Source of the DNA: an uncultured Acidobacteriota bacterium
GTDB lineage: Bacteria; Acidobacteriota; Thermoanaerobaculia; Multivoradales; SZUA-115
Assembly (NCBI GenBank): GCA_963805975.1
Contig: CAWDVR010000001.1
Location: 512,001 to 576,000, forward strand
DNA: 64,000 nt
Reading direction: 5' to 3'
Part shown: positions 1-64,000 of the stretch, piece by piece
Layout of the letters: each line of letters starts with the position of its first letter
Position numbering within the stretch: position 1 is the first letter of the stretch
Made by a program: the position numbers and the translations under genes
The notes under the pieces: generated by a model
The model's database searches: none
What the model was told of the DNA's origin: nothing
What the model saw: only the letters and a program-made list of their open reading frames with translations

Positions 1-732
1 TCGACCGACCAGGAAGAGGTGGCGCAGCTCGCGGCGCGCTACGACCTGCTGGCCATCCCGGTGGTCGACGTGACCAACAAGCTGGTGGGCATCGTCACCG
101 TCGACGACATCGTGGACGTGGTCAAGGAGGAGGCGACCGAAGACCTGTTCAAGATGGTGGGCTCCTCGGCCGACGAGCTGCTGTACCAGGACCGCTCGTG
201 GCGCGTGGCCGGCATCCGGCTGCCTTGGCTGCTGGTCAACCTGGTGGGCGGCCTGGTCACCGGCCTGCTCCTCGCCCGCTTCCAGATCGCCTTCCACGAA
301 GCCCTGTTCCTGCTCGCCTTCGTGCCGGTGATCATGGGCACCGGGGGCAACGGCGGCACGCAGACCTCGACCATCACCGTGCGCGGCCTCGCCACCGGCC
401 GGCTCGAGCTCGGCAAGGGCAGGATCCTGCCGTTCCTCTTCCAGCAGGTGAAGGTGGGGGCCTTCCTCGGCCTCGCCACCGGCGTGGTGGTGGGCTGCGT
501 GGCCGTGGCCCTGCGCTCGAACGTGTACTACGGCCTGGTGGTGGGCTCGGCGCTGTTCTGCGCCCTGATCCTGTCGTCGCTGAACGGCGCCCTCATCCCC
601 ATCCTGTTCCAGAAGATCGGCGTCGACCCGGCGATCGCGGCCGGCCCGCTGGTCACCACCTCGAGCGACATCACCGGCATCCTGGTCTACTTCGCGCTCG
701 CCGGCCTGATGATCGATCACCTGATCCACTAG
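1..732 (+). CDS. mgtE: Magnesium transporter MgtE (5' truncated by window edge)
   Basis: CBS tail (YDLLAIPVVD..LVGIVTVDD) followed by MgtE membrane domain (RLPWL, MGTGGNGGTQ, DPAIAAGPLVTT..D); frame open to base 1. Confidence 0.92.
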   Translation, partial: STDQEEVAQLAARYDLLAIPVVDVTNKLVGIVTVDDIVDVVKEEATEDLFKMVGSSADELLYQDRSWRVAGIRLPWLLVNLVGGLVTGLLLARFQIAFHEALFLLAFVPVIMGTGGNGGTQTSTITVRGLATGRLELGKGRILPFLFQQVKVGAFLGLATGVVVGCVAVALRSNVYYGLVVGSALFCALILSSLNGALIPILFQKIGVDPAIAAGPLVTTSSDITGILVYFALAGLMIDHLIH

Positions 733-753
733 GGTCGGGTCACCGGGCCGCCG

Positions 754-1518
754 TTGCGCACCGTCGCCGCCCCCGCGCTCCTGCTCGACGTCTTCGACCT
801 CCACGACCGCGACCGGGTGGTCACCTTCCTGACCGCCGAGCACGGCAAGAAGCGAGGGGTTGCACGGGGCGCGCGCCGCAAGTACAGTCGCTTCTCCGGC
901 CGCCTGCAACCCCTGTCCAAGGTGCGCATCGCCTGGTTCGAGAAGGACGGCCGGGACCTGGTGCGGATCGAGGACGCGGACCTGCTGCGGCCCGCCACCC
1001 GCTTTCAATCGACGCTGGAGGGGATCCTGCTGTCTGCCGTCATGGCCGATCACATGCTCGAGTTCGCCCAGGAGAACGAGGCCAGCGGCCCGTTCTTCCG
1101 GCTGCTCGACTCGAGCCTCGCAGCGCTCGAGGAAGGCGCCGCGCTGAACCTCGCGGCGCGCTACTACGAGACCTGGGTGCTGCGCCTGGCGGGGATCTTC
1201 CCGGCGCCGCGGGAGTGCCCGCTCTGCGGGCGCGAGCTCTCGGCCGAGGAGCCTGCCGCCCTGGCCGCCGCCGGTGACGCGCTGGTCTGCACGCGCTGCG
1301 CCGGCTCCGGGGCCGAACGGGTGAGCGCGATGGCGCTCACCTTCCTGCGCCGCTCGGCCCGCGAGAGCCTGCCGGCGATTGCCGCGACGCCTCCCTCCCG
1401 CGAGGCGCTCGCCGAGGTCGAGCAGGTCGCCGGCAAGGTGCGCCGCGCCTTCCTCGGCCACGAGCTCAAGAGCTACCAGGTGCTGCGGCAGACGCTGGGC
1501 ACGACCGCCTTGCCGTAG
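754..1518 (+). CDS. recO: DNA repair protein RecO
   Basis: N-terminal OB-fold ([29 protein letters not shown]), zinc-finger CPLC..CTRC; directly upstream of glyQ. Confidence 0.9.
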
Positions 1519-1537
1519 AGCCAACTCCGAGGACCCC

Positions 1538-2456
<919 letters not shown>

Positions 2457-2464
<8 letters not shown>

Positions 2465-4580
2465 GCCGCCGGCACAGAAGACGGGCGGCGAGCTGCTGCT
2501 CGAGGTGAGGGCCGAGGAGATCCCGGCGCGGATGCTGGAGCCGGCGGTCAAGGAGCTCGCGACCCGGCTCTTCGAGGAGCTGGTGGCGAGGAGCCTGGCG
2601 CCCCGGGAGGTCGAGACCGGCTTCACGCCGCGGCGCCTGCTGTTGGTGCTCCAGGGCCTGCCGGAGCGCGAGCCGGACAGCGAGGAGCGGCTGGTGGGCC
2701 CGCCGGTGCGCGCGGCCTTCGCGGCCGACGGCTCGCCCACGCCGGCCCTCACCGGCTTCGCGCGCCGCTGCGGCGTCGAGCCCGAAGCGCTGGAACGGAT
2801 CTCGACCGAGAAGGGGGAGTACCTCTCCTACCGGCAGAAGAAGACGGGCCAGGCCATGGCCGAGGTGCTGGCCGAGGTGGTGCCCAGGCTCCTGGCCGGC
2901 CTCTCGTGGCCCAAGAGCATGGTCTGGGGCGACGGCCACGGCCCGTGGGCGCGGCCGGTGCACGGCCTGGTGGCGCTGCTCGACGGCGAGGTGGTGCCGA
3001 TGACCCTCTTCGGCGTCGCCTCCGGGCGGACGACGGTGGGCCACCCGGTGCTCTCGCCGGAACCGTTCGAGGTGACGAGCGCCGCCGACTATCGCTCCCA
3101 GCTCGCCTCCCGCGGCGTGGTGCCCTCGCCCGGTAAGCGTCGCGAGGCGCTCCTCGAAGCGATGAGCGGTGCCGCGTCCGCGCTCGGCGGCACCCTGGTG
3201 GAGGACCCGCCGCTGCTCTCCAAGCTGGCGGCGATCTGCGAGATCCCCGGCCTCATCCACGGCAGCTTCGACGAGGCCTTCCTCGAGCTGCCGCGCGAGG
3301 TGCTGGTCACCAGCCTGCGGGACCACCAGAGCGCCTTCACGGTGGAGAAGGACGGCGCGCTCCTGCCGGCCTTCCTGACGGTGATGGACCGGCCGGACGA
3401 CCCCATCGGCCGGGTGCGCGGCGGCAACGAGTGGGTGGTGGCGGCCCGCCTCGCCGATGCGCGTTTCTTCTTCCACGAGGACGGCAAGCGGACCCTTCTC
3501 GAGCGGCAGCCGGCCCTCGAGCACCTGAGCTTCCACGCCGCGCTGGGCAGCTACGCGGCCAAGGGCGAGCGCGTGGAGCGGCTCGCCGCGCGGCTCTGCG
3601 AGACCCTCGGCTGGGAGGATCTCGTCCCCGCCGCCCGCGAAGCGGCGCGCCTTCTCAAGGTGGACCTGACGACCGAGATGGTCAAGGAGTTCACCTCGCT
3701 CCAGGGCGTGATGGGCGGCCTCTACGCGCGCGCCCAGGGGCACGGCGAAGACGTCTGGCAGGCGATCTACGACCAGTATCTCCCGGCCTCGATGGAGGAT
3801 TCGCTGCCGCGCGGCCCGGTGGGGCAGGCGGTGGCGCTCGCCGACCGTCTCGACACCCTGGTCGGCATGTTCGGCCTGGGGCTGGTGCCCTCCGGCAGCC
3901 GCGACCCCTTCGGCCTGCGGCGCGCTGCCCAGGGCGCGGTCCGCATCTGCCTGGAAAAGGAGCTGCCGCTCAACCTCGGAGCCGCCCTGCAAGAGGCCGC
4001 GGCGCTCTACGAGGGCAAGACCAAAGTGCCGGCGGAGAAGCTAGCCTCGACGCTGCGCTCGTTCCTGGACGACCGCATCCGCTACGTACTCGGCACCGAA
4101 GGCTACGCCTACGACGAGATCGAGGCCGCGCTCGCCGCGGGTGGAAAGGATCTGCCGGACCTGAAGCGCCGCGTGGACGCGCTCCACAAGGTGCGCGAGA
4201 GCAAGGACTTCCTCTCGCTGGTGCTGGCGGCGAAGCGCATTGCCAACATCGTGAAGGACGCGCCACAGGGTCTCGTCGAGGAGAGCGCGCTCCGCGAGCC
4301 GGCGGAGCAAGCGCTCCACGCCGCCCTCCTCGCCGCCGCGGCGGAGGTGGAGGCCGCCGCCGCGGCCGGCGACTACGAGCGCTCGCTGGCGGGAGCGGCC
4401 GGTTTGGCGGGGGACCTCGACCGCTTCTTCGTCGAGGTGATGGTGATGGTGGAGGACGAGGCGCTGCGTAGGAACCGGATCGCGCTCCTCCAGGCGGTGG
4501 AGCGCGTGGCCAACGGCACCGCGAAGCTGACCGAGATGGTGGTCGACCGCGCCGAGCATCGCGCAAAGCACGGATCGTAG
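2457..4580 (+). CDS. glyS: Glycine--tRNA ligase beta subunit
   Basis: [47 protein letters not shown]; overlaps glyQ end. Confidence 0.96.
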
Positions 4581-4605
4581 TTTCTAGGACCTGTAGGGGA
4601 GACTC

Positions 4606-7332
<2,727 letters not shown>

Positions 7333-7365
7333 AGCTGCTAGGCTCAGGGCCGAGGATCTAGGACG

Positions 7366-7785
7366 ATGGGAGTCGTCGAGGAAGTAGCGACCCGCGTGGC
7401 ACCGGTAGCCGCTGCTCACCCGGAGGTTCTCGGCCTCTACCTCTTCGGGTCCCACGTTCGAGGCGACGCGCACCCCTCCTCGGACGTGGACCTCGGCGCG
7501 TTGCTCAGCCGCAAGCCCGACCTACAACATCTGGTGCGGCTGGAGAACGAGCTCGAGGAAGCCGTTGGGCGCAAGGTCGATCTCGTCGACGCGGGCTCAT
7601 GCGGCCCGTTCCTGGCGCTGGACATCATCCGGGGCGAGCGGATCTACGAAGGCGACGGCCTGGCCTGCGACGAGTTCGATCTCTACGTGATGCGGCGGGC
7701 CGGCGACTTGTGGCCTTTCGAGCAAGAGCGGCGCAGGATGCTGCTCGATCCCCGTCGGCAGCCGAGCGCAAGGAGCGGTGCTTGA
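7366..7785 (+). CDS. mntA: Minimal nucleotidyltransferase, MntA-type antitoxin
   Basis: GS-x10-DxD motif (GSHVRGDAHPSSDVD), 139 aa, stop overlaps start of HEPN gene. Confidence 0.82.
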   Translation: MGVVEEVATRVAPVAAAHPEVLGLYLFGSHVRGDAHPSSDVDLGALLSRKPDLQHLVRLENELEEAVGRKVDLVDAGSCGPFLALDIIRGERIYEGDGLACDEFDLYVMRRAGDLWPFEQERRRMLLDPRRQPSARSGA

Positions 7786-8240
7786 CGCGAGGCCACGTCC
7801 GCGAAGTGATCGTCTCTGCCAAGGTGGAGCTGATCGACCAGATGCTGGCCCGAATCGAGAGCTTGCCCTTGCAGAGCCTCGAGGCCTTCGTTGGCGATGT
7901 CAACTTGCCGGCGGCCGGGGAGTCCTACCTGCGGCGGGCACTCGAGGCGTTGCTGGATCTGGCTCGCCACGTGCTGGCGAAGGGATTCGGCGTCCCGGCG
8001 GCGGAGTACAAGGAGATTCCGAGGAAGCTCGGAGAGCTCGGTGTCCTCGAAGCCGGCGCCACCGCGCTGCTCACCGAGATGGCCGGCTACCGCAACCGGC
8101 TGGTCCACTTCTACGACGAGGTCAAGGTCGAGGAGCTTTTCCACATCCTCTCGGAGAAGAAGGGCGATGTCCGTAGTGTCCTAACGGAGCTCCTGGAGTG
8201 GATGGACGAGCACCCCGAGCGTGTGGAACGGTCGCCATGA
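7782..8240 (+). CDS. hepT: HEPN/DUF86 ribonuclease toxin (HepT-type)
   Basis: R-x4-H-x-Y motif (RNRLVHFY); TTG start at 7782 overlapping the upstream TGA, with AGGAG at 7771. Confidence 0.82.
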   Translation: MTRGHVREVIVSAKVELIDQMLARIESLPLQSLEAFVGDVNLPAAGESYLRRALEALLDLARHVLAKGFGVPAAEYKEIPRKLGELGVLEAGATALLTEMAGYRNRLVHFYDEVKVEELFHILSEKKGDVRSVLTELLEWMDEHPERVERSP

Positions 8241-8256
8241 CTAGATCTGACAACCC

Positions 8257-8874
8257 ATGAGCTCCTTTTCCTCGAGCGAATTGCAGGTTCTCCGCAAACT
8301 GAAGACCCCCGCCCAGGTCCAGGCTTTCCTCGACGGCCTCGAGTACAGCGCCGACCACTTCTATCGCTCGCCGCGCGCCGTGATGCGCGACGGCAAGGCG
8401 CACTGTGCGGACGGCGCGCTGTTCGGGGCCGCGGCCCTGCGGCGGTTGGGGCACCGGCCGCTGATCCTCAACCTGCTGCCCAACGGGCGCGACGACGAGC
8501 ACCTGCTGGCCATCTTTAGCATCGAGGGCCTGTGGGGCGCGGTCTCGAAGTCGAACTTCTCCGGCCTGCGCTTCCGCGAGCCCGTGTACCGGACGCTCCG
8601 AGAGCTGGCCATGTCCTACTTCGAGAGCTACTACAACGTGGCCCGGGAGAAGACCCTGCGCGGCTACCGCGCACCGCTCGACCTCGCCCGCTTCGATCAC
8701 CTCGACTGGGAGACCTCCGAAGAGCACCTCGAAGAGGTCATCAACCAGACCGACACCAAGCGCCGCTTCGACCTCGTGCCCAAGCGAATCGAGCGCCGCC
8801 TGACTTTGGTCGATGTCCGCTCCTACGAGGCGGGGTTGATGGGCGCGAACTACGCGGGACTCTTCAAACCCTAG
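8257..8874 (+). CDS. Conserved hypothetical protein, possible transglutaminase/papain-like Cys-His enzyme
   Basis: 205 aa ORF with coding-like composition; AHCADGALF and DDEHLLA motifs. Confidence 0.55.
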   Translation: MSSFSSSELQVLRKLKTPAQVQAFLDGLEYSADHFYRSPRAVMRDGKAHCADGALFGAAALRRLGHRPLILNLLPNGRDDEHLLAIFSIEGLWGAVSKSNFSGLRFREPVYRTLRELAMSYFESYYNVAREKTLRGYRAPLDLARFDHLDWETSEEHLEEVINQTDTKRRFDLVPKRIERRLTLVDVRSYEAGLMGANYAGLFKP

Positions 8875-8884
8875 CGGAATGGCA

Positions 8885-8923
8885 AGGCCGGCGTTTCTCC
8901 GCTCGCGGGAGTCGCGCCGGCCT
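8885..8923. terminator. GC-rich hairpin between convergent genes (possible bidirectional terminator)
   Basis: AGGCCGGCG..CGCCGGCCT arms with inner stem, no clear U-tract. Confidence 0.4.
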
Positions 8924-8951
8924 CGTGATGCGGGTCCCAGGGCTCACCTAC

Positions 8952-10883
8952 CTACGGGCAGATCCTCCAACTTCCGCTGAAGGTACCGAGCACCGGGAAG
9001 GCGGGGTCGTCGCGGAAGTTGCCGGAGGCCTTGCCCACCGGGGCGGCGGCGAAGGGCGAGGTGTAGATGTAGGCGCCCCAGGCGCCGTGGGTGGGCGAGA
9101 GCGTGTAGCTCCAGGAGCCGCGGAGGATGTAGTCCGGGTCCGGAGCGAGGCCGTCGGAGAGGCTGCCGGACATCCGGCCGCTCACCGAGTTGCTGCCGTG
9201 GAACTTGTAGATGCCGACTCCCAGCGGATCGAAGAACGTGCCGCTGATCGTGCCGTTGATGGTCGAGGTCCCCTGGTTCCACTGGCCGCTGGTGGTGCCG
9301 GTGCGGCAGAAGTAGCAGCCGCCGGTGTCGAAGGCGGAGCAGTCGGCCGCGCAGCCCAGCGTGCCGCCGTCGAAGCCGTGGTCGATGCAGGTCTCGCCGC
9401 CCAGGTCCGGGGCGTCGCAGACCTCGAAGGGATCGATCGTCCCGTTGCCGCACTGCGAGACCATGCCGGTCGAGCAGCCGAAGGAGACCACCTGCAGCGT
9501 GTGCTCGGTGCCGGTGAAGCCTTCGTTGGTGGCGAACTGGTCGTCCCGGAAGTCGACGTCGATGTCGTCCGCCGAGCCGAAGATGCCGTCCGGGCCGACG
9601 CCGATGGTGTTGGTCATGCTGCCGCCCGAGTCCATGATGCAGGGGAAGGCGTTGAGCCGGTTGGTGTGCCAGTTGCCGAGGTAGTGGCCGGCCTCGTGCG
9701 CCGTGATGTTGCCCACGCCGACGCCGATCAGGTCGAGGATCGAGACCCCCGGCGCGCGCGGGATGGTGTTGAGCGAGTTGGGGTTGGGGGCCGCAGCCGA
9801 GAGCAGGTCGAGGAGGATGACCGCGGTCTCACCGGCCTCGTAGTTGCCGGGGTCGATCGACTCGGCGATGCCGATCGTCGAGATGCCGAGCTGGCCGATG
9901 GTGCCGCCGACGATCAGCCGGCTGACGTTCGGCTGGCCGAAGGGGTCGGCGTGGTCGCGGCTGTTCAGGATCTCGACGTCGAACTGGCCGTGGATGCCGG
10001 TGGCCTCGAAGTCGCCGTTGTTGCCCAGCGCCTTGACGTCGGCGTCCACGTTCTCTGCCACCACGGCGAGGATCTCGTCGATCACCGCGTTCTCGTCGGA
10101 CGGCGTCAGGCCCCAGCCGGCGAGGAAGGCGGAGAGCGGGGAGAGGTTGGCGTTGGTGCTGCCCTGGCCGAAGATCGCCGCGGCGTTGATGGTGGCGCCG
10201 TCGAAGTCCACGAACAGGGTCTGGTGGGTGCCCAGGACCTCGTCCTCGAGGCCGGTACGGAAGAGGCGGAGCTCGGCGGTGTAGGCGCCGGTGCCGCCGG
10301 AGACGCGGAAGGCGTAGGTGCCCGCCGTGTCCACTACCCAGGCGAACGCGCGGCCGCCGCCGCCCGGCAGCGGCGAGGCCACGGGGTAGATGAAAGTGTT
10401 GTCCGCGGCAGTGCCGATCTGCAGCACGCCCGCGGGGTTCAGGAGCTGGAGCAGGGTGCCGGCGCCGATCCGGTTGGCGCCCAGCACGTCGCCGGGCAGC
10501 AGGTCGACGGTGAAGAAGTCGATGTCGCCGGCGGTCAGCGAGCCGGAGATGTCGAAGGCGCTGTCCTCACCGGGATCGAACCCCAGGCCCATGAAGTTGG
10601 CGGTGGCCTGCGTGTTGTTGGGCTCGGTCTCGCTGAACGGCGTCAGGAGGGTGATCGGCAGTTGCGCAGGCACCGGGCGCTGGCGGGTGGGGAGAACGCA
10701 GAAGCTCTCCAGCCGGCCCGAGGGGGGGCCTCCCAGACCGGGCGGTTGGGCAGGGTTGGGCTTGCCTCCCTGCGGGAAGGCGGGGGTGGCCCACCCCCAG
10801 GTGAGGACCACGGCCGAGGCGAGCAGGCGAGCGGCCCGCGAGCGGCGCAGGAAATGGGTGAGGCTGCCAGAGCGGTGGAGCAT
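8952..10883 (-). CDS. Secreted metzincin-type zinc metalloprotease with PPC domain and Cys-rich repeat
   Basis: Signal-peptide-like N-terminus; ETEPNNT..DIDFF PPC-like domain; HEAGHYLGNWH zinc motif followed by Met-turn candidate (CIMD); CGNGTIDPFEVCD cysteine-rich repeat. Confidence 0.72.
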   Translation of the reverse strand: MLHRSGSLTHFLRRSRAARLLASAVVLTWGWATPAFPQGGKPNPAQPPGLGGPPSGRLESFCVLPTRQRPVPAQLPITLLTPFSETEPNNTQATANFMGLGFDPGEDSAFDISGSLTAGDIDFFTVDLLPGDVLGANRIGAGTLLQLLNPAGVLQIGTAADNTFIYPVASPLPGGGGRAFAWVVDTAGTYAFRVSGGTGAYTAELRLFRTGLEDEVLGTHQTLFVDFDGATINAAAIFGQGSTNANLSPLSAFLAGWGLTPSDENAVIDEILAVVAENVDADVKALGNNGDFEATGIHGQFDVEILNSRDHADPFGQPNVSRLIVGGTIGQLGISTIGIAESIDPGNYEAGETAVILLDLLSAAAPNPNSLNTIPRAPGVSILDLIGVGVGNITAHEAGHYLGNWHTNRLNAFPCIMDSGGSMTNTIGVGPDGIFGSADDIDVDFRDDQFATNEGFTGTEHTLQVVSFGCSTGMVSQCGNGTIDPFEVCDAPDLGGETCIDHGFDGGTLGCAADCSAFDTGGCYFCRTGTTSGQWNQGTSTINGTISGTFFDPLGVGIYKFHGSNSVSGRMSGSLSDGLAPDPDYILRGSWSYTLSPTHGAWGAYIYTSPFAAAPVGKASGNFRDDPAFPVLGTFSGSWRICP

Positions 10884-10974
10884 CGGACCTCCTTTGGATG
10901 GAAGGTTGCAAGTCTGTCTATGGAGGAGTGAGGTCGAGGGCCGATTTCCCCCGCCGCGCGTCTACAATCCGCCG

Positions 10975-12840
10975 ATGGCTTCCATCCGCCTCCTGCCCGA
11001 TTCCCTGGTCAGCCAGATCGCGGCCGGCGAAGTCGTGGAGCGCCCGGCCTCGGTGGTCAAGGAGCTGGTGGAGAACGCCCTCGACGCGGGCGCCACGAGC
11101 ATCAAGGTGGAGCTCGAGGCCGGGGGCAAGAGCCGCATCGCGGTGGCGGACGACGGCTGCGGCCTGGGCAGCGACGACGCCCTCCTCGCCTTCGACCGCC
11201 ACGCGACGAGCAAGATCACCACCTTCGACGACCTCGAGCGGGTGGCGACCCTGGGCTTCCGCGGTGAGGCCCTGGCGACCATCGCCGCGGTGGCCCGGGT
11301 CGAGATGGTGACCGCGCCGGAGGCTGGCGCCGGCCATCGGGTGCGCATCGAGGGCGGCAAGGTGCGGCTGGCCGAGCCCGCGGCGCGCTCGCGGGGCACG
11401 ACGATCGAGGTGGCGTCGCTCTTCTTCAACGTGCCGGCGCGCCGCAAGTTCCTGAAGGCACCGGCGACCGAGCTGCGGCGCTGCCTCGAGGTGGTGCAGG
11501 GCTATGCGCTGGCGCGGCCGGACGTGTCTTTCACCGTGCTGCACGAGGGCCGGGCCCTGCTCGAGGCGCCGCCGGCGGGAGCCGCCGGGGCCACCGGCAC
11601 CGAGGGCGGCCGCCAGCGCATCGGGCAGATCTTCGGCAATGCCTTTGCCGCCGGGCTGGCGGCGATTCAGAGCGATGGCCGGGCTGCCATGGGGGAGCGG
11701 ATCGCCGGCTTCGTGGGCTCTCCCGAGACGGCGAGGAGCCGCCGCCTCTTCCTCTTCGTCAACCGCCGCATGGTGCGGGACCGCGCCCTCTCGGGCGCCT
11801 TCTACCGCGCTGTGCGCGAGGAGTGGAGGAGCGACGAGATCCCGGCCCTGTTCCTCTTCCTGGACCTGCCGCCGGAGGAGGTGGACGTCAACGTCCATCC
11901 GCAGAAGACCGAGGTGCGCTACCGCGACCCGGCCTTGCCGGAGCGCGTCCTGATGGCGTTGCGGCAGGCGCTCTCGACGGCCCTGGGCGACAGCCCGGCC
12001 CCGCTCAAGTCTGCGTCCGGCCCCATCTCGCATCCCCTCGGCTGGCAGGGCCTGGGTGCGCGGCGGCCGGAGTCTTACCCCACGGGCTCGGCAGAGCCTG
12101 CCTGGGAGGTCCGGGAGCCGCCGGCACCGGCCTACGACACCGGAGCGCCCGCGGGCTCGTACCCGCCCCCGCGCCTCGCTACGGCTTCGATCGCTCCCCT
12201 CGACCGTCCCGCGCTGCCGATCCTGGTTACTCCGCTCGGCGGCCGCTCGGGCGAGGCGCGGCCGTTCCGCCTCCTCGGCCAGTACAAGGGCACGCTGATC
12301 CTGCTCGAAGGGCCGGACGGGCTCTATCTCATCGATCAGCACGTGGCCCACGAGCGCATCCTCTACGAGCGCCTCAAGCGGGTGATGGAGCGCGAGCGGC
12401 CGGCCAGCCAGGGCCTGCTCCACCCCATCCTGCTCGAGCTGGCCGCCGCCGAGCGGCTGCGCCTCGCCGAGCTGGCGCCGCAGCTCGAGCCGCTGGGTTT
12501 CGGCCTGGCCGAGCTTTCCGGCGACACCCTGGCCTTGACCGCGGTGCCGGCCGTGCTCTCGGCCGAGGAGGGCGAGAAGCTGGTGGCGGCGCTCGCCGCC
12601 GGCGGCCTCGAGGAGCGCGAGAGCCCGGCCGCGGTGCGGCGCGGCATCCTCGACGCCCTGGCCGCGAGCCTCGCCTGCAAGGCCGCGGTCAAGATGCACC
12701 ATCCGCTGCGCCCGCAAGAGATGGAGGCGCTGGTGGGGGAGCTGTTCGCCGCCGAGCAGCCCTACGCCTGCCCGCACGGCCGGCCGATCGTGCTCAAGCT
12801 CGGGGACGGCGATCTCGAGCGGCGGTTTGGGCGGCGATAG
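10975..12840 (+). CDS. mutL: DNA mismatch repair endonuclease MutL
   Basis: QIAAGEVVERPASVVKELVENALDAG, GFRGEAL, DQHVAHER endonuclease motif, ACK, CPHGRP; ATG 10975. Confidence 0.97.
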   Translation: MASIRLLPDSLVSQIAAGEVVERPASVVKELVENALDAGATSIKVELEAGGKSRIAVADDGCGLGSDDALLAFDRHATSKITTFDDLERVATLGFRGEALATIAAVARVEMVTAPEAGAGHRVRIEGGKVRLAEPAARSRGTTIEVASLFFNVPARRKFLKAPATELRRCLEVVQGYALARPDVSFTVLHEGRALLEAPPAGAAGATGTEGGRQRIGQIFGNAFAAGLAAIQSDGRAAMGERIAGFVGSPETARSRRLFLFVNRRMVRDRALSGAFYRAVREEWRSDEIPALFLFLDLPPEEVDVNVHPQKTEVRYRDPALPERVLMALRQALSTALGDSPAPLKSASGPISHPLGWQGLGARRPESYPTGSAEPAWEVREPPAPAYDTGAPAGSYPPPRLATASIAPLDRPALPILVTPLGGRSGEARPFRLLGQYKGTLILLEGPDGLYLIDQHVAHERILYERLKRVMERERPASQGLLHPILLELAAAERLRLAELAPQLEPLGFGLAELSGDTLALTAVPAVLSAEEGEKLVAALAAGGLEERESPAAVRRGILDALAASLACKAAVKMHHPLRPQEMEALVGELFAAEQPYACPHGRPIVLKLGDGDLERRFGRR

Positions 12841-12855
12841 GAGAAAATCAGCGCC

Positions 12856-13560
12856 GTGTTGAGCTTCTTTCGCTCCGCGACCCCGCTCGAAGAGCGCCTC
12901 GGGCACCGCTTCCGGCGCCCGGAGCTGTTGACGCTGGCGCTCACCCACCGTTCGTACGCCAACGAGCAGGATCTGCCGGGCAACTCGGAGCGGCTCGAGT
13001 TCCTGGGGGATGCCGTGCTCGGAGCGATGACCGCCGAGTGGTTGTTCGAGCGCCACCCCGAGCTGCCGGAGGGCGAGCTCTCGAAGGCGAAGAGCGTGCT
13101 GGTGTCCGAACGTTCGCTCGCCGGCCACGCGGTGGCGCTCGAGCTGGGCCGGGAGCTGCGCCTGGGGGTGGGGGAGGAGCGCTCCGGAGGCCGCGAGAAG
13201 CCGTCGCTCCTGGCGGACGCGCTGGAGGCGGTGTTCGGCGCCCTGTGGCTCGACGGCGGCCTCGATGCCGCGCGGCTGGCGGTGCGCCGGTTCCTCGACG
13301 GCACCGTGGCGGCCCGCGGAGATGCCGAGGAGGGCGACGCCAAGACTCGCCTGCAGGAGGTCTTGCAGAGCCGCGGCCTGGAGCGGCCTTCCTACCAGGT
13401 GGTGGCGGAGGAAGGGCCCGACCACCAGAAGAGCTTCGAGGTCGAGTGCCTGGTGGAGGGCGAGGTCGCCGGCCGCGGCAGCGGCCGGAGCAAGAAGGCC
13501 GCGGAACAAAAAGCCGCCGCCGCCGCGTTGAGGGAGCTGGGGAGAAGCCCCTCACCCTAA
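12856..13560 (+). CDS. rnc: Ribonuclease III
   Basis: ALTHRSY, ERLEFLGDAVLG signature, C-terminal dsRBD (KTRLQE..GRSKKAAEQKAA). Confidence 0.96.
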   Translation: MLSFFRSATPLEERLGHRFRRPELLTLALTHRSYANEQDLPGNSERLEFLGDAVLGAMTAEWLFERHPELPEGELSKAKSVLVSERSLAGHAVALELGRELRLGVGEERSGGREKPSLLADALEAVFGALWLDGGLDAARLAVRRFLDGTVAARGDAEEGDAKTRLQEVLQSRGLERPSYQVVAEEGPDHQKSFEVECLVEGEVAGRGSGRSKKAAEQKAAAAALRELGRSPSP

Positions 13561-13600
13561 CCCTCTCCCCGCAAGCGGGGAGAGGGGCTGGGGTGAGGGG
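13548..13600. repeat. REP-like palindrome, family A (CCCTCACCCTAACCCTCTCCCCGCAAGCGGGGAGAGGG)
   Basis: Hairpin CCCTCTCCCCGC-AA-GCGGGGAGAGGG; near-identical copies at 47597-47701; supplies the rnc TAA stop. Confidence 0.75.
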
Positions 13601-13657
13601 CGTTACTACGCGGGTTTGACCTCCTGCGGAGCGGCCACTAAGATCTGCGACTTCATC

Positions 13658-14962
<1,305 letters not shown>

Positions 14963-14971
14963 GCAGTCTCG

Positions 14972-15877
14972 ATGGAGCCCCGGAACCACCTGGGGATCCT
15001 CGCCCTCCTGACCCTCATTTGGGGCACCACCTGGGCCGCGATCCGCGTCGGTCTCGAAGGGGTGCCCCCGATGACCGGGGCCGCGCTGCGCTTCGCGCTG
15101 GCCGCCCTGGTGCTGCTCGTCGTGGCCCGGGCGCGCAAGGTGCGGCTCGGCGCCACGGCCGTCGAGCGGCGGCTGTGGATCGCGAGCGGCGTGCTCAACT
15201 TCGCGGTCTCCTACGGCCTGGTCTACTGGGCCGAGCAGTACCTCCCCTCCGGCCTCGCGGCGGTGATCTTCGCTTCCTTCCCGCTGTTCGTGGCCGTGCT
15301 GGCGCACTTCTTCCTGCCCGGCGAGCGGCTGTCTCCGGCCGGCACGGCGGGCGTGGTGCTGGGCTTCGTCGGCATCGTCATCCTGTTCTCCGAGGACTTC
15401 GCGGCCTTCGGGGGCCCCAACGCCGCGCTCGCCGCCGTGGTTCTGCCGCTGGCCCCCTTTGCCGCCTCGATCGGGCAGGTGGCGGTGAAGCGCTGGGGGG
15501 AAGGGATCCACCCGCTGTCGCTCGCCTCGGTGCCCATGGGCTACTGCGCACTGATTCTGGGGGCCCTCGCCCTGCTCCTCGAACGGGGCAAGCCCGTGGT
15601 GCTCGACGCCACCTCGGTGGGCAGCATCCTCTACCTCTCGCTGGTCGGCTCGGCGCTCGCCTTCTCGCTCTACTTCTTCCTCTTGACCCGGCGGCCCGCG
15701 ACCTGGGTGGCGTTGGTGGCCTACACCTCGCCGGCGGTGGCGGTGATGGTCGGGGTGCTGGTTTTCGACGAGCCCTTCACCCCACGCCTGGTGGTGGGCA
15801 CCGCGGCGGTGTTGAGCGGGGTCCTGATGTCGGTCTGGGCCCACGGCCGGGCCAATGCCAAGCCCGCCCGCGAGTGA
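14972..15877 (+). CDS. EamA/DMT family transporter
   Basis: IWGTTW, PSGLAAVI, about 10 hydrophobic helices in two repeats. Confidence 0.88.
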   Translation: MEPRNHLGILALLTLIWGTTWAAIRVGLEGVPPMTGAALRFALAALVLLVVARARKVRLGATAVERRLWIASGVLNFAVSYGLVYWAEQYLPSGLAAVIFASFPLFVAVLAHFFLPGERLSPAGTAGVVLGFVGIVILFSEDFAAFGGPNAALAAVVLPLAPFAASIGQVAVKRWGEGIHPLSLASVPMGYCALILGALALLLERGKPVVLDATSVGSILYLSLVGSALAFSLYFFLLTRRPATWVALVAYTSPAVAVMVGVLVFDEPFTPRLVVGTAAVLSGVLMSVWAHGRANAKPARE

Positions 15878-15975
15878 TCTTGCCGCAAAGCGGCAGAGAT
15901 CTATGCCGCGCCGCGTTGTGGTAATATGCCGCAGTCAGTCAAGACGAGAGCACAGCCCATCCCCCGGAGGACCGC

Positions 15976-17899
15976 ATGAGCCGCCACGAGGCCGGAAACG
16001 TCACCGAGATGGAGTCCCGGAAGGTCGCGGAGGCGTCGCGCGAGACCGCCTGGGAGAAGCCGAGCTTCATGCGCGAGCTGTTCCTGGGCAACTTCCGGCT
16101 CGATCTCCTCTACCCGTACCCCACCCCGCAGCCCGACCGGCCCGAGTTCGCCGCCTTCTACCAGGCGTTCAAGACCTTCCTCCGCGACGAGGTCGACTCG
16201 ATCGCCATCGACACCACGGGCGAGTACCCGCCGCACGTGGTCCAGGGCCTCACCAAGCTCGGCGCCTTCGGCATGAAGATCCCCAAGGACTACGGTGGCC
16301 TGGGCTTCACCAACCTCGAGTACCAGCGCGTGATGGAGCTGGTGGGCTCGGTGGACGGCAACCTCTCGGCCCTGCTCTCCGCGCACCAGTCGATCGGCGT
16401 GCCGCAGCCGCTCAAGCTCTTCGGCAGCGACACGCTGCGCAAGAAGTACCTGCCGCGCTGCGCCGCCGGCGAGATCTCCGCCTTCGCACTGACCGAGGCC
16501 AACGTCGGCTCCGACCCGGCGCGGCTCACCACCCGCTACGAGCGGACGCCCGAGGGCGACTACCTGCTCAACGGCGAGAAGCTCTGGTGCACCAACGGCA
16601 CGCTCGCCAAGCTGCTGGTGGTGATGGCGGCCGACCCGGTGAGCGCGCAAGATCAGCGCCTTCGTGGTCGAGACCGCCTGGGCCGGCGTGAAGATCGAGC
16701 ACCGCTGCCACTTCATGGGCCTCCGGGCGCTGGCCAACGCGGTGATCAGCTTCAAGGACGTGCGCATCCCGGCCGAGAATCTGATCGGCCAGGAGGGCCG
16801 CGGGCTGAAGATCGCCCTCACCACGCTCAACGACGGCCGCCTGTCCATCCCCAACGGCTCGGTGGGCACCTCCAAGCAGTGCCTGGCGATCGTGCGCAAG
16901 TGGGCCAACGAGCGCGTGCAGTGGGGCAAGCCCGTGGGCAAGCACGAGGCGATCGCCCACAAGGTGGCGGACATGGCGGCCACCACCTTCGCCATGGAGG
17001 CGATCGTCAAGCTGGCGACGACGATGGCCGACCGCGGCGACTCGGACCTGCGGCTCGAGGCCGCGGCCTGCAAGGAATGGATCTCCTGCCGCACCTGGGA
17101 GATCGTCGACGACACCATGCAGATCCGCGGCGGCCGTGGCTACGAGACCGAGTCCTCGCTCGCCGCCCGCGGCGAGGAGCCGATCGGCGTCGAGCGCATG
17201 ATGCGCGACTACCGCATCAACCGCATCTTCGAGGGCTCGAGCGAGATCATGCATCTGCTGATGGCGCGCGAGGCGGTGGACAAGCACCTCGAGGTCGCCG
17301 GCGCGCTGATCGATCCCGAGAAACCCCTGGGCGCCAAGCTCGGAGCGCTGCCCCGGATGACGGCTTTCTACGGTGCCTGGTACCCCACGCGGTGGCTGGG
17401 CTGGGGCCACTGGCCGCGCTACGCCGGCTTCGGCCCGCTCGCCACGCACCTGCGCTTCGTGGAGCGGAGCTGCCGCAAGCTCTCGCGGCAGGTCTTCCAC
17501 GGCATGATGGTCCACCAGGCCAAGCTCCAGCACAAGCAGGGCTTCCTCTTCCGCCTGGTGGACATCGGCAACGAGCTCTTCGCCATGGCCTCGTCCGCGG
17601 CTCGTGCCCGCACCATGGCCACGGAGCGGCACCCGGAAGCGGCGAGCGCCATGGAGCTGGCGGACCTCTTCTGCCGGAACTCCCGGCGCCGCGTGCGCCA
17701 GCTCTTCCGCGAGCTGTGGTCGAACGACGACGCCTACAAGTACCGGCAGGCGCTCGCGGTGCTCGACGGCCGCCACGCCTGGCAGGAGGATCTGCTGCTC
17801 GAGCGCTCCGGCGCACGGGCCCCGGAGCGCCGGCCGGCGCGCGAGCCGGAGAACGTCCCCGCCGTGGCCGCCACCAGCCGCCCTGCGGAAGCCGTGTAG
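15976..17899 (+). CDS. Acyl-CoA dehydrogenase (VLCAD/ACAD9-like), interrupted by +1 frameshift near 16645
   Basis: SAHQSIG, AFALTE..GSD, LNGEKLWCTNG in one frame; continues as KISAFVVE..LNDGR..QIRGGRGYE..RIFEGSSEI in the next frame; may be an assembly error or a pseudogene. Confidence 0.85.
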
Positions 17900-17949
17900 G
17901 AGCACCCCGGCTTCCAGCCGGGGAGGCTTCCGGTGGAAGTCGAAGTGCG

Positions 17950-18426
17950 CTACTCGGGCACGTCGTAGCCCTTTTCCTTGAGCTTCGCCATCGCCTTCTG
18001 CGCGAGCTCCATGCCCCACTGCTGCCCGGCCTGCATGCTCTCCTGGAAGATCTGGGGTTGCTTCGCGGCGAAGCGCCGGCCGAGCGGAGAAGACCAGAAC
18101 GTCACCAGCGCTTCCGCGTCAGCCTGCGTCAGGTGCTTGCTGTAGATCGGAACGACGAGAGCCAGCAGCTCGTCCGCCGAGACCTGGGCGCGAAACTCTT
18201 CCCAGAACACCGCCGGCACCTGGGGCAGCGCGGCCCTCATCTGCGAGAGGATGCCATCCAGGGCCTGAACGCCGAGCTCGCCGCCGCCGGTCAGGTCGAG
18301 GAGCTGCCGGACGGTCGCGGAGGTGGCCGGACCCTCGGGTGGTGGCGGAGCCGAAGCCTCGGCCGTGGCGACGGCCGCTTGCAGCATGAAGCACGTCAGG
18401 AGCGCTGCGCGGGTCGGGCGGAGCAT
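17950..18426 (-). CDS. DUF2059 domain exported protein
   Basis: Signal peptide; IYSKHLTQAD..LVTFWSSPLGRR..QP..SMQAGQQWG pattern. Confidence 0.75.
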   Translation of the reverse strand: MLRPTRAALLTCFMLQAAVATAEASAPPPPEGPATSATVRQLLDLTGGGELGVQALDGILSQMRAALPQVPAVFWEEFRAQVSADELLALVVPIYSKHLTQADAEALVTFWSSPLGRRFAAKQPQIFQESMQAGQQWGMELAQKAMAKLKEKGYDVPE

Positions 18427-18450
18427 CGTGACCTCCTTGGATTGTGTTGC

Positions 18451-19425
18451 CTACAGCCAGCGCAGGATGCGCGAGTGGATGAAGCCCCAGATCACCATGC
18501 AGACCAGGAGGCCGACGACCACCAGGAAGCCGAACTTCCACTCGCTGGCCGGGAAGAGGTGGGCGAAGTTCATGCCGTAGATGCTGGCCACGAAGTTCGG
18601 CACCATGATGATGACGGTGATCGCGGTCAGCCGCTGCATGATGAGCCCCAGGCGGTTGAAGGCATAGAAGACGTGCGTGTCGAGCGCGGCGCTCAGCAGG
18701 TCCCGGTAGGTGTCCATCTCGGCCAGCACGTGCGAGGCGTGGTCCTGCACGTCGCCGAAGTAGGGCCGTAGCCCCTCGGGGATCGCCCCGTTCCGGCGCT
18801 GCACCTCGGCCAGCACGTGGCTGGTCGGCGCCAGCAGGCGGGGCACCTGGAGCAGCTCCTTGCGCAGCCGGAAGAGGTCGGCCGCCGCGCCTTCCACTCC
18901 GCCGAAGATCGCCTCCTCCACGCGGTCGATCCGTTCCCGCACCCGGTCCTGCACCGTGAAGTAGCCGTCGACCAGGCTTTCGAAGAGTGTGTAGGCGAGG
19001 CAGGCCACGCCGTAGGCCTGGCGCCCTTCGTGCTGCTCCCAGCGGCTGCGCGCTGCCGCGAGCACCGCCATCTCGGCGGCGCTCCGGCGATGGATGGTCA
19101 CCAGGTAGTTCTCGCCCCAGAAGAGGTTCATCTCGCGGGGCAGGAACTCCGTGCCCGTGTGCTCGGCGGCATAGACGACGATGAAGTAGTAGCCGCCGTA
19201 GGAAGTACAGCGCGGGCGCTCGTGCGGGCGGGTCACGTCCTCGAGCGCCAGCTCGTGGAAGCCGAACTCCCGCCGCAGGAGGTCCACCTCGTCCGGGCCG
19301 GGGTCGATGATGTCGAGCCACAGGCGGTTCTGAGGATTCGATCGCAGCTCGGCGAGCCGCTCGATGCCGACCTCTTCCGGCAGGCCGGCCTCCCCTCGGT
19401 CCACTATCAGCCGCATCGTTCCCAT
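18451..19425 (-). CDS. corA: CorA family Mg/Co transporter
   Basis: WLDI, FGFHELALED, GMN signature (SIYGMNF) between two C-terminal TM helices; start set at ATG 19425. Confidence 0.9.
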   Translation of the reverse strand: MGTMRLIVDRGEAGLPEEVGIERLAELRSNPQNRLWLDIIDPGPDEVDLLRREFGFHELALEDVTRPHERPRCTSYGGYYFIVVYAAEHTGTEFLPREMNLFWGENYLVTIHRRSAAEMAVLAAARSRWEQHEGRQAYGVACLAYTLFESLVDGYFTVQDRVRERIDRVEEAIFGGVEGAAADLFRLRKELLQVPRLLAPTSHVLAEVQRRNGAIPEGLRPYFGDVQDHASHVLAEMDTYRDLLSAALDTHVFYAFNRLGLIMQRLTAITVIIMVPNFVASIYGMNFAHLFPASEWKFGFLVVVGLLVCMVIWGFIHSRILRWL

Positions 19426-19498
19426 GGCTCTCCCTCTCGTGACCGTCGGTGACCTCGGGTGCAGCGCGTCGGAATGGCGAGAATCTATACTGGCTCGC

Positions 19499-20486
19499 AT
19501 GCGGGCTGTCGCTCCCTATTCTCCGAAGTCCCGTCCCACTCCTCTCCTCGCCGACTCTCCCGATCCGGCTCCCGGCCCCGGCGAGGTGCTGGTGCGCGTG
19601 GCCGCCGCGGGGCTCAACCGGGCCGACCTCCTGCAGATGCGCGGCCTCTATCCGCCGCCCGCGGGGGAGAGCCCGGTGCCGGGCCTCGAGTGCTCGGGCG
19701 TGATCGAGGCGCTGGGCGCGGGAGCCTACGGCTGGGCGCCGGGCCAACGGGTGATGGCGCTGCTGGCTGGCGGGGGGCAGGCGGAAAAAGCGTCGGTGCC
19801 GGTGGGGCAGTTGCTTGCCTTGCCCGCGAACCTGAGCTTCGCCGAGGGCGGCGGCATCCCGGAGGTGGGGCTGACCGCCTGGACCAACCTGGTGGCGGAG
19901 GGGGAGCTCGCGGCGGGTGAGACGGTGCTCATCACCGGCGCGGCCTCCGGGGTCGGTACATTCGCCGTGCAGCTCGCCCGCGAGCTGGGCGCGCGGGTGC
20001 TCGTGGCCGGCCGTTCGCTCGCGCGGCTCGAGGCCCTGCGCGAGCTGGGTGCCCACGCCTGCCTGGAGCTCGGAGAGGACCTGCCCTCCCGGCTGCGCGC
20101 GGCCAACCCACGGCCGGGGTGCGGACCTGGTGCTGGATCTGGTGGGCGGCCAGTGGCTGGCGAGCCACTTGGCCGCGCTCGAGAACCGGGGCCGGCTGGT
20201 GCTGGTGGGCTTGATGGCGGGCGCCAGGGCCGAGCTGGACCTCGGCGCCGTGCTCTCCCGCCGCCTCCGGATCGCGGGCTCGGTGCTCCGGCCGAGAAGC
20301 CGTGCCGAGAAATCAGCGCTGGTCCGAGCCTTTGGCGAGTTCGCCCTGCCGCGGCTGGCGGACGGACGCTTGCGGCCGGTGCTCGATCGGGTGTTCCCGT
20401 TCGAGCAGGTGGCGGAGGCCTACGCGGCGCTCGAGATCGGGGGCGCGCTGGGCAAGGTGGTGCTGGAGATGGATCGCTCACGGTAG
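19499..20486 (+). CDS. NAD(P)H:quinone oxidoreductase (PIG3/zeta-crystallin family), +1 frameshift near 20105
   Basis: AAGLNRADLLQ..G.YPPP, PGLECSG, GAASGVG; C-terminal half (GADLVLDLVGG..GSVLRPRS..GKVVL) in the shifted frame. Confidence 0.85.
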
Positions 20487-20691
20487 TTCGTTCGCTCGGT
20501 CCGCATTCCGCGGCCTCTCGGCGGTCGAGCGTTTCGCCGCCGCAGGTGCCGGAGACGTCGTCCGGCTCGTGGACATCGATCCGCCCGAGTGGCGCTTGCG
20601 GGTCGGCGACTGGCGGGTCCGGTTCCGTCTGAAAGCCTCGCCGGCACGGATGGTGGTGCTTCGAGTTTTGCCCCGCGACAAGGCGTACTGA
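20487..20691 (+). pseudogene. RelE/ParE-family toxin remnant lacking its N-terminus
   Basis: GDVVRL..PPEWRLRVGDWRVRF..VLRVLPRDKAY is a RelE-like C-terminus; no in-frame start after the upstream gene and no antitoxin. Confidence 0.55.
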
Positions 20692-20712
20692 ACTGCCGTC
20701 ACCGGCCGGCTG

Positions 20713-21012
20713 TCAGCAGCTCACTCCCCAGGCAGGGTGGTCGAGCACGAAGCCGTCGTCCTCGGTGTAGTCGAGGGTGGCGCCGTCGAGCTCGGTGGTG
20801 GCACGGTGGTCGAGCACCAGCGGAACACCGTCCACCTCGATCCGGGTGTCCTCGTCGTCGGTCCGGCGGCTGGCGGCCAGGCGGAAGCCCATGGCGCCGC
20901 AGCCGCCGGCGAAGGCGATGCGCAGGGCCTGGCCCTGGGGCAGATCGCGGCGCGCGGCCTCGACGGCAGCGGGAGTGAGGTGGAGGCGCAAAGACCCCGC
21001 GTCAGCCCTCAT
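20713..21012 (-). CDS. HesB/IscA (A-type carrier)-like protein
   Basis: LTPAA..LRIAFAGGCGAMGF..DGVPLVLD..LDGATLDY; ATG overlaps upstream TGA (ATGA). Confidence 0.7.
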   Translation of the reverse strand: MRADAGSLRLHLTPAAVEAARRDLPQGQALRIAFAGGCGAMGFRLAASRRTDDEDTRIEVDGVPLVLDHRATTELDGATLDYTEDDGFVLDHPAWGVSC

Positions 21013-21806
21013 CTCAGCACCACGTCCGCCACCACGCCCAGGTGGTCCGACAGCCGCGCCGGCACGGTGCGGTAGGAGGAGAAGGCGAGGTCGCGCGAGA
21101 TCAGGATCCAGTCCAGCCGGCGGCGGGGGCGGCGCGAGGGGTAGGTGGGCACCCGCGCCTCGGGCTCGAAGGCCTTCAACCCCAGCGTCTCGGTCAGCAG
21201 GTGCATGGTGCCGGGCTCGCGCTGCCAGCAGCAGTTGAGGTCGCCAAGGAGCACCAGGGGCCGGTCGCGGCCGGCCAGCACCTCGGTCAGGTGGCGGATG
21301 TGTTTGCGGCGCATGGCGGGGGTGAGGAAGTCGAGGTGCACGGAGGCGAGGTCGATCTCCTGGCCTTCCCACTCCGGCACCGACACGGTGGCGACCACGA
21401 AGCCCTTGGTGTCGCGCCAGGAGGCGCCGAAAGCGTGGGAGTCCGGCTCCTTGAGCGGCAGGCGTGCCAGGAGCGCCGTGCCGGAGGCCAGCTTCATGCG
21501 CCCGAAGCGGAAAGGGTTGTGCTCGCCGCGGAAGAAGTCGCCGAGGTCGGTCATCTGCGACAGCGCCGCCACGTGGTCGAAGTTGCCGCTCCAGGCCGAG
21601 GGCCCGTCGGCCTCCTGGAGCGCGACCACGTCGGGCCCCAGGCGCCGGACGGTGGCGGCGATGTCGGTCAGGTTGCGCTCGAGAGAGCCGTTCGAGACCA
21701 GCGCCTGGTGGGCGCGGTTGGAGCGGCCGTGGGCCACGTTCAAGGTCAGCAGGCGCAGCCTGCGGTCCCTCCCGGCTGCCGCCAAAGGCTCGACAGCCGG
21801 CTCCAT
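21009..21806 (-). CDS. Endonuclease/exonuclease/phosphatase family protein
   Basis: LLTLNV, DVVALQEAD, SVHL, LLGDLN, LDWIL, SDHL motifs. Confidence 0.88.
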   Translation of the reverse strand: MEPAVEPLAAAGRDRRLRLLTLNVAHGRSNRAHQALVSNGSLERNLTDIAATVRRLGPDVVALQEADGPSAWSGNFDHVAALSQMTDLGDFFRGEHNPFRFGRMKLASGTALLARLPLKEPDSHAFGASWRDTKGFVVATVSVPEWEGQEIDLASVHLDFLTPAMRRKHIRHLTEVLAGRDRPLVLLGDLNCCWQREPGTMHLLTETLGLKAFEPEARVPTYPSRRPRRRLDWILISRDLAFSSYRTVPARLSDHLGVVADVVLR

Positions 21807-21947
21807 CGCGCTCCAGGCCACTTCGTGCCCGGCGCGGTTCTGGTTGGCTGTGGGTAGCAAAGCGCGAATCCGTCTTTGCAGACGAACACCCCGCGAATCC
21901 TCTCGTCGCACCGTTCTAGGAAACCCTCCTGGGCAGCGGAATATTCT

Positions 21948-23828
21948 TCACCGGATGGGGCCGGGGACGGCCACCGCTTCTGCTTTGCGCGCCAGCACCT
22001 CGCGGATCTTCTGCGCCAACTGCTCGGCCGAGAAGGGCTTCTGCAAGAAGTCGACCTCCCCGGCCAGGATGCCGTGGCGCAGCACCACGTTGTCTGTGTA
22101 GCCGGAGACGAAGAGCACCGGCACCTCCGGCCACTCGCGGTGCAGGCGATCCCGGAGGTCGCGGCCGGAGAGGCCGGGCATCACCACGTCGGTCACCACC
22201 AGGTCGAACGGCCGCTCTCCTTCGCCGGCGCGCGCCAGGCGGAAGAGCGCGTCCTCGCCGTCGACGGCGGTGGTGACCTGGTAGCCCAGCTCGTGCAGCA
22301 CCTCCTTGATCGAGTGCCGGAGGTCGAGGTGGTCCTCGACCAGGAGCAGCGACTCGGTGCCGCGGGCCGCCGCCTGCTCGCGTACCGCCGCGGCCAGCTC
22401 CGGCCGTGCCTCGTGGCAGCGCGGCAGGTAGATCTTGAAGGTGGTGCCGCGGCCCGTTTCGCTGTAGACCCACAGGTGCCCGCCGGCCTGCTCGACGATG
22501 CCGTAGACGGTGGCGAGGCCGAGGCCGCTCGAGCCGCTGTCTCCCTTGGTGGTGAAGAAGGGCTCGAAGATCTTGTTGCGGATCGCCTGCGGGATGCCGG
22601 GCCCGTCGTCGGTCACGGTCAGCAGCACGAAGTCGCCGGCCGGGGGCAGGCCCTCGACCCGGTCCTCCCGCCTCTTGGTCACATTGCCGGTCTCGATCGT
22701 CACCTTGCCGCCGGTGGGCATGGCCTCGCGGGCGTTGACCAGCAGGTTGACGATCACCTGCTCGACCTGGGTGGGATCGACCCGCACCCGCCACAGGTCG
22801 AGCGACAGGCAGGTGGCGAGCTCGATGTCCTCGCCGATCAATTGCTGCATCATGCGCTCGAGGCCGCCCACGATCTCGTTGAGGTCCATCACCTGCGGCT
22901 GCACCGCCTGCCGGCGGCTGAACGCCAGCAGGCGCTTGATGAGGTCCGAGGCGCGGAAGCTGGTGGTGATGACCGCATCCATCTTCTCGGCCACCCGGCT
23001 GCCGGGCTCGGCCTTCATCTTCACCAGCTCGGCCTGGCCGGTGATCGCGGCCAGGTAGTTGTTGATGTCGTGGGCGATGCCCCCGGCCAGCCGGCCCACT
23101 GCTTCCATCTTCTGCGCCTGGAGCAGCCGCTCCTCGCTCTTGCGCAGGGCTTCCTCGGTCAGCCGCCGCCGCCGTTCCTTGCTCGCCAGGCCGAGAGCCG
23201 CCAGCAGGACCATCAGGCCCCAGCCCACCATGATGCCGTTGGCCAAGAGCCGCAAGCGCCGTTGCTGCGCGGCCAGATGATGGTGCAGCCCATCGGCCAG
23301 CTCCTGGGCCACGCCGGCGACCTCCAGGAAAGTGCGGTCGTACTCGCGGTCGACCGCCGAGCCGATGCCGACGCTCTCGCCCCGCACGTAGCCGTCCCGC
23401 CGGGCGCTGGTCAGGCGCGAGAACCCTTCGAGACGGCGTTCGAGATCCTGGGCCAGGGTGCGGAGCCGGGGATCGTCGAGCGGCGCGATGCGCGCTTCCT
23501 CGCCGAGCGAGCCGCCCGCGATCAGCATCCGGGCGCTGCCCACGGCGCGGCCGAACGAGGCGAGGACCCCGTCCATGTCCACCGCGTCGCCGGTCACGAA
23601 CTCCTCGATCCACAGGTGAGTGGTGGCGATCGAGGTCTGGATGTCGGAGACGATGCGCGCGCGGTCCGAGTTCTGTACCACCAGGCGCTCCTGCAGCCAG
23701 TTGCTGGTGAGGAGCAGGAGAATCGAGACCAGGCCCAGACCCAGCACGGCGAGCGGTGTCCAGTAGCCGCTCTCCGCGGCGCGCCGCAGCTCGGCCACCG
23801 GCTCGAGCGGCCCGCCGTGGTCGCTCAC
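21948..23828 (-). CDS. Membrane-bound hybrid sensor histidine kinase (HisKA-HATPase-REC)
   Basis: Two TM helices around a periplasmic region; QKMEAVGRLAGGIAHDINN, NLLVNAREA, FEPFFTTK, GLGLATVYGIV; C-terminal receiver TDVVMP..QKPF. Confidence 0.92.
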   Translation of the reverse strand: MSDHGGPLEPVAELRRAAESGYWTPLAVLGLGLVSILLLLTSNWLQERLVVQNSDRARIVSDIQTSIATTHLWIEEFVTGDAVDMDGVLASFGRAVGSARMLIAGGSLGEEARIAPLDDPRLRTLAQDLERRLEGFSRLTSARRDGYVRGESVGIGSAVDREYDRTFLEVAGVAQELADGLHHHLAAQQRRLRLLANGIMVGWGLMVLLAALGLASKERRRRLTEEALRKSEERLLQAQKMEAVGRLAGGIAHDINNYLAAITGQAELVKMKAEPGSRVAEKMDAVITTSFRASDLIKRLLAFSRRQAVQPQVMDLNEIVGGLERMMQQLIGEDIELATCLSLDLWRVRVDPTQVEQVIVNLLVNAREAMPTGGKVTIETGNVTKRREDRVEGLPPAGDFVLLTVTDDGPGIPQAIRNKIFEPFFTTKGDSGSSGLGLATVYGIVEQAGGHLWVYSETGRGTTFKIYLPRCHEARPELAAAVREQAAARGTESLLLVEDHLDLRHSIKEVLHELGYQVTTAVDGEDALFRLARAGEGERPFDLVVTDVVMPGLSGRDLRDRLHREWPEVPVLFVSGYTDNVVLRHGILAGEVDFLQKPFSAEQLAQKIREVLARKAEAVAVPGPIR

Positions 23829-24181
23829 CCGCCCTCCGGGGGCGCCAGCCGCCGCACCTGCGCGAGCAGATCGCTGAACGAGAAGGGCTTGAGGAGGCAG
23901 GCCTCCGCCAGCCCGCGAAGCTCTTCGGCGCGTTGGAGGTCGCCGGTCATGGCCAGCACCGGAAAGCGCCGGCCGGACGCGCGCCAGGCCGCCAGCAGCT
24001 CGCTGCCGGAAGGCGGCGGCAGGGTGGAGTCGAGGAGCACCAGATCATAGGCGCCGGCTTCGACGAGGGCGCGGGCCGCGGCACACGTGGCAGCGCGATC
24101 GACGGCGTGCCCTTCGCCGGCCAGGAGCTCGACGATCGCCTCGGCCAGCAAGGGCTCGTCCTCGACGACCAGGATCCTCAT
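23825..24181 (-). CDS. Single-domain response regulator
   Basis: ILVVEDE, DLVLLD, LKPF; 118 aa, stop overlaps kinase start. Confidence 0.85.
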   Translation of the reverse strand: MRILVVEDEPLLAEAIVELLAGEGHAVDRAATCAAARALVEAGAYDLVLLDSTLPPPSGSELLAAWRASGRRFPVLAMTGDLQRAEELRGLAEACLLKPFSFSDLLAQVRRLAPPEGG

Positions 24182-24277
24182 CTCGGTCCTGCGGGCTGCA
24201 CCGCCAGGCAGTGTAACAGCAGGCTGGCGCGCTGCCGGTCATGGGCCGTTCATCCATCGGACCTACAATTCCGCTCC

Positions 24278-26104
24278 GTGAACGCGCGCGTCCTACTGCG
24301 GCTCCTGGTGCTGCTGGCCCTGGCCGCCTCGGGCTACCTCGTGCTCCGAGGGCTCGTCGGTGGGAGGAGAGAAGCGCCGCCGGTGGTGGCCAGGCTGGAG
24401 CCCGAGGCGTATGGCGAGGTGCTGTCCGCGGCGCGGGCGCGCCTCGAGAGCGGCGGCGGCCCGGCGACGGATCGGCCCCGTCTCGCCGACCGATCGCCGG
24501 CCGGCGATCGGCTGGTGGCCGTGAGCCTGTCGCGGCCGGCGGCGCCGGCGTGGGTCGCCTGGGGCCGTGGGCCGGACCTCGAGGCCGCCCTGACCCGGGC
24601 CGTCACCGACCTCGCACGGCGGAGCCATCCGGCGGCGCGGTCGGCGGGGCGATTGAAGATCGACGTCCTCGTGCGGCTCGATCCCGAGCGGACCTTCGAC
24701 GAGCAGGGCCGGGCGGACATCGAGCTCGGCCTGGACGGGCTCTGGTTGCCTGAAGCCGGCCTTTGGCTGCTGCCCGAGGAGATCTCGAGCCGGCGCCTGG
24801 TGCTGCCGGACGGCGACCTCCAGAGCGGCCGGCTGCGGCGCTACCTGGCGGAGGCTTCACCACCCTCGGGCAGGGTGATGGCCGATCCCGACGCCAACCC
24901 CGGCCGCGCCGGGATGCCGTACGCCACGGCCCGCTTCCTCTCGCTCGCCGAGGTCGAAGGGGGCGGGGTGATCGAGCTCTATCGTGGCAACGCGCTCGCA
25001 CCCGAGGTGGGGCCGGTGGCCCTGCTCGCCGCGGCCCGCGCCGGCGGTGAGTACCTGCTGCGCCATCAGCGCGCCGACGGTTCCTTCGGCTACAGCTATG
25101 AGCCCTGGGACGACGACCATGCGCGGGCCGACAACCTGCTGCGCCAGGCCGGCACCTGCTATTCACTCTTCGAGCTCTACGCTGCGACCGCCGACCGGCG
25201 GTTCCTCGAGGCCGGAGAGCGGGGGGTGGCGTGGCTCCGTACCTCCCTGCGCGCGCCCCGGCCCGAGGACGCGGCGCGAGGCGCGGACTTCGATGCCGTG
25301 GTGTCGCCGGGCGAGGAGGCCAAGCTCGGCGGAGCCGCGCTCCTGATGCTCGCCCTGCTCGAGCGCATCGAAGCCACGGGCGACCGCTCCACGCTGCCGG
25401 AGGTCCGGCGCCTGGGCCGCTTCCTCCTCTTCCAGCAGGACGGCGACGGGCATTTTCGGTCCAAGTACTTCTACGGCAAGCCGGACCCGGTGCCCTTCGA
25501 GTCCGTCTACTACCCGGGCGAGGCGATCCTCGCTCTCACCCGCCTCCACGCGCTGGACGGCAACGGCCCCTGGCTCGCCGCGGCGCGGAAGGCCGCGGAC
25601 TGGCTGATCCTGGTGCGCGACCGAGGCAAGGCGGTCGCCGCTCTGCCGCACGATCACTGGCTCCTGATCGGCCTCAACGAGCTCCACCCGCAGGCTCCCG
25701 AGGCGTATTACCTCGAGCACGCGCGTCGGGTGGGGGAGGCGATCCTCGGCGCCGAGCGTCGGCAGTCACCCCACCCGGACTGGATCGGCAGCTTCTACGA
25801 CCCGCCGCGCTCGACCCCGGCCGCGACCCGCTCCGAGGGCCTGGTGGCGCTCTACCACCTGGCCTCGCGCAACGGCCTCGATCCCGCGCCCTTTCGCGAG
25901 GCCCTGCTGCGCTTGGCGGCCTTCGAGCGCCGCTGCCAGATCGCCCCGGAGAGCGCCCTCTACCTGCCCCGACCCGACCGCGCTCTGGGCGGCTTCCGCC
26001 GCGGCCTCACCGACTGGGAAGTGCGCATCGACTACGTGCAGCACAACCTGTCGGCGTTCCTGGGGCTGAGGGGGATCCTGGCCCTCACGCCCGCCGGCTC
26101 TTGA
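24278..26104 (+). CDS. Membrane-anchored hypothetical protein with predicted (alpha/alpha) barrel
   Basis: N-terminal TM helix; Q..DG.F repeats (HQRADGSF, QQDGDGHF), NLLRQAGT, YYPGEA, C-terminal RIDYVQH; GTG start chosen. Confidence 0.6.
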   Translation: MNARVLLRLLVLLALAASGYLVLRGLVGGRREAPPVVARLEPEAYGEVLSAARARLESGGGPATDRPRLADRSPAGDRLVAVSLSRPAAPAWVAWGRGPDLEAALTRAVTDLARRSHPAARSAGRLKIDVLVRLDPERTFDEQGRADIELGLDGLWLPEAGLWLLPEEISSRRLVLPDGDLQSGRLRRYLAEASPPSGRVMADPDANPGRAGMPYATARFLSLAEVEGGGVIELYRGNALAPEVGPVALLAAARAGGEYLLRHQRADGSFGYSYEPWDDDHARADNLLRQAGTCYSLFELYAATADRRFLEAGERGVAWLRTSLRAPRPEDAARGADFDAVVSPGEEAKLGGAALLMLALLERIEATGDRSTLPEVRRLGRFLLFQQDGDGHFRSKYFYGKPDPVPFESVYYPGEAILALTRLHALDGNGPWLAAARKAADWLILVRDRGKAVAALPHDHWLLIGLNELHPQAPEAYYLEHARRVGEAILGAERRQSPHPDWIGSFYDPPRSTPAATRSEGLVALYHLASRNGLDPAPFREALLRLAAFERRCQIAPESALYLPRPDRALGGFRRGLTDWEVRIDYVQHNLSAFLGLRGILALTPAGS

Positions 26105-26762
26105 GCACGTAGCCCACGCCTTTGAGGGTGTGGAGCAGGGCGCGCTCCTGCTGGCCGTCGATCTTGCGGCGCAGGCGGTGGACGGTGACGTCGACGACGT
26201 TGCTGAAGGAGTCGAAGGAGTCGTCCCATACGTGCTCGACGAGCTCGGCGCGGGAGACCACCTGGTCCACGCGCGAGAGCAGGAACTCGAGGATGGCGAA
26301 CTCCTTGGGCCGCAGCTCGAGCGCTTGGCCGGCCACCTGCACGGTCCGTTGGGCCCGGTCCATCTCGAGATCACCGGCCGAGAGCCGCGGTTGGAGGGGC
26401 TGCTGGCGGCGCCGCAGGAGGCTGCGGACGCGCGCCAGGAGCTCGCCGAACTGGAACGGCTTGGTGAGGTAGTCGTCGGCGCCCGAGTCGAGGCCGCCGA
26501 TCCGCTCGTCGAGGCCTGAGTGGCCGGTGAGCATCAGCACGGGCATGGCGTGGCCCTGCCGGCGCCAGGCGCGCAGCAGCTCGATGCCCGAGGGTGGCGG
26601 GATGCTCCAGTCGAGGATCACTAGGTCGTAGGGATTGATCTCGACCAGCTCGGCGGCCTCGGCACCGGTCGCCGCCGAGTCCACGGCATACGCCTCGGCG
26701 CGCAGCCGCTCGACCAGAGCTTCAGCCAGAACTTCTTCGTCCTCGACCACGAGGAGTCTCAT
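26085..26762 (-). CDS. OmpR-family response regulator (CusR/CzcR-like), divergent from the multicopper oxidase
   Basis: Receiver + GADDYLTKPF + winged helix (KEFAILEFL, SNVVDVTVHRLRRKID, GVGY). Confidence 0.92.
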   Translation of the reverse strand: MRLLVVEDEEVLAEALVERLRAEAYAVDSAATGAEAAELVEINPYDLVILDWSIPPPSGIELLRAWRRQGHAMPVLMLTGHSGLDERIGGLDSGADDYLTKPFQFGELLARVRSLLRRRQQPLQPRLSAGDLEMDRAQRTVQVAGQALELRPKEFAILEFLLSRVDQVVSRAELVEHVWDDSFDSFSNVVDVTVHRLRRKIDGQQERALLHTLKGVGYVLKSRRA

Positions 26763-26789
26763 CGTAGCTGGCGTTGTTCCTGTATAGCC

Positions 26790-26850
26790 TGATAGCTATC
26801 CTATCACTTCTTCGGAGTCTCCAGAACACCCAGGTTTAACGCTCTTGTAA
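26790..26850. promoter_or_regulatory. Candidate operators in the divergent RR/mnxG promoter
   Basis: AT-rich intergenic DNA with inverted repeat TGATAG-N5-CTATCA (26790-26806) and TTTAA/TGTAA at 11-bp spacing (26835, 26846). Confidence 0.4.
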
Positions 26851-26910
26851 GGATGGTTGTCCGAAACTGCCGCCATCCTCCGTCCCCTGAACCAAACTGG
26901 AGAACGACCG

Positions 26911-29900
26911 ATGAGAACCTTGCGACTCTCCCTCCGCCTCGCCGCCTTCGCCGCGGCGCTGGCGCTGCCCCTGACGGGGCAGGAATCGGACCCGATCCCG
27001 GACGCCGAACCGCCGCCGGTGTTCGAAGAGCCGGAAGCTGCCGCCGGCTGCGAGCGGCACGTCTACGCCAACGTCGTGGCGCTCGACCAGGTCTTCTACC
27101 TGAACCGGCTGGGCGCGTTCGAGCCCCAGGGGCAGGTGTACGCCCTGGAGCACGACGTCGTCCACCCGAGCTACAACCAGAACACTTGCACCGGCCCGGC
27201 GCCCTCGGCTGGCAACGCCGTGCTGCGCCGGGACAAACGGCCCCGGCCCCTGGTGCTGCGCATGAACGTGGGCGACTGCCTGCACATCCAGTTCAAGAAC
27301 TGGCTGGCGACCTCGCCTCGGGACGAGGAGCAGCCGCACACGCGCTCCGCCTCGATCCACGTGGTCGGCATGCAGTACGGCACCTCGATCGCGGACGGCG
27401 GCACCAATGTCGGCCTGAACCCGGCGGGCGGCGTGGTCAGCCCGGGCGGCACGGTCAATTACACGCTCTATGGCCAGGCCCCAGGCACCTTCCTGCTCTA
27501 CAACGGCGCGGTGATGGTCTCCGCCGGCGGCGAGGGCGGCACCATCTCGACCGGCCTCTTCGGTGCGGTGAACGTCGAGCCCAGGGGCGCCGAGTGGTAT
27601 CGCAGCCAGGTCACGGCGCACGACCTCCTCCAGGCCAACCTGCCGGTGCCGGACATCAACCCGTTCCCCAAGATCAATTACAACGCGACCTTCTCCGCCG
27701 GCAATGCGCCCTACTGCGGCGCCAACGGCAAGCCGATCCTCGCCATGCTGGGCGCCGGCAACACCACGGTCTACTCGGACCTGACGGCGATCATCACCGG
27801 ACCGAACCGTGGCCCCTTCGCCGCCGGCACCTTCCAGGAGCTCGGGGACATGTACCCCGAGCGCACCAAGCCCTACCGCGAGTTCACCATCATCTTCCAC
27901 GACGAGATCAACGCCGTGCAGGCCTTCCCGCACTTCAACGACGAGGTGCTGGCCCACACGCTGCACAGCGCGCGCGACGCCTTCGCCATCAACTACGGCA
28001 CCGGCGGCGCCGGCGCCGAGGTGCTGGCGAACCGGCTCAAGGTGGGTCCGATGCACCAGTGTGAAGAGTGCCTGTACGAGGAGTTCTTCCTCACCTCGTG
28101 GGCGGTGGGCGACCCGGCGATGGTGGTGGACAAGCCCGCGAACAACAACCTGGTGCGGCAGACGAGCCCCGGCGGCCCCACCATCCAGTGCACCACCCAG
28201 GACATCAAGGACGGCCGCAACTGCTATCCGGCCCAGGCCGGCCCTCAGGCGACCCGCGTCTTCTACCCGGACGACCCCTCGAACGTCTATCACTCCTACC
28301 TGAACGACCACGTCAAGTTCCGCAACCTGCACGCCGGGATCGAGGACCATCACATCTTCCACCTGCACGCCCACCAGTGGGTGCATTCCCCGGAGAGCGA
28401 CAAGTCCGCCTATCACGACAGCCAGTCGATCGGTCAGGGAGTGGGCTGGACCTACGACATCGCCTACAACGGCAGCGGCAACCGCAACCGCACGGTGGGC
28501 GACTCGATCTTCCACTGCCACTTCTACCCGCACTTCGCCCAGGGCATGTGGAGCCTGTGGCGGGTCCACGACGTGCTCGAGACCGGCACCCGGCTCACCA
28601 GCGAGGGCAAGCCCGTCCATTTCACCGACGGGAGCGGCAACGTCTTCGTGACCAACACCCGCGCGCTGCCGGACGGCGAGATCAAGACCGGCACGCCGAT
28701 CCCCGCCGTGGTGCCGATCCCCGGCCAACCGATGGCGCCGCTGCCGGCGCCGGTGCAACTGGTGAACGGCGACATCGGGCCCGCGGTGCCGGCCTCGAAC
28801 CCCGGCTACCCGTTCTTCGTCGCCGGCTCGGCCGGCCGCCGGCCGCCCCACCCGCCGCTCGACACGGCCTGGGACGGCGGCCTGCCGCGGCACGTGGTGA
28901 AGGAGGGCACCGTCGGCCTCGAGGAGCACAACCGACTGAGCTTCGACAAGCACCTCGACCAGATCAAGCCCCGCTGGGTGCCGGAGACCGGCACTCCGAC
29001 CGAGATCCTGGCCATGGACTTCCACTCGGCCGGCTATCACCTGACCGCCACTCCCGAGGGAGCAATGGGCCAGGCCTTCGGCGTCAACCACCGGCCGCCG
29101 GTGGCCGGCGCACCCTTCGCCGACCCCTGCGAGAAGCCGAATTCGTTCTTCGACCCCACGCCGCAGGAGCCGGTGAACTCCAATCGCACGCCGGACCGCA
29201 CCTACAAGGCGGCCAACATCCAGATGGACATGGTGTTCAACAAGGAGGGCTGGCACTACCCGCAGCAGCGCCTGCTGGCGCTGTGGGAGGACGTGATCCC
29301 CACCCTCTACGCCGAACGGGCGCCCGAGCCGCTCTTCATCCGCGCCAACGACGGCGAGTGCATCGAGTACCACCACACCAACCTGGTGCCGAAGACCTAC
29401 GAGGTCGACGACTACGAGGTCCGCACCCCGACCGACGTCATCGGCCAGCACATCCACCTGGTGAAGTTCGACGTCACCTCCTCGGACGGCAGCGGCAACG
29501 GCTTCAACTACGAGGACGGAGCCTTCAGCCCCGAAGAGGTGCAGAGCCGCATCCACGCCATCCGCACCGCCAACGGCTGCGGGCCGGGCGACTTCGATGC
29601 CTACCCCTACACTCAGCCCACCTGCCCGCACCCGCAGGAGCACCCGTTCTTCAAGCCGGAGGGCATCAACGCCAACTGTGACCAGGACTACCCGGACGAC
29701 TGGCTGGGCGCGCAGATCAACATCCAGCGCTGGTGGGCCGACCCGGCCCGCGACCAGAACGGCGTCAGCCGCACGCTGCGCACCGTGTTCACGCACGACC
29801 ATTTCGGCCCCTCGACCCACCAGCAGGTGGGCCTCTACGCCGGCCTGATCATCGAGCCCGCGGGCAGCCGCTGGTACGAGAACGAAGGCGTGGGCCAGCT

Positions 29901-32436
29901 CGGGATCGGCCGCGACGACGGCGGCCCCACGAGCTGGTCGGCGCGTATCGACCCGCCCACGGGCGACGACTTCCGCGAGTTCGCCGTCGAGTTCGCGGAC
30001 TTCCAGCACGCCTACTGGCCGGAGGGCCTGTTCCCGCCGCCCGGCGCCGGCGAGCTGCAGATCACCTGCCCCAACCCCCAGCGCCTGAAGGGCTATCGCG
30101 ACCACGAGGCCTCGATCAACCCGCCGGCGAGAGAAGAGGTGCCGCCGCCGGCCCTCTACCAGAAGATCGACCAGTGCCCGCTCCTCGAGTGCGACCCGGA
30201 TGGCCCCTACCCGGACGTCCTGATCGTCGGCGACAACCTCAAGGCTTCCTGCCCCGAGGCGTTCTCCGCCGCCGACCCCGGTTACGGCGCGGTCAACTAC
30301 CGCACCGAGCCGGTGGCGCTCCGCGTCCGCGACCCCAACACCAACGACCAGGCCGGCGGCATCCCGGGCGACCTGTCCTACGCCTACGTGACCCTCAACA
30401 ACCGCGCCGATACGCTGCTCAACGGCACCTCGAGCCCCTGGGTGCCCTACCCGCCGCTCACCAACGGCCTCTACGACGGCGACCCCTTCACCCCGTTGCT
30501 TCGGGCCTACGAGGCGGACCCGATCAAGGTGCGCGTGCTGGTCGGCGCGCACGAGGAGGAGCACAACTTCAACTTCAGCGGCGTCAAGTGGCTGCAGGAG
30601 CCCGACCATCCCAGCTCCGGCTGGCGCGGCTCGCAGATGGCCGGCATCTCCGAGTGGTTCGACTTCGACGTCAAGCGTGTTCCCCTGCTCGACGGCACCA
30701 CGCGCAAGGCCGCGGACTTCCTCTACCGGCCGAGCGCCAGCAACGACTTCCAGTGGGACGGCCTGTGGGGCCTGATGCGTCTCTACCGCGGCACGAACGC
30801 GACCTCCCACCTGCCGGTCCTGGGCAGCAACCCGGACGGCGCGGGCCCCGATGCAGAAGAGGAGGCGGACATCATCAGCCTGCGCCCGGTCCACGCGCCG
30901 GAGCTCTCGGAAGGCGCGCTCACCGGCCTCTCCCTGAGCAGCGACAAGACCTCGCCCTACACCCCGGACCCGCCCAGCCAGCTCCCGGTCTTCTGCCCCC
31001 CGCACCAGGCTCCGGTGACCTTCGACATCGTGGCCCTCGCGTCCCAGGCCGCGCTGCCGCAGAACACGCTCTTCTACAACAGCCGCGGCACCTCGGTGAG
31101 CTACCTCGCGCCTTCGGGCGGGGTGTGCTCGGAGGTCAGCCTGCCCAGCCCGACACCGCCGCCGCACGCCGGTCCGCTGCACGACCCGACGGCGATCTTC
31201 TTCGCTCACAAGGCGGACGTGAACACAACGACTCGCAGGCTCAAGCCGGGGGTCAACCCGGAGCCGCTCATCCTGCGCGCCAACGCCGGTGACTGCATCC
31301 AGGTGACGTTGACCAACTGGCTGCCCACCAACTACATGGACGCCGACGGCTTCAGCGGCGTGCACATGATCGTCGAGGACTTCAACGCCAACGACGTCGA
31401 CCCGTCGCTCGCCGTGGGCCTGCACCCGGCGCTGGTGACCTACGACCCGCTCTCCGGCGACGGCATGAACGTCGGCATCAACCCGTTCGTCACCGGGCTG
31501 GCCCAGACTGTGACCCCCAACCAGTCGATCACCTACCACTGGTACGCCGGTCACATCTCCAAGACCAGCACCGGGCGGCTCCTCCTGCGTCCGGTGGAGT
31601 ACGGCGCGATCCCGCTCACCTCCTCCGACCCCATCAAGCACTCGATGCGGGGCGCGGTCGGTGCGCTGATCATCGAGCCGATGGACTCGACCTACATCCT
31701 CGACCAGGTCAAGGAGCACAACATCCCGAGCATTCCCTGGCTCAAGACCTACGCCTCGGCGACCATCGTGACCCCCGAGATCAAGTTCCGCGAGTTCGTC
31801 AACGTCTTCCAGGACGACATCAACCTGTTCTACACCGACGGTCTGAGGATCGGTCTGCCGCCTACCTCCTACCCGCCGGTGGGCAACCTCTCCGTGGTGC
31901 AGGACTCGACCGAGTCCGGCCACCGGGCCTTCAACTACCGCACCGAGCCGGTGTGGTTCCGGCACGGCTTCCAGCCGGAGACCCCGCCCGAGCGCACCCG
32001 CCAGTTCACCGACATGCACCAGGTGTTCCTCGACAACTACGTCTCCGCCCGGCCCGAGACCCCGATCTGGGAAGCGGCGCCCGGCGACTCGATCCGTTTC
32101 CGCGTCGTTCACCCGGCCGGCAACACCCAGAACCAGACCTTCGAGGTGCAGGGGCACGTCTGGTACGAGGAGCCGTTCCTGACCTCCGCGATCCCGTCGC
32201 AGGGCATCGGCTACAGCACGGTCTCGAACTGGGAAGGCGTACACAACGGCATCGGCCCCGGCGGGCACTTGCAGTGCCTGCTGCCCAGCGCCGGCGGTGC
32301 CTACCAGATCCAGGGCGAGTACATGTACAAGAGCTACGTGCCCTGGGCGCTCGACGACGGCCTCTGGGGCCTGCTGCAGGTCGACCCGACGCTGCCCCCG
32401 ACCGTGGGCTCTTCGTCGATCGACACCGGCAAGTAG
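26911..32436 (+). CDS. mnxG: Giant multicopper oxidase, MnxG-type putative Mn(II) oxidase
   Basis: About 1840 aa with signal peptide; Cu motifs HHIFHLHAH (28348), HCHFYPHFAQGM (28513), HIH (29449), HDH..H (29794), HEEEH (30550); repeated PL.LR.N.GDC cupredoxin starts; GGAGA before ATG 26911. Confidence 0.8.
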   Translation: MRTLRLSLRLAAFAAALALPLTGQESDPIPDAEPPPVFEEPEAAAGCERHVYANVVALDQVFYLNRLGAFEPQGQVYALEHDVVHPSYNQNTCTGPAPSAGNAVLRRDKRPRPLVLRMNVGDCLHIQFKNWLATSPRDEEQPHTRSASIHVVGMQYGTSIADGGTNVGLNPAGGVVSPGGTVNYTLYGQAPGTFLLYNGAVMVSAGGEGGTISTGLFGAVNVEPRGAEWYRSQVTAHDLLQANLPVPDINPFPKINYNATFSAGNAPYCGANGKPILAMLGAGNTTVYSDLTAIITGPNRGPFAAGTFQELGDMYPERTKPYREFTIIFHDEINAVQAFPHFNDEVLAHTLHSARDAFAINYGTGGAGAEVLANRLKVGPMHQCEECLYEEFFLTSWAVGDPAMVVDKPANNNLVRQTSPGGPTIQCTTQDIKDGRNCYPAQAGPQATRVFYPDDPSNVYHSYLNDHVKFRNLHAGIEDHHIFHLHAHQWVHSPESDKSAYHDSQSIGQGVGWTYDIAYNGSGNRNRTVGDSIFHCHFYPHFAQGMWSLWRVHDVLETGTRLTSEGKPVHFTDGSGNVFVTNTRALPDGEIKTGTPIPAVVPIPGQPMAPLPAPVQLVNGDIGPAVPASNPGYPFFVAGSAGRRPPHPPLDTAWDGGLPRHVVKEGTVGLEEHNRLSFDKHLDQIKPRWVPETGTPTEILAMDFHSAGYHLTATPEGAMGQAFGVNHRPPVAGAPFADPCEKPNSFFDPTPQEPVNSNRTPDRTYKAANIQMDMVFNKEGWHYPQQRLLALWEDVIPTLYAERAPEPLFIRANDGECIEYHHTNLVPKTYEVDDYEVRTPTDVIGQHIHLVKFDVTSSDGSGNGFNYEDGAFSPEEVQSRIHAIRTANGCGPGDFDAYPYTQPTCPHPQEHPFFKPEGINANCDQDYPDDWLGAQINIQRWWADPARDQNGVSRTLRTVFTHDHFGPSTHQQVGLYAGLIIEPAGSRWYENEGVGQLGIGRDDGGPTSWSARIDPPTGDDFREFAVEFADFQHAYWPEGLFPPPGAGELQITCPNPQRLKGYRDHEASINPPAREEVPPPALYQKIDQCPLLECDPDGPYPDVLIVGDNLKASCPEAFSAADPGYGAVNYRTEPVALRVRDPNTNDQAGGIPGDLSYAYVTLNNRADTLLNGTSSPWVPYPPLTNGLYDGDPFTPLLRAYEADPIKVRVLVGAHEEEHNFNFSGVKWLQEPDHPSSGWRGSQMAGISEWFDFDVKRVPLLDGTTRKAADFLYRPSASNDFQWDGLWGLMRLYRGTNATSHLPVLGSNPDGAGPDAEEEADIISLRPVHAPELSEGALTGLSLSSDKTSPYTPDPPSQLPVFCPPHQAPVTFDIVALASQAALPQNTLFYNSRGTSVSYLAPSGGVCSEVSLPSPTPPPHAGPLHDPTAIFFAHKADVNTTTRRLKPGVNPEPLILRANAGDCIQVTLTNWLPTNYMDADGFSGVHMIVEDFNANDVDPSLAVGLHPALVTYDPLSGDGMNVGINPFVTGLAQTVTPNQSITYHWYAGHISKTSTGRLLLRPVEYGAIPLTSSDPIKHSMRGAVGALIIEPMDSTYILDQVKEHNIPSIPWLKTYASATIVTPEIKFREFVNVFQDDINLFYTDGLRIGLPPTSYPPVGNLSVVQDSTESGHRAFNYRTEPVWFRHGFQPETPPERTRQFTDMHQVFLDNYVSARPETPIWEAAPGDSIRFRVVHPAGNTQNQTFEVQGHVWYEEPFLTSAIPSQGIGYSTVSNWEGVHNGIGPGGHLQCLLPSAGGAYQIQGEYMYKSYVPWALDDGLWGLLQVDPTLPPTVGSSSIDTGK

Positions 32437-32454
32437 AAGACAGCGAGATCGACC

Positions 32455-34512
32455 ATGAAACCTACTCTTATCTCTTGGACGTCCCTTGCGGCCCGCCGGC
32501 TGGGTGCCGCCTCGCTCCTCGGAGCGCTGGCGGCGGCCCCGCAGGCGGTTGCCACCTCCCCGGCCGAGGCGACGGCCCCGGCCGGGGGCCTTTCTTCTTC
32601 GACTACCGCTTCTTCGACCCCAGGCAGCGTCCCTTCCGGCCACTACCAGGTGGAGCACTCGGGGCTTCGGGTCGACCTCACCCTCGACTCGCTCGCCGAG
32701 CCGCGCCCCGCCGGCCGGTTCGAGGAGCGCGATCCACTGTCCGTCTCCATCCGGGTCACGGACGCGGCGACCGGCGCCCCGATGGCCGGGCTCTCGCCGG
32801 CCGCCTGGCTGGACCTGATCCCCTCCGCGGCCGATGACGGCCCGCAAGCGTGCAAGCTCAAGCTGCAGAACTTCCTGAGCGGCGCGCTGCTCTCGGCGCC
32901 GGCGGTCTCCCTCAACTCTTTCTACGTGGTGGCGCTCAACTCCGAGCCCTCGCTCACCGTCATCGACCCGCTCTCCGGCTTCGGCGGCTCGAAGCTCCTG
33001 GCGCTGGTGGACCTCTCCTCGCCCGGCGAGGACTGGGTGCTCACCCGCGACGGCGCCTGGCTGTTCGTCTCCCTGCCGGCCTCGGGCCGGGTGGCGGTGG
33101 TCGACACCGCGCGCTTCAAGCTGGTGACCGAGATCGAGACCGGCGGCCGCCCGTCCCGCCTCCTCCTGCAACCGGACGAGGGCTACCTGTGGGTGGCGGA
33201 TGGCTCCACGGCTGCGGGCTCGGGCGTGACGGTGATCGACACCGCACGCCGCACCGTGGTGGGCCGTATCGCCACCGGCGCCGGCCCGCACGACCTCGCC
33301 GTGGCGGGCGACGGGCGGCACGTGTTCGTGACCAACGAGACGGCGGGCACGCTCTCCGTGCTCGAGGTCGATTCGCTGTCCCGCCGCGCCGAGATCGCCA
33401 CCGGGCCACGGCCCGTGGCGCTCGCCTACTCGGCCCTCTCCGGCGCCGTCTACGTGTCGGACGCCGTGGCCGGTACGGTCACCGTGGTCGACGCCGCCCG
33501 CCACCAGGTGGTGGCGCAGATCGAGGCGGAGCCCGGCCTCGGCCAGGTCCGCTTCGCGCCGGACGGCCGCCTGGCCTTCGTGGTCAACCCCGGCGCCGAC
33601 AAGGTCCATATCCTCGACGGCGCCAGCCATCGCCTGGTGCAGACCGCGGAGGTCGAGGACGAGCCGTACCAGGTGAGCTTCACCGACACCCTGGCCTACA
33701 TTCGCCACCGGGCGAGCGAGACGGTGATGATGGTCCCCCTCGCGGCAGTGGGGGAGCCGGGCCGGACAGTGCCCGTGGCGAGCTTCCCGGGCGGCCAGAA
33801 GGCTCCCGGCAGCACGGTTCCCGCGAGCCTCGCTGCCGGCATCGTGCCCGCCGACAAGCCCACGGCCGTGCTGGTCGGCAACCCGCTGGACCGCACCATC
33901 TACTACTACATGGAGGGTTCCGCGGCGCCGATGGGGAGCTTCCAGAACTACGGCCGCGAGCCCCGCGCCGTGCTGGCGGTGGACCGCAGCCTCCGGCAGT
34001 CCGCGGCCGGAGTGTACGAGGCGAAGGCGCGGCTCGCCGGCGCCGGCGTCTACGACCTGGCGCTGTTCGTGGACTCGCCGCGCATCTCCCACTGCTTCCG
34101 CTTCGAGGTCGAGGCCAATCCCGAGCTCGAGCGCCAGCGCCTGGCGGCCCAGGGAGCGCGGGTCGATTTCCTGACCCTGGCGGACGAGGTGGCGGTGGGC
34201 GAACCGGTCGCGGTCCGCTTCCGGTTGAGCGACCCGGTGAGCGGCCTGCCGATGGCGGGCTTGCGGGACGTGGTGGCGCGCGCCTTCCTCGTTCCCGGCA
34301 TCTGGCAGGGACGGCTCCCCGCCGTCGAGATCGCCGCGGGTCTGTACCAGGTGGAGCTGACGCCGGCCGCGGCCGGCTCCTACGTCGTGCAGCTCGAAGC
34401 GCCGTCGGCCCGGCTCACCGTCAACCGCTCGCCGAGCCTGAATTTGCAGGTCGTCGAGCGCGCCCCCGCACAGGCCGCAAAGTCCAACTCCGAGCCGAGG
34501 AGAACGCCATGA
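32455..34512 (+). CDS. YncE/cytochrome cd1-like beta-propeller protein with C-terminal Ig-like (YtkA/FixH-like) domain
   Basis: Signal peptide; repeated YVTN-type blades (VAVVDT, IATGAGPHDLAV..DGRHVFVTN, FAPDGRLAFVVN). Confidence 0.75.
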   Translation: MKPTLISWTSLAARRLGAASLLGALAAAPQAVATSPAEATAPAGGLSSSTTASSTPGSVPSGHYQVEHSGLRVDLTLDSLAEPRPAGRFEERDPLSVSIRVTDAATGAPMAGLSPAAWLDLIPSAADDGPQACKLKLQNFLSGALLSAPAVSLNSFYVVALNSEPSLTVIDPLSGFGGSKLLALVDLSSPGEDWVLTRDGAWLFVSLPASGRVAVVDTARFKLVTEIETGGRPSRLLLQPDEGYLWVADGSTAAGSGVTVIDTARRTVVGRIATGAGPHDLAVAGDGRHVFVTNETAGTLSVLEVDSLSRRAEIATGPRPVALAYSALSGAVYVSDAVAGTVTVVDAARHQVVAQIEAEPGLGQVRFAPDGRLAFVVNPGADKVHILDGASHRLVQTAEVEDEPYQVSFTDTLAYIRHRASETVMMVPLAAVGEPGRTVPVASFPGGQKAPGSTVPASLAAGIVPADKPTAVLVGNPLDRTIYYYMEGSAAPMGSFQNYGREPRAVLAVDRSLRQSAAGVYEAKARLAGAGVYDLALFVDSPRISHCFRFEVEANPELERQRLAAQGARVDFLTLADEVAVGEPVAVRFRLSDPVSGLPMAGLRDVVARAFLVPGIWQGRLPAVEIAAGLYQVELTPAAAGSYVVQLEAPSARLTVNRSPSLNLQVVERAPAQAAKSNSEPRRTP

Positions 34513-35219
34513 CCTTGCGACGCTCGACCAAGAAGCTTGAAGCTCTCCTGGCTCTCTCGCTGGCGCTCGGAGCAGCCTCCGTGGGCTTCCGGCCCGGGCA
34601 AGCCCACGCTGCGGAGCAGGCGGCCGGAGCCCCCTGCCACGCTGAGCACGGCACGGCGACGGCGCCCTCCGAGCCGCGCTCCGAGGTGGTGCCGGAGGTA
34701 GTGACCGCCCGGCTCGAGATCCCGGACCTCGAGCTGACCGACCAGGACGGCAAACCGGTGCGTTTCTATCGCGACCTGGTGGCGGGCCGCCTGGTCGCCA
34801 TGAACTTCATCTTCACCACCTGCACCACCATCTGCCCGCCTATGGGCGCCAACTTCGCCAAGCTCGGACGAGTCCTCGCCCGGCGCCAGGGAGCGCCGGT
34901 GGCGCTGGTCTCGGTGTCGATCGACCCGGCCACGGACACGCCGGCGCGGCTCAAGGCCTGGCGGGACAATCTGCTGGGTGCCGGTCCGGCATCGAGCCCG
35001 TGGACGCTCGTCACCGGCCCGAGACAGGAGATGACGGCCCTCCTGAAGGCGCTCAACGCCTTCAACGCGGACAAGGCACGCCACACGCCGTTCCTGCTCC
35101 TCGGCAACGAGGCCACCGGCGAGTGGCGGCGCGTCTACGGCTTGACGCCCCCTGCCGAGCTTGCCAAGCTGCTCGACGAGCTCGCCACCACCACCGTCGC
35201 CAAGGGAGTCGCACCATGA
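34509..35219 (+). CDS. SCO1/SenC family copper chaperone
   Basis: LTDQDG, FIFTTCTTICP (CxxxC), SVSIDPATDTP, conserved His; ATGA overlap with upstream gene. Confidence 0.88.
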   Translation: MTLRRSTKKLEALLALSLALGAASVGFRPGQAHAAEQAAGAPCHAEHGTATAPSEPRSEVVPEVVTARLEIPDLELTDQDGKPVRFYRDLVAGRLVAMNFIFTTCTTICPPMGANFAKLGRVLARRQGAPVALVSVSIDPATDTPARLKAWRDNLLGAGPASSPWTLVTGPRQEMTALLKALNAFNADKARHTPFLLLGNEATGEWRRVYGLTPPAELAKLLDELATTTVAKGVAP

Positions 35220-35803
35220 GCCCGCTCTCCTATCGCCCGGCACTCGCGGCTCTCGCCGTGGCCGCTCTGCTCCTCGGAACCGCCAGCCCTCGGGCTTGGG
35301 CCGCAGGCGGCACCGACACCGCCCGCAACTACTTCACCGACGTGGGCCTGGTCAACCAGGACGGCGAGGAGATGCGCTTCTACAGCGATCTGCTGCAGGG
35401 CAAGATGGTGGTCATCAGCTCGATCTTCACCACCTGCACCGGCGCCTGCCCGGTGACCTCCAAGAACATGCAGAAGATCCAGCAGTTCCTGGGCGACCGC
35501 CTGGGCAAAGACGTGGTGATGCTCTCGATCACCGTCGATCCGGCCACCGACACGCCGCCCAAGATGAAAGAGCTCGCAGAGCAGCTCGGCGCCAGGCCGG
35601 GCTGGTATTTCCTGACGGGCACGCCCGCCAACGTGGAGCTGGCGCTCGGCAAGCTGGGCTCCGCGGTCAGAGAGCCGGAGGACCACAACAACCTGATCTT
35701 CGTCGGCAACGAGCGCACCGGCCTGTGGAAGAAAGCCTTCGGCCTCGCCGCGAGCGAAGAGCTGCTCCCGATCGTGCAGTCGGTGCTGGAGGACGAAGGC
35801 TAG
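35216..35803 (+). CDS. SCO1/SenC family copper chaperone (second paralogue)
   Basis: LVNQDG, FTTCTGACP (CxxxC), SITVDPATDTP, W.FLTG, His; ATGA overlap. Confidence 0.88.
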   Translation: MSPLSYRPALAALAVAALLLGTASPRAWAAGGTDTARNYFTDVGLVNQDGEEMRFYSDLLQGKMVVISSIFTTCTGACPVTSKNMQKIQQFLGDRLGKDVVMLSITVDPATDTPPKMKELAEQLGARPGWYFLTGTPANVELALGKLGSAVREPEDHNNLIFVGNERTGLWKKAFGLAASEELLPIVQSVLEDEG

Positions 35804-35825
35804 GAAGTCGCGGCATCCACCCGGA

Positions 35826-38365
<2,540 letters not shown>

Positions 38366-38369
<4 letters not shown>

Positions 38370-38959
38370 GGCTGCATCTCCTCCGCCAGCCAGGCCTTGG
38401 CCCGCATCCAGAGCCGCTGCGCGGTGCGCAGCGAGAGACCGAGGGCCGTGGCCGTCTCCTCTTCGCTGTAGCCGCCGAAGACCCGGCACTCGACCACCCG
38501 GACCAGGCGGGTGTCCAACTCGGATAAACGGAAAAGCGCCTGCTCGACCGCCAGCACCTGCTCGATCTCGGCGTCGATCGCCGGCGGCTCGTCGGCGGGA
38601 GGCGCCGCCGCCTGGTCGCCGCCCCGCTTGCTCGCGCCGCGGCGGCGGGCGTAGTCGACCAGGATCTGGCGCATCGCCCTGGCGCTCACGGCGAAGAAAT
38701 GGCCGCGATCGGCATAGGCGCCGGCGTGGTCGGCCAGCTTCAGGTAGGCCTCGTGGACCAGGGCGGTGGTCTCGAGGGTATGACCGGGCCGGATGCGGCC
38801 CAGCTGGCCATGGGCGATGCGGCGGAGATCGGCGTACAAGAGCGGCATCAGGCGGTCGAAAGCGGCGCGATCTCCCTCGGCCGCGAGGCGGAGGAGCTCT
38901 GCGATCGCGCTGCGATCGAGCGAATCGGCGGTCGTGGGGGCGGTGGGATCCGTGGACAT
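38366..38959 (-). CDS. ECF sigma factor, ECF43/TIGR02999 type
   Basis: LYADLRRIAH, TLETTALVHEAYLKL, AMRQILVDYARRR..KRGG, sigma4 HTH; AGGAG before ATG 38959; coupled to STK gene. Confidence 0.9.
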
Positions 38960-39065
38960 TTCGGCTCCTTCGGGCGAGCTGTGAGCTCGTCGCGGCGCGG
39001 ATGCTACCTGTGGGGCGTCGCCTGCGCGCGAATCGCGCACGGCCTACAATGCCCGGCGAGGAAGA

Positions 39066-40688
39066 ATGCCCGCGGAGCGCACCCTGATCCGAGACTGCGA
39101 ATACCCTCTTCCGGGAGGTCGGCCGCGCTCTCCACGCGGGGCGCTAGTGAGCGTCTCGTGCGCCGTGCTCGGCCTTCTTTCCCTGGGGTGGGTGGCGCTC
39201 GCCGCCGGCGCGCTCGCTCCCGCCGAGCAGCGCGGCAAGCAGATCTATCTCACCGGCAAGAGCCCCGGTGGGGGAGAGATCGTCGCCACCCTCGGCCAGG
39301 GCGGTGTCGAGGTGCCGGCCGGCCTGATGCCCTGCGGAAGCTGCCACGGGGCGGACGGCCGCGGGCGGCCCGAGGGCGGTGCGGTGCCGTCCGACATCAC
39401 CTGGCCCGCCCTCACGCGAAGCTACGGCGTGCGCCACGCGGACGGCCGCGAGCACCCGCCCTACGACGAGCGCTCCCTGGTCAAGGCCATCACCCTCGGT
39501 GTCGATCCGGCGGGCAACGCGCTCTCCGCCGTCATGCCCCGCTACCGGCTGTCGCAGCAAGACGCGGCCGACCTGGTAGCCTACCTCGGGCGCATCGCCG
39601 AGGACCGCGACCCCGGGATCGGCGAGGACGCTCTCACGCTCGGCCTCGTCCTGCCGCCCGAGCCCGGTGCCGCCGCCGGCGTCGAGACCGTGCTCGGCGC
39701 GCTGGCCGGCGAGCTCAACGGCAAGGGCGGCCTCTACGCGAGAAAGCTCCGCCTCGTGCGCGCAGCGCCCACGGGCACGCCGGCGGAGCGGGCCGCGGCG
39801 CTCGCGGCGTTCCTCGACCGCGAGCAGCCGTTCGCGCTGCTGGCGCCGTTCCTGGCCGGCGCCGAGCGCGAGATGGGAGCGGTGCTGGCCGAGCGCGGCA
39901 TTCCCGCGGTGGGCGCCCTGGCGGCCGAGCCCGTGCTCGAGACGCCGCTCAACCGCTCCGTGTTCTACCTCTACGGCGGCATCACTCACCAGACGCTGGC
40001 GCTGGTGGATCGCCTGGCGGCGCCGCCGGCCGGGCCCTGGGCGCTGGCGCTGCCCGCGGGCCGGGCCCGGGAGCTCGAAGGGCTGGCGGCGGCGGTGGAG
40101 CGGCGAGCGGCGGCCCGAGGCCTGGCGCCCGCGCGGCGGCTGGCGTATGCCGAGGCGAGCGAGGCCGTGGCCGGCGCGGCGGAGGCCGGAGCCAGGTCCG
40201 TGATCTTCCTCGGCGGTGCGGCGGAGGCCGCCGCGTTTCTCGACGAAGCCGCGGCACGCGGCTGGGAGGGCCGGTTTCTCGCCCCTGGCGGCGCGGCCGG
40301 GCCGACCGTGCTCGGGAGGGCGAGCGCTTTCCGCGGCAAGGTGACGCTCTCCTTCTCGACCCTGCCGTCCGACCTTCGGCCCGAGGCCCTCGCCGAGCTC
40401 GAGCGGCTGTCGGGAGGTGCCGAGGCGGCGCGCTCGGGCCGGCCGGCGCGCGCCTCGGCGCTCGCCGCCGCCCGGCTGCTGGTGGAGGCGCTGGCGGGCC
40501 TGGGCCGCGACCTGAGCCGCGAGGGCCTGGTGCAGGCGCTCGAAGGCGTCTATCGCTTCGAGACCGGGCTCACACCGCCGCTCAGCTTCGGCCCCAACTC
40601 CCGAGTCGGTGCCGCGGGCGCCTGGCTGGTGGAGGTCGAGCCGTCGTCCGGCGCGGTGCTGGGCGCGGAATGGCTCAGGCTGGAGTGA
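39066..40688 (+). CDS. c-type cytochrome fused to LivK-like periplasmic binding domain
   Basis: TM/signal segment, RGKQIY, CGSCH heme motif, MPRY axial Met candidate; LNGKGGLYARKL and LSFGPNSRVG typical of type I PBPs; true start may be GTG 39147. Confidence 0.78.
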   Translation: MPAERTLIRDCEYPLPGGRPRSPRGALVSVSCAVLGLLSLGWVALAAGALAPAEQRGKQIYLTGKSPGGGEIVATLGQGGVEVPAGLMPCGSCHGADGRGRPEGGAVPSDITWPALTRSYGVRHADGREHPPYDERSLVKAITLGVDPAGNALSAVMPRYRLSQQDAADLVAYLGRIAEDRDPGIGEDALTLGLVLPPEPGAAAGVETVLGALAGELNGKGGLYARKLRLVRAAPTGTPAERAAALAAFLDREQPFALLAPFLAGAEREMGAVLAERGIPAVGALAAEPVLETPLNRSVFYLYGGITHQTLALVDRLAAPPAGPWALALPAGRARELEGLAAAVERRAAARGLAPARRLAYAEASEAVAGAAEAGARSVIFLGGAAEAAAFLDEAAARGWEGRFLAPGGAAGPTVLGRASAFRGKVTLSFSTLPSDLRPEALAELERLSGGAEAARSGRPARASALAAARLLVEALAGLGRDLSREGLVQALEGVYRFETGLTPPLSFGPNSRVGAAGAWLVEVEPSSGAVLGAEWLRLE

Positions 40689-42303
40689 GCGCCGCGCTCG
40701 CCGCCCGCCGGCGCGTCCGGCGCCAGACGGCCACGTCCCGGCGCAGGTAGAGGCCCAGCCACACCACCAGCAGCACCGCGAGCAGGCCGTTGAAGACGCT
40801 GTAGCTCTCGTAGCGCCCGGATTGGAAGAGGAAAAAGACGTAGTAGAGGCCGTAGAGCACGGCCTGGGAGACCGCCAGCAGCCGCGCTCGCCTTGTCCCC
40901 TCCGGCCCCGGCGCCGCGAGGCAGGGGAGGAGCGCCAGGCAGGCCCAGTAGTAGCGGGACGCCACCACCAGCGCGAAGAGCGGCACCAGGCCGAAGAGCA
41001 GCGCGTCGACCCCCTTGCGGCGGCCCAGCACCAGAACGTATCCCAGGAGGAAGATCACGGCCGCCGCCCTGTACAGCGGCTCCTGGCGTGCGAAGGTCTC
41101 CCGCCGCTCGTCCCCGGAGCGGTCGAGGTCGAGGCTCGTCACCTCGTGCGTGAACCAGTGCTTGAGCCCCACCCGCTGCTCCCCGAACACGTGGAGCTCG
41201 CTGTGGTGGGTGATCCTCCGGCCGAAGTCCTCCCATGCCCGGAAGCCGTGGCCGCCCAGCGAGCCGATGCCAAGACCGGCGAGGCAGAACAGGGCGAAGG
41301 CGGCGGTGAAGCGGAGGGCGACCCGATCCAGCCTGCCGGTGCGCACCCAGCGAAGGGCGGCGGGAGCCAGGGCCGAGGCCACCAGGAGCAGAGGAAACAC
41401 GCGCGCCATGGTGGCGAAGGCCAGGGCCGCCGCCGCGGGCAGCGGTTGCCGGCGCTTGACGAAGCAGACGCCGGCGGCGATGGCGCAGAACCAGTCGTAC
41501 TGCAGGAAGCCCCCCAAGAGCCGCTGGAGATTGACCGGCGAGAGGGCCAGGAACAGCAGGACGAGCGCCGTGGTGCGGGCGCCGAAGGTGCGGCCGATGA
41601 GCCAGAAGGTGAGCACGAAGAGCAGCAGGTCGAGCCCGGTCAGGAGCTTGAGCGCCGCCGGGCTCGACGCCGGCAGCCAGCGGGTCAGCCAAGAGGCGGA
41701 CACGGTCCAGAACGGGCTCGGGTTGTAGCCGCGATCGCGCATCACACCCCGCCACTCTCGCGGGCTCATCTGCGGCTGCAAGGCGGCGAGGTCGTCCTTG
41801 AAATCCTGCCAGCGCTCCGGGCTGAAATGGTCCGCGGGCCGGTAGCGGGCCTCGGCCGCGGCGCGGGGCCCGACCTCGTAGGTCTCGAGGTTGCGCACCC
41901 GCTCGACGCCGTTCCAGTAGCCGCCAGCCTCGTGGTCCGCGGCGAGCGCGGCGACGTAGAGGTCGTGGTAGCCGAGCTCGTCGAAGTACTCGGCGCCCAG
42001 GTAGTAGTGAAAGACCGGCCACACCCGCACCCAGGGGCTGGTCGTGAAGCGCCAGAGGTCCGGCCCCGCGCCATGGGCGAGCGCGGCCACGGCGAGGGCG
42101 ACCAGCAGGCGGGTACGCGCGACCTCGCTCAGGCGCCCGCCCGAGGGCAGGCGTGGCAGGACCAGCGCCGCGAGAGCGAGGAGCAGGAGGCTGATCCGCA
42201 CCGGCGTCGAGGGGAGCAGGAGGGTGGTTCCCAGGGTGGCCGCCGCCAAACCGAGAGTGGCGAGCACCGAGGCCGGGGTCCAGAGGCGGGTCGCGGGCGG
42301 CAT
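40675..42303 (-). CDS. Polytopic membrane protein, GT-C glycosyltransferase-like (DUF2029/GT87-like)
   Basis: Many TM helices, periplasmic loop FHYYLGAEYFDELGY, YNPSP and RVFP motifs. Confidence 0.55.
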   Translation of the reverse strand: MPPATRLWTPASVLATLGLAAATLGTTLLLPSTPVRISLLLLALAALVLPRLPSGGRLSEVARTRLLVALAVAALAHGAGPDLWRFTTSPWVRVWPVFHYYLGAEYFDELGYHDLYVAALAADHEAGGYWNGVERVRNLETYEVGPRAAAEARYRPADHFSPERWQDFKDDLAALQPQMSPREWRGVMRDRGYNPSPFWTVSASWLTRWLPASSPAALKLLTGLDLLLFVLTFWLIGRTFGARTTALVLLFLALSPVNLQRLLGGFLQYDWFCAIAAGVCFVKRRQPLPAAAALAFATMARVFPLLLVASALAPAALRWVRTGRLDRVALRFTAAFALFCLAGLGIGSLGGHGFRAWEDFGRRITHHSELHVFGEQRVGLKHWFTHEVTSLDLDRSGDERRETFARQEPLYRAAAVIFLLGYVLVLGRRKGVDALLFGLVPLFALVVASRYYWACLALLPCLAAPGPEGTRRARLLAVSQAVLYGLYYVFFLFQSGRYESYSVFNGLLAVLLVVWLGLYLRRDVAVWRRTRRRAASAALTPA

Positions 42304-42391
42304 GGGAGCGGACTTTCGCAGGGTGTACCTTACCGTTGCATGACGAGAGGCCGGCGCAATAGACGCCGAGACCGATAAGATCGGGCCTCGC

Positions 42392-43069
42392 ATGAAAATC
42401 CTGCTGGTCGAGGACGATCCCCTACTTTCCGAGGCGGTGGCCGAAGTGCTGCGGGGTGAGTGCTACGCGGTCGACGTGGTCCGCGACGGCGCCTCCGCCT
42501 CGGAGAGCATGACAGTCAACGACTACGACCTCGTGGTGCTGGACTACACCATCCCTCCGCCCACCGGCATCGAGCTCGTCCGGCTGTGGCGTGAGGAGGG
42601 CCGCGCCACCCCCGTCCTGATGCTCACCGGCCGTTCGACGGTGGAGGACCGCGTCCTCGGCCTCGACGCCGGCGCCGACGACTACCTGGTGAAGCCCTTC
42701 GTCTTCGCCGAGCTCCTGGCCCGCGTGCGGAGCCTCCTGCGCCGGCGCGAGAAGCCGGTCGAGAGCGTGCTCGAGGCGGCCGACCTGCGCCTGGATCGCG
42801 CCGGCCACGAGGTGAGGGTCGCCGGCCGGCTCGTCGAGCTGTCGCCCAAGGAGTTCGCGCTGCTCGAGTACCTGCTCACGCGCAAGGACCAGGTGGTCTC
42901 CCGCGCCGAGATCGAGGAGCACGTCTGGGACTCCTCCTTCGACTCCTTCACCAACATCATCGACGTCCTCATCCACCGGCTGCGCAAGAAGATCGACGGC
43001 GACCGCGAAGCCCGCCTCATCCACACCGTCAAGGGTGCCGGGTATCGGCTGAGTGGGGAGCGGCGGTAA
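42392..43069 (+). CDS. OmpR-family response regulator (paralogue of 26085-26762)
   Basis: Receiver + GADDYLVKPF + winged helix; shares EHVWD.SFDSF.N..DV..HRLR.KIDG with the other copy. Confidence 0.92.
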   Translation: MKILLVEDDPLLSEAVAEVLRGECYAVDVVRDGASASESMTVNDYDLVVLDYTIPPPTGIELVRLWREEGRATPVLMLTGRSTVEDRVLGLDAGADDYLVKPFVFAELLARVRSLLRRREKPVESVLEAADLRLDRAGHEVRVAGRLVELSPKEFALLEYLLTRKDQVVSRAEIEEHVWDSSFDSFTNIIDVLIHRLRKKIDGDREARLIHTVKGAGYRLSGERR

Positions 43070-43265
43070 AAGCCGGCCTGACGAGAGTGGCTCCGCGGCG
43101 CACGAAGTACGGAGAACCCCCCACCTGTGAAGGCCAAGCTGACCGTCACGACCGAAGAAGACCTCATCCCGAGCCGAGCCGCCCCTTGTTGCAGGATTCT
43201 CTTGTTGTTACGATCCCTCTCCATCCATGCTGGAGAAGCACAGCCGGCTCTCGGAAGAGGTGTTC

Positions 43266-44768
43266 ATGGCTCGACATGGCCTTTGCGCAGTGGCAGGGAT
43301 CTCTCTGGCTCTTGCGGTCGCGCTGGCGCCGCCTGCCGCCGGGAACCCCGCCGTCTACAAGCAGCGCATCCGGCCAGGTGACGAGGCGAACCCCAAGGGG
43401 CCGGGCGGCCCTCCCGGTCACATCCACCCCACGGCCCTCGGCAGCGAGAGCTACCAGGCGACGACGGCCGATGGCCTCACCTGGGACCGGCCGCTGGGCT
43501 GTGGACCCGAGATCTCCGGGCTGGGGCCCGTCCGCTACCACGCGCAGCTTTTCACGGTGGACGCCGACGGTTTCTACGACATCTCGAGCGCCCAAGGCTT
43601 CGACGGCTACCTCCACCTCTATGCCGGCGCGTTCCTCCCCGATCCGCCCGCCCAGGCCAACGGTTGCATCGCCGCGAACGACGATGCCGCGGGCGGCATC
43701 GGCAGCTCCGGGATCCCGTACGTTCACCTGACCGCCGGCACCCCCTACTTCCTGGTCACCAGCGGCTTTGCCGCCGCCAACCACGGCACTTTCACCAATA
43801 CCCTCGGCGGCCCCGGCGAGGTCGCGATCGGTGGCCGCGGCGGGGACCTGGCTCTGACGGTGACACCGAGCGTGGAGGCCGCCGGGCCGGGCGATCCGTT
43901 CTTCTACGACGTGGTGATCACCAACCATGGCCCGGGCGCGGCCAACGCCGTCGAGGTCACGGCGACCCCGAGCGCCAACCTGAGCGTGGAGCACGGCACC
44001 TGCGGCTCGCTCCCGTGGTCGATCGGCACCCTGGCGGAGGGCGCCTCGGTGAGCTGCCGCCTCATGGTCACGGTCACCGGCTGCGGGCCGGCCACGCTGA
44101 CCGCGAGCGCCCAGGGCAACGAGCCGGACGAGCCCGCCGACAACACCGCCACCGGGGCCGTCAACTCCAACCGCGTGGCCGACCCGGATTTCGTGGCGGG
44201 CTCGCCGAGCTTCGCCTGGACCGAGACCTCGACCCGCTTCGGCACCCCGCTCTGCACCGCGGCCGTGTGCGGTACCGGCACCGGCACGGGCCCCAGCTCG
44301 GGCACCTGGTGGGCCTGGTTCGGCGGTACGCGGGGCTTCGAGGAGGGCCGGCTCACGCAGACCGTGACGGTGCCCGCCGGCGAGCAGGCATTTCTCGCTT
44401 TCGACCTCGAGATGTTCGTGTGCAGCGGCGACCCGGCGGATTTCCTCGAGGTGCGGGTGGACGGCGACCGCGTGTTCCATGCCGACGCCACCGATGCCCG
44501 CTGTGGAGCCCTCGGCTACGGCCGGCAGATGATCGACCTCGCGGCCTACGCCGACGACGGCCCCCACGTTCTCGATCTGCACTCGGTCACGGCGAGCAGC
44601 GTGGGGAGCAACTTCTTCGTCGACGACGTGTCCGTGTTCGCTTGCCGCGGCGTGACGCCGGTCGAGCCGCCGGGCATCCCGGCGCTCGACACGGCCGGGC
44701 TCGCTCTCCTGGCCCTCGCCCTGGCCGGCGGCGCGATGTGGGTGCTGCGCCGCCGCCGCGTGGCCTGA
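43266..44768 (+). CDS. Surface protein with PPC-like and DUF11 domains and IPTL-CTERM-like sorting signal
   Basis: Signal peptide; DLALT..YDVVITNHGPGAA..DNTAT (DUF11); C-terminus IPALDTAG + TM helix + RRRR. Confidence 0.75.
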   Translation: MARHGLCAVAGISLALAVALAPPAAGNPAVYKQRIRPGDEANPKGPGGPPGHIHPTALGSESYQATTADGLTWDRPLGCGPEISGLGPVRYHAQLFTVDADGFYDISSAQGFDGYLHLYAGAFLPDPPAQANGCIAANDDAAGGIGSSGIPYVHLTAGTPYFLVTSGFAAANHGTFTNTLGGPGEVAIGGRGGDLALTVTPSVEAAGPGDPFFYDVVITNHGPGAANAVEVTATPSANLSVEHGTCGSLPWSIGTLAEGASVSCRLMVTVTGCGPATLTASAQGNEPDEPADNTATGAVNSNRVADPDFVAGSPSFAWTETSTRFGTPLCTAAVCGTGTGTGPSSGTWWAWFGGTRGFEEGRLTQTVTVPAGEQAFLAFDLEMFVCSGDPADFLEVRVDGDRVFHADATDARCGALGYGRQMIDLAAYADDGPHVLDLHSVTASSVGSNFFVDDVSVFACRGVTPVEPPGIPALDTAGLALLALALAGGAMWVLRRRRVA

Positions 44769-44794
44769 GAGAATGGCCGGTATAAGCCCGGCCG

Positions 44795-45829
44795 CTACAC
44801 CCGGAACGTAGCGGCCGGACCTGTGCCGGCCGGTTCTGGTTCCGCCTGCGCCAGCAGCTCCGCTCGCTCCTCCCCGGACAGGAAGGCCGTGGCCAGCGCG
44901 TTCTCTTGCAGGCGGCGGAGATCGCTCTCCGTGAGCCCCAGCTCCTCCTCGGCCACGCGGTACTCGTGCGCGAGGTCGATGCCGGAGATCGAGGGGTCGT
45001 CGGTCGAGAGCGAGGCGAGGAGGCCGCGGGCGAGGAAGCGGGGCAGGGGGTGCTCGGCGTAGCTCGTCACAGTGCTGGTCTGCAGGTTGCTCGTCGGGCA
45101 GCATTCGAGGGCGATGCCGCGCTCGGCCAGGAGGTCGAGCACCGCCGCGTCCTCCACGGCGCGCACGCCGTGGCCGATGCGCTCGGCCCCCAGCTCGAGC
45201 ACCGCCTGCCGCACGCTCTCGGCCCCGGCCGCCTCGCCGGCGTGGGCCACCACGCGCAGGCCGGCGTCCCTGGCGCGGGCGAAGTGGCGGACGAAGAGGC
45301 CGCCGGGGAAGTTCTTCTCGTCGCCGGCGAGGTCCAGGGCGGCGACCCCGCGGTCGCGGCAGCGGATCGCCGCCTCGAGCTCGATCTCGGCGGTCTCCGG
45401 CCCGAAGGTACGCGACAGGATGACGATGAGCTTGGCACGGACGGGCAGGTCCGAGGCGCCGGCGACCACGTCGCAGATCGCCTCGGTGACGCCCAGCGGG
45501 TCCAGCCCGTGGGCGCCGGCCATGAAGTAGGGCGAGAAGCGCAGCTCGATGGCGTCGATGCCCTCGGCCACGGCGTCCTCGAGGTTCTCTCTCGCGATGC
45601 GCCGCACCGCCTCGTAGTCGACCAGCACCCGTTGCAGGATGTCGAACTTGGCCAGGAAGCCCAGGAGGTCGGGCTCCGTGGTCATCACCTGCACGTGGGG
45701 GCGCAGCGCCTCGAGCTCCCAGGCCGGGAGCTCCAGGTTGTGCCGGCGCGCGAGATCGAGGACGGTTCCGAGCCTCACGTTGCCGTCCAGGTGGCGGTGG
45801 AGCTCGACCAGGGGGTAGCCGTTTCGCAT
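44795..45829 (-). CDS. add: Adenosine deaminase
   Basis: ELHRHLDG, DLAGDE, HAGE, RIGHG, CPTSN, STDDP. Confidence 0.93.
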   Translation of the reverse strand: MRNGYPLVELHRHLDGNVRLGTVLDLARRHNLELPAWELEALRPHVQVMTTEPDLLGFLAKFDILQRVLVDYEAVRRIARENLEDAVAEGIDAIELRFSPYFMAGAHGLDPLGVTEAICDVVAGASDLPVRAKLIVILSRTFGPETAEIELEAAIRCRDRGVAALDLAGDEKNFPGGLFVRHFARARDAGLRVVAHAGEAAGAESVRQAVLELGAERIGHGVRAVEDAAVLDLLAERGIALECCPTSNLQTSTVTSYAEHPLPRFLARGLLASLSTDDPSISGIDLAHEYRVAEEELGLTESDLRRLQENALATAFLSGEERAELLAQAEPEPAGTGPAATFRV

Positions 45830-45904
45830 CCAGGCATTCTAGTAGGGGCGACCGGCGGTCGCCCCGATGCCCGGCGGTCGCCCTCTCCGCGCCTGCCGAA
45901 CGGG

Positions 45905-47575
45905 TCAGTCGTACATCCCGTCCGCGAACCAGTCCCCCGTGGCGCGGTCGCGGAACACGCGGTAGATGCCGCCGCCGGCGAGCTCCACGTCCCAGTAGTC
46001 CCGGAGCGTGGGGCTCTCGGACCACCACTCCTCCTCGAGCCCCCAGGGGCCGGAGGCCACCCGCACCCGGCCGCGGATGCGGGGCGGCTTGCGGGGTTCC
46101 TGATCGGGATCGTCCGCCACGGGGCGAGGCTCGATCGAGAGCAGCCGGATGCCCAAGAGCTCGGGCGGCGGCCCACTGCCGTAGGGCACCACGGGCTCGG
46201 CCACCATGTCCTCCATTGCGAAGCGCTCGTCGGGCTCGGGCGGCGCCGGGGGCCTCCCCTCGGCCGGGCCCCCCTCGGGCGGAGCCGTGGTCAAGACCTC
46301 GATCGGCACCGGCGGGCGCAGCACCCGCACGGCGAGGAGGCCCTGGCCGCGGCGCGGCTCGCGCTCCACGCGCGGCGGTGGCGGCGGAGCATAGGCGACC
46401 AGTGCGAAGCGCTCGGGACGGTGGCCGTCGGCGGTGGCCGGCGAGCCGGAGCGGCCCGGCCCGAGCAGGGCGAAGAGGCGGGCGAGGGTGGTGGCGAGCT
46501 GATCGGGCGACAGGGCCTCGGGGCCGAAGAGGGAGAGCTGGGCCTCGCGCGGCCGGTCGGGATGGGCGGTGAAGCGGAAGGCGACGACCGGCGCGCCGGG
46601 AGGGCGGGCCTCGAGCTCGAGCCGCACCAGGGTGAGGAGCGTCTTGGTGTCGCGCGTGGGAGCGGGCAGGTCGAGGCTGCGCTCGTAGAGACCGTCGGGC
46701 TCGAGCTTCAGGGCGAGCTCCAGACGCTTGGCGGCGAACCCCTGCGCGGCGAGGCGCTGGCCCAGGCGGTCCAGGGCGGCGCGGCCGACGAAGAGAAAGG
46801 GCTCGAGCGAGACCAGCGGCCAGTCGAGGCTCATGCCCTCGCGGAAGCAGGGCGGCACGGGGCGGGGCATCAGGGGCTGGGGGTCGAGGCCGCGCGCCGT
46901 GGCGTGCAGCTCCTGCCCCGCCCTGCCCAGGCGGCTCGCCACCTCTGCCGCCGGCAGCTTGGCGAAGTCGCCGATCGAGCGCACGCCCCAGCGCTCCAGG
47001 GTGGCGGAGACGCCGAGCTCCGGCGCCAGGCGCTCGAGCGGCAGGGGGGCGAGGAAGGCGGCCTCCTCGCCCAGGGGAACGACGGTCGGCGAGCGTGGGA
47101 GGTCCGCCGCCACCCGCGCCGCGAGCTTGGCCGCCGCCACCCCCACCCGCACCGGCAGGTCGGCCTTCTGCGCGGCGTCGATCAGCGCGCGGCCGACCTG
47201 GTGCTCGAAGTGCTCGCCGGGGAAGTGGCGCTCCAGGCCTTCGAGATCGAGGTAGACGACGCCCTCGCCCGCGTCCTCGACGCGGGGGGAGAGGGTCTCG
47301 GCGGCTTCCACCAGGGCCTCCTGGGCGGAGCGCTCACAGTCCGCGTCTCTCGCGCGCGCCACCAGCTTGGGCAGCAGGGCCCGCGCCTGGGGCAGGGTGA
47401 GGCCCGCCTTGAGCCCGGCCTGCCGCGCCGAGCGGGTAGCGGCCACCAGGCGGGCGGCGTTGCCGCTGCCGGCGAAGACGGCGAAGGCCTCCCGGGCGAG
47501 CTCGGGCTCGCTCCTCAGGCGTGCCGCGAGCGGGAAGAGGGGGACGACGAGGCAGGCGAGGCGGGCGGGTGGCAT
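45905..47575 (-). CDS. imuB: ImuB, inactive Y-family DNA polymerase homologue
   Basis: Y-family fold remnants (ARQAGLKAG.TL.QARAL, SPRVE, AAKLAARVAA), QLSLF clamp-binding motif, C-terminal GPW..EEWW..RDYWDVEL..G.YD. Confidence 0.88.
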   Translation of the reverse strand: MPPARLACLVVPLFPLAARLRSEPELAREAFAVFAGSGNAARLVAATRSARQAGLKAGLTLPQARALLPKLVARARDADCERSAQEALVEAAETLSPRVEDAGEGVVYLDLEGLERHFPGEHFEHQVGRALIDAAQKADLPVRVGVAAAKLAARVAADLPRSPTVVPLGEEAAFLAPLPLERLAPELGVSATLERWGVRSIGDFAKLPAAEVASRLGRAGQELHATARGLDPQPLMPRPVPPCFREGMSLDWPLVSLEPFLFVGRAALDRLGQRLAAQGFAAKRLELALKLEPDGLYERSLDLPAPTRDTKTLLTLVRLELEARPPGAPVVAFRFTAHPDRPREAQLSLFGPEALSPDQLATTLARLFALLGPGRSGSPATADGHRPERFALVAYAPPPPPRVEREPRRGQGLLAVRVLRPPVPIEVLTTAPPEGGPAEGRPPAPPEPDERFAMEDMVAEPVVPYGSGPPPELLGIRLLSIEPRPVADDPDQEPRKPPRIRGRVRVASGPWGLEEEWWSESPTLRDYWDVELAGGGIYRVFRDRATGDWFADGMYD

Positions 47576-47596
47576 GGATCAAGGCCCTTCAACCTT

Positions 47597-47713
47597 CCCT
47601 CACCCCAACCCTCTCCCGCAAGCGGGAGAGGGGGTCAAGGCCACTGCCGGCTCCCTCCGGTCCCCTCGCCCCGCTTGCGGGGAGAGGGTTAGGGTGAGGG
47701 GCTGGGGTGAGGG
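47597..47713. repeat. Inverted pair of REP-like family A palindromes between imuA and imuB
   Basis: CCCTCACCCCAACCCTCTCCCGCAAGCGGGAGAGGG (from 47597) and its reverse complement copy (47662-47701). Confidence 0.8.
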
Positions 47714-47716
47714 TCC

Positions 47717-48601
47717 TCACCGCCCACCTCCCACTGCCACAAGCGGCAGCGGTGCGGCCTCCGGCAGCCGCTCGACGGCGGACGGCGACAGCTCCGCCGC
47801 CGGGTCGAGGAAGGGGATCGCCCGCCAGGCCAGGCGGGTGTCGCCGCCCGGCGCCTGGCCGCGCTGCTTGGCCACGGCGAGGTGCGAGGCGACACCGGCC
47901 AGGAGGCGTGGCGCGACCCCGCTCCCCAGCCAGGCGGTGCGGGCGCTCTCGACAGCGAGCACCGCGGCGGCGGCCGTGCCGCTCACCCGGTAGGGGGCCG
48001 ACACCAGGAGCGCCGCCTCGTGGTCGCGGGCGGCGCGCGCCAGCCGCAGCCAGCAGCCCTCGTCGGCACGCCCGCGAAGCGGCGGCAGGCCGAGGTCGAG
48101 CACCACCAGGGGAAAGCCGCCGGTGAGCACGGTCTCCGCGGCCGAGAGGGCTTCCTTGAGGCGCCGCGGACGCAGCCACAGGAGCCGCTCGAGGTCCACC
48201 CCCGCCAGGGCGGCGGCCCGCGGGTCGAGGCCGTCGCCCAGGTCGACGAAGGCGGCGGCCCGGCCGGTGCCGGTGACCGCGGCGAGCACGGTGAGCAGGA
48301 GAGAGAAGCGCCCGGAGGTGCGCCGGCCGACCAGCTCGACGAGCGAGCGCCGGGCGAGGCCGCCGCCCAGCAGGCGGTCGAAGGCCGGCTCGGCGGTGGG
48401 CAGAGGGGGCTCGCCGTGCAGGCGCCGGCGGCGAAGAACGAGATCCCGCGCGCTCCCGATACGCGAGCGCAAAGGCTGCGGTAGAGTCTGACGAACAGCC
48501 TCGAGCACCGGCCGGGGAGACCCCGGGGCAGGGGAGTTAGAGACCTCCCCGGCCGGCCGCTCAAGATTGAATTTCCCTGCTTTAGCCGTGGCTGATTCCA
48601 T
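47717..48601 (-). CDS. imuA: ImuA, RecA-like translesion synthesis accessory protein
   Basis: DRLLGGGL, degenerate Walker A (GRRTSGR), AAFVD..LDP..AGVDLERLL, LVVLD; upstream of imuB. Confidence 0.82.
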   Translation of the reverse strand: MESATAKAGKFNLERPAGEVSNSPAPGSPRPVLEAVRQTLPQPLRSRIGSARDLVLRRRRLHGEPPLPTAEPAFDRLLGGGLARRSLVELVGRRTSGRFSLLLTVLAAVTGTGRAAAFVDLGDGLDPRAAALAGVDLERLLWLRPRRLKEALSAAETVLTGGFPLVVLDLGLPPLRGRADEGCWLRLARAARDHEAALLVSAPYRVSGTAAAAVLAVESARTAWLGSGVAPRLLAGVASHLAVAKQRGQAPGGDTRLAWRAIPFLDPAAELSPSAVERLPEAAPLPLVAVGGGR

Positions 48602-48636
48602 GTTGATTTTCGGAGGTTCTGTGCGCTTCGTGTCCG

Positions 48637-48690
48637 AGGCAAAGAGTAGGCGTAAAAAAGGCGTAAGTCAAGGGCAAGTTAGGCGTAAGT
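48637..48690 (-). promoter_or_regulatory. 11-bp-periodic direct repeat array (AGGCGTAA) upstream of imuA, candidate DNA-damage operator
   Basis: AGGCGTAA at 48648, 48659 and 48681; degenerate copies at 48637 and 48670. Confidence 0.55.
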
Positions 48691-48742
48691 TTGAGCGTCT
48701 GGGCGGAAGCCCCCCTTCTCCTCGGGCGGAAGGGGGCGGCCG

Positions 48743-49943
48743 GTGAGGGGCCGTTGCGAGGTGGCGGTGGTCGGTGGCGGGGCCGTGGGAGCCGCCACCG
48801 CCATGGCGCTCGTCGGGAAGGTCGGCTCCCTGGTGCTGATCGAGGCCGAGCCGGCGCTCGCCGCCCACCAGAGCAGTCACAACAGCGGCGTCATCCACTC
48901 CGGTCTCTACTACAAGCCCGGCTCGCTCAAAGCCGAGACCGCCACCGCGGGCCGCGACGCCCTCTACCGCTTCTGCGCCGAGGAAGGTCTGCCGCACCGC
49001 CGCTGCGGCAAGCTGGTGGTGGCGACCGAGGAGCGGGAGCTGCCGGCCCTGGCCGAGCTCGAGCGCCGTGGCCGGGCCAACGGCTTGGTGGACGTGAGGC
49101 GGCTCACCCTGGCGGAGATGCGCGAGGTCGAGCCCGAGGTGGCCGGCCTCGCCGGGCTCTGGGTCGGCGAAACCGGCATCGTGGATTTCGCCGAGGTCAC
49201 CCGCGCCTACGCCCGGAAAGTGGAGGCGGCGGGCGGCGAGGTGCGGACCGGCGCCCGCCTGCTCCGCGTCCACGAGCGGGGCGACGGCCTCACCCTGGAG
49301 ACCGACGGCCGGCGAGCTCGGCTGCAACTTCCTGGTGAACTGCGCGGGGCTCGGCAGCGACCGCGTGGCGCGCCTCTGCGGCGTCGACCCGGAGGTCTCG
49401 ATCGTGCCCTTCCGCGGCGACTACTACGAGCTCGAGCCCGAGCGGCGGTCCCTGGTCCGCGGGCTGATCTACCCGGTGCCGGACGCCTCCCTGCCGTTCC
49501 TGGGCGTCCACTTGACGCGCACCATCCACGGCCAGGTCGAGGCCGGGCCCAACGCCGTGCTGGCCCTGGCCCGCGAGCGCTACCGCAAGCTCGCCTTCGT
49601 GCCGCGGGACGCCTGGGCCGCCCTCACCTACCCCGGCACCTGGCGGTTGCTACGGCGCTACTGGCGCACCGGCTGGGCGGAGGTGCGACGCTCGCTCTCT
49701 CCCACCGCCTTCGCCGCGGCCCTGGCCCGGCTGGTGCCGGCGATCCGCCGGCAGGACATCCGGCCCGCCGGCTGCGGCATCCGGGCCCAGGCCGTCGACC
49801 GCCAGGGCCGCTTGGTCGAGGACTTCCACCTGCTGACGGCGAAGAGGAGCCTGCACGTGCTCAACGCCCCCTCCCCAGCCGCCACCGCCTCGATCGCCAT
49901 CGGGCGGGTGGTGGCGGAGAAGGTGAGGGCGGCGCTGGAGTGA
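48743..49943 (+). CDS. lhgO: L-2-hydroxyglutarate oxidase, +1 frameshift near 49304
   Basis: VVGGGAVG FAD motif, HQSSHNSGVIHSGLYYKPGSLKA; second frame NCAGL.SD, FRGDYY, IYPVPD..PFLGVH, NAPSPAATAS. Confidence 0.88.
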
Positions 49944-50094
49944 GCCTGCTCAGTCCTCGTGGGCTTCGCGGATCAGGTCGATAAAGAAAAACCTCGACTC
50001 AGGGAATACCACTGGCGGTGTGAAGTCGGGGCGACTCTCGAAGGTTCAGGAGAGCGCCCCGCAGGGGGTCGATCGAGAGCCGAGAGGAGATACC

Positions 50095-50451
50095 CTACAT
50101 GTCCACGAGCACGCTGAAGCCGCCGTAGACCATGCGCTTCATGTCGAAGGGCATCTTCTTCGGCATCTTGGCCAGGCGTGGGTCTTTCATCACCTGGGCG
50201 TTGACCTTGTTGCGGTGGGCCTTGGACTTGTAGAGGATCCAGGCGAAGACCACGGTCTCGCCGCGCTTCAAGGGGACCGTGGTCGAGAACGGCACCATGC
50301 CCTGAACGTCCAGGTCGTCGCCCGCACACTCGCAGTACTGGAGAGCGCCGTGCTCTATCCAGATCTTGCCGGCCTGCTGGGCGATGCGGCGGTAGGCCGG
50401 GATGTTCTTCTTGGGTATTGGTAGTACGAATCCATCGACATAACGAGGCAT
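50095..50451 (-). CDS. DUF1428 (YbaA-like) protein
   Basis: YVDGFVLP..W.EHGAL.Y.EC.GDD..VMKDPR..MPFD.KRM.YGGF. Confidence 0.88.
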   Translation of the reverse strand: MPRYVDGFVLPIPKKNIPAYRRIAQQAGKIWIEHGALQYCECAGDDLDVQGMVPFSTTVPLKRGETVVFAWILYKSKAHRNKVNAQVMKDPRLAKMPKKMPFDMKRMVYGGFSVLVDM

Positions 50452-50555
50452 CGTTCGTCTCCTCTAGGTAGGTTCGTCGAGCACATCCTCCGGACCGAGG
50501 AATTCTACCGTGGGCTTTCGAGGTGGAGGAGGAGCCTTCGGCGGAGAGAGGGTCT

Positions 50556-50595
50556 GCCGGGGCGCCCCCTGGAGGATTCCAGGAGACGCCCCGGC
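50556..50595 (-). terminator. Hairpin downstream of 50617-51072, possible terminator
   Basis: Minus-strand stem GCCGGGGCGTCTCCTGGA/TCCAGGGGGCGCCCCGGC with G-U pairs; weak U-tract. Confidence 0.45.
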
Positions 50596-50616
50596 GGGAG
50601 AGGAGAGAGCGGGTGG

Positions 50617-51072
50617 TTAGGAAAGGCTGCGGAGCAGCCGGTTGAAGCTGTCGGTGGGAAGCGAGACGCGGATGTCCGAGTCGTGGTCGTGGACGGTGAT
50701 CTCGAGCGAGCGGCCTTCCTTCGCGATCCGCACCCGTTCGCGGCTGCTCTCGACGCTCACCAGCACGGCGTCGGGGCAGTCCTCGATCGCCTGGAAGACG
50801 GCGTGGAGCGAGTCGCGCCAGGGCTCGATCTTGCGCGTCAGAGCGGCACGCTCGCGGTCCGGCATGAAGAGCGCCAGGGCATCCACCCCCAACTCGACGA
50901 AAGCCGCCGGTACCGGCAGGTAGAGGTTGACGCCGTCCGGCGAGCGATCCTGGATGGCCACCGTCACCACGCCCTTGTGGATCACCACGGCCGCCAGCGC
51001 CACCCCGGTGCCGGCCAGCATCACGGCACCGGCGATCATCAGCACGGCGAAGAAGCGAAGGATGCGTTTCAT
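50617..51072 (-). CDS. Hypothetical membrane/exported protein
   Basis: N-terminal hydrophobic segment; V.V.....V.L.LP and LV.V....E.VRI.K pattern shared with neighbouring gene. Confidence 0.6.
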   Translation of the reverse strand: MKRILRFFAVLMIAGAVMLAGTGVALAAVVIHKGVVTVAIQDRSPDGVNLYLPVPAAFVELGVDALALFMPDRERAALTRKIEPWRDSLHAVFQAIEDCPDAVLVSVESSRERVRIAKEGRSLEITVHDHDSDIRVSLPTDSFNRLLRSLS

Positions 51073-51117
51073 GATGCGGCTCCCCTTTTACGGTTCGTCA
51101 GCCAGAGCGTCGCGAGG

Positions 51118-51163
51118 GATTCTTCGCTGCGCTCGGGATGACAGTCGGTCACTCAGGATGACA
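51118..51163. repeat. REP-like family B copy plus partial tandem copy
   Basis: GATTCTTCGCTGCGCTCGGGATGACA then CTCAGGATGACA; matches copies at 55841 and 55909. Confidence 0.65.
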
Positions 51164-51170
51164 GTCGCCG

Positions 51171-51728
51171 TCAGCGGGCTTCGGGCTGGCTGTCGATCCA
51201 CACCCGCACCTGGCTGCGATCGTCGTTCACGGTCACCAGCTCGCCCTCGCCCTCGGCCACCAGGGCGGCGAGCGCTGCCTGCACGTTCAGGCTGTTGCCC
51301 TCGCCGGAGAGGAGCGCGTCGACCACGGTCAGGGGGATGCGCGCGTGGATCTCGGCGCCGCTCCCGGAGTGCTCGGTGGTGCGCGCCACCAGGTAGCCGC
51401 GCTCCTTGGAGAGCTTGATGTTCTCGTTGTTGCTCTTGACCGTGACGTAGGTCATGTCCGGGGAGGTCGAGACCTCGTGCCACAGGGCACGCAGCTTGGC
51501 GGCGTCGAACTCCTGGTTGTCGATCACGATCCGGCCGTCGCGCATCTGGTCCTGCGGGATCAGCGGCAGGGCCTTCTCGACGATCGAGATGGGAAGGTTG
51601 ACGGTGACGGTCTCGTTGCCGTTGGCCTGGTCCTGGACGGTGACGTGGAACCAGAGGTCGGCGGCGGTGGCGGGCAAGGCGGACAGCGCCACGGTGAGGA
51701 TGGCAGCGCAAAGCGTACGGGTCTTCAT
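51171..51728 (-). CDS. Hypothetical exported protein
   Basis: Signal peptide ending ATA-AD; internally duplicated V.VNLP/ARIP and VTV....I/V.. pattern; ATG 51728. Confidence 0.65.
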   Translation of the reverse strand: MKTRTLCAAILTVALSALPATAADLWFHVTVQDQANGNETVTVNLPISIVEKALPLIPQDQMRDGRIVIDNQEFDAAKLRALWHEVSTSPDMTYVTVKSNNENIKLSKERGYLVARTTEHSGSGAEIHARIPLTVVDALLSGEGNSLNVQAALAALVAEGEGELVTVNDDRSQVRVWIDSQPEAR

Positions 51729-51840
51729 GAGAACAAGCTCCTTTCCCTCGGGGGGAGATGCGTGCTGCTCGGTTTTTTCAGCTCGGGGCGGCGTGTCGGC
51801 CGCTCTCAACCGAAAAGACGCTCGAGGGTAGGCGAATGTT

Positions 51841-53655
51841 TCAGCCGCCCGACGGGGCGACGTCGGCGAGCTCGTCGATCATCGCGGAGATGACGTCGAA
51901 GCCGCCGCGCCAGAAGGCCGGGTCGGTCGGGTCGACGCCGGTCTCGGCCAGGATCTGCTGCGGCCGCGCCGAGCCGCCGTAGGCAAGGAGCTTGAGGTAG
52001 GCCGGCTTGAAGGCCTCGCCCTCCTGCTGATAGCGCCGGTAAAGGGCGAGAACCAGGAGCTGGCCGAAGCTGTAGGCGTAGCAGTAGAAGGGAGTCTGGT
52101 AGAGGTGGGGGATGGCCAGCCATTCGTGCTGGAACTCGGGCGGCACCTCCACGGCGTCGCCGAACTGCTCCTGGAGGTTGGCGAAGTAGAGGGCGTTGAG
52201 CTCCTGCGGCGAGCGGCCGGCGAGGATCGCCTTGTGCGCTTCGATCTCGAAGAGCACGAAGTAGGCCTGGCGCACCACCGAGGCGTAGATGCTGTCGATC
52301 GAGTAGACCAGGAGCTCGCGCCGCGCCACCGGCTCCTTCTCCTGCTCCAGCAGGCGGTCGGTGACCAGCATCTCGGCGAACACCGAGGCAGTCTCGGCGA
52401 GCGGCAGCGAGGAGCGCTGGGTGAGCACCGAGTGGCCGGAGGCCATGGTGCTGTGCACGGCGTGGCCCAGCTCGTGGGCGAGGGTGGTCACGTCGCGCAG
52501 CCGCTCGTTGTAGGACACCAGCACCCACGGCGTCTGGCTGGGCAGCACGGTGGCACAGAAGGCGCCCGTGCGCTTGCCCCGCCGCACCTCGCTGTCGATA
52601 TGGTGCTCGTCGAACACCCGCCGCGCCTGGGCGGCGAAGCAGGGATGGAAGCGCTCGAAGGTGTCGAGCACCGTCGCCACCGAGTCGTGGTAGGGCACCT
52701 TGCGGTCGGTCTCGGCCAGCGGGGCGTAAAGGTCGTAGCGGCGCAGCCGCGGCAGCCCCAGGTGGCCGGCCTTCCAGCGGAAGTAGCGCTGGAAGACCGG
52801 CGCGGACTCGCGGATGACCTGCAGGAGAGTGTCGACGGCGGCGTCCGGGATGTCGTTGCCCACGTTGCGCACCGCGATCGGCGAGGAGAAGCCGCGCAGG
52901 CCCACCTGCTCGTTGTACCAGTCGCGCACCCGGTTGGCGTAGATCTGCGCCAGCGGCGTGGCCTCGCGGCCGTAGACCCGGAACAGCTCGCGGTACACCG
53001 CCTCCCGCAGCACCGGCCGCGGCGAGTGGGTGTAGCCCACCAGCTCATCGCGGGTCAGGGTGCGTTTCTCGCCGTCCACCTCGAGCTCGAACTCGAGCCG
53101 GTTGGTGAGCACGGAGTAGAGGGTGAGGAGCGCGCCCACGCCGTCACTGTCCTTCAAGCCGATGATCTGTTCGCTGCGCTCGTCCAGGGTGTAGGGCTTG
53201 AAGCGCCGGACCTCGGAGAGATAGTGGACGAGGTCCGGCCGGGCGGCGACCCCGGGCAGCAGGGCCTCGGCCTCGGCATCCGACAGGCTCTTCCACCACA
53301 GCTCGAAGAAGAGGACGCGGTTGTTGGTCGCCACCAGGGACTGCTGCACTCGGTTCTGGCAGGTGAGCGCGGCCTGCGACTGGGTGTCGCCGGCGAACCA
53401 AAGAGTGGCGTAGGACTCGAGCACCAGCATGCGCTCGACCAGCGCCTCGTAGTCCTCGACCACGGCGCGGAAGGCCGCGGGGTCGAGGTCCGGCGCCAGC
53501 CGGCTGCGCCAGGCCTCGAAGGCCAGCACGGCGGTCTCGAGATCCTGGAGCTGGCGGGCGAGGGCCTCCTCGGTCTGCTCTGCGAGGAGCTGGGAAAGGT
53601 CCCAGGCTGCGGGTGAATAGACTGGGCTCGCTTCGAGGAGGGAGGTTGTCGTCAT
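51841..53655 (-). CDS. pepF: Oligoendopeptidase F (peptidase M3B)
   Basis: WDLS, GKRTGAFC, TLAHELGHAVH, AETASVFAE, IPH.Y..PFY.YAY.FG. Confidence 0.9.
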   Translation of the reverse strand: MTTTSLLEASPVYSPAAWDLSQLLAEQTEEALARQLQDLETAVLAFEAWRSRLAPDLDPAAFRAVVEDYEALVERMLVLESYATLWFAGDTQSQAALTCQNRVQQSLVATNNRVLFFELWWKSLSDAEAEALLPGVAARPDLVHYLSEVRRFKPYTLDERSEQIIGLKDSDGVGALLTLYSVLTNRLEFELEVDGEKRTLTRDELVGYTHSPRPVLREAVYRELFRVYGREATPLAQIYANRVRDWYNEQVGLRGFSSPIAVRNVGNDIPDAAVDTLLQVIRESAPVFQRYFRWKAGHLGLPRLRRYDLYAPLAETDRKVPYHDSVATVLDTFERFHPCFAAQARRVFDEHHIDSEVRRGKRTGAFCATVLPSQTPWVLVSYNERLRDVTTLAHELGHAVHSTMASGHSVLTQRSSLPLAETASVFAEMLVTDRLLEQEKEPVARRELLVYSIDSIYASVVRQAYFVLFEIEAHKAILAGRSPQELNALYFANLQEQFGDAVEVPPEFQHEWLAIPHLYQTPFYCYAYSFGQLLVLALYRRYQQEGEAFKPAYLKLLAYGGSARPQQILAETGVDPTDPAFWRGGFDVISAMIDELADVAPSGG

Positions 53656-53844
53656 TTTTTAGAGTATGCAGAAAGTTGATCGGTTTTCTGAGCAGACGGG
53701 AAATTCTAGATCAAGCGAAGGCTTTGCGGGTGGCTGTCCCGCTCCCCGAGGGCCTCGGCACTAGGAGGGCGTGTAGCCCCAAGGGGCCTTGGCAGTATCA
53801 TCTCGGCCCCGACTCACCCCGGAACTTTCGTATCGGAGACCGCT

Positions 53845-54093
53845 ATGGCGTGGGATGAAGAAGAAGACACCACGATCTACAAAGTCGTCGTCAACCACGA
53901 GGAGCAGTACTCCATCTGGCCTGCCGACCGCGAGAACCCCCTGGGGTGGAACGACGTCGGCAAGAGCGGCCCCAAGGCCGAGTGCCTGGCCTACATCGAG
54001 GAAGTCTGGACCGACATGAGGCCCCTCTCGCTGCGCAAGAAGATGGAAGAGATGGAGCGCGAGCGGCAGGCGGCGCAAGGCAAGTCCAACTGA
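53845..54093 (+). CDS. mbtH: MbtH-like protein
   Basis: [34 protein letters not shown], the full MbtH signature. Confidence 0.95.
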
Positions 54094-54107
54094 CGAGGAG
54101 GCGAGCG

Positions 54108-54413
54108 ATGCGAAACTACACCAAGGCCTACTACCTGGGGGAGCTGCGCAAGTTCGCGGGCTTCGCGGCGGTCGCCGGCCCGGCCGCGGCCCGGCTCGAG
54201 GACGAGACCCCGGTCTACGTGCGCGACGACTTCCAGGTCGTCACCTTCGAAGCGGTGTTCGAGGACGAGGCGCCGGAGGCGGAGCTGGTGGTGAAAGAGG
54301 TGACGCCGGAATGGAAGGCGTTCCTCGAGACCCAGCTCGAGCCGCCGTTCGTCATTCCCGACGACCTCAAGTTCATGTACGAAGAGGAACCGGCCCCGGC
54401 CGCGGCCTCCTAG
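54108..54413 (+). CDS. Small acidic hypothetical protein co-transcribed with mbtH
   Basis: GAGGAG RBS, ATG 54108; MRNYTKAYYLGELRKF..VYVRDDF..VTPEWKAF..FVIPDDL. Confidence 0.65.
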   Translation: MRNYTKAYYLGELRKFAGFAAVAGPAAARLEDETPVYVRDDFQVVTFEAVFEDEAPEAELVVKEVTPEWKAFLETQLEPPFVIPDDLKFMYEEEPAPAAAS

Positions 54414-55774
54414 CCTCCCGGCAGCAAGCCCCCTCCGAAAGCCAGCAGCTCGAGCACCGCCGCGGCCAGCCCGGCCGCGGCGAGCCGGGCGCGCGGCAGG
54501 GCCGCGAGAGCGGCCCGTCCGCCCGGCCGGGCTAACGTACCCCGGGCCAACGTACCCACGGCCAGCGACGCGTAGAGGATCAGCAGCGGCAGGAGTTGCA
54601 CCACGTAGCGCGACTTGACGTGCAAGCCGACGAACAGCAGCAGGTTGTAGGCGAAGAAGGCCGGCAGCACCCAGGCCCAGGCGCGCCGGGCCGGCGGGTG
54701 GAGCGCCAGGCCCAGCGGCGCGGCGGCAAGCAGCAGCGCGTAGAGCGCGTAGCTCGTGCCGCGGAGCAGCACCGCCAGGGCCGGCGGCGCCTGCCAATAG
54801 CCGCGGCGCCGCTCGGCGAGCGCCCCGCCGGGCAGTTGGTCGGTGAGGAGCGAGTCCTTGTCGAAGAGCCGGAAGTGCTGGCGGGAGAGCTGGCCCGCGA
54901 GCGTGGCGAGCCAGCCTTGCTCGGCGATCCGTTGCCGCACCTTGCCGGCGAGTGCCTGGTTGCGCTCGGCGAAGGTCGAGCCGCCGGCCTCGAAGGCGGC
55001 CAGCTCCTCGATCCCGCGGCGGTCGGAGAAGTCTTTGCGCGACGTGTCGTTCAATCCCACCCAGAGATTGAACCGCGAGCTGTCGGCGACGACGTAGGAG
55101 CCGGTGGCACGGCCGTGGGCGACGATCGTGGGCAGCACCACCGCGAGCGCCACTCCCAGCACCAGCGCCGCCGAGGCCAGCGCGCGGCGCCGCGGGCGCT
55201 CGGCGAGCACCGGCAGCAGGAGCACCGGCAGGAAGGGGCCGAGCAGGCTCTTGGCGAGGAGCGCCAGGCCCAGCGCCAGCCCCATCGCGGCCAGCCAGCC
55301 GCGGTGCGCCGGATGAGCCGCCAGGACCCAGAGCACGAAAGCGAAGAGGGCGAGGTGCAAGACCTCGGGCCAGAGGTAGAAGGCGAAAGCGGCGAGCGGC
55401 GGGTAGGCGAGGACCAGCAGGCCGGCGAGGTCCGCGGCCCAGCCCGGCCCCTCTGTAGACCGGGCGCCCAAGCGCCGGGCGAGGTCGCGGAGCAGCCAGG
55501 CGGCCGCCGCCAGGAGGGAGAGCTGGGCCAGGGCCACGGCGCCGCGCGAGCTGCCCGTCGCCCGGAGCAGGCCCGCGAGGAACTGCGAGTAGAGGGGCGG
55601 CCAGAAGAGGTCGGGCTTCACGGCCTCGCCGGCCGCGAGCGCCTCGGCGCGCTCCAGGTAGCGCAGCTCGTCCCCCACCCGGCGCCGGGGCTCGGGGTTC
55701 CACTCGATCCACGCCAGGGCGGCGATCACCACCGAGGCGGCCAGAAGGCCCAGCGCGAGAGACCGGCGGGACAT
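54410..55774 (-). CDS. GT-C (PMT/GT39, ArnT-like) membrane glycosyltransferase
   Basis: First TM then GDE acidic motif, WPPLY, multiple TMs, late SRY motif; start set at ATG 55774. Confidence 0.72.
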   Translation of the reverse strand: MSRRSLALGLLAASVVIAALAWIEWNPEPRRRVGDELRYLERAEALAAGEAVKPDLFWPPLYSQFLAGLLRATGSSRGAVALAQLSLLAAAAWLLRDLARRLGARSTEGPGWAADLAGLLVLAYPPLAAFAFYLWPEVLHLALFAFVLWVLAAHPAHRGWLAAMGLALGLALLAKSLLGPFLPVLLLPVLAERPRRRALASAALVLGVALAVVLPTIVAHGRATGSYVVADSSRFNLWVGLNDTSRKDFSDRRGIEELAAFEAGGSTFAERNQALAGKVRQRIAEQGWLATLAGQLSRQHFRLFDKDSLLTDQLPGGALAERRRGYWQAPPALAVLLRGTSYALYALLLAAAPLGLALHPPARRAWAWVLPAFFAYNLLLFVGLHVKSRYVVQLLPLLILYASLAVGTLARGTLARPGGRAALAALPRARLAAAGLAAAVLELLAFGGGLLPGG

Positions 55775-55838
55775 GGAGGTGGGCAGGATAGCGGCGGCCG
55801 GCGGAAGGCCGCAAGCGAGCGCCGAGGTCGAGGCCGCC

Positions 55839-55938
55839 CCCAGATCCTTCGCTGCGCTCAGGATGACAAGGCCCCCTCTCGCGAGCACAGGGACATCCAC
55901 CCACGTACTGTCATCCTGAGCGCAGCGAAGGATCTGGG
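55839..55938. repeat. Inverted pair of REP-like family B (TGTCATCCTGAGCGCAGCGAAGGATCTG)
   Basis: Perfect 28-bp inverted copies at 55841-55868 and 55909-55936 in a divergent intergenic region. Confidence 0.8.
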
Positions 55939-56004
55939 CGGGGGAGGATCGGAGGAGGGGTACACAGCATGGTAGGGTTGGTCTTCTCGATGATGGGCTC
56001 CCAC

Positions 56005-56370
56005 ATGAAAAGACTCCCCGTTCTCCTCCTCTCCTTCTCCCTGCTCTTCTTTCTCTCGTCGCCGGGTGCCGCGGCCGAAGAGCCGGCGAAGCTCGCCAAC
56101 ACCCTGCGCTGGACCACCGCCAGCGAGGTCGACAACTTCGGCTTCGACATCTACCGCGGCGATCAGAAGGACGGCCCCTTCGTCCGCCTGACCCAGTCGC
56201 CGATCCCCGGCGCGGGCACCTCCGACGTGCCCACGCAGTACGAGTACCACGACGAGACCATCGAGCCGGACCGCGAGTACTTCTACTACGTCGAGTCCAT
56301 CGCCATGGACGGCAGGCGGGAGCACTTCACGCCCGTGGTGCGAGTGGCGCCCAAGCGCCGGCCCGAATGA
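56005..56370 (+). CDS. Small exported single-domain Fn3/Ig-like protein
   Basis: Signal peptide; LRWTTASEVDNFGFDIYR..YEYHD..YFYYVE. Confidence 0.7.
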   Translation: MKRLPVLLLSFSLLFFLSSPGAAAEEPAKLANTLRWTTASEVDNFGFDIYRGDQKDGPFVRLTQSPIPGAGTSDVPTQYEYHDETIEPDREYFYYVESIAMDGRREHFTPVVRVAPKRRPE

Positions 56371-58742
56371 AGGTGCGCTCCAGATTCGCTCGGCGGGCTG
56401 CTCTCCTCGCGCTGGCCGCCGCCGTCGGCGCGAGCCTCGCGGGCGCCGCCGCCCCGAAAGCCGCTCCTCTGCCCGCGGCGATAAAGATCTTCGTGCGCGA
56501 GCCCGGCGTCTACCGGGTGACCTTCGACGAGCTCGCGGCGGCGGGCCTCGCACGCGAACCCTTGGCCAGCCACCGTATCGGGCTCGCGAGCGCCGGCCGG
56601 CCGGTGCCCATCTGGGTCCACGGCGACGGCGACGGCCGCTTCGGCCCCGGCGACGCGATCGAGTTCGTGGGCGAGCACCTGGCCGGCGAGCACTCCTACT
56701 TCAACCCGCAATCGGACGAGAACGTCTACCGGCTGCGCTTCGACGACCCGGCGCCGGCCCGCATGCGCGGCCTGGCCTCCGAGGGGAAGAAGGCTCCGCG
56801 GGCCGGCGGGGCGGCGCGCTTCGAGCGCCGGCTCCACCTCGAGAACGACGACCTGTTGCTGCGCTTCTCCAAGGCTGCCGGCGAGGATGTCGAGCTCTGG
56901 TACTGGGCCAAGCTCGGCTGGGCGGACAAGGAGGCCTTCGCCCTGCCGCTCGAGCTGCCGGGCCGCGAGCCGGCCGGCGCGGTGCGCCTGCGCGTGTCGC
57001 TGCGCGGCTGGTCCTGGCAGCGGCCCGAAGAGCACCGGATGCCCGATCACCGCGTCGAGGTGGCGCTCGACGGCGTGGCGCTCGGCAGCGGCGAATGGGA
57101 CGGTCAGGACGAGCTGGTGCTGGACCTGCCCGCGGTGCCGGCGGCGGCGCTCGCCTCGATCTCCGGAGGGGGAGCGCACAAGCTCACCCTGGGCGTTCCC
57201 CCGCGTACCGCGGAAGGAGCCAAGGACCCGATCGTCGACGTGGTGGTGCTCAACTGGGTCGAGGTCTCCTATCCCTCGGCGCGCGCCGCGGAGGGCGAGG
57301 ACGAGCGGCTCTACCTCGCGGCACCCGGCGCCGCGCAGGGCGTGCTCGAGACCATGGCACCCCTGGTGATCTACGGCGAAAAAGGCAGCCGGGTGGAGGC
57401 GCAGCCGGCCGGCGCCGCCAGGCCCGACGGCAGCAGGCCCTACGCCTTTCCGCTCGCCGCCGGCGAGAGCTGGGTCTACGCGGTGGGAGCCGCCGGACTC
57501 CTCAGCCCGGCGAAGCTGGCGGCGGACCGGCCGTCCGACCTCGCGAGCACGAGCCGGCAGGCGGACTACATCATGATCGCCCACCCCAGCCTGAAGGATG
57601 CGATCGAGCCGCTGGCCGCGCTCCACCGCCGTCGCGGGCTCACCGTCGAGGTGGTGGACGTCGACGACGTCTACGACGAGTTCTCGGACGGCGTGGTCTC
57701 GCCGCGCGCGCTGCGCGATTTCCTCTCCCACGCCTACCACCATTGGGCGCGGCCGGCGCCGCGTTTCGTGCTCCTGGTGGGGGACGCGAGCTGGGACCCG
57801 CGGGCCGCGGAAGCCGGTGAGGACCGCGCCTACGTGGACTGGGCGTTCGCGCCCCGCGACGGCGCCCGCTTCCGGCGGAACCGCAGCACCTCCTACAGTG
57901 ACGAGGCGCTGCGCCGCAACCGCAATCTGATCCCCACCGGCACCTACCTCACTCCCCAGGGCCACGCCGCCAGCGACAACGAGCTGGTGGCGGTGGACGG
58001 CAACGACCGCTACCCGGACCTGGCGATCGGCCGCCTGCCGGTGGTGACGCCGGAAGAGGTGGCGGCCATCGTCAGCAAGACCATCCGCTACCTGACCGAG
58101 CCCGAGGCCGGTGCCTGGCGGCAGCGCATCCTGTGGATCACCAACGAAGACCCGGCGCTCCAGCGGCACAGCGACCGGCTGGCCGCGACCCTCGCCGGCC
58201 AGGGCTACGAGTCGCGCAAGGTCTACCCCGGGGCCACCGGGGCGAGCAACGCGATGCTCCAGCAGACGCTGCGCCAGTCCTTCGACGAGGGCTTCGCGGT
58301 GGTGCACTTCCACGGTCATGGCGGCCGCTACATCTGGCGCACCGGCGTCTCGGACCTGGAAAAGAACAGCGACCTCTTCACCCTCGAGGATCTCGACCGC
58401 CTGGCACCCTCGCACCGGCTCTCGGTGGTGCTGAGCATGACCTGCTACTCGGCGCCGTTCGACCACCCGACGGCGGACTCGATCGGCGAGAAGCTGCTGC
58501 GCTTGCCGGACAAGGGCGCGGTGGCGGTGTTCGCCGCTTCCTGGCGCAACGCCCCGCTCACCGGCTACAGCCAGGCGGTGGTCGAGGAGCTGCTGCGCGA
58601 GAAGACGGTGGGTGAGGCGCTGGTGAAAGCCAAGCGGCGGGCGGTCACCCTGTCGTTGGTCGAGCTCTACAACCTGCTGGGCGACCCGGCCCTCGAGATG
58701 CCGCCGCGGGCCCTGCACGGGCACGAGGCGGCGGCGCCATGA
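56367..58742 (+). CDS. Peptidase C25 (gingipain/PorU-like) cysteine protease
   Basis: Signal peptide; IKIFV.EPGVYRVT, ADYIMIAH, VYDEFS.G, FVLLVGD, AIGRLPV, catalytic His (HFHGHG) and Cys (SMTC), YNLLGDPAL. Confidence 0.87.
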   Translation: MKVRSRFARRAALLALAAAVGASLAGAAAPKAAPLPAAIKIFVREPGVYRVTFDELAAAGLAREPLASHRIGLASAGRPVPIWVHGDGDGRFGPGDAIEFVGEHLAGEHSYFNPQSDENVYRLRFDDPAPARMRGLASEGKKAPRAGGAARFERRLHLENDDLLLRFSKAAGEDVELWYWAKLGWADKEAFALPLELPGREPAGAVRLRVSLRGWSWQRPEEHRMPDHRVEVALDGVALGSGEWDGQDELVLDLPAVPAAALASISGGGAHKLTLGVPPRTAEGAKDPIVDVVVLNWVEVSYPSARAAEGEDERLYLAAPGAAQGVLETMAPLVIYGEKGSRVEAQPAGAARPDGSRPYAFPLAAGESWVYAVGAAGLLSPAKLAADRPSDLASTSRQADYIMIAHPSLKDAIEPLAALHRRRGLTVEVVDVDDVYDEFSDGVVSPRALRDFLSHAYHHWARPAPRFVLLVGDASWDPRAAEAGEDRAYVDWAFAPRDGARFRRNRSTSYSDEALRRNRNLIPTGTYLTPQGHAASDNELVAVDGNDRYPDLAIGRLPVVTPEEVAAIVSKTIRYLTEPEAGAWRQRILWITNEDPALQRHSDRLAATLAGQGYESRKVYPGATGASNAMLQQTLRQSFDEGFAVVHFHGHGGRYIWRTGVSDLEKNSDLFTLEDLDRLAPSHRLSVVLSMTCYSAPFDHPTADSIGEKLLRLPDKGAVAVFAASWRNAPLTGYSQAVVEELLREKTVGEALVKAKRRAVTLSLVELYNLLGDPALEMPPRALHGHEAAAP

Positions 58743-59119
58743 GATCCGGCAGCACAGCCCTGCGGGCCGGGCTCGCTCTGGCGGTCCTCACGGTGGTGAT
58801 CCTGGGAACGGGCTGCCAGGGTGGCGACGAGGCGGAGAGCCGCAGGAACCTGCTGCGCTGGACCACGAGCTGGGAGAAGGAGAACGTCGGCTTCGACGTC
58901 TACCGCGGGCCGGCACCCGCAGGCCCCTTCGAGAAGCTCACGCCCGTCCCCATCGCCGGCGGCGGCGTGTCGGAGAAGCCGCAGGACTACCGCTTCGAGG
59001 ACACCACCATCGACCCGGCCCGCGAGTACTTCTACTACGTCGAGGTGGTGAAGGCGAACGGCGAGCGGCTGAAGATCACGCCGGTGATGCGCGCCAAGGC
59101 CAAGGCACCGAAGGGGTGA
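58739..59119 (+). CDS. Lipoprotein paralogue of the Fn3/Ig-like protein
   Basis: Lipobox-like LGTGC; LRWTTSWEKENVGFDVYRG..YRFED..YFYYVE; ATGA overlap. Confidence 0.7.
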   Translation: MRSGSTALRAGLALAVLTVVILGTGCQGGDEAESRRNLLRWTTSWEKENVGFDVYRGPAPAGPFEKLTPVPIAGGGVSEKPQDYRFEDTTIDPAREYFYYVEVVKANGERLKITPVMRAKAKAPKG

Positions 59120-60963
59120 GTCGCGGGATCGGCTTCGAGGTCCTTGGGCGAGGTGCTCGACGCCCGAGCTCGCTGCGCGCCTCGCCCAAGGACCTCGAAG
59201 CCGATCCCGCGACGGCACGAGAGAGAAGATCCAAGCGTAACGGCAAGCGAGACGGGTTCGCCTTCGCCGCCATCTTTCTGCTGGCGCTCGCCGTCCGCCT
59301 GCTCTGCCTTCGGCAGCTCGGCGGGTTCCCGCTCTTCGACTTTCCTCTCGCGGACTCGAGGGTCTACCTCGAATGGGCGCGCCAGATCGTGGCGGGGGAT
59401 CTCTGGAGCCGCTCGCAGGGCGTCTTCTACCAGGCGCCGCTCTACCCGTACTTCCTGGCCGCGGTCTCGGGGCTGGCCGGCGAGAGCCTGGGTGCCATCC
59501 GCCTTGCCCAGGCCCTGATCGGCGCACTGGGCTGCGGCCTCCTCACCGTGGCCGGCCGGCTGTTCTTCGATCGGCCGACCGGGCTGCTCGCCGGTGGGCT
59601 CACCGCGCTCTACGCACCGCTGGTCTTCACCGAGAGCCTGATCCAGAAGGAGGCGCTGGCCGCCGCCCTCGCCGCCGCGTTGCTCCTCTCCCTGGCTCTG
59701 GCCGGCCGGCGCGAGCCCGGCTGGCCCTGGCTCGCGGCGGGTGTCGCGCTCGGCGCTCTCTCTCTGCTGCGCGAGAACGCCCTGCTCGTGGCACCGGTCC
59801 TCGCCGGCTGGCTGTTGCTCTCACGGCGCGATCCGCCGGCCGCCGCCCCCCATGGCCTGTGGCCTCGGGTGCTGGCATTCGTGGCAGGCCTGGCGCTGGT
59901 CCTGGTGCCGGTGGCGTTGCGGAACGCGGCCTTCGGCGGTGGCTTGGCGCTGACCACGTCGCAGGCCGGGCCCAACTTCTACATCGGCAACCATGCCGGC
60001 GCCACGGGCTCCTACGTACCGCTCCTCGCCGGCCGGAGCGATCCGGCTTTCGAGCGCCGGGACGCGACCGAGATCGCCGAGCAGGCCGTGGGCCGCGAGC
60101 TGGCGCCGGGCGAGGTCTCTTCCTATTGGTTTCGGAGGGCGCTCACCTTCATGCGTGAGGAACCCGGCGCCTGGCTGGCGCTCCTGGCGCGCAAGGCATG
60201 GATGGTGATGCACCGCTTCGAGCTGGCCGACACCGAGGATCTCTACCTCTTCCGCGAGGCGTCCCCGCTCCTCACGGCCCTTTCCGGGCTCGGCAACCTC
60301 GGGGTCCTGCTGCCGCTGGCGGCCGGCGGCGTGGTCCTCACCTGGGGCCGGCGCCGCGGGCTCGCCCCGCTCTATCTCACCGCCGCGACCCTTCTCCTCT
60401 CCGTTGCCCTGGCCTTCGTCTTCAGCCGCTACCGGTTGCCGGCCGTGCCGGCGCTGGCCGTGCTCGCCGCCGCGGGGTTGCGCGAGGCCTGGCTCCGGGT
60501 TCGCGCCGGCAATCTCCGGTCCCTGGCCCCGGCCGCGCTCGCGGTGGCGCTGGTGGCGGTGCCGGTCAACTGGCCGGCGCCGGCCGCGTGGCGTGGGGGA
60601 ACTGGCATGGCCTTCTCGAACCTCGGCGCGGCGCTCGCCGGCCAGGGCCGTCTCGACGAGGCCATCTCCCAGTACAGGAAGGCGCTCGCCCTGACGCCCG
60701 ACCTCGTCGAGGGACACCTCAACCTGGGCTCGACGCTCCTCGTCCAGGGCCGGGTGGAGGAGGCCTTGCCGCACCTCGAGCGCGCCGCGGCTCTGCAACC
60801 GGCGGACGCCGAGATCGAGCTCCAGCTCGCCTTCGTCCACGAGCGGCGCGGCGACCGCGACGTGGCCCGGGCGCACGCACAGCGTGCGCTCGAGCTGGCC
60901 CGCCGTTCGGGCAGCCCCGGGCTCGCGGCCCGAGCCGAGGCGCTGCTGCGCACGCTGCTCTGA
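59116..60963 (+). CDS. GT-C (PMT-like) membrane glycosyltransferase with C-terminal TPR repeats
   Basis: DSRVY acidic loop, FYQAPLYPYFLA, LRENAL, NFYIGN, SRYRLP; TPR (AFSNLGAALAGQGRLDEAISQYRKAL); GTGA overlap. Confidence 0.78.
   Translation: MSRGIGFEVLGRGARRPSSLRASPKDLEADPATARERRSKRNGKRDGFAFAAIFLLALAVRLLCLRQLGGFPLFDFPLADSRVYLEWARQIVAGDLWSRSQGVFYQAPLYPYFLAAVSGLAGESLGAIRLAQALIGALGCGLLTVAGRLFFDRPTGLLAGGLTALYAPLVFTESLIQKEALAAALAAALLLSLALAGRREPGWPWLAAGVALGALSLLRENALLVAPVLAGWLLLSRRDPPAAAPHGLWPRVLAFVAGLALVLVPVALRNAAFGGGLALTTSQAGPNFYIGNHAGATGSYVPLLAGRSDPAFERRDATEIAEQAVGRELAPGEVSSYWFRRALTFMREEPGAWLALLARKAWMVMHRFELADTEDLYLFREASPLLTALSGLGNLGVLLPLAAGGVVLTWGRRRGLAPLYLTAATLLLSVALAFVFSRYRLPAVPALAVLAAAGLREAWLRVRAGNLRSLAPAALAVALVAVPVNWPAPAAWRGGTGMAFSNLGAALAGQGRLDEAISQYRKALALTPDLVEGHLNLGSTLLVQGRVEEALPHLERAAALQPADAEIELQLAFVHERRGDRDVARAHAQRALELARRSGSPGLAARAEALLRTLL
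59120..59213. repeat. Perfect 34-bp inverted repeat inside the 5' end of a CDS
   Basis: GTCGCGGGATCGGCTTCGAGGTCCTTGGGCGAGG (59120-59153) reverse-complements 59180-59213. Confidence 0.85.
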
Positions 60964-60987
60964 GCCTGCAATAGGATCGAGGCCGAG

Positions 60988-62007
60988 ATGAGCGGCACCT
61001 CCTTCAAGATCGCCGCGGTACAGGCGTCGCCGGTCTTCCTCGACCGCGAGCGTACGGTGGACAAGGCGTGCGAGTTGCTGCAGAGGGCAGCCGCGGCCGG
61101 CGCCCGCCTGGTGATCTTCCCGGAGGCCTTCATCCCCACCTACCCGTTCTGGGTCTGGTTCGTGCCGGCGGGCCGCTCCACCGTGCTGCGCGACCTCTAT
61201 GCCGAGCTCCTGGACCAGGCGGTCGCCATCCCCGGCCCGGCCACCGATCGCCTTTGCGCCGCCGCTCGCACGGCCGGGGTCCACGTGGCGATGGGGGTCA
61301 ACGAGATCAACCTCGAAGCGAGCGGCACCACGCTCTACAACACCCTGCTGTGGATCGGCGCCGACGGCTCGATCCTCGGCAAGCACCGCAAGCTCGTGCC
61401 CACGGCCGGCGAGCGACTGGTGCACGCGCCCGGCGACGGCTCGACTCTCGACGTCTACCCGACGCCGATCGGCCGCCTCTCGGGTCTGATCTGCTGGGAG
61501 AACTACATGCCGCTGGCGCGCTACGCGCTCGCCGCCTGGGGCACGGAGATCTATGCCGCGCCCACCTGGGACCGCGGCGAGCCCTGGCTCTCGACCTTGC
61601 GCCACGTGGCCAAGGAATGCCGTTGCTACGTCGCCGGCTGCTGCAGCGCCTTGCACCGGGACGAGGTGCCGGACCGCTATTCCTTCAAGCGCGAGCTCCT
61701 GCCTGCCGACCTCGAGTGGATCAACCCGGGAGACAGCGCCATCGCCGATCCCGATGGCAAGTGGGTGGTGGAGCCGGTCGCCCGTCGCGAGGAGATCCTG
61801 CTCGCCGACGTGGATCTCGACCGTGTGCGCGGCCCACGCTGGCAGCTCGACATCGCCGGCCACTACGCGCGGCCCGACGTCTTCCAGCTCACCGTGGATC
61901 GGACGCCGAGGCCTTTGATCGAAGTCCGCCTTCCGGAGGCTGCGGCACCGCTCGGGCGGGGCAGGAGGCATGGCGGCAAAAAGTTCTCGCCTCCAGCCGG
62001 CCCCTAG
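60988..62007 (+). CDS. Nitrilase (carbon-nitrogen hydrolase family)
   Basis: Glu-Lys-Cys triad: FPEAF, HRKLVPT..ER, LICWENYMP; D..GHYARPDVF. Confidence 0.92.
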   Translation: MSGTSFKIAAVQASPVFLDRERTVDKACELLQRAAAAGARLVIFPEAFIPTYPFWVWFVPAGRSTVLRDLYAELLDQAVAIPGPATDRLCAAARTAGVHVAMGVNEINLEASGTTLYNTLLWIGADGSILGKHRKLVPTAGERLVHAPGDGSTLDVYPTPIGRLSGLICWENYMPLARYALAAWGTEIYAAPTWDRGEPWLSTLRHVAKECRCYVAGCCSALHRDEVPDRYSFKRELLPADLEWINPGDSAIADPDGKWVVEPVARREEILLADVDLDRVRGPRWQLDIAGHYARPDVFQLTVDRTPRPLIEVRLPEAAAPLGRGRRHGGKKFSPPAGP

Positions 62008-62194
62008 CAAGAAGGTGCAGGCGTCGGCGACGCAGTCTGTCGATCGGACAGCGATTTCCCGGCTTTTCGGCTGTAAACATACCCTCCGTACGGCGCCGCG
62101 AGCCCTGGCATGGGGCCTGCACTACCGGCCTGCCGTAACGCAATGCCGGCTCGCGATCGTCGCGAACCGGCCTCCAAATAGAGTCACGAGGTAC

Positions 62195-62298
62195 TGGCGG
62201 GTCTTCGGGCCCCGGCGTTTGGCCGGGGGAGACAAATTGGAACTGGGTGCGACGCCGAAAGGCGTAGCCACACGAGGGGGCCCGAAGCCCGCTGTTTT
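62195..62298 (+). ncRNA. Candidate structured RNA / leader upstream of ku
   Basis: Long closing stem (62195-62213 with 62277-62294) followed by TTTT, enclosing an ACGCC-GAAA-GGCGT tetraloop hairpin; no known family recognised. Confidence 0.35.
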
Positions 62299-62317
62299 CA
62301 CGAAACTCTCAATCCCC

Positions 62318-63217
62318 ATGGCACATGCGATCTGGAAAGGCAGCCTGAGCTTCGGCCTGGTCAACATTCCCGTCGGGCTCTTTCCTGCCGAGGCACCCGA
62401 CGATCTCGACCTCACGCTCCTCGATCGCCGCGACCTCTCGCGGGTGGGTTACAACAAGATCAACAAAGAGACCGGGGAGCCGATCGAGGCCTCCGAGATC
62501 GTGCGCGGTTACGAGGTCTCGGACGGCAAGTTCGTGCTGCTGACCGAGAGCGATTTCAAGAAGGCCAACCCCAAGGCCACGCAGACGGTCGAGATCTTCG
62601 GCTTCGTGGCCGCCGGTGACATCCCGCCCCTCTACTTCGACAAGCCGTACTACCTGGCGCCGCTCAAGCAGGGTGTCAAGCCTTACGCCCTGTTGCGTGC
62701 GGCGCTCGAGCGCTCCGGTCGCATGGGGCTGGCGCGGCTGGTGATCCGCACGCGGCAGTACCTCGCCGCCGTCTATTCGCACGAGGACTCCCTGGTCGTC
62801 AACCTGCTGCGCTTCCCCCACGAGCTGCGGGACCCCGCCGCTCTCGACGTACCCGACACCGGCAAGAAAGCGGCCCCCTCCGCCAAGGAGCTGGAGCTCG
62901 CCGAGCGGCTGATCGCCGGTATGGAAGAGAAGTGGGAGCCCAAGCAGTACAAGGACGAGTACCGCGACGACCTCCTGGCCCTGATCAAGCGGAAGGCCAA
63001 GAGCCCGCGCGCCGTCGAGGCCGAGCCCGAGCCCGACGACGAACCGATGGCCGAGGTGGTGGACCTGATGGCGCTGCTCAAGAAGAGCGTGGCGGCGAAG
63101 AGCACCGGCAAGGGCTCCACCAAGGCCAAGCCCAAGCGCGCACCGCGCACCGGCAGAGCCTCCACCGAGCGCACGGCCCGCCGCTCGTCGCGATCGCGCA
63201 GCCGGAAGTCGGCCTAG
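62318..63217 (+). CDS. ku: NHEJ DNA end-binding protein Ku
   Basis: AIWKGSLSFGLVNIPV, YFDKPYYL, YALLR, Y.D.YR, VVDLM.LLKKS, basic C-terminal tail; ATG 62318. Confidence 0.95.
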   Translation: MAHAIWKGSLSFGLVNIPVGLFPAEAPDDLDLTLLDRRDLSRVGYNKINKETGEPIEASEIVRGYEVSDGKFVLLTESDFKKANPKATQTVEIFGFVAAGDIPPLYFDKPYYLAPLKQGVKPYALLRAALERSGRMGLARLVIRTRQYLAAVYSHEDSLVVNLLRFPHELRDPAALDVPDTGKKAAPSAKELELAERLIAGMEEKWEPKQYKDEYRDDLLALIKRKAKSPRAVEAEPEPDDEPMAEVVDLMALLKKSVAAKSTGKGSTKAKPKRAPRTGRASTERTARRSSRSRSRKSA

Positions 63218-63239
63218 CCAACCTCTCGGAGAGCGAACC

Positions 63240-64000
63240 ATGCCGCTCGCCGAGTACCACCGCAAGAGAGATTTCCGCCGCACCCCGGAGCCGCGCGGCA
63301 GCGCCGCCAAGGCGCGTGGCAAGCCGGCGGCCGGCAGCTACGTGATCCAGAAGCACGACGCTACCCGCCTGCACTACGACTTCCGGCTCGAGCTCGACGG
63401 CGTGCTCAAGAGCTGGGCCGTGCCCAAGGGGCCCAGCCTCGACCCGGCGGAGAAGCGGCTGGCGGTCGAGGTGGAAGACCATCCCCTCGAGTACGGCGGG
63501 TTCGAAGGGGTGATCCCGCGCGGCGAGTACGGCGGCGGCACGGTGGTGCTGTGGGACCGCGGCCGTTGGCGGCCCCAAGGCGACGCCGGCAAGGATCTCG
63601 CCGCCGGCAAGCTCAAGTTCGAGCTCGAGGGCGAGAAGCTCTCCGGCGGCTGGAACCTGGTGCGGCTCCGTGGCCGGGAGGGGGAGGACGGCCGCACCAA
63701 CTGGCTGCTGATCAAGGAAGACGACGAGCAGGCAAGGCCGCATTCGCAGGGCGATGTCCTCGAAGAACGACCGGAGAGCGTGATCTCCGGCCGGAGCATC
63801 GACGAGGTGGCCGCGCGCCGCGACCGGGTGTGGCGCTCGGGCCGGGCGGAGAAGACCAAACCGGCGCGCGCTCCGGCCAAGGCGAAGAGCGGGCACAAGG
63901 CGCGAGTGGGCGCCGCCCCCGAGCTGCCCTCCGAGCCCCAGCTCGCGACCCTGGTCGACGAGCCGCCGCGGGGCGAGGAATGGCTGCACGAGATCAAGCT
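63240..64000 (+). CDS. ligD: DNA ligase D (3' truncated); phosphoesterase domain then start of ligase domain
   Basis: Not in the ORF track; MPLAEYHRKRDF..TPEP, YVIQKHDATRLHYDFRLELDGVLKSWAVPKGPS, EDHPLEY, then PQLATL..WLHEIK. Confidence 0.93.
   Translation, partial: MPLAEYHRKRDFRRTPEPRGSAAKARGKPAAGSYVIQKHDATRLHYDFRLELDGVLKSWAVPKGPSLDPAEKRLAVEVEDHPLEYGGFEGVIPRGEYGGGTVVLWDRGRWRPQGDAGKDLAAGKLKFELEGEKLSGGWNLVRLRGREGEDGRTNWLLIKEDDEQARPHSQGDVLEERPESVISGRSIDEVAARRDRVWRSGRAEKTKPARAPAKAKSGHKARVGAAPELPSEPQLATLVDEPPRGEEWLHEIK

Follow-up and report, generated by a model that had tools for sequence, protein, structure and literature searches.

The 64,000-nucleotide stretch of DNA analyzed here (the window) belongs to a genome of the Acidobacteriota, class Thermoanaerobaculia, and carries a gene for a giant multicopper oxidase (MCO) with a set of smaller genes downstream (Table 1). 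The first-pass annotation had recognized an acidobacterial origin, an MCO of ∼1840 residues with permuted copper motifs, a co-oriented propeller gene, two ATGA-coupled SCO genes and, further on, a cytochrome c/periplasmic-binding-protein (PBP) fusion; all of these are present in the places given. The oxidase ORF has no internal stop across its 1841 residues and a GC3 of 0.95, versus 0.66 in a 2418-residue antisense ORF (26836 through 34092), which was dismissed as a shadow frame.

Table 1. Genes and sequence elements of the oxidase locus (positions in the window)
Feature	Position	Strand	Basis
Divergent OmpR-family response regulator, candidate operon regulator (inferred)	26085..26762	-	PF00072+PF00486
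Conserved promoter element, putative response-regulator box (inferred)	26835..26851	+	A pair of related hexamers, 11 nt between them
MnxG-type six-domain multicopper oxidase, 1841 aa	26911..32436	+	ORF, motifs, profile, structure, tree
YVTN/YncE-type β-propeller, 685 aa	32455..34512	+	Pfam YNCE, Cytochrom_D1, Lactonase
SCO1/SenC copper chaperone 1	34509..35219	+	PF02630; C105-x3-C109, H192; ATGA overlap with preceding gene
SCO1/SenC copper chaperone 2	35216..35803	+	PF02630; C74-x3-C78, H157; ATGA overlap with preceding gene
Ser/Thr kinase with TPR repeats, inserted	35826..38489	-	Longest ORF; real start probably further in
ECF sigma factor, inserted, paired with kinase	38366..39040	-	TIGR02999 above cut-off; likely start 38959
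Mono-heme cytochrome c + periplasmic-binding-protein domain	39066..40688	+	CGSCH, PF00034, PF13458

The copper motifs of the oxidase, HIFHLH (residues 481 through 486) and HCHFYPHFAQGM (535 through 546) followed by HIH (847 through 849) and HDH (962 through 964), stand in the permuted, MnxG-like order C-D-A-B within a chain of six cupredoxin domains. With ligand roles taken from canonical MCO motifs, H481/C536/H541/M546 form the T1 site and H484/H486/H535/H537/H847/H849/H962/H964 the T2/T3 sites; the MCO set of 12 ligands (T1 set plus eight T2/T3 histidines) is complete. Eleven of the 12 ligand columns do not vary among the 72 aligned proteins; the twelfth, the axial Met, is kept in 71. Judged by eye, the N terminus resembles a Sec signal peptide; it has no twin-arginine motif.

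At E ≤ 0.01 the PDB contains a single sequence match, Bacillus MnxG (9BXA; E 8e-92), with matches along all six domains in six stretches, five of them significant. NF041487, the MnxG equivalog, is likewise the sole NCBIfam match, at a score of 1311.5 bits that falls below the cut-off of 3100; four named MnxG proteins from Pseudomonas and Azotobacter score 3685 to 3920. Matches to Pfam Cu-oxidase, to NCBIfam CueO/CopA and to CueO/CotA in the PDB are all absent, and the oxidase has neither the profile nor the A-B-C-D motif order of the three-domain CueO/CopA/CotA enzymes. A Foldseek search with an AlphaFold model of residues 41 through 1130 (pLDDT 84.3, pTM 0.90) returned 9BXA at the top (E 6.9e-36, TM 0.50); the next hit had an E value of 1.6e-13. 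MCO- and MnxG-named clusters were also returned from the ESM Atlas, with recognition below threshold, and are taken as a lead only.

Aligned over its full length with a P. putida MnxG (P0237), the oxidase shows 38% identity across 2007 columns; in core columns the identity is about 52% to Pseudomonas MnxG (938 columns) and 39% to a Bacillus-type orthologue. The phylogeny against MnxG that had been proposed as a check groups it with Pseudomonas MnxG and separates both from the Bacillus type, with support of 100 in both of two trees, which were built without McoA, CotA, CueO and CopA. This Pseudomonas-type clade holds 65 of 72 rows in one tree and 22 of 26 in the other, and the oxidase lies inside it on a separate, mostly acidobacterial branch. 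Both the Pseudomonas-type and the Bacillus-type branches contain experimentally shown Mn oxidases (PMC13689576); the window oxidase is therefore bracketed by two Mn-oxidase branches. Forcing it together with the gammaproteobacterial MnxG equivalogs was rejected (AU test, p-AU 5e-7), and none of 401 Pseudomonadota genomes exceeds the NF041487 cut-off. The MnxG-type assignment made from the letters of the DNA is thus upheld by clade, motif order, and fold, but the protein sits outside the curated equivalog by both score and AU test.

The propeller gene begins 18 nt after the oxidase gene and is the reciprocal best match of the second mnxG-operon gene (37% over 590 residues). The two SCO genes and the cytochrome c/PBP fusion (likely start GTG 39147), an orthologue of the fifth operon gene, are, like the propeller, reciprocal best matches of genes in a Pseudomonas-like locus (L062). 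P. putida GB-1 has the order mnxG, propeller, SCO, SCO, cytochrome c/PBP (PMC11409713, Table 4), which is matched here apart from a 3.3-kb insertion. For SurA (PF13624), encoded by the sixth operon gene, a tblastn search with the L062 protein as query returned nothing at E 1e-4 from the genome, which is 96% complete; four of the five helper genes of the Pseudomonas operon are present. The five operon genes of the window are all intact, with GC3 values of 0.87 to 0.95. The accessory neighbors that the first-pass annotation compared with those in Pseudomonas are therefore recovered as four orthologues in GB-1 order, but SurA and a sigma-54 promoter are absent and the operon is split.

Upstream, a gap of 149 nt to the divergent regulator gene leaves no room for co-oriented mnxE/F. 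Regulators 60 to 73% identical to this one lie divergently upstream of the oxidase at five other loci, and the putative regulator box is the best-conserved block in an alignment of five upstream regions. A sigma-54 motif was found in none of four family loci versus three of three Pseudomonas-like loci; a scan for sigma-70 promoters and terminators gave nothing exceeding chance. Control of the operon by the divergent OmpR-type regulator, rather than by sigma-54/MnxR, appears likely.

The stretch between the second SCO gene and the fusion, whose content was absent from the first description, holds the antisense kinase-TPR and ECF sigma factor genes. It measures 3344 nt, versus 11 to 224 nt in all 15 comparison loci having both flanking genes, and the cytochrome gene adjoins the SCO genes in the five relatives examined. 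The kinase/ECF pair is not part of the ancestral operon, and its insertion, which splits the cytochrome gene from the other operon genes, is a novel feature of this locus. An assembly artifact was ruled out: contigs of a related strain, from an independent soil run, bridge the same split. Because of this later insertion, the cytochrome gene would now be transcribed as a unit of its own. Were the gene uncoupled by the insertion, the operon might be impaired and the oxidase inactive or confined to copper handling; cytochrome c maturation mutants of Pseudomonas lose Mn oxidation (PMC13689576), and neither the oxidase nor the fusion has a match in the one genome of the same genus that was searched (93% complete, 210 contigs). 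Such impairment is very unlikely in view of the five intact genes with their high GC3, the retention of every copper ligand and the recurrence of the split in the related strain; gene order is also shuffled at seven other loci.

With an intact giant oxidase gene and four of five Pseudomonas helper genes at the locus, Mn oxidation is likely. Based on these sequence comparisons, we consider it reasonably probable that the locus represents an acidobacterial version of the Pseudomonas-type mnxG operon, its giant oxidase likely being exported and likely oxidizing Mn(II) outside the cell. The system is a new representative of a known, widespread one and not a novel kind. In the proposed route, the oxidase would cross the inner membrane via Sec and would be loaded with copper by the two SCO proteins in the periplasm, with the propeller as a likely partner or folding aid. 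A T2SS-like cluster (GspF, GspE, PilN, secretin, pilin-like; secretin below the GspD cut-off), located on another contig and unlinked to the oxidase, may export it from the cell; the cluster's ATPase is the best match (54%) of the ATPase adjoining Pseudomonas mnxG. The trinuclear center of MCOs passes electrons directly to O2. The T1 copper would accept single electrons from Mn(II) and then Mn(III), and these would travel via the Cys-His bridge to the trinuclear center, where O2 would be reduced to water; Mn(III/IV) oxide would remain. The heme protein probably has an accessory role in redox transfer or sensing, and cytochrome c assembly genes are present in the genome. Against the Mn-oxidase reading stand the failed equivalog cut-off, the AU rejection, the absence of SurA and sigma-54, and the unlinked T2SS-like cluster; for Pseudomonas MnxG itself, a review reports genetic evidence without biochemical characterization (PMC13689576).

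The cytochrome c/PBP gene accompanies the oxidase in six of seven family genomes, and two genes for heme-copper oxidase subunit I are present in the genome. Mn(II) oxidation might accordingly feed respiration, the heme protein passing electrons to the heme-copper oxidases for maintenance energy, an idea that the same review discusses for pseudomonads (PMC13689576). We give it scant credence here: the complete trinuclear center lets electrons reach O2 directly, without passing through the respiratory chain, and the cytochrome gene, separated at this locus, did not turn up in the Indioceanicola locus. A search of the genome for a MopA-type peroxidase returned no matches, with the controls likewise blank.

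It is unlikely, but by no means negligible, that the same exported oxidase and maturation module serves another physiological substrate (phenolics or humic matter, Fe(II), iodide), with Mn oxidation incidental or absent. The core identity to Pseudomonas MnxG and the separate acidobacterial branch leave room for this, as do the up to three divergent paralogous groups found in single class genomes. The MCO IoxA, flanked by SCO and gsp genes, oxidizes iodide and phenolics (PMC9415286), and helper genes therefore do not fix the substrate. IoxA is, however, a 62-kDa protein versus about 200 kDa for the window oxidase, whose bracketing branches both hold Mn oxidases. The window, Pseudomonas, and Bacillus types also have in common an acidic CxxC-x2-EE motif (C384/C387/E390/E391) and further carboxylates that may have a role. 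The propeller, moreover, was seen solely beside MnxG-type oxidases (two of 401 Pseudomonadota genomes and one plasmid record), with no case in the same set of an IoxC-like partner of smaller MCOs.

The oxidase is present in six of seven genomes of this family, in 18 of 48 of another Thermoanaerobaculia family, in 24 of 200 genomes of the class, and in about 3 of 271 other Acidobacteriota (about 1%); the rate among the Pseudomonadota sampled is 0.5%. Where it occurs in the class, it is often represented by two to four paralogues, which belong to three subfamilies; the coexistence of several subfamilies in single genomes hints at functional divergence. Recent foreign acquisition is not supported, because GC is flat, the flanks are syntenic across the family, and the nearest tree neighbors are of the same family. 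The first-pass annotation had placed a possible unrecognized Mn-oxide producer in a lineage not known for that activity. The genome does not stand out in this respect: the oxidase is common in family and class and is represented by thousands of public proteins. In addition, mnxG in an Acidobacteriota metagenome-assembled genome (MAG) is already published (PMC13439051). Two further candidate reports fell away: in PMC9224936 the Thermoanaerobaculia MAG HKs85 had moxA, and the 16 rows of Table S7 in PMC10367259 include no Acidobacteriota mnxG. The literature searched contains no Mn assay on any acidobacterium.

Tentatively, and with more doubt than confidence, several Thermoanaerobaculia families could be an unrecognized main reservoir of MnxG-type Mn oxidases, with their own branch, OmpR-type instead of sigma-54 control, and invisibility to Pfam and the NCBIfam cut-off; if so, these families could be important uncultured Mn-oxide makers in soils and caves. 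Biogenic Mn oxides govern how trace metals are bound and how resistant organic matter is broken down, and most of the organisms known to make them are Pseudomonas, Bacillus, and a few Proteobacteria. That list would gain a common, uncultured class of Acidobacteriota if the branch does oxidize Mn. Oxidases of the window type would escape surveys built on the Cu-oxidase models of Pfam or on the NCBIfam cut-off. Beyond that, a single locus adds little to an already known oxidase system.

Among known systems, CueO, CopA, CotA, MoxA, and McoA share four-copper chemistry with the window oxidase, which differs from CueO/CopA/CotA in lacking any profile or PDB match to them; McoA and MoxA lie outside the direct sequence comparison. 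The IOX system of Iodidimonas sp. Q-1 (IoxA-F; PMC9415286) resembles the locus in its exported MCO, SCO1/SenC neighbors, and nearby gsp genes and differs in oxidase size, a comparison made by description, not sequence. Bacillus sp. PL-12 MnxG (9BXA, the Mnx complex with MnxE3F3) shares the permuted ligand order and six domains and is the top fold match; the window oxidase is about 600 residues longer, lacks upstream space for mnxE/F, and is probably exported from a diderm cell, not placed in the exosporium. P. putida GB-1 MnxG (PputGB1_2447; 1944 residues, six-gene operon; PMC11409713, Table 4; PMC13689576) differs from the window oxidase in equivalog score and branch, and its operon in having SurA and sigma-54 instead of a divergent OmpR-type regulator, linked T2SS-like genes, and no insertion before the cytochrome gene. 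The copper ligands and their order are identical in the two, the full-length homology is that measured with P0237, a P. putida MnxG but not GB-1's own sequence, and the propeller, SCO, SCO, and cytochrome c/PBP genes are orthologous and in the same order.

The coordinates and details of the features discussed here are collected in the table below. The copper motifs HIFHLH (481) and HCHFYPHFAQGM (535) of the oxidase precede HIH (847) and HDH (962), bearing out the ~1840-aa multicopper oxidase with permuted motifs of the first-pass annotation; the propeller gene, two ATGA-coupled SCO genes and cytochrome c/PBP fusion are also as described there; that description omits the antisense gene pair that separates SCO2 from the fusion. 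The source genome comprises 5.36 Mb in 6 contigs and is 96% complete; the window covers positions 512001-576000 of its contig C1.

Features of the oxidase locus, its surroundings and related loci of the source genome
Feature	Position	Strand	Details
Terpene-cyclase-like gene	23756-26104	+	Weak match (alpha/alpha barrel); upstream of the regulator; 55% conserved in genomes G002, G003, G006
Short conserved element	26835-26851		11-nt period; kept in the family
Multicopper oxidase ORF	26911-32436	+	1841 aa, stop-free
Beta-propeller gene	32455-34512		685 aa; downstream of oxidase
SCO1/SenC gene 1	34509-35219		Joined by ATGA overlap
SCO1/SenC gene 2	35216-35803		Joined by ATGA overlap
Ser/Thr kinase-TPR gene and ECF sigma factor	35826-39040	antisense	Between SCO2 and fusion
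Cytochrome c/PBP fusion	39066-40688		
Membrane protein	40675-42393	-	Weak GT87 glycosyltransferase match; convergent, overlaps end of cytochrome/PBP gene; adjoins that gene in G003 and G006 too
DUF11 protein	43227-44768	+	Secreted; IPTL-CTERM sorting tail
ImuA/ImuB-like mutagenesis pair	45905-48601	-	Two ORFs, recognized by eye
Second multicopper oxidase	L136:3000-4391 (contig C2)	-	463 aa; Tat-exported two-domain type
Third multicopper oxidase	L137:3031-5364 (contig C3)	-	777 aa; mannan-binding lectin (MVL) domain
T2SS-like cluster	L138:4549-14658 (contig C5)		Secretin with TPR and cohesin-like domains

The oxidase matched no Pfam family. Its sole NCBIfam match is the MnxG equivalog NF041487, where it scores 1311.5 bits; the cut-off is 3100, and four proteins named MnxG from Pseudomonas/Azotobacter reach 3685-3920. 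Its sole PDB sequence match is Bacillus MnxG (9BXA; E 8e-92). When an AlphaFold model of residues 41-1130 (pLDDT 84.3, pTM 0.90) was submitted to Foldseek, 9BXA ranked first (E 6.9e-36, TM 0.50), followed by two-domain laccases (1e-13). Identity to P0237, a protein named P. putida MnxG that may not be the one of strain GB-1, is 38% over 2007 columns. Eleven copper-ligand columns are invariant in a 72-protein alignment, and the axial Met is present in 71; Cys is missing from the C and D motifs in domains 4 and 6, which leaves the oxidase with one T1 site.

Trees were calculated using FastTree (72 rows over 1327 columns, leaving out a secondary ORF of 1013 aa) and IQ-TREE (26 rows, 938 columns), both rooted with a Bacillus mycoides protein matching 9BXA end to end; McoA, CotA, CueO and CopA are absent from both. 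In each, the window protein falls inside the Pseudomonas-type clade with support 100, sitting with same-family genomes on a mostly acidobacterial branch. In the FastTree tree long branches meet close to the root; branching order within the clade is poorly resolved. AU tests rejected its grouping with the Bacillus type (p 1e-38) and with three gammaproteobacterial MnxG proteins (p 5e-7). The oxidase belongs to the broad MnxG-type family, outside the curated equivalog: the earlier designation as MnxG-type stands at the level of the family (the NF041487 and 9BXA matches and the Pseudomonas-type clade) but not of the equivalog, given the bit score and the second AU test. P0026, a close homologue on the acidobacterial branch, is labeled “Deltaproteobacteria bacterium”; source names in the set are unreliable as taxonomy.

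Fifteen of 16 comparison loci, all chosen for having the cluster, show the order oxidase-propeller-SCO-SCO-cytochrome (the sixteenth is without the cytochrome), their SCO2 and cytochrome matches lying 11-224 nt apart, a class that includes 5/5 same-family genomes examined; gene orders are shuffled at some other loci. The corresponding distance in the window is 3344 nt. Related-strain contigs from soil run X2 (records 14 and 15) bridge both junctions, and the ECF/kinase insertion is therefore real. The genome holds 12 paralogues of the inserted ECF sigma factor, and as 11 of these adjoin a kinase paralogue, the factor belongs to an expanded module with no relation to the operon; that the operon is impaired, its cytochrome gene being displaced, seems improbable. 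Pairs of TIGR02999-type ECF sigma factor and Ser/Thr kinase-TPR genes have expanded across the genome, occupying the window site and 11 others.

A sigma-54 motif lies upstream of mnxG in 3/3 Pseudomonas-like loci and 0/4 family loci, which retain a divergent OmpR-type regulator instead. The short conserved element ahead of the oxidase gene may resemble OmpR-family boxes; together with the regulator it is a candidate for operon control, rather than sigma-54. The T2SS-like cluster, whose ATPase is the best match (54%) of the ATPase adjoining Pseudomonas mnxG, is a putative export route. The genome further carries two genes for heme-copper oxidase subunit I, as well as genes for cytochrome c assembly; Mn(II) oxidation coupled to energy is nonetheless a reading to which we attach very little probability.

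Many top homologues of the window protein are named Thermoanaerobaculia, and the Acidobacteriota assignment holds. The oxidase is matched in 19 of 40 relatives (family 6/7; genus 0/1, that genome being 93% complete). Surveyed with NF041487 at E<=1e-30, with kin non-independent, samples partial and no genome over the 3100 cut-off, matches occur in 24/200 class genomes (one the unpublished G202), in 6/300 phylum genomes (3 of ~271 outside Thermoanaerobaculia, by tally count) and in 2/400 genomes from the phylum of a Hyphomonadaceae record. The class matches are uneven, with 18/48 in one family and 0 in four families of 19-30 genomes each. Public proteins matching at E<=1e-20 number 4352 among 7992 scored; among the sequencing runs compared, three from soil and one from a cave hold related DNA. 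The enrichment of the MnxG-type oxidase in Thermoanaerobaculia is the part worth pursuing.

Other arrangements were observed. Loci L116-L120 (G028:C121, G019:C24, G005:C49, G032:C637, G022:C229) hold a third, very divergent giant-oxidase group of the same order (~1750-1850 aa), with all 12 copper ligands kept, a long branch of its own and core columns ~34% identical to those of the window protein; no propeller, SCO or cytochrome match was seen within 8-11 kb around the oxidase. Loci L121-L124 (G012:C99, G020:C58, G040:C27, G153:C181) encode longer MnxG-type paralogues (2140-2500 aa), both SCO genes lying upstream of the oxidase in three. Genome G017 has tandem MnxG-type oxidase genes before one propeller-SCO-SCO-cytochrome set (L028/L029; G017:C5:709000-720000) and a third copy on a different contig.

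The most likely function of the oxidase, judged from its sequence, is Mn(II) oxidation, which we regard as probable. In the accessible text of PMC13689576, MnxG and McoA are each shown genetically to yield Mn oxides in GB-1, only the Bacillus enzyme is biochemically characterized, and Acidobacteria are unmentioned. Action on another substrate is a lesser but appreciable possibility; an iodide-oxidizing multicopper oxidase with SCO and gsp neighbors is described in the accessible part of PMC9415286. We rank Mn(II) oxidation first, then another substrate, an impaired operon and energy-coupled oxidation. Indioceanicola profundi, a cultured alphaproteobacterium, carries on a megaplasmid an unannotated MnxG-type oxidase-propeller-SCO-SCO cluster (L051; NZ_CP030127.1), its oxidase 43% identical to the window protein, and would be a convenient strain for a leucoberbelin test.

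The accessible parts of earlier papers report one Acidobacteriota MAG with MnxG only (PMC13439051), a Thermoanaerobaculia MAG with moxA (PMC9224936) and mnxG only in non-acidobacterial phyla (PMC10367259); those of PMC8218464, PMC10386581, PMC11252502, PMC12672754, PMC9040806 and PMC12482716 hold nothing on Thermoanaerobaculia, and the supplement of the last may list acidobacterial mnxG MAGs. A literature search, largely outside subscription papers, found no acidobacterial Mn-oxidation assay and no account of an mnxG operon in Thermoanaerobaculia.

The GB-1 operon comprises mnxG, a YVTN propeller, SCO, SCO, a cytochrome c/ABC substrate-binding protein and SurA (accessible part of PMC11409713, Table 4). 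The metagenome contig L062 has an oxidase that is placed among those of Pseudomonas MnxG type. When its first five genes were compared with the whole source genome, the window genes were the best matches (37, 37, 38, 40 and 43%, best segment); SCO1 and SCO2 each paired with their namesake, and the SurA gene of L062 had no match there. A further Pseudomonas-like locus (L056) carries mnxG but lacks the propeller, SCO, SCO and cytochrome neighbors. The proposed likeness to the Pseudomonas accessory genes therefore extends to the propeller, both SCO genes and the cytochrome c/PBP fusion, but not to SurA or to the position of the cytochrome gene. The window operon, sharing with that of GB-1 these four genes after the oxidase, appears to function like the Pseudomonas mnxG system and to be a further example of this known type.

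Follow-up and report, generated by a model that had tools for sequence, protein, structure and literature searches.

To our knowledge, covalent anchoring of proteins to glycans by an enzyme of the C25 family is known only within the Bacteroidota type IX secretion system (T9SS). Donor-strand complementation, the filling of a missing strand in an Ig-like domain by a peptide of another chain, is used by chaperone-usher pili, by type V pili and by the engineered SpyTag/SpyCatcher pair, and type V pili are assembled by gingipain processing and strand exchange. Passages of PMC4560394 state that the T9SS enzyme PorU cuts at X/(GSA)(VLI) and has an arginine (Arg722) at Cys+32 that gingipains do not carry, and passages of PMC11285876 describe its signal as a folded C-terminal domain (CTD) of 70–100 residues and treat recognition without a sequence motif as an open question. 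Another group is represented by the pairs LPXTG/sortase, PEP-CTERM/exosortase, GlyGly-CTERM/rhombosortase and MYXO-CTERM/myxosortase, which passages of bioRxiv 10.1101/2023.06.07.544157 characterize by a single C-terminal motif on many unrelated signal-peptide proteins, by one enzyme family that strictly co-occurs with it and by polysaccharide loci.

The window analysed here is a 64,000-nucleotide stretch of DNA from an uncultured Acidobacteriota bacterium, and all five open reading frames reported at 54410..60963 were found in it. On the + strand lie S1 (56005..56370), encoding an exported Fn3-like protein of 121 aa; a C25 peptidase gene (56367..58742; 791 aa); S2 (58739..59119), encoding a lipoprotein-like paralogue of S1; and GT-C2 (59116..60963), encoding a PMT_2 + TPR membrane protein. 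These genes are joined by three 4-bp overlaps, which read ATGA at the S1/C25 (56367-70) and C25/S2 (58739-42) junctions and GTGA at the S2/GT-C2 junction (59116-19). The divergent gene GT-C1 (54410..55774, - strand) encodes a GT-C-fold glycosyltransferase-like membrane protein of 454 aa. The most likely starts are ATG 56005 (not 55969) for S1 and ATG 55774 (not GTG 55900) for GT-C1, where same-genus homologues begin; the longer GT-C1 frame crosses a repeated palindrome. The divergent intergenic region holds a REP-like repeat (55841..55936) with two inverted 28-bp copies, at 55841 (-) and 55909 (+), of which the genome has 86 copies at ≤4 mismatches; it is no part of the C25 system.

Both GT-C products score above the Pfam PMT_2 cut-off (E 3.7e-6 for GT-C1), and Pfam places TPRs in GT-C2. 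Hydropathy of GT-C1 shows about 10 hydrophobic segments, with an acidic pair after the first helix (D35-E36) of which each residue is kept in 38 of 39 sequences; the ArnT model gives the GT-C genes only 13 bits against a cut-off of 567. The description in the earlier note of an overlapping four-gene chain (a small exported Fn3-like protein, a C25 peptidase with intact His/Cys, a lipoprotein paralogue and a GT-C gene with TPRs) beside a divergent second GT-C gene is borne out in every component.

The C25 protein is composed of a signal peptide, a PorU-like N-terminal region and a catalytic domain (PF01364 at residues 401-778, E 1.8e-79, 268 bits vs. a cut-off of 23), and ends about 13 residues past the latter, with no CTD of its own. 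The dyad His651 and Cys693 is intact, as is Arg727; the His and Cys motifs are each present in 81 of 82 orthologue segments, and the arginine at Cys+34 is invariant (80/80 orthologues). Its best match, by sequence and by fold (E 7.7e-29), is PorU (PG0026, PDB 6ZA2), the C25 signal peptidase and sortase of the Bacteroidota T9SS, with which it shares the N-terminal region and C25 fold and the dyad. An arginine follows the Cys at some 32–34 residues in both; Arg727, two residues further from the Cys, may correspond to Arg722. PorU acts on a C-terminal signal, as is predicted for the enzyme described here. The two differ in length (791 vs. about 1,156 aa), in the CTD and in family score, which is 194.7 vs. 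a cut-off of 420 for the NCBIfam PorU model (NF033707) and 132.3 vs. 450 for PorU2 (NF052324).

That the enzyme is simply the PorU or PorU2 of a canonical T9SS, as its best match might imply, is highly improbable, and this reading is largely refuted by the scores, the missing CTD and the searches for T9SS components. SprA was found in 0 of 61 genomes by profile search (positive control G067 at 3e-160). In this 96%-complete genome PorV gave no hit (its positive control matched), GldM and GldN were not found (searched without a positive control) and the type A CTD (TIGR04183) was absent, with weak single hits in 13 of the 61 relatives; these five models made up the search. No canonical T9SS was thus found as host of the C25 enzyme, and the earlier observation that such genes are lacking in the window extends to the genome and, for SprA, to its relatives. 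Four matches to the T2SS secretin were obtained, all below the GspD cut-off.

Core genes were counted by six-frame HMM searches because the gene caller skipped genes in some loci. Among 80 C25 orthologue loci the small gene occurs in 59 (in 55 of them ≤500 bp away) and GT-C1 in 40, so the clustering does not arise by chance and the association proposed in the earlier note is conserved in other genomes. The five genes are not, however, the single unit that had been envisaged: GT-C2 recurs in only 1 of the 80 loci, two stand-alone small genes beside C25 occur only in L060 and L061 (same family), and GT-C1, found in 21 of 25 genomes with a C25 orthologue and in 2 without one, is missing from 4. 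An S1-type stand-alone small protein is encoded in all 25. The conserved core therefore comprises C25, the small Fn3-like protein and GT-C1, the last a frequent but not obligate partner; S2 is a local duplication and GT-C2, with its TPRs, a local addition and no conserved member. This core represents a conserved, T9SS-independent C25 system.

The model of S1 is an all-beta sandwich (pLDDT 96) for which Foldseek ranks Fn3 domains highest, though each of these matches is weak (best E 0.013). S1 and S2 share 44% identity; an uncharged signal peptide in S1 and a lipobox-like Cys in S2 can be read from the sequence. The S1 model starts at the strand with the conserved Trp, so that it falls short of a seven-stranded Fn3 domain including strand A, and a strand-A motif was found upstream of 0 of 57 stand-alone small domains. 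In the ESM Atlas the nearest clusters are unnamed and the named ones score only 0.83 (fn3 in 17% of members, Por_Secre_tail in 88%), which constitutes a lead.

The strand A that S1 and S2 lack is matched by a C-terminal tail of secreted proteins, PVELxxFx(V/I)(E/D). This tail makes up the very end of signal-peptide proteins that are otherwise unrelated. Two are encoded in this genome, one of them at C1:583604-584251 with a Thr-Pro junction at the tail, and 51 were collected from relatives, 48 of the 51 ending 10 residues after the Pro and the rest one residue later. It has neither a transmembrane helix nor a basic cluster, and no NCBIfam or Pfam tail model was found on the 13 tailed proteins searched. 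The candidate cargo is diverse, including choice-of-anchor J domains, and numbers 1 to 17 proteins per genome; two, as in this genome, are a small number for a dedicated machine. Of the 80 C25 loci, 15 contain cargo genes, and most tailed genes are far from the locus. In homologous domains that are intact, this strand (e.g., LPVELSSFTA) precedes the conserved Trp by about 20 residues. The PVEL tail of the cargo thus likely supplies the missing strand A, S1 being a predicted catcher for such tails. As to the suggestion that the small proteins are adaptors or substrates, the first part is supported as likely, and the likely substrates are PVEL-tailed secreted proteins encoded elsewhere.

The same architecture in a single chain is offered by giant passenger-module-C25 proteins, one of which is encoded in this genome (C2:600780-605621) and for which no characterization was found in the literature. 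They have the same Fn3-like module, a prodomain-C25 arrangement and a TPVxLxxF-like strand A, and differ in that the module is intact, while cargo, catcher and enzyme are separate in the system described here; their C25 domains have no ASWR motif. Of 23 such proteins, 17 have the best nearby window of the tail profile at 20-21 residues ahead of the Trp, and in 9 this window is among the three best along the entire chain (null mean 1.08).

In the organism's own order (61 genomes) the C25 orthologue and the stand-alone small protein occur together in 25 genomes, the small protein alone in 1, the orthologue alone in 0 and neither in 35, and the small protein and the tail are distributed as 24/2/1/34 (both, small protein only, tail only, neither), i.e., the tail is found in 24 of 26 genomes with the small protein vs. 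1 of 35 without it, figures whose significance is overstated because the genomes are related. The single discordant hit (G046) is a false match. In six genera a member that has both the tail and the small protein stands beside one that has none of the two. In a second order (151 genomes, labelled Lysobacterales) the tail occurs in 17 of 25 genomes with the stand-alone small protein vs. 3 of 126 others (reversed-pattern control, 4 hits); generic C25 is present in 72 of the 151, so the tails follow this subfamily and not C25 in general. Tail matches were likewise present in each of eight further genomes that have the orthologue and carry other labels, and the single-contig genomes G101, G119 and G025 contain the system. 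Some genomes that encode a catcher show no tail, namely G053 (90% complete, 450 contigs), whose loose match fell inside a kinase gene, and, with relaxed searches included, 6 of the 25 in the second order.

These tailless genomes would suit a decidedly unlikely explanation, that the small proteins are domains of C25, structural or regulatory in role, that have become separate from it, and the tails an unrelated export or folding signal transferred horizontally with the locus; so would the module adjoining the C25 prodomain in the giant proteins and its fusion to C25 in some genomes. Most tailed genes, however, track the locus from afar, the homologue of the tail is precisely the strand that the small protein lacks, and the FxDGFE tail, which is far more abundant (32 C-terminal copies in this genome), fails to track the small protein (22/4/19/16) and was rejected as a substrate signal.

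Tail, catcher and C25 thus very probably work together. The locus is somewhat more plausibly than otherwise the processing core of a T9SS-independent sorting system, in which a split-domain tag and catcher would feed cargo to a PorU-like C25 enzyme that would cleave it and probably attach it by transpeptidation to an acceptor, either a glycan or a lipid. Cargo, catcher and C25 would be exported by the signal peptides seen in their sequences; the tail would, quite likely, take up the position of strand A in the catcher and so make its domain whole. The catcher, which in many cases is tethered to the membrane and in some (L051, L120, P0036, P0061 and P0098) is fused to C25, would then, with fair likelihood, hold the junction at the active site for a cut at or near X|PVEL. 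The PorU P1'-P3' pattern (G/S/A)(V/I)E resembles PVE, whereas a Pro at P1' would depart from PorU's preference for small residues; the signal is also shorter (10 residues vs. the CTD), a separate strand-less Fn3 partner is present, and SprA, PorV and Gld genes were not found. By analogy with PorU and A-LPS, an evenly balanced prospect is that an amine of an acceptor, a glycan or glycolipid, would resolve the acyl-enzyme and thereby anchor the cargo. In the weakest step, GT-C1 probably helps to build the acceptor or glycosylates the cargo.

Compared with pili and SpyTag/SpyCatcher, the strand-less Ig-like domain completed by a peptide of another chain is shared, but the donor strand is here a C-terminal tag on unrelated cargo and is predicted to serve recognition by the enzyme instead of the growth of a polymer or the formation of an isopeptide bond. 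A strand-incomplete domain next to a gingipain-family protease, and C25 with tailed genes in the Tad-pilus-like loci L066, L081 and L087 (family labels read from sequence), might speak for small proteins acting as acceptors or building blocks, with C25 linking cargo covalently to the small lipoprotein or driving strand-exchange polymerization as in type V pili. This is very unlikely, as the cargo has a donor strand but no acceptor groove and so cannot chain, and the catchers have no donor strand.

The surroundings of C25 loci are rich in glycan genes (an ABC-2/ABC pair, GT2, GT4, GDP-mannose dehydratase, sulfotransferase), yet no acceptor pathway is common to all. This, together with the dispensability of GT-C1, would fit display without covalent anchoring, in which a lipid-tethered catcher holds cargo by strand complementation and C25 is a plain hydrolase releasing or maturing it; a lipobox-like Cys in 38 of 73 small proteins (crude pattern) and long Pro/Ala linkers would also suit such an anchor. 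Display is nonetheless unlikely, given that S1 itself and many other small proteins have no lipid anchor, that as many as 17 tailed genes stand against a single catcher gene, and that the PorU-like Arg is invariant and the glycan neighbourhoods recur.

Anchoring by transpeptidation may be put in a fuller and more tentative form, leaning slightly to the doubtful side: a membrane-free C-terminal tag of ten residues, a natural split domain, would complete the catcher by strand complementation and license a PorU-like transpeptidase to glue any tagged cargo on a surface glycan encoded by the locus, both in Acidobacteriota and in Gammaproteobacteria without type IX secretion, the giant fusions being a self-processing form. 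No published account of such a tag-catcher-C25 system was found in a literature search. If true, this would make a new class of protein-sorting system in bacteria, identify a signal carried by many secreted proteins that have no annotation and account for the frequency of C25 genes in lineages that have no T9SS; its three parts (the tag, a receptor domain of 94 residues and a soluble enzyme) could be reconstituted in the test tube and might yield a compact tag for site-specific protein ligation.

As in the sortase, exosortase, rhombosortase and myxosortase systems, the PVEL tails sit on many unrelated exported proteins per genome that track one enzyme, and a setting in polysaccharide loci is a further trait in common. 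The tails differ from tripartite CTERM signals in having no helix or basic cluster, and the enzyme is a soluble C25 peptidase, neither an intramembrane protease nor a class C60 sortase. Five IPTL-like tripartite tails are also encoded in this genome.

The peptidase C25, a PorU-like cysteine peptidase, belongs to a real and conserved sorting module which also comprises small Fn3-like proteins without strand A (the putative catchers) and secreted proteins ending in a short C-terminal tail, PVELxxFx(V/I)(E/D). The five open reading frames of the locus lie where the earlier note had placed them. GT-C1, a membrane protein of GT-C fold, is encoded on the minus strand, while the small protein S1, C25, the paralogous small protein S2 and a second GT-C-fold protein (GT-C2) follow in that order on the plus strand, joined by three 4-bp overlaps; the true starts are likely ATG 55774 for GT-C1 and ATG 56005 for S1. 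According to Pfam, Peptidase_C25 spans residues 401-778 of C25, PMT_2 is matched by both GT-C proteins, GT-C2 also carries TPRs, and no family is assigned to S1 or S2. The window covers C1:512001-576000 of a genome of 5.36 Mb that is 96% complete. A 28-bp REP-like repeat, with 86 copies throughout this genome, occurs at window positions 51116, 55841 and 55909. Window 53845-54413 holds two further genes, one an MbtH-like orphan and one for an unknown protein of 101 aa, which converge on GT-C1 with a 4-bp overlap and were not seen at other loci.

A profile built from 27 C25 orthologues identified 279 related stretches in GTDB genomes, of which the best 80 were analyzed; the closest orthologue records are labelled mostly Thermoanaerobaculia or Acidobacteriota. 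The association of C25, small protein and GT-C suggested by the earlier note is conserved in these 80 loci for the small gene (59/80, 55 of them within 500 bp of C25) and for GT-C1 (40/80, together with the small gene in 39) but not for GT-C2 (1/80). When the count is restricted to the 38 loci that extend 6.5 kb or more in both directions, the small gene is present in 29, GT-C1 in 19, both in 19 and GT-C2 in none. Across this genome and 60 relatives, a set that partly overlaps with the genomes of the 80 loci, 25 encode both the C25 orthologue and a stand-alone small protein, none the orthologue only, one the small protein only and 35 neither; GT-C1 is present in 21/25 genomes with the orthologue vs. 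2/36 others (E cut-offs, chosen by us at gaps in the score lists: < 1e-140 for C25, < 1e-20 for the small protein and < 1e-40 for GT-C1). At loci L051 and L120, and also in three library proteins, C25 carries the small domain as a C-terminal fusion. The strand-less domain also terminates larger proteins (about 500-700 aa; loci L052, L054, L049, L050 and L194), possibly fused chaperone-catchers, encoded near tailed genes and near C25 genes of a second subfamily.

The predicted model of S1 is a beta-sandwich starting at the strand with the conserved Trp, its nearest structures being Fn3 domains (Foldseek, none with E < 0.001). Before this strand the stand-alone copies carry a signal peptide, a low-complexity linker and nothing else, and PVxLxxF precedes it in 0/57 small proteins. 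Among the best 150 library matches of the small domain, the one pattern match in close domains (n = 66) is a hydrophobic signal stretch, and 6/14 distant intact domains match about 20 residues ahead of Trp (e.g., LPVELSSFTA, PIELTSFIA and LPVTLSAFAA). Two signal-peptide proteins of this genome finish in the same strand-A sequence: a P-domain protein (contig C1:583604-584251) located 10.6 kb beyond the operon and a second one whose gene ends at C1:628156. On this sequence evidence, the tail is homologous to the strand absent from the small proteins. Of 54 candidate C-termini gathered from fetched loci, the 51 matching PV(E/Q)LxxF were retained, a selection which itself makes Pro, Leu and Phe invariant; the stop lies ten residues past Pro in 48/51. 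Cargo bodies are varied (P-domain, choice-of-anchor J, metalloprotease-like, beta-propeller, unknown), and no library model covers the tail. At L066, L073, L081 and L087 a tailed gene lies directly upstream of C25 amid genes labelled Tad/Flp pilus-like (secretin-like, CpaB-like, pilin-like) from their sequence.

The strict tail pattern occurs in 24/26 small-protein genomes vs. 1/35 others (G046, a false match), with one match for the reversed pattern in the 61 genomes. G056 has a variant tail adjoining its C25-catcher fusion, and the small-protein genome G053 has no tail even in a looser search. The distribution is patchy: in each of the genera g13, g17, g19, g22, g25 and g27, one member combines the two features and another lacks both. 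The comparison was replicated in 151 genomes of the order of G061, labelled Lysobacterales, where raw tail matches occur in 17/25 small-protein genomes (G089 being a false match) vs. 3/126 (reversed control, 4 matches). Looser checks, one-sided as they were run on small-protein genomes only, add G161, G166 and G074 (19/25), six genomes having no tail by any search. The C25 family as a whole is present in 72 of the 151, many members in long frames resembling the fused form described below. Genomes of other labels reached via orthologue loci match in 8/8 cases. The P values of all these comparisons are inflated by kinship of the genomes.

Giant proteins with the order passenger, intact module, prodomain and C25 occur in this genome, as a secreted protein of about 1,580 aa with His/Cys (contig C2:600780-605621), and in many relatives, and are candidates for a self-processing form. 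In 23 such proteins, mutually related and selected for carrying the module, the tail profile chooses a window 20-21 residues ahead of Trp in 17; this window ranks in the top 3 of the whole protein in 9/23 (null mean 1.08, maximum 7, 5,000 draws).

PorU (6za2) is the closest match of C25 in sequence (E 1e-15) and fold (E 7.7e-29; model mean pLDDT 81), and C25 scores under the NCBIfam cut-offs of PorU and PorU2. Of 82 orthologue segments, 81 keep the His motif and 81 the Cys motif, and ASWR, invariant in 80/80 orthologues, places Arg727 at Cys+34. PMC4560394 locates PorU Arg722, missing from gingipains, at Cys+32, gives cleavage at X/(GSA)(VLI) (e.g., D/SVEDI, N/GVEDI) and describes cargo joined to A-LPS, or to free amines, through an amide bond; according to PMC7468200 the linking sugar is amino-acylated. 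By analogy, the X/PVEL junction resembles these sites.

A canonical type IX secretion system (T9SS) of which C25 is simply PorU was the rival raised in the earlier note, which had seen no such genes in the window. In genome-wide profile searches SprA_N matches 0/61 genomes (positive control, 3e-160 in G067), and PorV, GldM, GldN and the type A CTD have no match in this genome (GldM and GldN without positive control). Weak CTD matches, one or two each, occur in long proteins of 13/61. We infer that the module acts like PorU, but it does not belong to the T9SS attachment complex. The SprA-bearing bin G067, labelled Bacteroidota, also carries a tailed gene together with a C25 of this subfamily (L083), through either transfer or a binning error.

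In the proposed mechanism the tail would bind the catcher, C25 would cut cargo at X/PVEL, a site suggested by the PorU analogy, and the cut cargo would be transferred by transpeptidation onto an acceptor; we likewise infer the nature of this acceptor, the role of GT-C1 and the cellular location. The genes nearby point to glycans: an ABC-2 permease and ATPase follow the catcher in 8/20 Lysobacterales-labelled loci, alongside GT2, GT4, sulfotransferase or GDP-mannose dehydratase genes, and about 10 of the best 80 loci have GT4 or GT2 genes next to C25 and GT-C1. GT-C1 retains the acidic pair after the first helix. Catcher and C25 genes flank or adjoin polysaccharide ABC-export/glycosyltransferase clusters in Lysobacterales-labelled L232-L235, L237, L242, L243, L245 and L248. 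In loci without GT-C1 the gene next to C25 often encodes either a related GT-C or a membrane-bound protein resembling spermidine synthase. A membrane protein of about 1,000 aa with a spermidine-synthase domain, which could supply an amine-bearing acceptor, is encoded near C25 in 10/108 loci (L072, L073, L076, L077, L121, L134, L236, L238, L247 and L249) and occurs in 3/4 orthologue relatives without GT-C1.

The module is apparently new: the listings of full-text searches gave no description of tail, catcher or C25 subfamily, subscription journals and preprint supplements being out of reach so that a catalogue entry may be missed, and the accessible part of bioRxiv 10.1101/2023.06.07.544157 mentions neither PorU nor C25.

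Another C-terminal motif, (I/L)FxDGFE(S/T)GDxxxWxxxVP, which lies roughly 19 residues before the C-terminus, was considered as a signal of this system and rejected, since as a control motif it does not track with the small protein. It is absent from 20/61 genomes, reaches about 135 matches per relative and occurs in 32 proteins of this genome (e.g., C1:222381-224669 and C1:424159-425595, outside the window), and thereby forms a second C-terminal signal, as yet unexplained, that is separate from the tail-catcher-C25 system.
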